From a virus (taxonomy: Duplodnaviria > Caudoviricetes): DNA of 35,313 nt. Location: the IMG/VR virus record IMGVR_UViG_3300032074_000021, positions 1 through 35,313 of that record; one strand, given 5' to 3'. The position numbers and the translations under genes were made by a program. Shown one piece after another: positions 1 to 35,313 of the stretch. Every line of letters begins with the position of its first letter. Within the stretch, counting starts at the first letter, position 1. The notes beneath the pieces were generated by a model. That model was not told the DNA's origin and searched no databases. It worked only from the letters and a program-made list of their open reading frames with translations.

Positions 1-74
1 AGCGTGACGTCGTCGGCGGGCATGGTCTCGGAGAACCCGATCCAGCAGTTCTCGTTGGGGATCAGCGTGGACAT
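1..74 (-). CDS. Major tail (tube) protein, N-terminal fragment running off the window
   Basis: ATG at 74 with GAAAGG RBS; reads MSTLIPNENCWIGFSETMPADDVT, resembling actinophage tail tube N-termini; follows the tail terminator gene. Confidence 0.6.
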   Translation of the reverse strand, partial: MSTLIPNENCWIGFSETMPADDVT

Positions 75-123
75 GGTGTGCCTTTCGTGGGCTCTCTTGG
101 ACTACGGATCTGATGGTAGATGC

Positions 124-606
124 TCATGAGCCACGTTCTCGGGAAAGCTGCAGCGACACGTCATCACTGACGTCCCAGAAGGGCGGGTCCGTGGAGTCGT
201 TGCGGGTGGTGGCCCCCAGCCGCGGGGTCCGCACCTGCTGCAGCACCCAGTCCACTCCCCGCAGGCTGAACGGCCCCTGCAGGGCCGTGATCGCCGCGCG
301 TACCTGATCTCCCACGTCATCGGCCTGGCTCTCCAGCGCCCCCGTGGAGGTGAGCACGTAGCCGACCTCCCAGCTGTTGCGGCTGCGCCCAACCGGGTCG
401 GACATGCCTGCCGGGGTGGTGGCCGTGCCGGTCTTGAGCGTCACGTAGGGCACGAACGTGCCTTCCCCGGGCTGTCCCTGGGTCCAGCCGCCCTCCGGCG
501 GCGCCATACCCCGGCCCACCTGGATGCCCGCCGGCGCCAGCGTCATGACCAGGTGGCTGATCACCTTGGTGGTCAGCACCGAGCGCGCGATCGGGGCAGT
601 GCTCAC
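124..606 (-). CDS. Tail terminator / tail completion protein
   Basis: 160 aa, GTGA overlap with upstream gene; G-x-G-x-A-P...PYV motif; last connector gene before the tail tube gene. Confidence 0.65.
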   Translation of the reverse strand: MSTAPIARSVLTTKVISHLVMTLAPAGIQVGRGMAPPEGGWTQGQPGEGTFVPYVTLKTGTATTPAGMSDPVGRSRNSWEVGYVLTSTGALESQADDVGDQVRAAITALQGPFSLRGVDWVLQQVRTPRLGATTRNDSTDPPFWDVSDDVSLQLSRERGS

Positions 607-911
607 TTGGCCTTCCTGGTGATCTGAGCCCGGATGTCGGCGCCGACCCCGGGCATCTGCTGGTCGAGCACCGCGCCGATCATGCTGCGGTAGCGCACTG
701 CCTGCGGCCCGGTCACTGTGATGCGCACGCCCTGGCCACGCTGGGCCACCCGGATGCCGACACTGTGCCCCGCGCGCGAGGCGGCGATGCGGACCTGACC
801 AGCGGCCTGCTTGGCCGCGCGCAGCAGCGGGTCCAGGCTCACCCCGGTGCCGGCCGCGCGCACGTCGTCCAGCTTGGCGTTGGTGGCCCGCATGGCCTGG
901 TCCGGGGTCAC
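603..911 (-). CDS. Neck/tail completion protein (HK97 gp10-like position)
   Basis: About 102 aa basic protein; GTG at 911 overlaps upstream stop (alternative start 923); function from synteny only. Confidence 0.45.
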   Translation of the reverse strand: MTPDQAMRATNAKLDDVRAAGTGVSLDPLLRAAKQAAGQVRIAASRAGHSVGIRVAQRGQGVRITVTGPQAVRYRSMIGAVLDQQMPGVGADIRAQITRKAK

Positions 912-1387
912 TTCGTGCCCCACTGCCGACTCGGCGCGATGCCCACGCAGGACAGGTCGATGCTCGCGCTGATCCGTCCGCCCACCGGCACGTCGACCAC
1001 GCGGAAGTAGCGCCCGATCATGTCCTTGTCCTGGTTGGCGGTGACCAGCACGATGTCGTCGATGCGCGGGTTGATCGGCGCGCTCTGCGGGATCGAGATC
1101 GTGGCGCTGGAGTAGTACTGCGGCTCGTCGCCCAGGTTCATGGTGATCGGCCCGCTGGCCAGAGTGATCCCGGCCTTGGCCCCGACGCCGGGGAAGTCCG
1201 GGTCGTCGTAGATCGGGCTGGCAGTGCCGTTCTGGTACTCCCTGGAGGTCTCATCGAAGGTGGCCGTGCCCGGCCGGGTGATCACCACCAGGGAGTTCAT
1301 GGCGCCCTCGGCAGCGGGCTGGGCCAGCTGCTGGGCGTAGGCCATCGAGCGCCGGGTAGCAGCCGCAGCCAGTGTGGAGATGCTCAC
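908..1387 (-). CDS. Head-to-tail stopper / head closure protein (DUF6093-like)
   Basis: 159 aa; ITRPG..FDE...IY and ISIP....PRIDDIVLVT...D..M.GR.FRV pattern; follows the adaptor. Confidence 0.65.
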   Translation of the reverse strand: MSISTLAAAATRRSMAYAQQLAQPAAEGAMNSLVVITRPGTATFDETSREYQNGTASPIYDDPDFPGVGAKAGITLASGPITMNLGDEPQYYSSATISIPQSAPINPRIDDIVLVTANQDKDMIGRYFRVVDVPVGGRISASIDLSCVGIAPSRQWGTK

Positions 1388-1872
1388 GGCACCGCCCCAA
1401 CCGCGGTCATCTCAGCGGCCACGAACGGGTCGTAGGTCCAGCCGCCGAAGTCCTGCAGGCCCACCTCAGGGTTGTCCATCAGGCCCACCCCGAAGCGCAG
1501 CGGCTTGATGGAGTAGTCCGGGCTCTGGCCGACCATGAGGTTGGAGATGTCGACCTGCCCGCCGACCTGAGCCGCCTTGTACTCGTCGCGCAGCCCCTCG
1601 GCGAGGTCGCGGTAGCGCTGAGCCAGGTCGGCGGTGTTGACGCTCACGCCGTCGGCCGAGACCGAGACGATGCCGGCGAACTTGCGGCTGATGGAGGCGG
1701 CCGCCACCGCGGCCACGTAGGTCAGGGAGTCGTAGCGCTCCAGCCAGGTGGTGATCAGGTAGTCCAGCTCTTCGTCCTGAAGCAGCGGGAAGCCCTGGTC
1801 GGTGTCCTGCACCAGGAAGCGCAGCTCGTCGCGCTGGGAGCTGCTCGGGTCACCGGAGTAGGTCCAGGCCAT
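1384..1872 (-). CDS. Head-to-tail adaptor
   Basis: 162 aa; WTYSGDP...RDELRFLVQDTD...LLQDEELDYL N-terminus typical of adaptor proteins; downstream of the capsid gene. Confidence 0.75.
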   Translation of the reverse strand: MAWTYSGDPSSSQRDELRFLVQDTDQGFPLLQDEELDYLITTWLERYDSLTYVAAVAAASISRKFAGIVSVSADGVSVNTADLAQRYRDLAEGLRDEYKAAQVGGQVDISNLMVGQSPDYSIKPLRFGVGLMDNPEVGLQDFGGWTYDPFVAAEMTAVGAVP

Positions 1873-1875
1873 GGC

Positions 1876-2187
1876 TCACTCCTTGGTGGTGGCGACCTCG
1901 GTGACGGGAGTTCCGTCCAGCTGGGGCCGGCAGAACTCCTCGAAGGTGATGAACTCCTCGCCCTCGTAGACCGGCCGGACGCGCCGGGCGCCGACCCATG
2001 CCTCGAGGCGAGTCCATCCCGCCGCCCCAGGCACCTCTACGCCCTGGGTCAGCGTGTGCTCGCCGTAGTCCAGCGGCTTGGCGCCGCAGACGTAGGCGAC
2101 GACCTGGCGGGCCGCCTCGCGTGGTGAGGGGTCCGCCAGTGCGACTCGCTTGCCGCGCTTCGCAGGCCCCCTGCTGGTGGCCGCCAT
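1876..2187 (-). CDS. Small head-associated hypothetical protein
   Basis: 103 aa, TGATG overlap; shares a ~40-aa domain with 2187..2420 and with the fibre N-terminus. Confidence 0.6.
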   Translation of the reverse strand: MAATSRGPAKRGKRVALADPSPREAARQVVAYVCGAKPLDYGEHTLTQGVEVPGAAGWTRLEAWVGARRVRPVYEGEEFITFEEFCRPQLDGTPVTEVATTKE

Positions 2188-2420
2188 CAGATGTCGCGCC
2201 GCGCGACCGCGGACACGTCCGTGGGCCCCGTGGTGGTCTTGCGGTTGCGACGGCGGTGCGGGTCGAGGTTGGGCACCAGCAGCCGGCGCGACAGCAGCGC
2301 CGAAAGCCGCCGGGTACCCTTCACGACCGCGCTGGGCACGTCGTCACCCGGCTGGTAGGTCTGACCGTTCATGACGATCTTCCTACCAGCCGAGTACGAC
2401 GTCGGCCTCTTCAGGACCAT
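2187..2420 (-). CDS. Small head-associated hypothetical protein
   Basis: ATG at 2420 overlaps the capsid stop (TGATG); 77 aa; GQTYQPGDDVP motif. Confidence 0.6.
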   Translation of the reverse strand: MVLKRPTSYSAGRKIVMNGQTYQPGDDVPSAVVKGTRRLSALLSRRLLVPNLDPHRRRNRKTTTGPTDVSAVARRDI

Positions 2421-3418
2421 CAGAGAACCGCCGAGCCCACCCACATGCCCATGTCGTTGCAGACGACCTTCATGTCGTAGGTCTGCTCTGCCTCGATCCG
2501 GTCTGAGGCGATGCGCTCCTCGCGGAACTTCTTGACCCGGATGCCCTCGGAGTTGCCGCCGAGGTAGCCGCTCCAGGTGAAGGTGTAGCCGGCCGACGGG
2601 GTCATCAGCGAGGGCGATGCCGGCGCGTAGGCAAACAGCAGGCCCTTCGGGTCACCGATGAAGGCGTAGGTGGCGGCCGCATCCTGCTGCACGGCGTCGG
2701 GGATCTGCGGGCCGGTGGCCTGCGTCGCGTACGTCACGAAGAGCTCGTCGACGTCGAACAGCGTCGCGATGAGGTCCTCGGTGACGATGCCCCGCTGGGT
2801 GTACTTGATCCGGTCGATGATGTCGGGGTGCTGCTTGAGCGCCTTCATCACGTAGGCGCCCATGACGCAGACGTTCGGGGCGAAGCCGGTGAGCTGACGG
2901 AAGTCGATCAGCCACTGGGCCACGTCGCCGAGCGGGTCGGAGCTGGCCTGGTTCCACTGCAGGAAGTCCGTGCCGGTCGGGGCCGTGGCCACGCCGGTCT
3001 TCTCGGTGGCCCAGACGCCGCTGCGGAAGTAGGAGTTCGTCCAGTCCACGTCCCGCTTGAGCAGGTGCTGGTTGGTGACGAACTCGGTGGCGTCGCGGTC
3101 CAGGTTGAAGTTCGAGTCCGCGTTGGCTCGCACCTGGTCGTCGATGTCCTTGTGCACGGCGTACACGTGGCAGAAGTACTGGTCCGTGGTCTGCGACCAG
3201 CCGACACCGGGTGATTCGGTGCTCGGTGCGCGGCGGGCGACGTCCGAACGCCGCCAGTCGCTCTTGGAGTACTTCCAGTAGAGGTCGGACTGCTTGTTGA
3301 CCTTGACCTTGGGGAAGATCTTGTCGGCGATGTAGCTGTCGGCGGACTGCATGTACGCGACGCTGACGTTGGTCAGCGGGACGTTGACGTGCAGATCGGC
3401 CTGCGTGGGGCTGGGCAT
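2420..3418 (-). CDS. Major capsid protein (HK97 fold)
   Basis: 332 aa; LTNVSVAY..IADKIFP.V.V.KQSD.Y N-terminus and PSAGYTF.W near the C-terminus; RBS AGGAAGG; follows scaffold and decoration genes. Confidence 0.9.
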   Translation of the reverse strand: MPSPTQADLHVNVPLTNVSVAYMQSADSYIADKIFPKVKVNKQSDLYWKYSKSDWRRSDVARRAPSTESPGVGWSQTTDQYFCHVYAVHKDIDDQVRANADSNFNLDRDATEFVTNQHLLKRDVDWTNSYFRSGVWATEKTGVATAPTGTDFLQWNQASSDPLGDVAQWLIDFRQLTGFAPNVCVMGAYVMKALKQHPDIIDRIKYTQRGIVTEDLIATLFDVDELFVTYATQATGPQIPDAVQQDAAATYAFIGDPKGLLFAYAPASPSLMTPSAGYTFTWSGYLGGNSEGIRVKKFREERIASDRIEAEQTYDMKVVCNDMGMWVGSAVL

Positions 3419-3437
3419 GCTGTTCTACCTTCCTAGC

Positions 3438-3839
3438 TCAGAGGACCCGCAGGACCGGGACCAGCTCGCCAGCACCCGCGGCGATGCCGATGGCCTGGAA
3501 CTTGCCGTTGGCGGCGTCGGTCACGGCGCGGCCGGTCGCGTCCGGGGCCACGAGGTCCCCAGCTGCGATCGCGCCACCGGCAACGACGTTGGACACCCCG
3601 AAGATGCCGACCGTGGCGGCGGCACCCGGTTGCTGGGGCTTGTTCTGCAGGATGCCGACCGTGCGGTCTGTGGCCCCCGTGCAGAGGCCGACCTGGTGCG
3701 CGCCCGTGATCTTCACGAAGCGGTACATCATGCCGGAGTTGGGGACGGCGCTACCGGGCTGGCCGGGGACGCCCGTGTAGATCCCGAGCGACGCATCTGC
3801 GTCGAGCGAGATCGACTTGAGGGACTCTTCGTAGCTCAT
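3438..3839 (-). CDS. Capsid decoration/cement protein (DUF2190-like)
   Basis: 133 aa; YRFVK...GILQNKP...G.S.VVAGGAIAAGD.V..DA.GRAV pattern; immediately upstream of the major capsid gene. Confidence 0.75.
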   Translation of the reverse strand: MSYEESLKSISLDADASLGIYTGVPGQPGSAVPNSGMMYRFVKITGAHQVGLCTGATDRTVGILQNKPQQPGAAATVGIFGVSNVVAGGAIAAGDLVAPDATGRAVTDAANGKFQAIGIAAGAGELVPVLRVL

Positions 3840-3849
3840 CAGGCGCTCC

Positions 3850-4887
3850 TCAGCGGCGGTTCTGCTCGGCCTCGTACTCGTCGTACGCGGCGGGGTTTGC
3901 GGAGAACAGAGCGGTGACGGCCTGCTCCTGGGTCATGTCGGAGTCGGACTTGGCGATGGCCTCACCGGCGATCGCGAAGACCTGGCCCAGGACGTCGGAC
4001 TCCATGGTGCCGCTGTAGCCGATCTCGCTCATCGCGGCCTTGGAGATCTCGCCGTAGGAGGAGAAGAGCCGGTCCAGCGCAGCAACATCGGCCTCGGGCA
4101 GGCTCTGGGCTGCGCGGTACATCAGGCCGCCGATCTCATCGGGGTCCACCGGCAGCTCGTAGCTCTTGGCGAGCTCGGAGAAGCCCTCCTGGTCGCGCTC
4201 CTCCATGAGGAAGGCCACCTGCTCCTCGAGGTCCTCGTTTCGCTTGGCGATGCCCTCGAACTGCTCGAACGCCTTGGCGAACACCTGGTCGCGGTCTGAG
4301 TCGTTCAGCGCCTTGGACAGCTCCTCGAGCACCTGGTCGCCCATCGACTTGCCGACCTTGTGGTTGACGTAGGTCGCCCCGGCTGCGCCACCTCCGGCTG
4401 CGCCGCCGTAGCGGATGCCAGCGCGGCCGCCGGCCGGGATCGCCCGGTACTGCATGTCGGCAGCGGTGCGCAGGCTCTGAGCACGTCGGCCGATCCGCTC
4501 GCCAGCCTCGCGGCCGGTGGCAGCCGTCCGCTCACGAGCCCAGCTGGCCTCGCCGCGGGCCTTCATCCGGCCCAGGCGGCCGGCGGCACGGACCTTGGCC
4601 GGGACGCGGAAGGCCTTGCCGACCTCGTCCTCGAAGCCCTCGTCCTCGCCGCCCTCGTCCGCGCCGTCCTCGACGAAGACGAACTCGTTGCCCTGGTCGT
4701 CGTAGACGGTGTCGCCGTGCTCGAGCTCCTCCTCGAGGACCTCGTTCCCTTCGCCGTCGAAAACGGCCATGTTGTCCTCCTGGTAGCTCTTCGCGATCGC
4801 GACCAGACCGTGCTGGTTGGCTGGCCGGTCCACCAACGAGACCTCGTCGATCTCGAGGTTGGAAAGCCGCTTCACCATACGTCCCAT
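3850..4887 (-). CDS. Scaffolding protein with N-terminal prohead-protease-like segment (EVSLVDRPAN) and an internal basic insert
   Basis: 345 aa; acidic and coiled-coil regions; C-terminal EQAVTALFSANPAAYDEY capsid-binding-type helix; internal AGGAGG RBS with in-frame ATG at 4770. Confidence 0.75.
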   Translation of the reverse strand: MGRMVKRLSNLEIDEVSLVDRPANQHGLVAIAKSYQEDNMAVFDGEGNEVLEEELEHGDTVYDDQGNEFVFVEDGADEGGEDEGFEDEVGKAFRVPAKVRAAGRLGRMKARGEASWARERTAATGREAGERIGRRAQSLRTAADMQYRAIPAGGRAGIRYGGAAGGGAAGATYVNHKVGKSMGDQVLEELSKALNDSDRDQVFAKAFEQFEGIAKRNEDLEEQVAFLMEERDQEGFSELAKSYELPVDPDEIGGLMYRAAQSLPEADVAALDRLFSSYGEISKAAMSEIGYSGTMESDVLGQVFAIAGEAIAKSDSDMTQEQAVTALFSANPAAYDEYEAEQNRR

Positions 4888-4950
4888 GTCGACCTCAGTC
4901 TGAGTGCTGGTAGTGCTGGATGGATGGTACTTCTGAACGACACGCCGTGG

Positions 4951-5577
4951 TTACAGGCGCTTGCCCTTTCGCGCTCCGCTGGGGATCTTGCTGTTGATCT
5001 CGTTGGCCACGACCCGACCCCGCAGTCGGCTTACCCCCAGCGCTCGCCGGCCGTTGTTCTCCTTGAAGGCCGGGCTCTCCCAGATCATCTGGACTCGCCG
5101 AGCCGTCTTGGGCGCGCCGAACGCCTTGAGGACGTCGGACTTGCCGAACGGCCCGGTGCGCAGAGCGGGCGTGGAACCGCGATACAGCTCCAGCCTGGTG
5201 GCCGGGCCGCCCTTGCGGCGCCCGGTGCCGCGCACCAGGTCGTTGCCGTGGCCGATGTGCCGGCCGGTGGGGACCAGCGCTCGGATCACCGTGCTGGCCT
5301 GCGGGTCCAACGGGAGTGCCTTGCCGAACACGACGACCTCGGTGAACGGGTTGATCAGGCTCTTGGCCACGGTCTTGCCCTTCTGCTGGTTGTGGCGGTG
5401 CGCGAGGTAGGCCCCTGTGCCTATCCCGGCACCTACGGGGATCGCGGCCAGGCGTAGCCGCCGGCTAGCGACGTGGGTGGTTGCAGGCTTGGCCGCCTCG
5501 ATGGCCGGCGGCTGGCGCTCGGCGCGTCGCAGGTCCCGCTCGTAGCGCGGCACGAAGGGCTTGGCCCGGCGCCTCAT
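4951..5577 (-). CDS. Basic glycine-zipper head-region protein
   Basis: ATG at 5577 (TGATG overlap); 208 aa; LAAIPVGAGIGTGAYLA segment; VAKS, FGKA and FGKS motifs. Confidence 0.6.
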   Translation of the reverse strand: MRRRAKPFVPRYERDLRRAERQPPAIEAAKPATTHVASRRLRLAAIPVGAGIGTGAYLAHRHNQQKGKTVAKSLINPFTEVVVFGKALPLDPQASTVIRALVPTGRHIGHGNDLVRGTGRRKGGPATRLELYRGSTPALRTGPFGKSDVLKAFGAPKTARRVQMIWESPAFKENNGRRALGVSRLRGRVVANEINSKIPSGARKGKRL

Positions 5578-6533
5578 CAGTTCCACGCCCGTCCGCGCGC
5601 GCCCTCGGCGTGCTGACGCACCAGCCCGGCGCCGGCCACCCCAGCGGTACCGCCGCCGAGGTAGGCCAGGTCCTGCGGGGAGGCCGCAACCGCGCGGACC
5701 AAGCCCGGACGCAGCTTGCGCGCCGAGCTCAGGGCACGGGTGGTCTTGCGGGTGCCGTGCACGCCGCGCGCCATGCTCGCTACACCGCCTATGGCCAACG
5801 CGGCCTCGGCGGCCCCAAGACGACGCTGGCGACGGTGCTCGGGGTCGTAGTGCCGGGCCTTGCCCACGGTCTGCTTGGCGGCCTGCCGTTTGCGCCGCTG
5901 AGCAGCGCGCAAGTCGCGCTCGGAAGCCTTCATCTCCTTGCCGGGTCCGTGCGTGCCAGCAACCAGCATGCCCAGACCTGCGACAGCCCCGGCCGTTGGC
6001 GCCAGCTCGGCGACACCCAGGCGACCTGCGGTGCGGAACAGGCCCGCCCGGCGTGGCATCGTGGTGACGTCGTAGGCCTTGCCCCTCTTCGGGGCATGGC
6101 GCATCGCAGGGTCATCAGCGTGGAACGGGGTGCTGGGGTCCCAGGATGCCTTGCTCAGCGCGGCGATCTTGGCTCGGTTCCGCGCGGTGGCCTTCTTCTG
6201 CTCATGCCGAGCCAACGGCGTCACGCCGGCAGTCGCGGCGAAGGTAGCCCCGCCCATGCCGAGCGTGATCTTGCCCAGCTTGGCCTGAGTGCGGTGCTCG
6301 GCCTCGGTGTACCCATGCCTGCGGTTCGCGTAGTCGGTCACGCTGTCGGTGTCCTTGTTGCGCGGAATGCCGCCGTGGTACCCCTTGGCGCCGCGCTGCA
6401 GGACCGTCCCGCGAATCGCCTCTTCCGCCCTACGGGGTGCCATCTTGGCGATCGGGGCGTCCGAGAGCGGGGCATCCTCGAGGTCGGTCAGCTTGCGCCC
6501 GCGGGTGCCGCCGTTGCCGTAGCGAGCAGTCAT
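5577..6533 (-). CDS. Basic glycine-zipper head-region protein (multi-module)
   Basis: 318 aa; overlapping start and stop with neighbours; several Gly/Ala hydrophobic helices; IAKM, LSKA and VGKA motifs. Confidence 0.65.
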   Translation of the reverse strand: MTARYGNGGTRGRKLTDLEDAPLSDAPIAKMAPRRAEEAIRGTVLQRGAKGYHGGIPRNKDTDSVTDYANRRHGYTEAEHRTQAKLGKITLGMGGATFAATAGVTPLARHEQKKATARNRAKIAALSKASWDPSTPFHADDPAMRHAPKRGKAYDVTTMPRRAGLFRTAGRLGVAELAPTAGAVAGLGMLVAGTHGPGKEMKASERDLRAAQRRKRQAAKQTVGKARHYDPEHRRQRRLGAAEAALAIGGVASMARGVHGTRKTTRALSSARKLRPGLVRAVAASPQDLAYLGGGTAGVAGAGLVRQHAEGARGRAWN

Positions 6534-7486
6534 CAGAAACTCCTGTATGCCACGGGCGTCGAGACCTGGCGGTAGCTGGTGCGGCGGATGGGGTGTGCGT
6601 GCCCTGCGAGAAGGATGCCAGCCGCGGTGGCCACATCGCCGCGAAGCGGGGCCGGAACCGCCAAGACGGCGGCGTTGACGGCCTGAACCTGCCGGACCGC
6701 ACGCTCGCCTGGAGCGGTCCCGCGACGCAGCACGCCCTGGGCGGACTGGGCCAGCTGCAGGGCCCGTATGGCCGCGGCGTCATCACGGCGCTGGGACGCC
6801 TTGACGCCCCGCTTGAGGGCCGCGCCGAGCATCCGGGAGCGGCCCAGCCCCCAGGCACCGATACCGATGGCCGCACCTGTCTCCAGCGTGCGCACCGGGG
6901 AAGTCCTGCGTTCCTGGTAGAACAGCGCCTTGCCGACGTCGTGACGGTGCGCTGCCGCGTCCGCACCCAGCGCAAGGCCCACCCCGCCGCCGATGGCCGC
7001 GCCGTTCAGCACCTTGCCCTTGGTCCCGGACATGTGCCCCAGCGCCCGCTTGTACTTGGCCGCCGGGAGCCGCTTGGGGTAGTTGCGGTAGAAGCTCGGC
7101 TGGTCGGCAGGTGCCGGCTTCCCGCCGTTGGGCACGTTGTAGAACTTGCGGTGCTGGCGGAAGATCTTCTCCTTCTGCGAGCGGGACAGGCCGTTGTCCG
7201 TGCGCTCGGCCTTGTGGCCGGCGGCGCGGATACCGAAGCCGGTGCCCACCCAGGCACCCTGACCGCCGGCGGCGCCCACGCCCAGAGCGGCGACCCGGTC
7301 CGCGCGGCGCTTGGCGCGCTGGTCTCGGTGACGGTCCAGCGCCGGAGCCTGCCCGGCGACGCCGGTTGCCGCTCCCGCACCGGAGACGCCGATGGACCAC
7401 TGCGCGGGGTGACGGCGGATCGAGCCGGAGGCCAGCTTCAGCGGGTTGGCCGCCTTGCTGACCGGCTGGAGTCGTCGCCCGCTCAT
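6533..7486 (-). CDS. Basic glycine-zipper head-region protein (multi-module)
   Basis: ATG at 7486 (ATGA overlap with the protease stop); 317 aa; VSKA and VGKA motifs. Confidence 0.65.
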   Translation of the reverse strand: MSGRRLQPVSKAANPLKLASGSIRRHPAQWSIGVSGAGAATGVAGQAPALDRHRDQRAKRRADRVAALGVGAAGGQGAWVGTGFGIRAAGHKAERTDNGLSRSQKEKIFRQHRKFYNVPNGGKPAPADQPSFYRNYPKRLPAAKYKRALGHMSGTKGKVLNGAAIGGGVGLALGADAAAHRHDVGKALFYQERRTSPVRTLETGAAIGIGAWGLGRSRMLGAALKRGVKASQRRDDAAAIRALQLAQSAQGVLRRGTAPGERAVRQVQAVNAAVLAVPAPLRGDVATAAGILLAGHAHPIRRTSYRQVSTPVAYRSF

Positions 7487-8778
7487 GCGGTGTACCCCAT
7501 CAGCTCGTCGAGGTCGTGGTCCTTGCGGATGCCCTTGCCGTGGATCGAGAAGCCGGTGCGCTCGCCCTTGCGCACCAGGTCCCAGGTCACTGGGTCGTGC
7601 ACCTTGTAGCCGACCCACCAGCCGCGCGGGAAGTCATCCGGCAGGCCCATCTTGGCGATCTTGTCGTCGGTGAAGACCATCGACTCGACCAGGTCGGAGA
7701 CCTTGTGCGCGTCCTGGCCGTTGCGCCGGTGCATGTCCCCGCCGACGCGGGACTTGTGCACGTAGGCGTATGCCGCGTCCTCGATGTCCTCGGGGGAGAT
7801 GTAGTCGCCCTGACGGTCCACCACCGGCTGGCCGTTGGCCTTGACCACGCTGGCCCAACCGAAGGCCAGGTGCTTGTCGTCGTCGAACTTGGAGAACTCG
7901 CCGGCCCACTCGACCGTGCCCTCCTGCTCGCCTTGCTCGTCGCGCTTGCCGTAGGCGTAGGCGTCGGGCACGTAGGCACCCTGGGCGCCCTGCGAGCGCT
8001 GGCGCAGCGAGCCGCCCAGCTTGTGCGCCCCGGCCAGCCCGGCGCCGCCGGCCAGCACCTTGCCCGAGGTGGTCGAGAGCATCCGGCCGACGTCGTTGCC
8101 CGCCTTGCGCGCGTTCGAGTTGGCCTTGGCGTTTCCCATCGCCTCGGCCTGGCTGGTCGGGCGCCCGGCCGCGCGGTCCGCGCGAGTAACCGCCCGCTGG
8201 GCGAGCTCGGCCTTGGCCGGTGGGGTACCAGGGGTCGGGCCCGAGGCGGTCACCGTCTTGAGCATCCCCCGGTGCAGCCGGCGGAAGCCCTCGGCCACGT
8301 CGTCCAGCTTGGGCATCGCCTTGGAGGTGGGCTGCTTCTCCTTCTGGGCCAGCGTGCGGTTGATCGCGACGTCGCCGCCCATGTTCACCGCCTGGGTGCC
8401 GAGCGCGCCGGCCGCGAGCGCCGCGCCGACCTTGCCGCCCTTGCTGGAGATCGGGCTGGGGATCTTGCGGCCGGTGGCGTACAGGCCGCGCAGGATCTTG
8501 CCGCCCTCCTTGAGGCGCTCGTCGCGCAGCGCCTGACCGGTGGCCATCCCAGCGGCGGTCAGGCCCAGCACGTTGGAGCCCTGCTCGAACCTGCGGCGCA
8601 TCGAGGTGCCCGTGTTGGCGTGCAGGTCGGCCTGGTCGGGGCCGCTCTTGATGACCTCGTCCCAGATCACGTCGGCGTCCACCAGCTCGCCGTAGAGGGT
8701 CTTGCACAGTGCGACGAACTCCGGGGTCGCTCCCGCCCGCGCGCGCTCGGCCTTGCTGACTGCCATGTCGGACATCAT
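7483..8778 (-). CDS. Capsid maturation protease, C-terminal XkdF-like serine protease domain preceded by glycine-zipper modules
   Basis: FSKFDDDKHLAFGWASV...DRQGD...GDMH...LVES...WWVGYKV...W..V.KGERTGFSIHG matches the XkdF signature (His and GFS Ser); AGGAG RBS before ATG 8778 (alternative GTG 8811). Confidence 0.85.
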   Translation of the reverse strand: MMSDMAVSKAERARAGATPEFVALCKTLYGELVDADVIWDEVIKSGPDQADLHANTGTSMRRRFEQGSNVLGLTAAGMATGQALRDERLKEGGKILRGLYATGRKIPSPISSKGGKVGAALAAGALGTQAVNMGGDVAINRTLAQKEKQPTSKAMPKLDDVAEGFRRLHRGMLKTVTASGPTPGTPPAKAELAQRAVTRADRAAGRPTSQAEAMGNAKANSNARKAGNDVGRMLSTTSGKVLAGGAGLAGAHKLGGSLRQRSQGAQGAYVPDAYAYGKRDEQGEQEGTVEWAGEFSKFDDDKHLAFGWASVVKANGQPVVDRQGDYISPEDIEDAAYAYVHKSRVGGDMHRRNGQDAHKVSDLVESMVFTDDKIAKMGLPDDFPRGWWVGYKVHDPVTWDLVRKGERTGFSIHGKGIRKDHDLDELMGYTA

Positions 8779-8814
8779 CGCGGGCATCTCCTGCTGGGTG
8801 CTGTAGGACACGCG

Positions 8815-11697
8815 TCAGCCGTTGCTGACGCCATAGCGGTGCACGATCGGGCTGGTGACCTTGAAGATCTGCAGACGGGGGTTGGTCACCACCCCCTCGG
8901 CGCCGGGGGTTCTGACGTCGACCAGCGTACTCAGCGGGTGGTCGCGCAGGTGCACCTTGATGTCGCGGGCCCGGCACTCCCCGATCAGCTGGAGCTGCAG
9001 CGGGGCGGTGAAGTCGACGTCGCGCTCGTGCTCGAGCAGGATCTGCGGGGACGCGGGCTTGTCGTTGCCGTAGAAGACCAGCCCGTGGCCCTCGTGGACG
9101 ATGTCGACCTGGTCCAGGTCGCTGTGGGTGTCGAACAGCTCGGCGATCTTCTGGGCCACCGCCTCGTCGTCCAGCACCGCGCCGACCCGCATGGTGCCGA
9201 TGGCGATCTTGGCGAACTCGCCCTGGGAGGTGATGTCGGCGTCGACGTTGTAGGCCATCTGGTTGGGCAGCGCCTCGACCCTGGACTCCCCGGTCTGGGC
9301 CACCGCCTGGCGCCCGAGGTAGCCCAGGTCGACCGGCTCGCCGGCGAACAGGCGGGCCACCTCGTCGTCTTCCAGGCTGTCGGTGACCATCTCGAAGGTG
9401 GGCGTGGTCATCAGCCGGTAGGCGTGCGCGTCGGACAGGTCGGGGAGCACCCGGGCCGGACGCTTCCCGGTGCTAGCCACCGGAGCCATCTTCTGCTGCA
9501 CAGCGTGGACCAGCGCCGTCTGACGGGCCTTCTGGCGTACGGCGGCTAGCCGGTTCTGGGCCACCGGCTGTACCGCCACCTTGGCCCGGCTCAGGGGCTG
9601 TACCCGCTGTACCTGCTGGACCTGCTGTACCTGCTGTACCTGCTGGACCTGCTGTACCTGCTGGGTGCGCTGGACCTGCTGGGTGCGCTGCGGGGTAGCC
9701 ACTACGACCTGTTCGTCGGTGTCCGTGAACTTGCCGTCCTCATCGCGCGGGTGCAGCGCGGCGAACCGGAAGGCGTCACGCCCCTGCAGCGCCTTGCCGA
9801 CGTCGCCTGGCCCCTCGAGGATCTCGTGCACCTCGTCCTCATCGACTGCCCGCAGGTACCAGCGGTTGACGACCAGCTCGTTGTCGGCGTCGTAGAACTG
9901 CTCAGGGCGACCGGCCATGCCACCGGGCGGGGTGACCACCTTGTAGGCCTGGTTGGGATCGAGCACGTACTCGGTGTGCGTGTTCTTGAAGCCCGGCCCT
10001 TCCTCGGTCCCACGGGCGTCGGTCTCGATGACGTACTCATCCACCGTCGGCATCGGACGGTGGTAGGGGTCGCCCACGTCCGCCGGCAGATAGTGGACGA
10101 TGTCCATCCCGCCGAGATCTTCGCTGCCCACCGGCTGGTAGGTGGGCAGTACGTAGGTGTGCTCCTGGAGCTCGTCCTCATCCACCCGCGGCAACTGCTC
10201 AGACGAAGTACCGCGGGCCTCCGAGGCGAGCAGCTCTCGCCGGCGGCTCTCGATGTAGTCGTGGACTGCGCGCTCGTCGCCTTGCAGATCCCCGGGGTGG
10301 ATGTGGTCGACGTGCGGGCTGATGTAGCTGTCCGTCGAGTCGTGGACGTCCTCGGCCAGCATGCGACGGGCGTACTCGGCCTCGGACCCGCCGGCGCGCT
10401 CGGGCGCCTGGGCTATCTGCAGCAGGTGACCGAGCCGGAACACCCGGGTGCTGGGGTCCTTCTGGATGCCCGCCTGCTGAGCGAGCTTGCTGCGGAAGGT
10501 CGCCGCGCTGTTGGGGTTCAGCGCGGTGGGGCTGCCGGGCATCTGGATGACCAGCGGCTGGCCGATGTCGTAGTAGCCCTCGCCGCTGTCGTTGGGGTTC
10601 GGCGGCTTGAGCAGGTCGGGCAGGTGCCCGTAGTCCAGCGGCCGGGCCACCGGGACCAGCGCGGTGCCCGGCGCGGTTTCCTGGTCCACCGGCATACGAC
10701 CGGCGTTGATCTTCTGGGCCACCCGCTGAAGCTTCTGCCGCTGCGCTGCGACCTTCTGCTTGGGCAGCGCCACCTTGGGCATGGCGACCTTGGGCACCAG
10801 CTTGCCCCGGCGCTGCTGCTGTACGCGCTGTACGCGCTGGACCTGCTGGGTCTGCTGCACCTGCTGGGTCTGCTGCACCTGCTGGCGCTGTGGTGCCTGG
10901 GTCGGCACGGTCGGCTGAGCCGGTGCGGTGGCTACCTCCGGGGCGGCCTGGCCACCCAGCCCCAACCGGCTGCGCAGCTGGGCCAGCACGCTGGGCCGAG
11001 CGACCGTCGCCGGGGCGGGCGCCTCGGCCTGTGCCTCGCGAACTGGCGGCACTCCGGTCGGCGGCGCGTCCACGAAGCGTCCGTCCGGACCGCGCGGGTG
11101 CTCCCGGTCCTCCCAGCGCTCGGAGGTGGTCACCGGGCCGCGCGGCGCCTTGGAGAACTCCTCCTTGACCTGGTTCACCTCGGCCTGCACGGTCTTGGCC
11201 ACGTAGGACATCAGGGCCCGGTCGGCGGCGTCGTTCAGCGCCACCGGGTTGGCCCGGGGATCGGCGGCCATGGTGGCGTAGGTGCCGAGCTCCTTGTGCG
11301 GCACGCCGTAGACCGCAGCGGCACGCGAGGCGGCCACCGGCGGCGAGACGCCCTTGGTGACCGCGGTGCGGTAGAGCGCGAGCGCGCCGTACTCGGCATC
11401 ATCGAGCAGGTCTCGCACCAGCAGACCGGCATAGGCCGGGTCCAGCGACTTGGAGATCGCGTCCACCAGCGGCCCGGCGAAGCGCTCGCGGCTTTGCGCC
11501 ATGGCGCTGACCATGCCGCTCTCGCTGGGCAGGGCGCCCTTGGCCACCGTCTCGCAGGCCGCGGCGCCGGCGCGGTGCGCCGCCAGCAGCGAGGCACCGA
11601 GGTCGCCGCGGGCGTCGCCGTCCGGCTCGAGCAGCGCGAGCACGACGGCGTCGGGGTCCAGGGTGGGACGCGAAGGTGCCCACCAGCGATCGCTCAT
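8815..11697 (-). CDS. Large head-region protein with two HPRxxxG[RK]F motifs and (QQV)n tracts; probable internal virion protein
   Basis: 960 aa, ATGA overlap; lies between portal and protease, where MuF-like minor head proteins usually sit. Confidence 0.65.
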   Translation of the reverse strand: MSDRWWAPSRPTLDPDAVVLALLEPDGDARGDLGASLLAAHRAGAAACETVAKGALPSESGMVSAMAQSRERFAGPLVDAISKSLDPAYAGLLVRDLLDDAEYGALALYRTAVTKGVSPPVAASRAAAVYGVPHKELGTYATMAADPRANPVALNDAADRALMSYVAKTVQAEVNQVKEEFSKAPRGPVTTSERWEDREHPRGPDGRFVDAPPTGVPPVREAQAEAPAPATVARPSVLAQLRSRLGLGGQAAPEVATAPAQPTVPTQAPQRQQVQQTQQVQQTQQVQRVQRVQQQRRGKLVPKVAMPKVALPKQKVAAQRQKLQRVAQKINAGRMPVDQETAPGTALVPVARPLDYGHLPDLLKPPNPNDSGEGYYDIGQPLVIQMPGSPTALNPNSAATFRSKLAQQAGIQKDPSTRVFRLGHLLQIAQAPERAGGSEAEYARRMLAEDVHDSTDSYISPHVDHIHPGDLQGDERAVHDYIESRRRELLASEARGTSSEQLPRVDEDELQEHTYVLPTYQPVGSEDLGGMDIVHYLPADVGDPYHRPMPTVDEYVIETDARGTEEGPGFKNTHTEYVLDPNQAYKVVTPPGGMAGRPEQFYDADNELVVNRWYLRAVDEDEVHEILEGPGDVGKALQGRDAFRFAALHPRDEDGKFTDTDEQVVVATPQRTQQVQRTQQVQQVQQVQQVQQVQQVQRVQPLSRAKVAVQPVAQNRLAAVRQKARQTALVHAVQQKMAPVASTGKRPARVLPDLSDAHAYRLMTTPTFEMVTDSLEDDEVARLFAGEPVDLGYLGRQAVAQTGESRVEALPNQMAYNVDADITSQGEFAKIAIGTMRVGAVLDDEAVAQKIAELFDTHSDLDQVDIVHEGHGLVFYGNDKPASPQILLEHERDVDFTAPLQLQLIGECRARDIKVHLRDHPLSTLVDVRTPGAEGVVTNPRLQIFKVTSPIVHRYGVSNG
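9598..9690 (-). repeat. 9-bp tandem repeat encoding (QQV/QRT/QRV)n
   Basis: About 10 imperfect CAGCAGGTx units visible in the sequence. Confidence 0.85.
10812..10890 (-). repeat. Second Gln-rich tandem tract (QQV/QQT/QRV)n
   Basis: QRQQVQQTQQVQQTQQVQRVQRVQQQ. Confidence 0.8.
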
Positions 11698-12116
11698 TGC
11701 CCGAGCGCCTCGGTAGCCGCGGGCTCGACCACGTATCGGGCCAGCGCCGGGTCTCCTATCGCGGTGTGCATGAACCTCACGCTGAGTCGCAGACCGTCGG
11801 CCGCCGCGGCAACCCGGCTGTGGCCGCCACCACCGATGTTCTTGGCGGCCGTCTCGATGTCGTCCAACGCAGAGTCCATCGCCGGGAACTGGAAGGAGTC
11901 GGGGAGCACCTGCTCGCCCGATAGCGCCATCTGTGTCTGCATGTCCGCGGGTATACCAGACATCGCGTGGCCGAGCTTGAGCTTGAGCTGCTCGGCCCGC
12001 TCCGGGGCGAGCCTGCCGACGGAGACCAGCTCGTCAAGACGCTGGTCGATGTCGGAGAACGGGCGCCACAGCATGTCCTTGGCGTACGTGCGAGCGTGCC
12101 TGCCCACCGCCTCCAT
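11694..12116 (-). CDS. Hypothetical protein; probably expressed as the -1 frameshift extension of 12164..15442
   Basis: 140 aa from ATG 12116 with no clear RBS; the frame stays open upstream to a TGA at 12345-12347, just beyond a slippery heptamer. Confidence 0.6.
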   Translation of the reverse strand: MEAVGRHARTYAKDMLWRPFSDIDQRLDELVSVGRLAPERAEQLKLKLGHAMSGIPADMQTQMALSGEQVLPDSFQFPAMDSALDDIETAAKNIGGGGHSRVAAAADGLRLSVRFMHTAIGDPALARYVVEPAATEALGQ

Positions 12117-12163
12117 GACGGCATACTGCTCGTCCGCACTCGGACCAGCGGTTACGCCAGCGG

Positions 12164-15100
12164 TTACACCAGTGGACGGCTGGGGTCCTGGTAGCGGCGC
12201 AGCAGGGCGTCCCGCAGGCCCTTGCTCACCGGGCTGTCGGGAGGAGCCAGCGCCAGAACTCTGCCGACGGCCCGGAGCTCCGACCGGCTGGGCCGACCGC
12301 GCTTGGTCACGTCCGTACCGGGCTTGAGTACTTTTGGGCCAGCATCACTGGCGCTGCGGCCACCGGTCAGCTGGTGCAGCTCCTGGGCGGCGTGCCGGGC
12401 AGCCACGAAGGACCACGCCTTCTGCTGGTTCTCCAGCTGCGCGGCGGCGACCTTGTCCTTGCCCATCGAGGCGTCCCAGACGTCGCGCGTCTTGACGACC
12501 TGGTCGGCGATGGCATCAGGGTCGTAGGCATCTGCGCTGAACTGCTTGATGGCCGAGGCCAGCCCGCTGTTGGTGATCTCGTACTGCTTGAGCGCGGCGT
12601 CGTAGTCGGCCGGGTCGGCGCTGTAGTCCAGGTCGTCGAACCGCTGCGGCTTGGGGTCGCGCTCAGCCGGCGGGGTGGTCACCGGGTCGCCCGTGCGCGG
12701 CGCGAACGGGTCGCGCAGCGCGAACAGGTCGTGCAACTGCTGGGAGGCGGTGTCGACCCCTGCGGTGCTGAACCCGAACCGCTCGCCGCCGCCCTCGAGC
12801 AGGTCGGGCAGCTGGTCGATCGCGTTGAGCATCTGCTGACGCTGGTGCGGGGTGGCGTCCTTGACCAGCCAGCGGCTCATCTCCTTGATGGCCCCCTCTT
12901 GGCTGCCCGTGGAGTCCATCAGCTTGCCCCACTTCCAGTTGGCGTAAGCCAACGGGTGAGCGGTCTCGGCCTCGTGCTCGTCGGAGGCAGCGGTCACCAC
13001 CGGTATCTGGTAGACGGGGACCATGGCCAGGCTGTTCTCCACCGCACGCTCGACCGCGCGCAGGTAGGCCGGGTCGTCGGCGCTGACGGCCTGCTGCAGG
13101 GTGCGCTTGGGCTTGGCCGGGCCCAGCGCGCCTCCCGTTAGCGCGGGAGCGGAGCTCGTCTTGCGCTGCGCCGGCTCGGTGCCGTCGGCCTGCACGCCCT
13201 CACGGTCCAGCTCGGCGGTGCTGCGCGCGGTGGGGACGTGTGGGGCGCCGTGGCGCTGGGCCGCCTGCGCGTTGGTCTGCCCCGGCTCGGTGTAGCCCTT
13301 GTCGCTGCCGGCGTAGCGGCGCAGCATGTCCGGGTTGCCCAGCGCGCGGGCGCTCAGCCACTCCGGCAGCGGCTGCCAGGTGGCCTGACGGATGTAGAAG
13401 GGGAACTCCTGCTTGAGGGTCTTCAGGGCGCGGTCGTAGCCCGGCCCGTCCAGCCGCAGCTCGCGGACCCGGTCGCCGCTGACCTTGATCCGGTACTCCC
13501 GGGCCGCCTCGTCGGCGATGCGCGCACTCTCCTGCGCGGACAGGAACGACCCAGCCTGACGCCGGCTCTCGGCCTCCCCCCTGACCTGGGTGGCGGCGTA
13601 GTGCTGAGCCGCCTCCTCGATCTCGTCCTCGCTGTCCCCGCCCTGGGCCCCCTCGAACCGGGCGCGCTCGGTCAGCTGGTTGACGTAGTTCTGGTAGAGG
13701 TCCTTGTCGCCGTTGGCTGCCGCCAGCGCCTGCCGGCGGATGTGCGAGGTCTGCTCGGGGGTGAGGTCCTGGAGGTAGAGGTCGCTGGTGGCGATGGTGT
13801 GCAGCAGCTTGCCGTAGCGCTGGATCATCCGCAGCGCCTTGTCGCTGTAGCGCCGACCGCCGCGCACGTCGGGGTCGAACTCCACGGTGAACACCCCGGA
13901 GTTGGAGACCACCTGGATCTGGCGAGCCCCGGTGAGCAGCCCGGTGTAGAGGTCCTCGGTGGTCGGGCCACCGGAGGCGCGAGTGCGCACGTACTGCCCG
14001 CCCTGCAGGCTGGACAGGTTGCGCAGGTCGAAGGGCAGGTAGTGATCGCCGTTGTACCCCTGTGCCTGGGTGACCACCCGCCCGTCGGCGTTGATGATGA
14101 CGCCCTGGGAGGGCGGCAGCTCCCCGGACTCCACCGACAGCTCGGTGAGCTCGCGGCTGGGCAGCACGTTCTCGCGCAGCAGCGCGGCCACCGCGGCGTC
14201 CCCGCGCATCCCGAGCTTGCGCTGGTCGGGGGTGATCTTGCGCTGGTCCAGCCAGTAGGCGTTGGTCAGGCTGACCGGGTCGTCCTGCGCGGTGGGGCGC
14301 GCGGCGGCCGCGACCATCTGCTGTCGGACCCGGGCCTTGCGCTCCGGGTCTTCGGTGTCCAGCGCATTGGCCTGCGCGTTGGCCCGGGAGACCTGGCTGA
14401 CCAGGTCTGGGTCGGGGCGCTTCTCGGTGCCCCGGTAGCGGTAGGCGGTGCGCCGGATGCCCGGCGCGAGCACCTTCTCGGCCTGCGGGCCCAGATCGCC
14501 GATCAGCTGGGCGAGCCCGCCGACGGTGTTGACGGTCGAGCCCGGCGCGGAGATGCCTGCCAGCAGGCCGCCGGTCATGGACATGCGCCGGTAGCCCTGC
14601 CGGTCCCCGGGGCTGGTGGGCCGGTTCCACTCGGCCGCGTTCTCGTCCTGGTTGACCGGGTTGCCCTGGGCGTCCATCGGCAGCGCGTTCAGCAGCCGGG
14701 TCGCGCCTCGGTCCGGCCCGAAGGTGGAGGCGATTAGGTCCAGGGCGGCACGCTGCTTGGCGTTGCTCGCCGGGATGTCGCCCTTGTCCAGGCTGATGGC
14801 GGTCAGCAGCGTGTTCGGGTCGCTGTTGGCGATGCCCTGCAGCCGCTGCGCCAGGTTGTCCACCCGGGCCGGGTTGGTGATCTTGTGGGTGGCGCCGGGA
14901 ATCGGCCGGCCCGTGTTCGGGTCGAGCCGGATGTGGTGCAGCACCAGTGGGGTGTCGGGCTGGACCAACCCGGCACGCTTCATCCGCTCAACCGCGCTCA
15001 GGGCCTCCTGGTGGTGGCCCGACTGGCGGGTGTCCACCGGCTGGTTGGGGTCGGTCTGCGAGCCCACCGAGACGGTGGTGAACCGGCCGCTGCCGTCGCG

Positions 15101-15442
15101 CGGGTGCTTGCGGTTGAACATGCTCAGCAGGGAGCCGGACAGCGACTTGGCGACGTATTCGTCGAGCACGGCCAAGCCCTCGGCGTACTCGAGGTCGACC
15201 GGCTCGTTCACGCCGTCCAGCGCCTTGCCCACCTGGCTGCGCAGCATGATCGAGCGCGCCTTGGCCACCACGTCGCCCATGTTGGTCAGCACGGCCGGGC
15301 CGATCTCGGGCCAGACCTGCTCGGACTGGTCGGCCAGCGACTCGAACAGCCCCAGCTGGACCAGCATCCGGGCGGCCCGGGGGTCCTGTCGCTCGACCTG
15401 GGCGACGGCCTTGAGCACACCGGTGACCGGCTGCAACGTCAT
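12164..15442 (-). CDS. Large head-region protein (1092 aa) with HPRDGSGRF motif and degenerate JAB-like domain; probable internal virion protein
   Basis: ATG at 15442 overlaps upstream stop (ATGA); VAKA, VGKA, VAKS and VSKG motifs. Confidence 0.7.
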   Translation of the reverse strand: MTLQPVTGVLKAVAQVERQDPRAARMLVQLGLFESLADQSEQVWPEIGPAVLTNMGDVVAKARSIMLRSQVGKALDGVNEPVDLEYAEGLAVLDEYVAKSLSGSLLSMFNRKHPRDGSGRFTTVSVGSQTDPNQPVDTRQSGHHQEALSAVERMKRAGLVQPDTPLVLHHIRLDPNTGRPIPGATHKITNPARVDNLAQRLQGIANSDPNTLLTAISLDKGDIPASNAKQRAALDLIASTFGPDRGATRLLNALPMDAQGNPVNQDENAAEWNRPTSPGDRQGYRRMSMTGGLLAGISAPGSTVNTVGGLAQLIGDLGPQAEKVLAPGIRRTAYRYRGTEKRPDPDLVSQVSRANAQANALDTEDPERKARVRQQMVAAAARPTAQDDPVSLTNAYWLDQRKITPDQRKLGMRGDAAVAALLRENVLPSRELTELSVESGELPPSQGVIINADGRVVTQAQGYNGDHYLPFDLRNLSSLQGGQYVRTRASGGPTTEDLYTGLLTGARQIQVVSNSGVFTVEFDPDVRGGRRYSDKALRMIQRYGKLLHTIATSDLYLQDLTPEQTSHIRRQALAAANGDKDLYQNYVNQLTERARFEGAQGGDSEDEIEEAAQHYAATQVRGEAESRRQAGSFLSAQESARIADEAAREYRIKVSGDRVRELRLDGPGYDRALKTLKQEFPFYIRQATWQPLPEWLSARALGNPDMLRRYAGSDKGYTEPGQTNAQAAQRHGAPHVPTARSTAELDREGVQADGTEPAQRKTSSAPALTGGALGPAKPKRTLQQAVSADDPAYLRAVERAVENSLAMVPVYQIPVVTAASDEHEAETAHPLAYANWKWGKLMDSTGSQEGAIKEMSRWLVKDATPHQRQQMLNAIDQLPDLLEGGGERFGFSTAGVDTASQQLHDLFALRDPFAPRTGDPVTTPPAERDPKPQRFDDLDYSADPADYDAALKQYEITNSGLASAIKQFSADAYDPDAIADQVVKTRDVWDASMGKDKVAAAQLENQQKAWSFVAARHAAQELHQLTGGRSASDAGPKVLKPGTDVTKRGRPSRSELRAVGRVLALAPPDSPVSKGLRDALLRRYQDPSRPLV
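12332..12338 (-). other. Putative programmed -1 ribosomal frameshift site C CCA AAA
   Basis: X XXY YYZ heptamer in the correct phase (GGC CCA AAA GTA); the -1 frame opens two codons upstream and runs into 11694..12116. Confidence 0.7.
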
Positions 15443-15966
15443 GAACGCACTCCTGGGGTGTAGGCCCGCATCCGGGACAAGGCAGATCCTGCCACGCCGG
15501 CTGGGGAGTGGGCGTAGCTCGCCCGGCGCGAGCGGGCGTGCTCGCCATACAGCTCGCTGGCCCCGCCACCGGCTGCCGAGGCCAGCGCCGCGGTCTCCGC
15601 GTGGTGGGGGTTGATCTTGCGCAGCACCGGCGCCTTGGCGATGAGGCGGCCGGTGCGCTTGCCGCGGCCAGCCAGCAGCGCCGCCGCGGAGGCGGTCGCC
15701 CCGGCCAGCCCGATGTTGCGCCCCACCTCGGCGGAGGCGGCCCGGCGCTGCCACTTCTCGCTCTTCTTGCCGCCGGCGGCGATGTAGCGCGCCTCGTAGG
15801 CCTTCATCCGCTCATTGCGGTCCAGGTCCTTGGGCAGGGTGCCGCGGGTGTCGTAGCGACGGGCCAGCTCGTGCGCCTGCCGCTCGCTCATCGTGGTGTC
15901 CAGCTTGGCCACCGCCGCGTCGCCGCGCCGGGTCATCGAGCCCACCATGCCCACTCGCCCGTTCAT
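15439..15966 (-). CDS. Basic glycine-zipper head-region protein
   Basis: 175 aa; ATGA overlaps; IGLAGATASAAALLAG segment; VAKL motif. Confidence 0.65.
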   Translation of the reverse strand: MNGRVGMVGSMTRRGDAAVAKLDTTMSERQAHELARRYDTRGTLPKDLDRNERMKAYEARYIAAGGKKSEKWQRRAASAEVGRNIGLAGATASAAALLAGRGKRTGRLIAKAPVLRKINPHHAETAALASAAGGGASELYGEHARSRRASYAHSPAGVAGSALSRMRAYTPGVRS

Positions 15967-17639
15967 GCCAGCCCTCCGCGCACCGTCGTGGTCGTGATCC
16001 CCATTACTCCTCGAGTCTGACGCAGGTAGCCCTTGCGCATCGACGGGGCGCGCCGCCTCCCGACGCCGCCCACGGCAGGCAGCCGCAGCCCGGCCTTGGC
16101 CACCGCCTGGGCCTCCTTGCGCTGGATCGCAGCACCAGTGAAGGAGTTGATCCCGCCGATCCCGGCGCCCGCGGTCAGCAGCGGCATCTGCACCGCGCGC
16201 AGCCGCCCGCGCATCTTGGGCCGCATCCCCGGCGTCTTGGAGGCGGCCAGCGCAGCCAGCGATCCCAGACCCGTGCTGCCGGTCATCATCGACATCGCTG
16301 CGTTGTGCTCCTTGCGCCGGGACAGCTTGCGCTTGTCCTTGACCGTCAGGTTGGCGCCGTCCACCTTGCTCACCCGGGTGCCGTGCCGGGCGCTCTGGGT
16401 GCCCTTGGCCAGCTTGGCCTTGTAGCGGTCCTCGGCCGAGAGGGCGGCGCCGTAGCCGGCCTGCCCGCCGATCTGGCCGCCGACCGCACCGCCGACCAGC
16501 AGGCCCGCGGCCGCCACCTTGGGGTTGTGCAGGAAGGGCTTGGCCACCGCCTTGGGCACCTTGGGGTGCGCCGCGACCCGCTCCAGCATCCCGGGCCCGG
16601 TCTTGGGCTTCAGCCCGACCACCCGGCGCGCCCGGGCCGCCCCGGCGTCGGCCGCGTCGGAGAGCTTCTCGCTGCCCCGGCGAAAGGCAGGGCTGTGCCG
16701 GGCCAGGGTGTGCGCAGCAGCCACCCCGGCCACGTTGCCGGCCAGCCCGCCCGCCTGGTTTCCGCCGTACTGCATCGCCGCGGTGCGCCCGCGCATCGAG
16801 GGCGGGGCCATCCTGGCGGCCTGCGCGGCCTGGGCGACGTCGCCGATCACCGGGGCGCCGCCCACCGCGGCGATGCGGGCCCGCTTCTGGCGATGGGTCA
16901 TGTCCTCGCCGTAGTAGGCCGCCGCCTTGCCCACCGAGGACGGGACAATGGAGGCGCGGTTGCGCCTAGCGTCGCCACGACGGGCATCCACCGTGGCGGC
17001 GCGAGCACTGGGGCGTACCGGCTTGGTCTTGGCCCGACGCACCCCGGTCGGGGTCACCACGTACTTGCCGTGGCTGGCGTGGGAGATGATCTTGGACTGC
17101 AGCGGCAGCGCAGCGCTGCCCGCGGCCATACCGGCCGTCGAGGCCAGCCCCGCACGCAACCCGCCGGGGACCTTGGTCCGGCCCAGCCCCAGATGGGCTA
17201 GCCCGCCAGCAGCAGAGCCGACACCGATGCCGGCCAGGTAGTTGCCCACCGCCAGCTTGGCCGGGGCCGGCTCCCGCAGTCCCTGGTTGCGCTCGTGCAG
17301 GCTCTCGCGCACACCCTTGACGCCCTCGCGCAGCAGCGAGGGCCTCTTGTCGTCCCGGTCGCGCTTGTCCACCCGGCGGCTGGGGTCGCTGTGCAGTAGC
17401 CGGGCGGTGCCGACCGCAGCCGGGGGCACCGCGAAGGCGCTCAGCCCGGCGGCGGTCAGGTAGCGCCCACGCCCGGCCACCTTGCCCGGGCGCAGCAACC
17501 GCAGCTCCTGGCCGATACGAGGACGCTTGGACTGGCCGTAGGCCCGCTCGAGCGCGCTATGGCGCAGCGCCCCGGCACCACCGACGCCGGCCAGCCCCAC
17601 CCCGGCGGTTGCCGCATCCCGGCGCCGGTCGGTGCTCAT
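15963..17639 (-). CDS. Basic glycine-zipper head-region protein (about 4 modules)
   Basis: ATG at 17639 (ATGA overlap); 558 aa; repeated GxxxG helices separated by VDKR, VGKA, VSKV and VAKA. Confidence 0.7.
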   Translation of the reverse strand: MSTDRRRDAATAGVGLAGVGGAGALRHSALERAYGQSKRPRIGQELRLLRPGKVAGRGRYLTAAGLSAFAVPPAAVGTARLLHSDPSRRVDKRDRDDKRPSLLREGVKGVRESLHERNQGLREPAPAKLAVGNYLAGIGVGSAAGGLAHLGLGRTKVPGGLRAGLASTAGMAAGSAALPLQSKIISHASHGKYVVTPTGVRRAKTKPVRPSARAATVDARRGDARRNRASIVPSSVGKAAAYYGEDMTHRQKRARIAAVGGAPVIGDVAQAAQAARMAPPSMRGRTAAMQYGGNQAGGLAGNVAGVAAAHTLARHSPAFRRGSEKLSDAADAGAARARRVVGLKPKTGPGMLERVAAHPKVPKAVAKPFLHNPKVAAAGLLVGGAVGGQIGGQAGYGAALSAEDRYKAKLAKGTQSARHGTRVSKVDGANLTVKDKRKLSRRKEHNAAMSMMTGSTGLGSLAALAASKTPGMRPKMRGRLRAVQMPLLTAGAGIGGINSFTGAAIQRKEAQAVAKAGLRLPAVGGVGRRRAPSMRKGYLRQTRGVMGITTTTVRGGLA

Positions 17640-17944
17640 CGGCCTGCCGCCTTGGCGTAGGTCAGGGCGATGTCCGAGAGCGTCTCGGCCGGGCTCTGGT
17701 TGTTGATGCGCGCCTGGGCGGCCACAAGCGCGTCCACCCAGATGGTGCTGGCGCTGAACAGCAGCGCCCACGCCGAGCCGATGGTGAACCCCGCCTCGAC
17801 CGCGTCGCGCAGGAAGCCGTTGATCATCAGCGCGGCGTCGGCGGCGTTGCCGTCCTGGCGCGCCTTGACCACGCCGAGCACCACTGGCTCGGCCAGGGAC
17901 AGCAGCTTGCCGTCCTCGGTGTGGTCGTGTCCGCAGGGGTACAT
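17636..17944 (-). CDS. Hypothetical protein
   Basis: 102 aa; TGATG overlap with the portal stop. Confidence 0.6.
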   Translation of the reverse strand: MYPCGHDHTEDGKLLSLAEPVVLGVVKARQDGNAADAALMINGFLRDAVEAGFTIGSAWALLFSASTIWVDALVAAQARINNQSPAETLSDIALTYAKAAGR

Positions 17945-19563
17945 CAGCGACCTCTTCCTGCCGGCAGCGAACGCTGGGCCGGCTGCTGTGCCTGTTGCTG
18001 GGTCTGCAGCTGGGCCTGCTGCTGCTGCTGCGCCGCGCTCTGCAGCTGCTGCTGCTGGCCCATGGTGTCCGGGGTGTGCTCGCCGGCCACCACGGCGCGC
18101 TCCGCGGCCATCGCCTGGGCCAGCCCGGAGCGCGCGGCGAGGTAGCGGGTCTGGTTCTCGGCGAACCGCGCCGCGTCGTCCACCCGCGCCTCGCGGCGCT
18201 TGGTCTGCATCTCGGTGTCGGAGAGCTCCGGCAGCCCTGCCGCACGGCGCAGGTAGCGCTCCATGTCGGCATCCGGGCCCCAGTTGAAGCCCAGCCCGGC
18301 GGTCGCGGTGAGGAACTGCGAGAGCTGGCCGAGGTCGGGCGCGTCGACGTTGCCGGGCTGGATCGTCGGCAGCGAGGAAGGCTTCCAGCCGTTGGCAGCG
18401 AACAGCCGCGGGATGGCGTGCCGGTTGAACACCTCGGCGACGCTGGAGGCGGTGGCGTTCAGCGCCTCGCGGAAGATGCCGGTCTTGTCCACGTGCAGGT
18501 TGTAGGTGCCGGTGTTGCCCTGGTGGCCGATCATGATGAAGTCGGCCAGCACGGTCATCAACTGGCGCTGCTCGTAGCGCTGGATCAACTCGTTGGTGGA
18601 GAAGGCCCGGGCGCCGCCGGAGCCGAGCAGCTCGAACTTGAACAGCGGCTGCTTGGTGTCCTGGTCGTAGGCGGTGGGGAAGACCAGCCCCTCCTGCTCG
18701 TTGCGCCGGATGGAGCGCACCATGCGCTTCATGGCCTCGACCATCTTGTACTGCTCGGTGCCCGGGCGGGCGCGCATGTACTCGCTGGGCACCGAGACCA
18801 TCGGCAGCCCGGCCAGGTCGCGCTCGACGCCCACGCTCTCGAACTCCTCGAGGCGCTTCTTGTAGTACCAGGGCCGGTAGGAGGTGCGCAGGATGGAGCG
18901 CCCCTCGGGGTTGCCCTTGTGGTGCCCGGCCCGGAACAGCAGCGAGCGGGTGATCGGCAGCACCCGGGTCTTGTAGTCCGGCGGGGCCAGCTGGACCATC
19001 GCCTGCACGTCGCCGCTGTCGTCGAAGATCCAGCGCTGCAGCGTCTCCTGGGAGCGGATGGGCATCTTGCGCCAGCCGATCAGGCCGTCGGAGTACTTGC
19101 TGCGGTGCCGCCCGTCGCTCTGCCAGGGTCCCATCCGGCGCTTGTAGACGATCTCGTGCCAGGACCAGCCGTACTGCAGGCAGGTCAGGATCTCCTGGAT
19201 GATGTCGTCCCAGGAGGTGCTCATGTCGTCCATGCAGGTCTCGACCAGCTTGGCCGCCTTGGCGTCCTCGGCGGTCTTGCCGCCGGCCACCACCGGCCAG
19301 TCCACCCCGCGCAGCAGCTGCAGGATGGAGAACAGCAGCGCGCCGGTGATCGGGTCGTTGTCGCCCATCTCCCGGTAGACCTGCACCGCCTTGCGGCCGC
19401 GCAGCTGCGGCAGGAACTCCTCATCGACGTAGCCCGCGGCCCGCTTCAGGCCGGTGGTGCCGAGCTCGACGAAGGGCGAGCTGGAGGAGTCGATCTGCCT
19501 GACCTCAGCGACGCTCTGCTCGTCCGCCATTTCAGCGGGGGTGGTGTACCTGGTCCCGGCCAC
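17944..19563 (-). CDS. Portal protein (DUF935 / Mu gp29-like)
   Basis: 539 aa; L.YGWSWHEIVYK, GNPEGRSILR..YRPWYYK...GVERDLAGLP and N..AIPRLF..N motifs; AGGAG RBS; Gln-rich C-tail. Confidence 0.9.
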   Translation of the reverse strand: MAGTRYTTPAEMADEQSVAEVRQIDSSSSPFVELGTTGLKRAAGYVDEEFLPQLRGRKAVQVYREMGDNDPITGALLFSILQLLRGVDWPVVAGGKTAEDAKAAKLVETCMDDMSTSWDDIIQEILTCLQYGWSWHEIVYKRRMGPWQSDGRHRSKYSDGLIGWRKMPIRSQETLQRWIFDDSGDVQAMVQLAPPDYKTRVLPITRSLLFRAGHHKGNPEGRSILRTSYRPWYYKKRLEEFESVGVERDLAGLPMVSVPSEYMRARPGTEQYKMVEAMKRMVRSIRRNEQEGLVFPTAYDQDTKQPLFKFELLGSGGARAFSTNELIQRYEQRQLMTVLADFIMIGHQGNTGTYNLHVDKTGIFREALNATASSVAEVFNRHAIPRLFAANGWKPSSLPTIQPGNVDAPDLGQLSQFLTATAGLGFNWGPDADMERYLRRAAGLPELSDTEMQTKRREARVDDAARFAENQTRYLAARSGLAQAMAAERAVVAGEHTPDTMGQQQQLQSAAQQQQQAQLQTQQQAQQPAQRSLPAGRGR

Positions 19564-19613
19564 GTGTTCTCCTAGTTCGTGGTGCGCGCGTGGTGCTCGG
19601 GCCTGATCGTCTC

Positions 19614-19635
19614 ACCCCCGCCGAAGCAGGCGGCG
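19614..19635 (-). terminator. Possible terminator hairpin with C(UUCG)G tetraloop after the holin
   Basis: CCTGC-TTCG-GCGGG immediately after the stop at 19638; no U-tract. Confidence 0.4.
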
Positions 19636-19637
19636 GA

Positions 19638-20036
19638 TTACTGGGTCGGGGCCACTGGCGGCGGGGGCGCGGGCGTGACCGGAGCCTGTGCCGGGGGCAC
19701 CGCTGGGGAGACCGTGACCGGCGTCCCGTTGGGCAGGGCCAGGCCGTTGGAGGCGACCAGCCGCAAGGTGGTGGGAGCCACCTTGACCGCGACCCCCTCT
19801 GCCGGCACCGGACGCACCGGGAAGGGCAGCGTCGAGCCGGTGGGGCTGCCGAACGCCTGCGCCGCGGCGTTCTTGATCGCGGCCAGCACGGTGGCGAAGA
19901 CCGCGACCCAGACCAGGTCCAGGTGGGTGTGCCACACGGCGTCGATGAACTTGACCAGCCCGTCGGCGCTGACCACCTGCAGGCAGGTCCAGCCCACCCG
20001 CTCCAGGAAGTTGAGCCACTTGGTGTTGCTGTTCAC
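19638..20036 (-). CDS. Holin (r1t-like)
   Basis: GTG 20036 after AAGGAG RBS; FLERVGWTCLQV...VAVFATVLAAIK two-TM pattern; Pro-rich tail. Confidence 0.7.
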   Translation of the reverse strand: MNSNTKWLNFLERVGWTCLQVVSADGLVKFIDAVWHTHLDLVWVAVFATVLAAIKNAAAQAFGSPTGSTLPFPVRPVPAEGVAVKVAPTTLRLVASNGLALPNGTPVTVSPAVPPAQAPVTPAPPPPVAPTQ

Positions 20037-20077
20037 GATCTCTCCTTGGCGGTGCCTGGCAACGGCGGTCATGGCGC

Positions 20078-20446
20078 TCAGGATGCGCTGGTGTGCTTGG
20101 TAGCGGGGGCAGGCTCGCCGGAAGCCGGGGTACGCACGATCTGGTGCCAGCGGATCGCCCGGACCACCACGATGGCGGTCACCAGCGCCGAGGTCAGCAC
20201 CCGGCTGACGGCCGCGCCGGTGCTGCCCGGATCAGAGACGCCGTGCAGGATCAGCCGGGCCTCGGACAGTCCCAGGATCAAGAAGGCGGCGGCCTGCAGG
20301 CCGACGAAGTCCAGCGCCGTCAGCCAGGAGTAGTGGAAGTAGTCCTGGACGTGGCCGCGCACGGCACGCACGGTCCAGCCGATGACGAAGTAGCCCGATG
20401 CCAGGAAGCCCAGCGTGACCAGAAAGTAGATCAGTGCGGCGAACAT
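20078..20446 (-). CDS. Membrane protein (3 predicted TM)
   Basis: 122 aa with three hydrophobic segments; GAGGGGG RBS. Confidence 0.7.
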   Translation of the reverse strand: MFAALIYFLVTLGFLASGYFVIGWTVRAVRGHVQDYFHYSWLTALDFVGLQAAAFLILGLSEARLILHGVSDPGSTGAAVSRVLTSALVTAIVVVRAIRWHQIVRTPASGEPAPATKHTSAS

Positions 20447-20469
20447 GCGCTGCCCCCTCTTCTCAGGTC

Positions 20470-20673
20470 CTACTGAAGACCCGTGCGCATCAGGCTCTCA
20501 TGGCACGCCAGCAACTCCACCGCGGCTCGCTCGGCCTGATTGGTCGCTTGCCGGACTCGTTCGGCACTGGCTTTGACCTCGTTCAGGCGACGGTCGGCCA
20601 CGATCTCGAGGTGACTGGTGTGAGCTTGCTGCTTGCGCAGGGCTCGACGCAGGGATGGGGTCACGACGCTCAT
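20470..20673 (-). CDS. Small coiled-coil hypothetical protein
   Basis: 67 aa, ATGA overlap. Confidence 0.55.
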   Translation of the reverse strand: MSVVTPSLRRALRKQQAHTSHLEIVADRRLNEVKASAERVRQATNQAERAAVELLACHESLMRTGLQ

Positions 20674-21047
20674 CGTCCGGTGAAGTCTCTGGCCGCCGGA
20701 CGCTGGGTCTCGATCGCCTTCTCCAGCGCCGATGTTGCCTTGTCCATGACGATCGCCGATCTATCCAGTGCCACCGCATACTGCTCGCTCATCGGTAGCA
20801 GCTTGTTCTCTATCAGCGCGGTCAGGCGCCTGTTCTCATCCAGCAGTTGCCTAGCCTGCGGGCCCGGGACGATCCAGCCAAAGATGAAGCCAATCACCAC
20901 GATACCCAGCACGCCGTACTGAAGGAGGAAGGCGACCGGGTCAGTCGATGGGCTCTGACCGGCCCCCGCTGACAGCGCTGCCCACAGCGGCGGGGCGTCG
21001 ATGACCTGTTGGGAGCGGATCACCGCAAGGCTCAGGTAGGGGAACAT
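20670..21047 (-). CDS. Membrane protein (single TM plus coiled coil), lysis-cassette type
   Basis: LLQYGVLGIVVIGFIFGWIVPG followed by a coiled coil, a pattern common near actinophage lysis genes. Confidence 0.7.
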   Translation of the reverse strand: MFPYLSLAVIRSQQVIDAPPLWAALSAGAGQSPSTDPVAFLLQYGVLGIVVIGFIFGWIVPGPQARQLLDENRRLTALIENKLLPMSEQYAVALDRSAIVMDKATSALEKAIETQRPAARDFTGR

Positions 21048-21289
21048 CCCGCCCTCCCCAGCTCGCTGTGGCTCATCCCGTCGTGGACCATCAGCATGCA
21101 GACCTGCTCGACCCGCTGCTGGCGGTTATTCTCCAACGTGTCCTGGGTGATCAACGCCATGCGCACGAAGATGAAGCTGGCGATCAGCTGCAGCACCACC
21201 GCGATGGTCAGCACCCGCACTGCCCAGCCATCCATGGTGTCCGGCGGATGGTAGAACCGCCGCCAGCCATCCTTGAACCCTCCGCTCAT
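21032..21289 (-). CDS. Small membrane protein
   Basis: 85 aa, one TM; ATG lies 6 nt downstream of TACCAT (leaderless arrangement). Confidence 0.6.
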   Translation of the reverse strand: MSGGFKDGWRRFYHPPDTMDGWAVRVLTIAVVLQLIASFIFVRMALITQDTLENNRQQRVEQVCMLMVHDGMSHSELGRAGCSPT

Positions 21290-21333
21290 GCCGCGATGGT
21301 ACGGCGGCGGACGGGGCGGACGCGCTAGGCCGA

Positions 21334-21567
21334 TCAGGCGGACGTGTCCGCCTCGTCCGCCGCGTCCGCCTCGCGGTCCTCCAGCCCCAGCCCGGCCACC
21401 CAGGCCCGCAGCTCCACGAGCTCCTGATCCCCGGCGGCCGCGGCGGCACGCAGCTCTTCGATCATGGCCAGCAGCACCATGCGGTTGTCGTTCAGCCGGG
21501 CGATCTCCTGCGCCTGGACGCGCACGATGGTCTGCAGGCTGGGCTGACCGTTCAGCTCGGCGCTCAC
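21334..21567 (-). CDS. Small coiled-coil hypothetical protein
   Basis: GTG 21567 overlaps the DUF1996 stop (GTGA); 77 aa. Confidence 0.55.
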   Translation of the reverse strand: MSAELNGQPSLQTIVRVQAQEIARLNDNRMVLLAMIEELRAAAAAGDQELVELRAWVAGLGLEDREADAADEADTSA

Positions 21568-22454
21568 GGCATGCACGCCTTGGTGGTGTAGCCGACGCCT
21601 TGCACGCACTGCTTGACGAAGGCCTCGAACTTGGCCTGGTTCCAGGCGTTCCAGAAGTCGCCGTGCAAGGACAGGCCGTCGCTGGTGCCCATCATCTTGT
21701 CCGAGGAGACGGCCACGTCCGTGCCGGCCCCGACGTAGGCGAACTGGATGGTCTCCTTGAGGCCGACCATCTCGTGCGGGAAGCCGGCGGGGCACGCCTT
21801 GCCCACCGGGTAGGCGTAGTGCGCGGTGTCCTGGGTGTCGCCCACGTCGCCGGGCTTGTGGTTGGGCAGCACCCCGTCCCAGCACGAGGGGAAGGTGACG
21901 TGGGCGGTCAGGGTGTGACCCGGCTTGCCGGACTGGCCCACGCAGCTGGGGATGGCCTGCGTGGGGGACGTGCCGGACTTGTCCCCGCAGGTCCAGTCGT
22001 GCCTCGAGGCCACCAGGCGGGTGTCGGCCGGGAACGCCTGCCCGGGGCCGAACTTGCCGACGTTGGTGAACGGCCGGTAGTAGGCGGTGAACTGCTGCGC
22101 TGGGATCACCTGGCCGGCCTTGGGCCCGGAGGTGTAGACCAGGGTCGGGGTCCAGTAGGCCGCCGTGTCTGCAGTCAGCCGGCAGTCGGTGGCGCCGCCG
22201 TTGAGGTCGGTGTAGTTGGCATAGTCGCCCTTGCTGACCCAGGAGGTGTTGCCGAAGATCTGGTGCTGGTGCATCGACTGCGCCTGGTCGTGGTTCACGA
22301 TGGGGTCGAGTTGGGCCACGGTGACCGGGCCGGTATCCCCACACCTGACCTTGCCGAGCGCGTTGGCTGGGCTGGCGAAGGTGAGCGCAGCCGCCACCAT
22401 GGCTGCGACGAGCATGACGAGCATGAGCGCGGTGTGGGTGTTGCGTCGGGTCAT
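21564..22454 (-). CDS. Secreted DUF1996-domain protein
   Basis: Sec signal peptide ending ANA; DPIV...H.H.IFGN, D.AAYWTPTL, FPSCWDG, CP.GFP and SLHGDFWNAW motifs. Confidence 0.85.
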   Translation of the reverse strand: MTRRNTHTALMLVMLVAAMVAAALTFASPANALGKVRCGDTGPVTVAQLDPIVNHDQAQSMHQHQIFGNTSWVSKGDYANYTDLNGGATDCRLTADTAAYWTPTLVYTSGPKAGQVIPAQQFTAYYRPFTNVGKFGPGQAFPADTRLVASRHDWTCGDKSGTSPTQAIPSCVGQSGKPGHTLTAHVTFPSCWDGVLPNHKPGDVGDTQDTAHYAYPVGKACPAGFPHEMVGLKETIQFAYVGAGTDVAVSSDKMMGTSDGLSLHGDFWNAWNQAKFEAFVKQCVQGVGYTTKACMP

Positions 22455-22476
22455 GGCGTGCTCCTAGGTGAGATGG

Positions 22477-25269
22477 TCAGGCCACTGCGATCCAGGTCGC
22501 CCCAACGGCGGCGCCGGCGGCACCAGAGTAGTTGGAGACGTTCAGCTGGAACCCAGTAGTGGTGATGCTGTCAGCACCTGCGGTGTAGCGGTAGCTGCCC
22601 GTGCTCGCCGTGACGGCAGGCACGGTGGGGAACGGGGTCGGGAAGGTGATCTGGGTGTTCCACGTCCCGCCGTTGGCGAGGGCGCCTACCGCCTTGGTAC
22701 CGGACTGCACGTTGCTCGCCGAGATGGTGCGTACGGCGATGTCCTGCAAGGCCGTGGTGTTGAGCTTGGTGAAGTTGATCGGTGCGTCGGACTGCACGAA
22801 GTAGTTGGAGTATGTGCCGGTGCCACCGCTGAACATCAGCTTGTTGCCCGCTCCGGCCAGCGTGATGTGGCCAGTCGTGGTCAGAGCGACAGTGGACAGC
22901 GCGCCGCTGACCGCCAGGTCGTTGTTGAAGGCGGTGTGGGTGTGGCCTGCGGAGGCCGCCCCGATGTCGGCGTAGGACAACGCGTCGGAACCGCCAGTGG
23001 CGTGCGTGACCTTGTGGGCCAGAGGGGCACGGGCGTCGCTGAGCCGGGAGTCGTTGCCCAGGATGACGTTGGCGGCCCCGGTGCCGGTGTTGGCCAGCGC
23101 CGCGGTGCCTAGGCCACTGACCTGCGAGGCGGTGTGCGTGTGCACTGTGGGTGCTGCACCGATGGCCTCCGGGGTGAGCGGGTCGCTCCCGGCAGATGCA
23201 TGGGTGGCCGCGTGGGCGAGCGGTGTTCGAGCGTCGCTTAGGCGCGAGTCGTTGCCCTGGGCCGCCGTGCCCGCCGTGGTGCCGTAGACCACCGCCAGAG
23301 TGCGTGAGGCGGCCAGGTTGCCGCCGCCGCTCAGCCCGGTGCCGGCCAAGATCGAGGTGGTGGTGGCCACCCGGGCGGCCAGCCCGTTGTCGACGTAGTT
23401 CTTGGTCGCCGCGTCCTGCGGGTTGGTGCCGGGGTCGTGCAGGTTGGTCAGGTACTGGCTGTTGAAGGAGACCGCCGCGACCGGCGCGCCGAGGTCGGAG
23501 ACCTTCAACGGGTCGGAGCCAGCGGCGGCGTGGGTGCTGGCGTGCGCGGTGGGGGTGCGGGCATCGGCAAGTCGGGCGTCGCTGCCAATGACCACGTTGG
23601 CGGCCCCGGTGCCGGTGCTAAGCACTGCGGCGCTGCCCAGGCCCAGGTTGACCCGGGCGGTGGCCACGTCGGCCAGGTCGGCCAGGTTGTTGGACTTCTG
23701 CAGGGCGCCGGCGGCCGAGCCGAACCGGGCGTCGTCCCCGGCGGCCACGGTCCCCGCGGTAGTCCCGACATTCCTGGTAGCCGCATTGCCCAGGTCGGTG
23801 ACCTGGCTGGCCAGGTGGGTGTGGACCGCCGCGGCAGCCCCGATGTCGGCCGGGGCCAGCGCATCGGTGCCACCGGTGGCGTGGGTGGCCTTGTGCGCCA
23901 GCGGGGCGCGCGCGTTGGCCAGCCGCGCGTCGTCGGCGCGCACCAGCGCGGTCGCACTGGAGACCCCAGAGGCGGCCACCGGCAGGTAGGCCAGCTCCAG
24001 CACGCTGGCCCGCCAGGTGCCGGTGGTGACCACGCCCAACGTGTCGATGCTGGTCTGCCCGCGGTAGGCGGTGTCGATGTCGACGTTCGGCCCGACCACC
24101 ACCCGCCCGGGCGTGCCGAGCACGGCGAAGGTGGACCCGGAAAGGCTCATGCCGGCACCGGCCAGGTAGGTTCCGGCGCCGGAGAACTGGGTGAAGGCGA
24201 GCGCGGTGCCGCCCGGGCCGCCGATGGTGATCGGGTTCTGGGTACGCAGCGCCCAGCCGGTCGAGCCCTGGGTGTTGCCCGCCTCGACGAAGACGAACGC
24301 CCCGGAGGTCACCTTGGCATCGGTGTCGAAGTCGCTGGAGCGCTCCCAGGTCCCGCTCGAGAGCACCGACCAGATGCCGTTCTGGTCCGCGGCGGCCTGC
24401 GCGTGCAGCAGCACCCGGTCGCCGGTGGCCAAGGTGACCCCGTCCAGCGCGGCCGGTGCGCCGGTGATCCGGCCCCGGCCCGAGGTACCGCCACTGGCGT
24501 CGTAGCTGAACGCGACGTTGCCTGGCGAGCTGGTGCGCACCGATGCCTTGACGTCCAGCCCGGAGGCCACCGAGTCCACGTAGGCCTTGGTCGCCGCGTC
24601 CTGGGAGGCGGTCGGATCGCCCATCCCGGTCAGCCGCTGGGTGTTCAGCGCGACCGGACTCATCGGCGGCATGAGCTCGTCCAGCGTGGTGACCCGGACC
24701 CGGTCGTCGAAGTCGCTGATGCTCGAGGCCAGCTGGGTGCCGCTGTGGTGGGCGCGGTCCAGGTAGTAGGCCCCGGCCTGCCCGTTCAAGGTGGGCGCGT
24801 CCCCGGCCACCGGAGTCTGGGCCGACCACTTCCCGGCCAGGTAGACCAGCGCCTGGCCCTGCGCCGGGGCCGCGGACAGGTCCACGTCGCTCAGGCCGGC
24901 CAACGAGCCCGCGGCGGCGTCGGCCGGGTGCCAGTGCCCGCTGACGGCGTCGTACGCCAGCACCTGACCATCGCCCGGGGTGGTGGCCAGGTCCACGTCG
25001 TTCAGCCAGGACAGGTCCTGCGGGCTCATGCTGACCAGCACCTGAGCGGGCCCGGCGGTCCCGGCGCTGACGGCGACGGTGATGCCGCCATCGCCCAGGA
25101 ACTGCAGCGCGTCGGCCACCGCCCCGGAGGTGACCGCCGACGGGGCGACCAGCCCGTTGCCCAGGAACTGCAGGATCTGCCGGCGGGTCCAGCCGGTGAT
25201 GTCGACGTCGGAGCCCTGGGCGTAGCTCTGCCCGTAGATCACCGTGTCGATCGCGGCCACGAACCTCAC
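22477..25269 (-). CDS. Fibre protein (head or tail fibre) with internal repeats and C-terminal lectin-like domain
   Basis: GTG 25269 overlaps the terminase stop; 930 aa; LxDVD repeats, two DAATKxYVD, four D.RL..AR.P.AH..TH..G.D.L repeats; C-terminal ITFPTPF..VPAV...TTTGF...WIAVA. Confidence 0.8.
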   Translation of the reverse strand: MRFVAAIDTVIYGQSYAQGSDVDITGWTRRQILQFLGNGLVAPSAVTSGAVADALQFLGDGGITVAVSAGTAGPAQVLVSMSPQDLSWLNDVDLATTPGDGQVLAYDAVSGHWHPADAAAGSLAGLSDVDLSAAPAQGQALVYLAGKWSAQTPVAGDAPTLNGQAGAYYLDRAHHSGTQLASSISDFDDRVRVTTLDELMPPMSPVALNTQRLTGMGDPTASQDAATKAYVDSVASGLDVKASVRTSSPGNVAFSYDASGGTSGRGRITGAPAALDGVTLATGDRVLLHAQAAADQNGIWSVLSSGTWERSSDFDTDAKVTSGAFVFVEAGNTQGSTGWALRTQNPITIGGPGGTALAFTQFSGAGTYLAGAGMSLSGSTFAVLGTPGRVVVGPNVDIDTAYRGQTSIDTLGVVTTGTWRASVLELAYLPVAASGVSSATALVRADDARLANARAPLAHKATHATGGTDALAPADIGAAAAVHTHLASQVTDLGNAATRNVGTTAGTVAAGDDARFGSAAGALQKSNNLADLADVATARVNLGLGSAAVLSTGTGAANVVIGSDARLADARTPTAHASTHAAAGSDPLKVSDLGAPVAAVSFNSQYLTNLHDPGTNPQDAATKNYVDNGLAARVATTTSILAGTGLSGGGNLAASRTLAVVYGTTAGTAAQGNDSRLSDARTPLAHAATHASAGSDPLTPEAIGAAPTVHTHTASQVSGLGTAALANTGTGAANVILGNDSRLSDARAPLAHKVTHATGGSDALSYADIGAASAGHTHTAFNNDLAVSGALSTVALTTTGHITLAGAGNKLMFSGGTGTYSNYFVQSDAPINFTKLNTTALQDIAVRTISASNVQSGTKAVGALANGGTWNTQITFPTPFPTVPAVTASTGSYRYTAGADSITTTGFQLNVSNYSGAAGAAVGATWIAVA

Positions 25270-26846
25270 AGCGACATCGCCTCCCACATGTCGGGGCTGC
25301 CGTCGGGACCGACCAGGTACTGGCTGCCCCCGCCGTAGCGCTCGTCGACGATGGTGACCCCGCCAGAGCTGACCGTGGAGAACGCGTCCGGCTCGGTGTG
25401 GAACTGGGCGTCGGCCTTGCGCGGGGCGGCGCTCTTGGGCACCGTGCCGTCGTGCCGGCTGGGCGCGGGCAGCTTCTTCAGCGCCCGGTGTGCCAGGGCC
25501 ATCGCGGCGAAGTCGTCGGGCAGGTGGGAGTTCCACTTGCCCGGGGCGTAGACGTCGGCCACGGTGATCGCCCGGTGCGCGCGGTACATCGGGTCGGCGG
25601 TCACCGAGGGGTGCGCGGGGTTGGCCGGGATCCGCGGCATCCGGTAGGCGCCGTGCTCAAAGTCGGTGATGTAGTCCAGCAGCATCTGGGTGCGGGCCCG
25701 GCCCACCATGACGAACTTGCTGGTGGTGTCGGAGTAGTCCACGTAGTCGTTGACCACGTTGCCCACCCCGGTGCCGTCGTGCTCGGCGACCGCCTGATAG
25801 TCCTGGGTGACCTCGTTGAACCGGCCGATCATGTAGTCCCACGGGCGGCGGTTGATCCGGATCAGCTTGACCAGCCGGTAGGGCTGCACGTCGTAGCGGA
25901 CCACCGCGATGACGGTCTTGTCCTGCTCCTTGGCCCAGTCCGCGCCGACCGCGTACAGCCCGGCGGCGACCGGGTTCTCCCAGACGTACTCGTCGTGGTC
26001 GCCGTTGCCCTTGTGCACCTCGGAGAGGGTGGGCGGGTAGTCCACGAAGTACTCGGCCACCTTGTCCAGGTCCAGCGCGCGGCTGCCGGCGGCGGGCTCG
26101 TTCAGGTCGTACTCGGTGTGCCACATCTGGGCGCTGACCGTCTTGCGCTTGTTGTCGATGAAGCGCTGGGACATCCACCCGTGCGGCTGCAGCAGCTCGC
26201 GCCAGCACCAGGTGAACACCGGCAGGCCGCGCTCGCGGGAGGACTCGATGACCTTGGTGAAGGTGCCCTCGGGGTTCTGCCAGGTCGAGCTGGCGACGAT
26301 GTACTCCTCGATCACCTGACCGTGGGCGTTCATCTGCTCCATCGCCTGGCCGAGGCTGGCGTTGTAGATCTCCCACTCCATCTCGTCCACCTCGTCTAGC
26401 AGCTGCAGCGGCGGGTGCGGGCCGCGGACGGTGGTCTGGGAGGCAGGCAGCGGCTTGATCGCCTTGCCGGTGCTCATCTGGATCAAGGTGGCCTGGTCCT
26501 TGGCCACGGCATACATCGGCGCGTTCTTGGCGGCCATCAGCTTGCGCATGTGCTCGCGCACGTTCAGCGACTGGGTCATCGAGCCGCCCAGGATGGTCAC
26601 GTCGATGTCGCGCACGAAGGCCTTGACCAGCCCGAGCACGGCCAGCGCCAGCGACTTGCCCGAGCCGCGGCTGGCGTACCAGACGGCGAAGTTGGGCTCG
26701 CGGCCGAAGAAGGCGTGCGCCACCGCCTCGAACGGGCTGACGTGGTCGGGGCAGACGCTGACCCGCGGCAGCTTGATGCCGAACATCGCGTAGATCAGCC
26801 ACCACAGCTCATCGTCGGTACGCGGTTCGCGCGGCAGGGTCAGCAC
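25266..26846 (-). CDS. terL: Terminase large subunit
   Basis: Walker A SRGSGKS, Walker B LLDEVDE, RNase H-like VGADWAK, HDGTGVG and HLPDD motifs. Confidence 0.92.
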   Translation of the reverse strand: MLTLPREPRTDDELWWLIYAMFGIKLPRVSVCPDHVSPFEAVAHAFFGREPNFAVWYASRGSGKSLALAVLGLVKAFVRDIDVTILGGSMTQSLNVREHMRKLMAAKNAPMYAVAKDQATLIQMSTGKAIKPLPASQTTVRGPHPPLQLLDEVDEMEWEIYNASLGQAMEQMNAHGQVIEEYIVASSTWQNPEGTFTKVIESSRERGLPVFTWCWRELLQPHGWMSQRFIDNKRKTVSAQMWHTEYDLNEPAAGSRALDLDKVAEYFVDYPPTLSEVHKGNGDHDEYVWENPVAAGLYAVGADWAKEQDKTVIAVVRYDVQPYRLVKLIRINRRPWDYMIGRFNEVTQDYQAVAEHDGTGVGNVVNDYVDYSDTTSKFVMVGRARTQMLLDYITDFEHGAYRMPRIPANPAHPSVTADPMYRAHRAITVADVYAPGKWNSHLPDDFAAMALAHRALKKLPAPSRHDGTVPKSAAPRKADAQFHTEPDAFSTVSSGGVTIVDERYGGGSQYLVGPDGSPDMWEAMSL

Positions 26847-26852
26847 GGGCTC

Positions 26853-26858
26853 ATCGTA
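26853..26858 (-). promoter_or_regulatory. -10 box TACGAT, leaderless start of terL
   Basis: 6 nt upstream of GTG 26846; no RBS. Confidence 0.45.
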
Positions 26859-26899
26859 CGGTTGGCCGATCTGGCTAGGATGCGCCGAAGCGCCAGGGA

Positions 26900-27436
26900 T
26901 CAGGCGGAGCCGAGGTTGACCCCGGTGAAGACGCAGGCGTCGCCTGCTGCGGCGTTGATCGTGCGCAGGTTGTTGGTGGTGCTGCGCCCCAGCAGCCGCA
27001 GCCGCACCGTGCCATCTGCTCCGAGGTCCTCGTCCTTGACCACGTAGAAGAGCGCCCCGGAGATCGGGGAGAAGCTGGTGTCGCTGTTGGGCGTCTGCCA
27101 GCCCACCGCGCCCTCGCCGGCGGCGCCCGATCCCGAGCAGTAGCTGACCACCTGCTGGCCGACCACGGTGCCTACCTCCAGGTGCAGCCAGCCCACCCCG
27201 GACTCGGCCCGGGCGTTGAGGCTGACCATCAGCAGGTCGCCGACCGCGGCCTGCAGCACCAGGTCCAGCCCGTCCGCCGGGTCCAGCCTGGTCCAGCCGG
27301 TGTCGCCGGGCTTGGGCCGGGCGGTGGTGACCGCCTTCAGGTCGCTGCCGCGCATGCCGCCCAAGGAGCCGGTCATGGCGTGCGACTCGCGCCGGGAGAG
27401 GCCGGCCTTGATCAAGCTGTTGACTACCTCGGACAT
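26900..27436 (-). CDS. Hypothetical protein, beta-rich, possibly a minor virion protein
   Basis: 178 aa, GAGGAG RBS; followed by GCGC-TTCG-GCGC hairpin at 26882-26893. Confidence 0.65.
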   Translation of the reverse strand: MSEVVNSLIKAGLSRRESHAMTGSLGGMRGSDLKAVTTARPKPGDTGWTRLDPADGLDLVLQAAVGDLLMVSLNARAESGVGWLHLEVGTVVGQQVVSYCSGSGAAGEGAVGWQTPNSDTSFSPISGALFYVVKDEDLGADGTVRLRLLGRSTTNNLRTINAAAGDACVFTGVNLGSA

Positions 27437-27464
27437 GCTCGCTCCTCGCGCTATGCTTCCGGCT

Positions 27465-27594
27465 GCCCCGGTGGTGGCGACAAGAGGGCAGGGTCCTCTG
27501 GGAAGTGATGCACCCTAGCTTTCACCGGGGCGCCAGATGTGCGGTGAGGCCCCCGGGCCCGCCAGCGGAGGGCTAACCCGAACCCAGGGGCCTC
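27465..27594 (+). ncRNA. Candidate structured small RNA in an intergenic gap
   Basis: TATGCT at 27452-27457; stem 27465-27473/27523-27531; stem 27546-27557/27583-27594. Confidence 0.3.
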
Positions 27595-27676
27595 GAGAAC
27601 GAAGGCTACCCGCGGCAGTGCCCCAGCGGGCAGCACCAGCACCGCAAGCCGTGGGCGCGTCGGCAGCTCGGCCCGC

Positions 27677-28126
27677 TCAGCGGCTCGGCTTGGGCGCGTA
27701 GGTGGTCAGCCCGGCCGGCAGCGCTCGTGGCACTAGCGCCTCGAACTCCGACTCGTCCCAGCGCAGCATCCCCTCGTCGTCCAGGAACCACCACGAGCGC
27801 TGGTCGGCCCAGCGCATGTGCGCGCTGACCTCGCGCGGGTCCTGGTGCCCCTGCAGCCACAGCCCCTCCTCCATCGCCCAGGCTGGGTGGGACTCCACCC
27901 AGCCGTGACAGCCCGTGGTCCCCGACCCGCAGGCGGCCAGCAGGTTGGACGGCGCCCAGCTGCCGCCGTGGCTGCGCTTGAGCCGGTGGTGCACGCTGTG
28001 CTGCGGGCCCAAGCAGACGTTGGGCACCGCGAGCTCGCAGCGCCCGCCCGAGCGCTGGCCCACGATCACCCGGGCCCGCTGCTCGGTGACGAAGGCGGCG
28101 CGCTCAGCGGTGCCAGTAGGTGCCAC
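27677..28126 (-). CDS. HNH endonuclease
   Basis: RSGGRCE...C...HHRLKRSHGG...SNLL..CG.G.TGCHGW; GTG 28126 after GGGAG (alternative TTG 28144). Confidence 0.85.
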   Translation of the reverse strand: MAPTGTAERAAFVTEQRARVIVGQRSGGRCELAVPNVCLGPQHSVHHRLKRSHGGSWAPSNLLAACGSGTTGCHGWVESHPAWAMEEGLWLQGHQDPREVSAHMRWADQRSWWFLDDEGMLRWDESEFEALVPRALPAGLTTYAPKPSR

Positions 28127-28262
28127 GACGCTCCCAGGCGGCAAGCACCACGCCGGCCACGATCAGCAGCACGCTGATCACCAGCCCCAGGGTGAGCACC
28201 TTCACCAGCCCCAGGATGCCGAGCAGGATCAGGGCTACAGCAGCAAGCAGGATCATGGTCAT
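28104..28262 (-). CDS. Small two-TM membrane protein, possible holin-like
   Basis: About 52 aa, almost entirely hydrophobic with a basic C-tail; follows the endolysin; start 28262 or 28256. Confidence 0.6.
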   Translation of the reverse strand: MTMILLAAVALILLGILGLVKVLTLGLVISVLLIVAGVVLAAWERRGTYWHR

Positions 28263-28306
28263 CTCTTCCTGGTCAGCACGGCGGCTCACTCGAGCGCCGT
28301 GGTCGG

Positions 28307-28906
28307 TTACAGCCCCAGCGCCCGCAGCGTGGCCGGGCCGACGATGCCGTCCTGCACCAGGCGCGAGCGCTTCTGGAACTGCAGCACCACCGAGCGGGTG
28401 GCCGGGCCGAAGTCACCGTCGACGACGAGCCGGGAGTAGAGCGGGTAGTAGGTGTTCAGCCGGGTCTGCAGGGCGCGCACCTGCGAGCCGGTGCTGCCCA
28501 GCTGCATGGTGGCGCGGATCGGGACCGGGTCGGTGTGGGTGACCGGCGGCAGGATCCGGGTGGCGTCCAGGAAGCCGTACATCTTCACCGTGCGCACGAC
28601 CATGCCGGGCTTGGGCGACTCGATCACGATGCCGTTGCCGGCGTACATGAAGATGTGCCCGACGAAGGGGCGGATCAGGTCGCCGGGCAGCAGGTTGGAC
28701 TGCTGGACCGGGGTACCGATCTGGATCATGTGGGCGGAGTCGGTGCGCACCCAGCGGTGGCCCGCGGCGCGGTAGGCCCAGTAGCACAGCCCGGAGCAGT
28801 CGAAGGTGGAGGGCCCGGCAGCGCCGAAGACGTACTGGTCGCCCAGCCGGGTCTTGGCCTGGGCCAGCGCGGCCAGCGCGACCGGGTTGGCGGTCACCGT
28901 GGTCAT
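28307..28906 (-). CDS. Endolysin: NlpC/P60 peptidase plus peptidoglycan-binding domain
   Basis: YVFGAAGPSTFDCSGL (catalytic Cys), GHIFMY (His); C-terminal GSTG..V..LQ..L...VDGDFGP.T...V..FQ....L..DGIVGP.T. Confidence 0.9.
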   Translation of the reverse strand: MTTVTANPVALAALAQAKTRLGDQYVFGAAGPSTFDCSGLCYWAYRAAGHRWVRTDSAHMIQIGTPVQQSNLLPGDLIRPFVGHIFMYAGNGIVIESPKPGMVVRTVKMYGFLDATRILPPVTHTDPVPIRATMQLGSTGSQVRALQTRLNTYYPLYSRLVVDGDFGPATRSVVLQFQKRSRLVQDGIVGPATLRALGL

Positions 28907-29034
28907 CAGAGCTCGTCCTGCTCGTCGTCGGGCTTGCCATCGCGCTCGGGGATCTGGCCCTCTGGCTGGTCGTTGGCCGGGTTGTAATCGGGGTCCTGCT
29001 GGTAGGGACCCGGGTCGCTGGTGTCGATGCTCAT
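28906..29034 (-). CDS. Small acidic peptide (42 aa)
   Basis: ATG 7 nt after TACGAT; stop overlaps the endolysin start (TGATG). Confidence 0.55.
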   Translation of the reverse strand: MSIDTSDPGPYQQDPDYNPANDQPEGQIPERDGKPDDEQDEL

Positions 29035-29041
29035 GGCCCGC

Positions 29042-29047
29042 ATCGTA
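29042..29047 (-). promoter_or_regulatory. -10 box TACGAT, leftward (late) promoter
   Basis: At the strand-divergence point, directly upstream of the first minus-strand gene. Confidence 0.5.
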
Positions 29048-29054
29048 GCCGCCC

Positions 29055-29084
29055 TTGACCCGCTTGGGCATGAGGTAGTACTAT
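29055..29084 (+). promoter_or_regulatory. SigA/HrdB-type rightward promoter
   Basis: TTGACC-N18-TACTAT upstream of the plus-strand gene cluster. Confidence 0.65.
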
Positions 29085-29092
29085 TACCACCC

Positions 29093-29153
29093 GAACCCCC
29101 TGGGTGAAGTGTGTGCGGCCGGACCCGCAGATGCCTCGCCCAGGGGGTTCTTT
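29093..29153 (+). promoter_or_regulatory. Promoter-proximal long hairpin (leader/attenuator or sRNA)
   Basis: GAACCCCCTGGG 29093-29104 pairs perfectly with CCCAGGGGGTTC 29139-29150, followed by TTT. Confidence 0.6.
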
Positions 29154-29184
29154 GCTGTGCCCACAACCCGAACAGGAGACGCCG

Positions 29185-29400
29185 ATGAGCAAGTACGACT
29201 ACGAGGCGAGCAAGAAGATCGTCGAGGCCGACCCGCCCTTCTACGCCATCATCATGGCCGCCATGCGCAGGGCCGATACGGACAATGCCGTGAAGCTGCG
29301 CAACGCCTTCCCGGAGGTGTGGGTCGAGCAGCGGCTGCGCTACAACGCCCCGGGTGGCTACCTGGCGGGCGACCCCGGCTACGAGCAGGACAGACCATGA
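29185..29400 (+). CDS. Hypothetical phage protein
   Basis: AGGAG RBS; 71 aa; PPFYAIIMAAMRRADTDN. Confidence 0.75.
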   Translation: MSKYDYEASKKIVEADPPFYAIIMAAMRRADTDNAVKLRNAFPEVWVEQRLRYNAPGGYLAGDPGYEQDRP

Positions 29401-29759
29401 AGGTCACCTCGATCGACGTCTCGCTGGTGCCGCTGTTCAGCCGGGCGCACGACCAGCTGGTGGGCTGGCTGAGCGAGGTCGGCATCGACCCGATGTGGGT
29501 CACCTTGGACAAGCCGATCCAGATCGTCGAGGACAAGATGATCTGCTTCGTCGAGATCCACCACGACCAGCACGGCACCGTGATCAGTGGCGCCACCGGC
29601 GCCCCGGTCAAGCACCGGGTGGCCCTGGCCGTGGACCACCTGCCCACCCTGCCGCCGCTGGTGGCCCAGCTGTGCACCGAGGAGGAGGTCGAGCAGGTCT
29701 GGCCGCTGGAGGCCGGTCAGGAGAGCCCAACCACGAAGAGGAAGAGAGGACGCAGATGA
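29397..29759 (+). CDS. Hypothetical protein
   Basis: ATGA overlap; 120 aa. Confidence 0.7.
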   Translation: MKVTSIDVSLVPLFSRAHDQLVGWLSEVGIDPMWVTLDKPIQIVEDKMICFVEIHHDQHGTVISGATGAPVKHRVALAVDHLPTLPPLVAQLCTEEEVEQVWPLEAGQESPTTKRKRGRR

Positions 29760-30130
29760 GTAGTACCAAGGACGACCAGGCGGCCGAGATAGCCCGGCTG
29801 ACCCGACAGGTGGAGCGCGTCGAGGCGCTGGCGGACGAGTGGAGCGCCAGTGGAGTTCGGCGTTACTGGCATCAAGACCCGGTAGTGCGTGAGTGCTGGG
29901 ATACCGCCCACAGGGAACTGCGCGCCGCGCTGTCCGGCACCACCAGCGAGGAGTTGCCGCACGGCCTGTGCGGGAACCGCGAGCAGCACGAGCCACACGC
30001 CCACCACAGCCCGGGCCTCGGACCCTTCTGGTGCGACGCCAACGAGGGAGAGCGCCTGCCCTACGCAGCCGAGCAGCGCAGGACCGCCCGCGAGAACCAC
30101 ACCACCACCACCAACGAGGAGAAGCACTGA
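29756..30130 (+). CDS. Hypothetical protein with C-terminal Cys/His cluster
   Basis: ATGA overlap; 124 aa; C...H..H.H...WC. Confidence 0.65.
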   Translation: MSSTKDDQAAEIARLTRQVERVEALADEWSASGVRRYWHQDPVVRECWDTAHRELRAALSGTTSEELPHGLCGNREQHEPHAHHSPGLGPFWCDANEGERLPYAAEQRRTARENHTTTTNEEKH

Positions 30131-30612
30131 TGCCCACCAACATGAACCGCGTCTGCCCCGAGTGTGAGCAGGGCAAGCACGGCAACTGCGACGGCGACGC
30201 CTGGGACTTCCAGCGCGACGAACGAAGCGGGTGCGCCTGCGCCGAGCACAAGCACGACCCGGCCGAGTCCGGCGAGGTGAGCGCGGCCGAGCTGGAGGAG
30301 TACTGGAGGGACCTGGCCGCGCAGGTGCAGACCGGGCTGCTGCCCAAGCTGGAGGGGTCGGCGGCGACCATCTCCTTGGTCCCCAAGGACGGCCAGTCCG
30401 ACGTGAAGTTCGCCGTCGAGCTCGGCTTCTCGATCATGCTGAACAAGCCGATCATCGCCCTGGCCACCGATGGCAACGACGTGCCGCCGGGGCTGGCCCG
30501 GGTGGCCGACGAGGTGGTGGTGGCCGACCTGGCTGCCGACCCCGAAGGCGCCCAGAAGCTGCTCATGGAGGCGGTCGAGCGGGTGCTCAATGCGCGCGAG
30601 GGGCAGGGCTGA
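30130..30612 (+). CDS. Hypothetical protein: N-terminal Zn-finger plus nucleoside-deoxyribosyltransferase-like fragment
   Basis: CPEC..GKH.NC...CAC..H; ELGFSIMLNKPIIAL. Confidence 0.55.
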   Translation: MPTNMNRVCPECEQGKHGNCDGDAWDFQRDERSGCACAEHKHDPAESGEVSAAELEEYWRDLAAQVQTGLLPKLEGSAATISLVPKDGQSDVKFAVELGFSIMLNKPIIALATDGNDVPPGLARVADEVVVADLAADPEGAQKLLMEAVERVLNAREGQG

Positions 30613-30866
30613 TGGCCGGCTCCTGGGACCACATGGTCGATGACGCCGGCCAGTTCACCGGCACCACGGCACTGGAGAACCTCGGCGACTGCTACGAGGC
30701 GCTTGAGCAGTGCTACGGGATGGTCTGGTACCTGGTCTCGCGGATGACCGACGACGACCGGCTGGGCTCCTTCGCGCTGATCGAGGCTGCCCGCGCCCAC
30801 TCCCGCGACGGGATCGCCCGCAGCCCCGGGCTGGCCGAGCGGCGCTACTTCGGGCAGGAGGGGTAG
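30612..30866 (+). CDS. Hypothetical protein
   Basis: TGATG overlap; 84 aa. Confidence 0.65.
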   Translation: MAGSWDHMVDDAGQFTGTTALENLGDCYEALEQCYGMVWYLVSRMTDDDRLGSFALIEAARAHSRDGIARSPGLAERRYFGQEG

Positions 30867-30868
30867 CG

Positions 30869-31306
30869 ATGGCGATCGAGATCCCGATGCTCCCCGAGAT
30901 CCAGGCCCGCTACGACTGGCTCTGGACGGCGGTGGCCCGCTTCGGCAGCCCGAGCGTGCACCCGGTGGGCTACTCCTGGACCACCCACCCGCAGGCGCTG
31001 TGCCGGGTGCAGACCTGGGACTGGCACGGTGAGGACGGGCTCAGCCACGGGTTGCGCTTCGAGGACTACGGCGGGCGGGTGCGCACCGTCATCTGGCGCA
31101 CCGGCTCGCGGCTGTTCCCGCGGGACGACTCGCTGGTCCGGCTGGAGCTGGAGAGCGCGACCATCCCCGACAGCGAGCGGATCCGCAAGCTGTTCGAGGT
31201 GGTCTGGGGCCCGGCCGGCGCCCCGCTGCACTGCACCGACTGTCACACCGGGTCCTGCTGGCATACCGGCGGCTGCCCAGAATGCGCCGGGCCGGAGGAG
31301 GGCTGA
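30869..31306 (+). CDS. Hypothetical protein with C-terminal Cys cluster
   Basis: AGGAGGG RBS; 145 aa; CxxC...C...CxxC. Confidence 0.65.
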   Translation: MAIEIPMLPEIQARYDWLWTAVARFGSPSVHPVGYSWTTHPQALCRVQTWDWHGEDGLSHGLRFEDYGGRVRTVIWRTGSRLFPRDDSLVRLELESATIPDSERIRKLFEVVWGPAGAPLHCTDCHTGSCWHTGGCPECAGPEEG

Positions 31307-31650
31307 TGGAGCGACCGGTGGTGGTGTATCCGCCAGACCCAGGCTTCGTCGACCCGGCCTACGCCGATGTAGCCGGCTGGCTACGCGAGGCGCTGAAGGA
31401 CCCGGACCGACACGACGTGGTGGTCAACCTGCCCGAGGCAGGAGAGCTCGCCGCGCCCTGGGAAAGCCTCTGGCCGATGAGCCGGGCCACCAAGCTCGTG
31501 CTGTTGCACAAGCAGGTGGCCATAGGGCTGGCGCCCTACGTCGGGCAGCCGTTCCTCTACGTCTGGTCGGTCTGGATGGGCAAGGACGGACCGGCACTGG
31601 CCGGGCCGGCCGTGATCAATCACGTCCCACCCCGGGCGCCCCGCCGGTGA
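31306..31650 (+). CDS. Hypothetical protein
   Basis: GGAGGAGG RBS, TGATG overlap; 114 aa. Confidence 0.65.
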   Translation: MERPVVVYPPDPGFVDPAYADVAGWLREALKDPDRHDVVVNLPEAGELAAPWESLWPMSRATKLVLLHKQVAIGLAPYVGQPFLYVWSVWMGKDGPALAGPAVINHVPPRAPRR

Positions 31651-31988
31651 GCCGCTACACCCGCACCGGCTGGCGCAAGGTGCCGTTGCCCGCGGCGCTG
31701 TACCCGGTGATGCCCACCGCCAGCAACTACCAGAAGGAGGTCGCCGATGGGCACCTGAACCTGATCATCGACGTCGAGGACGGGCTGTTCCACCTGTCCA
31801 TCAGCCACCGGGTCGACGGCCCGGACGGCAAGACCCGGCCCGGGCGCTACCCGAGCTGGGATGAGATCTACGAGGCGAGGTATGAGTTCTGCCCGCCCAA
31901 GGCAACCATGGCAATGTACCTGCCGACCAAGGAGGAGTACGTGAACATCCACCCCACCACCTTCCACCTGTGGGAGGTCTCCCAGTGA
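31647..31988 (+). CDS. Conserved phage protein (DUF7694-like)
   Basis: GTGA overlap; HLSISH...RYPSWDE...LP..EEYVNIHP..FHLW motif. Confidence 0.65.
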   Translation: MSRYTRTGWRKVPLPAALYPVMPTASNYQKEVADGHLNLIIDVEDGLFHLSISHRVDGPDGKTRPGRYPSWDEIYEARYEFCPPKATMAMYLPTKEEYVNIHPTTFHLWEVSQ

Positions 31989-32209
31989 ACGGGCCCGAGC
32001 ACTACCAGGCAGCCGAGCAGCTGCTGGCGCGCGCCGGGGACATGTACGACCACTACGGCAAGGAGTGGTTCGGCGTGGTCGGTCTGGCCCAGGTGCACGC
32101 CAGCCTGGCCCAGACCGCGGCCATCGCCACCATGTCTGGACCCCAGTCCGCGTGGGGCGACAAGGCCAGGTGGAACCCGGTGCTTCGACCGAGCAAGCCC
32201 GAGGAGTGA
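31985..32209 (+). CDS. Hypothetical actinophage protein
   Basis: GTGA overlap; GPEHY..AE.LL...AQVHA.LA. Confidence 0.7.
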   Translation: MNGPEHYQAAEQLLARAGDMYDHYGKEWFGVVGLAQVHASLAQTAAIATMSGPQSAWGDKARWNPVLRPSKPEE

Positions 32210-32400
32210 GGCACCTGCACCCGGTCCACGACCACGAGCCGGTGCGGGTCATCGACAAGCTCGGCCCGATGCTCGCGGACGGCTTCGGCGGGGTCAGCGC
32301 CCCGGTGCTGGAGTCGCACTACGAGTGCAGGACCTGCAAGCAGCACCTACCCAAGGAGGAGAGCATTGAGCAAGGACTTCCCCGGCCGGAGCAAGGCTAG
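32206..32400 (+). CDS. Hypothetical protein with His/CxxC motif
   Basis: GTGA overlap after GAGGAG; 64 aa. Confidence 0.5.
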   Translation: MRHLHPVHDHEPVRVIDKLGPMLADGFGGVSAPVLESHYECRTCKQHLPKEESIEQGLPRPEQG

Positions 32401-32572
32401 GCACGGCACGGACGCCGGCTTCCAGGCACACAAGCGCTACGGCTCGGTCGTGTGCGCGGACTGCCGGGAGGCGCACAACAAGGCGTGCCGCGAGCTCATG
32501 CGCAAGATCTACGACCCGGCCAAGCGCCGGGCCCGCTACCTGGCCAGCAAGCAGGCGGCGGCTCGTGGCTGA
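32366..32572 (+). CDS. Small basic Zn-binding protein (HGT...H...CxxC)
   Basis: TTG after AAGGAGG; HGTDAGFQAHKR...CADCREAH. Confidence 0.65.
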   Translation: MSKDFPGRSKARHGTDAGFQAHKRYGSVVCADCREAHNKACRELMRKIYDPAKRRARYLASKQAAARG

Positions 32573-32762
32573 GCACCGCCGGATCACCCCCGAGAACGTG
32601 GCGCTGTGGGCCGAGCTGGCCCACGGGCTGGCCAAGGCAGTGGCTCACGTGGCCAGCGGAGCCGAGGCGCTCACCCACCAGATCAAGACGCTGACCGCCG
32701 GGCTCGAGGAACACACCACCCACCACCCCCATCCCAAGTCGATCGAAGGAGAGCAGGAATGA
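32565..32762 (+). CDS. Hypothetical protein
   Basis: 65 aa, overlaps both neighbours. Confidence 0.55.
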   Translation: MAEHRRITPENVALWAELAHGLAKAVAHVASGAEALTHQIKTLTAGLEEHTTHHPHPKSIEGEQE

Positions 32763-33406
32763 GCACCAAGCACACGCACACCCAGCACGCGAGCACCAAG
32801 GGCGCGAGCACCAAGACCGAGGAGAGCGCCGTCGTCCTGCTGGCCGACGCGCTGGATGAGCTGATCGCGAACTGGAAGGAGCGTGGCGGCCTCTGGGCCG
32901 AGGCGGCCGAGGAGCTCTACCAGGCGGCGCACCCGAAGAACGTCCAAGGCATGCGCTGGCACGTCTTCGCCGGCACCGGCGACACCGGCATGATCTGGCA
33001 GGCAGTGGCCGTGGGGCCGACCACGCTGGGCGCCGACAGCCTGGTGGCCGGGACCGAGTACTCCGGGCTGGCCGATGAGGGCGCCGACCCGGACAGCTTC
33101 CGGGTGCGCGACCTGCGCGCCCCGCACCTGGTCGAGGGCCGGATGCCCTGGGTGGCCTCCTTCGACCACGAGCCGACCCATGAGGACCTGGACGGGCTGG
33201 AGCCGGCCAAGCGGGAGGGCAGGCGGGCCCTTCGCCTCACGCAGGTGGACGGCGAGGTGACCGGCATCGAGATGCTGGTCGGCGGTGAGGGAGGCGAGGT
33301 CCAGCGCTTCGACATCCACTCAGATGAGATGGGCCAGTTCGCCACCGACCTGCTGGGGCGCGCCAGCGGCAAGTTCAACGAGAGCCACGAGGAAGGTGAG
33401 CGGTGA
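32759..33406 (+). CDS. Hypothetical protein
   Basis: ATG 32759 (ATGA overlap) after AAGGAG; 215 aa. Confidence 0.7.
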   Translation: MSTKHTHTQHASTKGASTKTEESAVVLLADALDELIANWKERGGLWAEAAEELYQAAHPKNVQGMRWHVFAGTGDTGMIWQAVAVGPTTLGADSLVAGTEYSGLADEGADPDSFRVRDLRAPHLVEGRMPWVASFDHEPTHEDLDGLEPAKREGRRALRLTQVDGEVTGIEMLVGGEGGEVQRFDIHSDEMGQFATDLLGRASGKFNESHEEGER

Positions 33407-33852
33407 GCCAGCACGTAGAGCGCGAGAGCGCGCCCAAGCAGACCCAGAGCCCCTACAGCGTGCTGCTGGAGTACGACCGGGAGCACTGGACGGCCCGGCT
33501 CAACCATCCCGAGGACGGCCCGGCCGAGCACCCGATGGGGTTGGGCATAGACCCGCTGGAGGCGGTGACCGACCTGGCCTTCGCGCTGGCCGAGCACCAC
33601 GACGGTGACGCGGGGCGGCTGCGGCACGAGGCGCACTGGCTGCGTGCCAAGGTCGATGAGCTGCAGCTGGAGCTGGCCCAGGTGGTCGCCGCGGCCGGCG
33701 GCGAGGTCACCTTCTTCCCGGCGCCGCGCGGCATGCGCGGGTTCCACCAGATCGCCGTGGAGGAGCTGTACCGGATCCATCGACAGGTCGACACCAAGCA
33801 GGGCAGCATGACGATCACGGTCAGCGCCCTGACCGACCGGCCCGACCAGTGA
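33403..33852 (+). CDS. Hypothetical protein
   Basis: GTGA overlap; 149 aa with central coiled coil. Confidence 0.65.
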   Translation: MSQHVERESAPKQTQSPYSVLLEYDREHWTARLNHPEDGPAEHPMGLGIDPLEAVTDLAFALAEHHDGDAGRLRHEAHWLRAKVDELQLELAQVVAAAGGEVTFFPAPRGMRGFHQIAVEELYRIHRQVDTKQGSMTITVSALTDRPDQ

Positions 33853-33861
33853 GGTTCCACT

Positions 33862-34173
33862 GTGCTGCACGCGCTCACCCCGCTAGGCCACGGCATCATC
33901 GCTGCGGCGATGTTCTTGGTCTACTTCGGGCTGGCCTGGCTGCTCATCCTGTGGGTGGAGCAGCGGACCAAGCAGCCCGCCCACCGGGACACCGGCCGCT
34001 GCCAGATCACCGGCTGCGTGGGACCGGGGCAGACCCGGCTCTACCTGGACGGGCGCTGGCGTTGGGTGTGCCGGACCTGCCACGAGGAGGTGCTGGGCGT
34101 GCTGGCCGAGGTCAACGGCCTGTTCGGGCGGCCGCTGCAGCTACGTCGCAGGAGCCGTCATGCAGGTAGGTGA
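33862..34173 (+). CDS. Membrane-anchored Zn-ribbon protein
   Basis: N-terminal TM followed by C.I.GC...VCxxC. Confidence 0.6.
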   Translation: MLHALTPLGHGIIAAAMFLVYFGLAWLLILWVEQRTKQPAHRDTGRCQITGCVGPGQTRLYLDGRWRWVCRTCHEEVLGVLAEVNGLFGRPLQLRRRSRHAGR

Positions 34174-34360
34174 GAACGTGCTGTCCTGCCCGGCCTGCTG
34201 GTCCTGGCAGCTGCACTACACCTCGCAGGTGGCGCTGCAGTGGCGCTCGCTGGAGGCCTTCGAGGAGATGCTCGAGCAGGTGGTGCGTGAGCACGTAGCC
34301 CGCGAGTGCCCGGCACCCCAGCTGGTGCTGGCGCTGGCGAGGAACCGCCGCTTGCTATAA
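34160..34360 (+). CDS. Hypothetical protein (CxxC...H...C)
   Basis: AGGAG RBS; 66 aa. Confidence 0.6.
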   Translation: MQVGENVLSCPACWSWQLHYTSQVALQWRSLEAFEEMLEQVVREHVARECPAPQLVLALARNRRLL

Positions 34361-34368
34361 GATATACC

Positions 34369-34448
34369 CAAGAGCCCCCGACAGGACTCTGCTCGAAAGC
34401 TGCTCCAGCAGCCGTAGGTCAGTTCCCCCCTCCTGTCGGGGGCTCTTG
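34369..34448 (+). promoter_or_regulatory. 18-bp perfect inverted repeat just downstream of a -10-like box (leader hairpin/terminator)
   Basis: CAAGAGCCCCCGACAGGA 34369-34386 / TCCTGTCGGGGGCTCTTG 34431-34448; TAAGAT at 34358-34363. Confidence 0.65.
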
Positions 34449-34478
34449 CATGTCCCCACCCACCATCAAGGAGAAGCG

Positions 34479-34715
34479 ATGTACGCAGACCAGAAGTACC
34501 TGAGCGACTACGACCTGCTGCGCAACGCGCTGGCAGCGCTGAACGACATCGACCTGCGCCGCTATCGCGGCATCAGCAAGCAGGAGACCAAGCACTACAT
34601 GATCGAGGCCAGGGTGGCCGTGGCCGGTGCCATCGCCGAGCTGTCGGCGATCCCGGAGATGAACCTGACCGAGCAGCAGGCGGAGAAGGTCCTAGACCCT
34701 GCCGGTGCGCTGTGA
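34479..34715 (+). CDS. Hypothetical protein
   Basis: AAGGAG RBS; 78 aa. Confidence 0.7.
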   Translation: MYADQKYLSDYDLLRNALAALNDIDLRRYRGISKQETKHYMIEARVAVAGAIAELSAIPEMNLTEQQAEKVLDPAGAL

Positions 34716-34945
34716 GCGGACGTATCCGTAGCCGGCGTATCTGCTGGCCCAACCCCGATGCCACCTGCCTGGAGGGTGGCTGCGGGTACTGCAACAGCCG
34801 TCCCTTCCGGGAGCTGTCGACCATCCGCCGGTACGCCCAGCAGGCCGGGGTGCTACCCAACCGGGGCCAGGGCAGCAAGGGGGCGATGCAGGCCTACCAG
34901 GACGGGCTGGCCCACAACTTCTTCAACGCCGAGTGCCGATCCTGA
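34712..34945 (+). CDS. Hypothetical Cys-rich protein
   Basis: GTGA overlap; C...C..GGCGYC. Confidence 0.6.
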   Translation: MSGRIRSRRICWPNPDATCLEGGCGYCNSRPFRELSTIRRYAQQAGVLPNRGQGSKGAMQAYQDGLAHNFFNAECRS

Positions 34946-34958
34946 AAGGAGCACGACG

Positions 34959-35313
34959 ATGAGCATGAGCACGCAAGGAGGCAGCACGATGTACGAGCCG
35001 GTGAACTACGTGGACTACCCCTGGATCCAAGCCTGGGGACGTCTGCTGGGCTTCGGCGCTACCTGGATCAACGAGACCATCGAGGCAGCCCGGCAGGCCC
35101 AGGCCCCACCTGCTGCCATCTACCCGATCATCCGGGACACCACTCGCTGGGTGACCCTGGAGCAGGTGGTTGACCCCGCTACCCGTAGCTGGCTGATCGA
35201 GTACGCCGCTGACCAGCACCTATTCCTGCCGACCAAGATCCTGGCGCACTGGGCTGACCCAGGCTTCGTACCCTCAATGCGGGTCTATGACCATGTGGAC
35301 GATGCCCCTGCCT
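34959..35313 (+). CDS. Hypothetical protein, 3' truncated
   Basis: ATG 34959 (AAGGAG) or in-frame ATG 34989 (AAGGAGG); frame open to the window end; YPWIQAWGRLLG...AP.AAIY. Confidence 0.65.
   Translation, partial: MSMSTQGGSTMYEPVNYVDYPWIQAWGRLLGFGATWINETIEAARQAQAPPAAIYPIIRDTTRWVTLEQVVDPATRSWLIEYAADQHLFLPTKILAHWADPGFVPSMRVYDHVDDAPA

Follow-up and report, generated by a model that had tools for sequence, protein, structure and literature searches.

The window analysed here is a whole 35,313-nt stretch of viral DNA, to which all coordinates refer. Its central block consists of 11 open reading frames (ORFs) from 3850 to 17944, all on the minus strand. In the list below, the narrow motif is [VILF][SAG]K and hxK is hydrophobic-x-Lys.

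2420..3418, (-), major capsid protein (lambda gpE-like, no propeptide), 0/16 Lys in motif; phrog_1005, E 6e-85
3438..3839, (-), decoration/cement protein, no motif; PF09956
3850..4887, (-), scaffold protein, 9 motif sites; K91 and K180 flank a variable basic insert
4789..4887, (-), scaffold residues 1-33, predicted missing C-terminal protease hairpin, ended by site K33 (structure prediction, Gilson gp30)
4951..5586, (-), 211-aa basic modular protein; K75, K89 and K149 conserved in 2-3 aligned homologues
5577..6533, (-), 318-aa protein, basic and modular; family-wide YDPE module (5577-5849) introduced by K225
6533..7486, (-), 317-aa protein, basic and modular; conserved C-terminal module introduced by K186, hxK in 3/3
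7483..8811, (-), XkdF-family prohead protease with a 300-aa N-extension; PF14550, E 2e-17
8614..8655, (-), in the protease N-extension, site V53-I-K55 and then an 11-residue copy of the major capsid protein N-terminus
8815..11697, (-), 960-aa protein; four sites in a helical N-domain, followed by two segments that each open with hxK ... HPRxxxGxF
9727..9753, (-), HPR tag 2 of the 960-aa protein, after site K635 (sequence/alignment)
11074..11100, (-), HPR tag 1 of the 960-aa protein, after site K183 (sequence/alignment)
11694..12116, (-), 140-aa protein, no motif; relatives often have an AAA ATPase gene in this slot
12164..15442, (-), 1092-aa family-wide protein, 585 homologue clusters
13871..14113, (-), predicted alpha/beta domain of the 1092-aa protein, weakly JAB/deaminase-like, not significant in PDB
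15080..15106, (-), HPRxxxGxF tag, 14 residues after site K99 of the 1092-aa protein (sequence)
15439..15966, (-), 175-aa basic protein; site K21 closes the N-terminal leader, hxK in 4/4 homologues
15963..17639, (-), 558-aa modular protein, basic (net +69) and rich in Gly/Ala; 5 motifs, of which K238 and K425 are partly to well conserved
17636..17944, (-), 102-aa hypothetical protein, no motif (sequence)
17944..19563, (-), portal protein (Mu/P23-45-like), 0/19 Lys in motif; PF06074, E 7e-29, phrog_113

ATGA overlaps and codon bias place the true starts of the ORFs ending at 15963, 12164 and 6533 at 17639, 15442 and 7486, respectively. A scan of the window found no promoter-like site and no tRNA, and terminators only at chance level. 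For the block proteins other than the protease, no significant family emerges from Pfam, PHROGs or NCBIfam, and the ESM Atlas gave no usable match. Among 50,697 phage records the scaffold and the 1092-aa protein have no match, and the best capsid match is 43%, with no cultured close relative; no capsid relative was found among 185,579 prokaryote genomes.

An earlier note on this DNA had reported the narrow motif in nearly every block ORF. The motifs it quoted do sit in the ORFs it named, including 9 of the 13 Lys of the scaffold, and 9 of the 11 block ORFs carry the motif, but 11694-12116 and 17636-17944 have none. The enrichment per Lys over other genes that it proposed to check is present and confined to Lys. 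Within the block, 38 of 210 Lys lie in the motif (12.0 expected from shuffles), versus 7 of 188 (10.6 expected) in the 38 other called ORFs. The difference gives a Fisher p of 5e-6, or 2e-4 with the scaffold left out (29/197), values that are post hoc because the pattern was defined on this very sequence; the genuine test lies in the relatives. With R, Q, E, D, N or T in place of the final Lys, the pattern has no comparable excess, and the Glu version, which T4 gp21/CTS-type cleavage at (hydrophobic)-x-E would need, is not enriched (7 vs 13.0 expected). Outside the block, a DUF1996 gene has 4 of its 13 Lys in the motif. The suggestion that sites fall at compositional boundaries found no significant support in the window (p 0.21; 35 vs 158 Lys).

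In the scaffold, all nine sites recur in homologues. K192 is present in 119/119 homologues, K205 in 113/119, and K33 in 111/117; K98, K109, and K177 are not conserved among the 119. The scaffolds of the cultured phages Laroye, ValentiniPuff, Ottawa, CRP-6, RcZahn, and Gilson bear the same motif signature, and thus the scaffold signature is family-wide. Elsewhere conservation is uneven: 5 of the 29 non-scaffold sites fall in no alignment, and protease K20 (0/3 aligned), 8815 K830, 15963 K367 and K515, and 12164 K61 (1/11) are unconserved. The anticipated conservation holds for the scaffold but not for several sites beyond it. The roughly ten precursors once proposed become about nine motif-bearing proteins in which not every match is conserved, although most block proteins are indeed built of motif-bounded modules.

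In relatives, a large family of uncultured tailed phages, the motif is looser, [VILFM]-x-K-[SAG], and its signal is positional. For this reason bulk enrichment in their non-scaffold block proteins is weak, with observed/expected ratios (O/E) of 1.05-1.3 (basic block proteins, 1.11 narrow and 1.23 broad; 12164 family, 1.11 narrow and 1.05 broad). By position, hxK is 3-8-fold enriched at termini and ahead of recurring modules and about 8-fold depleted in module interiors, with Arg controls near 1. It precedes 28 of 36 YDPE module starts (background 0.12) and 38 of 42 HPR module starts (background 0.27); inside the YDPE module it occurs once versus 17 expected, and inside two 8815-family segments 0 versus 10 and 3 versus 8 times; tail and pre-portal genes give O/E of 1.08 and 1.16. 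For the 1092-aa protein, the best 150 of its 585 homologues give an O/E of 8.25 ahead of the HPR tag, 3.3 over the final 45 residues, and 0.13 in the core. With the protein itself left out, the family core holds 18 sites versus 143 expected (Arg 0.81, Glu 1.03, Gln 0.95). Leader sites occur in 36 of 108 genes between capsid and adaptor (10.1 expected) and in 16 of 105 basic block proteins (13.1 expected). Homologues share ancestry, and hence p-values overstate independence. Many sites lie in unalignable linkers.

The protease matches PF14550 (XkdF / Peptidase_S78_2) with 63.7 bits against a gathering cut-off of 24. Its catalytic domain spans residues 305-427, with His361 and the Ser422 of GFS present in at least 90% of 67 sequences. 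K308 (FSKF), at the start of this domain, is Lys in 99/101 homologues; its conservation may be structural, as may that of hxK[SAG] within the domain itself (O/E 3.4). The structural model suggests a T4 gp21/herpes protease fold. Its top match is T4 gp21 (5jbl; Z 7.6, rmsd 3.7, 109 aligned), at a Z that unrelated models can reach, followed by VZV protease (Z 5.8, rmsd 2.6, 89 aligned); Foldseek gives HCMV protease at E 0.15 and nothing below 0.001. These scores fall below firm thresholds because the model is without the last hairpin. PDB sequence searches with the protease and the 1092-aa core gave no match. According to the available text of one review, XkdF proteases are unrelated to SH-clan proteases (PMC7824862); in contrast, our model suggests an SH-clan-like fold to which the scaffold contributes a hairpin, and the proposed reading, if right, would clarify the nature of XkdF proteases.

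The hairpin expected after the catalytic serine is absent from the protease chain and is predicted to start the scaffold gene instead, 2.6 kb away. This split went unmentioned in the earlier note, as did the capsid mimic described below. A predicted complex of the protease core with scaffold residues 1-34 scores 0.69 (best control, 0.03). The passing mark is reached by 51 of 78 solved pairs versus 2 of 108 mismatched ones, and split-gene halves tend to pass it through likeness to solved structures. Runs agree in at least 83% of contacts, and partner pLDDT is at least 62. Streptomyces phage Gilson gp30 is a natural single-chain form in which protease and hairpin are fused. Together, the modelling predicts that scaffold residues 1-33 supply the missing hairpin. 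In 22 of 44 protease N-extensions, a capsid mimic starts exactly two residues past the Lys, and all 22 occurrences share this offset (shuffles, 0.005). Judged from the sequence, a cut at K55 would expose the capsid N-terminus copy in exact register.

Two large proteins are candidate cargo. The 1092-aa protein has an N-domain with sites K61, K73, and K99, the HPR tag, a site-free core predicted to be largely helical, and a C-terminal site, K1074. Among its homologues, 35 of 37 HPR tags have hxK at most 22 residues upstream. The JAB fold is expected to have a metal-binding HxH motif. For the alpha/beta domain, Foldseek gives weak rows to deaminase and STAMBPL1/AMSH (E 0.14-0.58), and the expected His pair reads R-x-R in the alignment; VIA-align on a 611-residue core model returned only generic helical hairpins. 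The 960-aa protein (ORF 8815-11697) occupies a slot that holds a MuF-domain protein in other relatives, and has itself no Pfam match at E 0.1, Phage_Mu_F included. The relatives' blocks also take in unrelated genes (AAA ATPases, Acb2/Tad1, Tad2, ferritin), mostly without a leader site. Anti-defence genes were considered as tagged cargo and rejected, a leader site being found in 1 of 3 (the Acb2/Tad1 gene of relative L107).

Comparison of the sequences shows positional enrichment, interior depletion, Lys specificity, and the split gene layout. Because hxK is kept at module edges and avoided inside, it likely marks the cut points of the head protease; as the earlier note proposed, it behaves like an XkdF cut site. 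The whole explanation, in which hxK is the XkdF cut signal, the protease is completed by the scaffold, and cargo matures in the head, is in our judgement probable. The protease would cut after the hxK lysine during capsid maturation. With the hairpin predicted to come from scaffold residues 1-33, the enzyme would be completed only within the prohead, on the scaffold. The scaffold would then be shredded at its nine sites, the two large proteins would lose their helical N-terminal propeptides to free HPR-tagged domains, the basic Gly/Ala-rich modules of 60-240 residues would be separated from each other, and the protease would cut its own extension to expose the capsid mimic. By analogy with the basic internal proteins of T4, the basic modules might remain inside with the DNA, and the large domains might conceivably be ejected into the host; these last two steps are the most tentative.

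It is unlikely that cutting is limited to the scaffold, the protease, and a few propeptides, with the small basic proteins as non-virion or uncut accessory proteins whose scattered matches are partly due to chance. The weak bulk enrichment in relatives, the 5 unaligned and several unconserved window sites, and the admission of unrelated genes, mostly lacking a leader site, into relatives' blocks are consistent with such limited cutting. However, the YDPE module is opened by hxK in 28/36 cases and avoids it inside (1 vs 17), which needs exposure to the protease. Somewhat less likely still is that the motif is a docking tag to scaffold or shell that brings proteins into the prohead and is cut never or rarely. 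The available text of PMC9026906 describes a T4 targeting sequence and cut site in one short peptide, separable from each other, and repeats along the scaffold would suit multivalent binding. Yet nothing requires a tag to be kept out of module interiors, and a scissile bond fits both the small residue that follows Lys and the constant register of the capsid mimic. A functionless by-product of amphipathic helices and composition is highly improbable: the tape-measure-like proteins (O/E 2.35, n=3; Arg control 1.69), where helical periodicity can give part of the signal, the protease fold, and the DUF1996 protein (4/13) do show an excess, but scaffolds reach 7.8 for Lys against 0.59 for Arg, many sites lie in unalignable linkers, and the Lys-specific eightfold depletion in a largely helical core already contradicts it.

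Beyond the preferred cut-signal explanation, a joint reading of hundreds of uncultured phages is possible but doubtful: a self-gating, programmable capsid-cargo system. Its protease would be on only with the scaffold-lent hairpin, be released by cutting that hairpin off, dock via the capsid N-terminus copy, and free a shuffled library of Lys-bounded cationic glycine-zipper peptides and HPR-tagged domains, injected against the host membrane or host defences. If so, virion cargo would be readable and writable from a four-residue code. If the preferred cut-signal explanation holds, mid-sized tailed phages would mature cargo by a Lys code over at least a quarter of their late genes, and edge enrichment with interior depletion would help to recognise, among orphan genes, those for mature virion proteins. 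As the same protease-scaffold pair occurs in cultured phages, the cleavage rule can already be tested. A literature search covering few subscription journals turned up nothing published on the cleavage specificity of XkdF proteases, on a hairpin split off in this way, or on a cargo block of this kind, nor on the cleavage rule of cultured XkdF-type phages.

Protease-matured internal cargo is well documented in T4 and the giant phiKZ-like phages, with Glu specificity, and capsid cleavage at Lys/Ser is known from A511 and phage K. On the latter, the available portions of PMC3601020, PMC6409932, PMC3517404, and PMC10644984 contain nothing. With T4 (gp21, gp22, IPI-III, Alt, and the capsid targeting sequence), the present system may share the predicted protease fold (best structural match, 5jbl) and, as far as the accessible text of PMC9026906 and PMC5694885 goes, a short site with hydrophobic P3, a shredded scaffold, and small, basic, poorly conserved internal proteins. 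It differs in having Lys instead of Glu at the presumed P1, a split protease, and multi-module candidate cargo, whereas T4 has one 10-residue leader per protein; its capsid protein lacks a site, and the phage is a probable siphovirus of about 70 kb. The proteases phiKZ gp175 and SPN3US gp245 (S/A-X-E, A-X-E) act on long N-terminal propeptides with redundant sites, like the 8815/12164 N-domains (PMC10052503, PMC9026906, in the parts available). Unlike here, where portal and capsid protein are without a narrow-motif site, those giant myoviruses have Glu specificity and cut both. About 80% of the SPN3US head proteins escape cutting, according to the same portion of PMC10052503, a point against the preferred explanation.

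HK97 gp4 cleaves, as is proposed here, after Lys and before a small residue, at K103/S104 (PMC10275583, accessible part), but it is a single-chain enzyme, the scaffold is fused to the capsid protein, and there is no internal cargo block. Cultured counterparts are the XkdF-type (PF14550) phages: Roseobacter CRP-6, Rhodobacter RcZahn, Arthrobacter Laroye, Ottawa, Microbacterium ValentiniPuff, and the single-chain Streptomyces Gilson (gp30). Their scaffolds open with a similar hairpin sequence and are studded with hxK[SAG] (9 of 19 Lys in Ottawa gp98), but the regions examined show no block of motif-bounded basic modules. MuF-fused and polyvalent head proteins also carry variable domains on a head protein between portal and protease (PMC5512222, available text), and Phage_Mu_F is matched by 11 of 118 scanned block proteins of relatives; they differ from the 960-aa protein of the window, which has no MuF match and whose cargo domains match no library family. 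The best reading is a Lys-specific system for head maturation and internal cargo, resembling those of T4 and phiKZ, in a probable siphovirus of about 70 kb, in which the block proteins would be both packaged and cleaved.

The window covers 35 kb of a tailed-phage genome with a G+C content of about 70%, probably from a siphovirus of actinobacteria. No cultured phage is close to it (capsid identity is at most 43%), and for the portal the highest identities are 47%, with an uncultured record, and 44%, with Arthrobacter phages. Many relatives are found in IMG/VR, with capsid identities of 58-86%; several of them lie on 67-80-kb contigs. The minus strand carries, in this order:

endolysin, minus strand
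HNH gene, minus strand
terminase, minus strand
fibre gene, minus strand
17944-19563, minus strand, portal
block of 11 ORFs, minus strand
decoration gene, minus strand
2420-3418, minus strand, major capsid
head-tail genes, minus strand

The fibre or structural gene between terminase and portal (22477-25278) has a C-terminal H-type lectin domain and is accompanied there by putative lysis membrane genes.

With block ORF starts corrected, the motif [VILF][SAG]K, the putative cut site of the XkdF prohead protease, holds 38 of 210 Lys in the block and 7 of 188 in 38 other ORFs (Fisher p 5e-6), which bears out the enrichment per Lys proposed in the earlier note. It persists when the scaffold is left out (29/197, p 2e-4), is given by no other residue tested at the Lys position, and the motif is absent from portal, capsid and decoration. 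The motif was said to mark nearly every block ORF; it does mark most, but two have none. The proposed placement of sites at compositional boundaries reaches no significance within the window. Outside the block, a DUF1996 protein with a signal-peptide-like start (21564-22454) has 4 of its 13 Lys in the motif, perhaps by chance. Because the pattern was derived from the window sequence itself, it was checked on relatives.

For the scaffold (3850-4887), 332 homologues were available; in the top 120, the window's own included, the motif holds 877 of 1640 Lys. At eight of the nine window sites the Lys is retained in 87% or more of aligned rows (at K215 in 63/119); three Lys in a variable insert are not kept. 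P2 is highly variable, and the family rule is therefore [VILFM]-x-K-[SAG]. Gut Firmicute-type phages also have motif-studded scaffolds, as do the cultured phages Laroye, ValentiniPuff, Ottawa, CRP-6, RcZahn and Gilson; such scaffolds are thus a general trait of head modules of this type. In ValentiniPuff (L240) and Ottawa (L245), portal and scaffold are separated by a long series of small genes, most of which lack the motif in the parts read.

Beyond the scaffold, pairwise alignments cover 24 of the 29 window sites, but several of these are not conserved. Bulk enrichment in 284 block proteins of relatives (310 before de-duplication) also speaks against the reading: observed/expected ratios are only 1.05-1.3 for basic proteins, remaining proteins and the family of the 1092-aa protein (ORF 12164). 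Protease extensions reach 1.3-1.5, and the family of the 960-aa protein (ORF 8815) 1.7-2.1. Tape-measure-like proteins (n=3) give 2.35. In a tape-measure-like protein of 2031 residues from an IMG/VR relative (L079:14756-20851), the motif takes in 18 of the 104 Lys, either through helix bias or through additional processing. The flat average conceals two opposing signals, edge enrichment and interior depletion. Among 585 homologues of the 1092-aa protein, the top 150 show 8.25-fold enrichment of the motif ahead of the HPRxxxGxF (HPR) tag (37 tag-bearing proteins) and 3.3-fold enrichment in the last 45 residues. Across the 400-residue core it falls to 0.13 of expectation (133 anchor-bearing proteins; 18 observed vs 143 expected without the window's own), while core controls with Arg, Glu or Gln in place of Lys give 0.81-1.03. 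The interior of the YDPE module, which K225 opens in the 318-aa basic protein, has 1 vs 17 expected (30 proteins), and two segments of the 960-aa family have 0 vs 10 and 3 vs 8 (9 proteins each); comparison genes stay at 1.08 (tail) and 1.16 (pre-portal). A site lies just ahead of the module start in 28/36 YDPE, 38/42 HPR and 10/19 SAFGV-leader cases, a pool that took in the window's own proteins. P-values for such counts are inflated by the homologues' shared ancestry. Composition or helix periodicity does not predict that edges retain sites while interiors are purged of them; this is the pattern that exposure to a protease would be predicted to leave. The YDPE module usually forms the final ~100-150 residues of host proteins 186-821 residues long, and 0-4 genes separate protease and scaffold across 64 loci; modules therefore come, go and change place as units bounded by sites. 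Between capsid and adaptor, relatives carry a second motif-led cluster of basic proteins with SAFGV-type leaders (e.g. L004:15300-15917); 36 of 108 genes in this interval have a site within the first 25 residues (10.1 expected).

In the protease (7483-8811), the residues downstream of K55 closely copy the start of the capsid protein and score 23.7 bits with a matrix to which the window's capsid contributed. Mimics of at least 10 bits occur in 7 of 51 relatives' proteases vs 0 of 233 other block proteins. A looser pattern stands exactly two residues past hydrophobic-x-Lys in 22 of 44 extensions, all 22 occurrences sharing the offset. A cut after this Lys would reproduce the register of the capsid N-terminus minus Met, and the fixed register therefore points to Lys as the scissile position.

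Residues 305-427 of the protease are an XkdF domain with near-invariant His361 and Ser422. Its model (pLDDT 85) best matches T4 gp21 (Z 7.6, rmsd 3.7, 109 aligned), then the VZV protease (Z 5.8), and the structural alignment stops shortly past the serine strand. Foldseek ranks herpes proteases top, yet with E above 0.1. Weak matches (E 3-9) to scaffold residues 2-25, part of the predicted missing hairpin of the protease, occur in 30 records, 28 from Streptomyces phages, and fall on the maturation protease in every annotated one; in Gilson gp30, serine motif, this hairpin, hydrophobic-x-Lys site and scaffold share one chain. The predicted complex of window protease and scaffold pieces, with scaffold 7-18 along protease 421-430, scores 0.69 (best control 0.03; contacts agree to 83% or more, and partner pLDDT is 62 or higher), on a scale whose mark is reached by 51/78 solved and 2/108 mismatched pairs and on which split-gene halves can score high through likeness to solved structures. 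Site K33 lies directly past the hairpin, so the enzyme would release itself from the scaffold by a cut there. In Laroye and Ottawa, a gene with a C-terminal segment that looks protease-like by eye is annotated as aldolase or RNA ligase.

Cuts at all 38 window sites would yield 49 pieces; those from small block proteins are basic and rich in Gly and Ala, and parts of them are moderately hydrophobic. A domain scan of 118 of the 193 eligible block proteins from relatives found 11 MuF, 11 AAA, 2 Acb2/Tad1, 1 Tad2, 1 ferritin and 1 DUF6321, with weak glycine-zipper matches in 3 of the 118. The MuF proteins examined occupy the slot of the 960-aa protein. The core of the 1092-aa protein holds a small domain with weak likeness to JAB/deaminase folds and BFVD matches to phage 'minor capsid' proteins (E 4e-4 to 1e-3). 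As for function, the basic pieces most likely would bind DNA and the large domains be ejected; of all steps in the reading, these two have the least support.

In relatives, Acb2/Tad1, Tad2 and ferritin-like genes lie directly behind the prohead protease (L107:4047-4283, L115:2125-2355, L124:5115-5339, L106:3808-4242), and the L107 Acb2/Tad1 protein has a 7-residue N-terminal leader ending in hydrophobic-x-Lys. In many relatives the block includes an AAA ATPase that has an AAA_lid_6 domain (eleven loci, among them L007:6517-7365); in the loci mapped it stands between the two large block proteins. That slot is taken by an unrelated short gene in the window (11694-12116) and in its closest relatives. 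The 960-aa protein has two Gln/Val-rich repeat tracts after HPR tags (9581-9700 and 10760-10900), and the portal C-terminus is likewise Gln-rich.

Together, these sequence patterns argue strongly that the putative cleavage system is real. Head maturation of the T4/phiKZ kind is known; a literature search of partial coverage found no published account of this Lys rule, the split protease or the cargo block. The window system would work in the manner of T4 and phiKZ/SPN3US head maturation (PMC5694885, PMC10052503, PMC9026906), and the T4 basic internal proteins have a charge like that of the window's small basic pieces (PMC9026906). The window system is not a member of the T4 system, however, since Glu specificity is absent; the Lys specificity of HK97 is like that of the window motif (PMC10275583).
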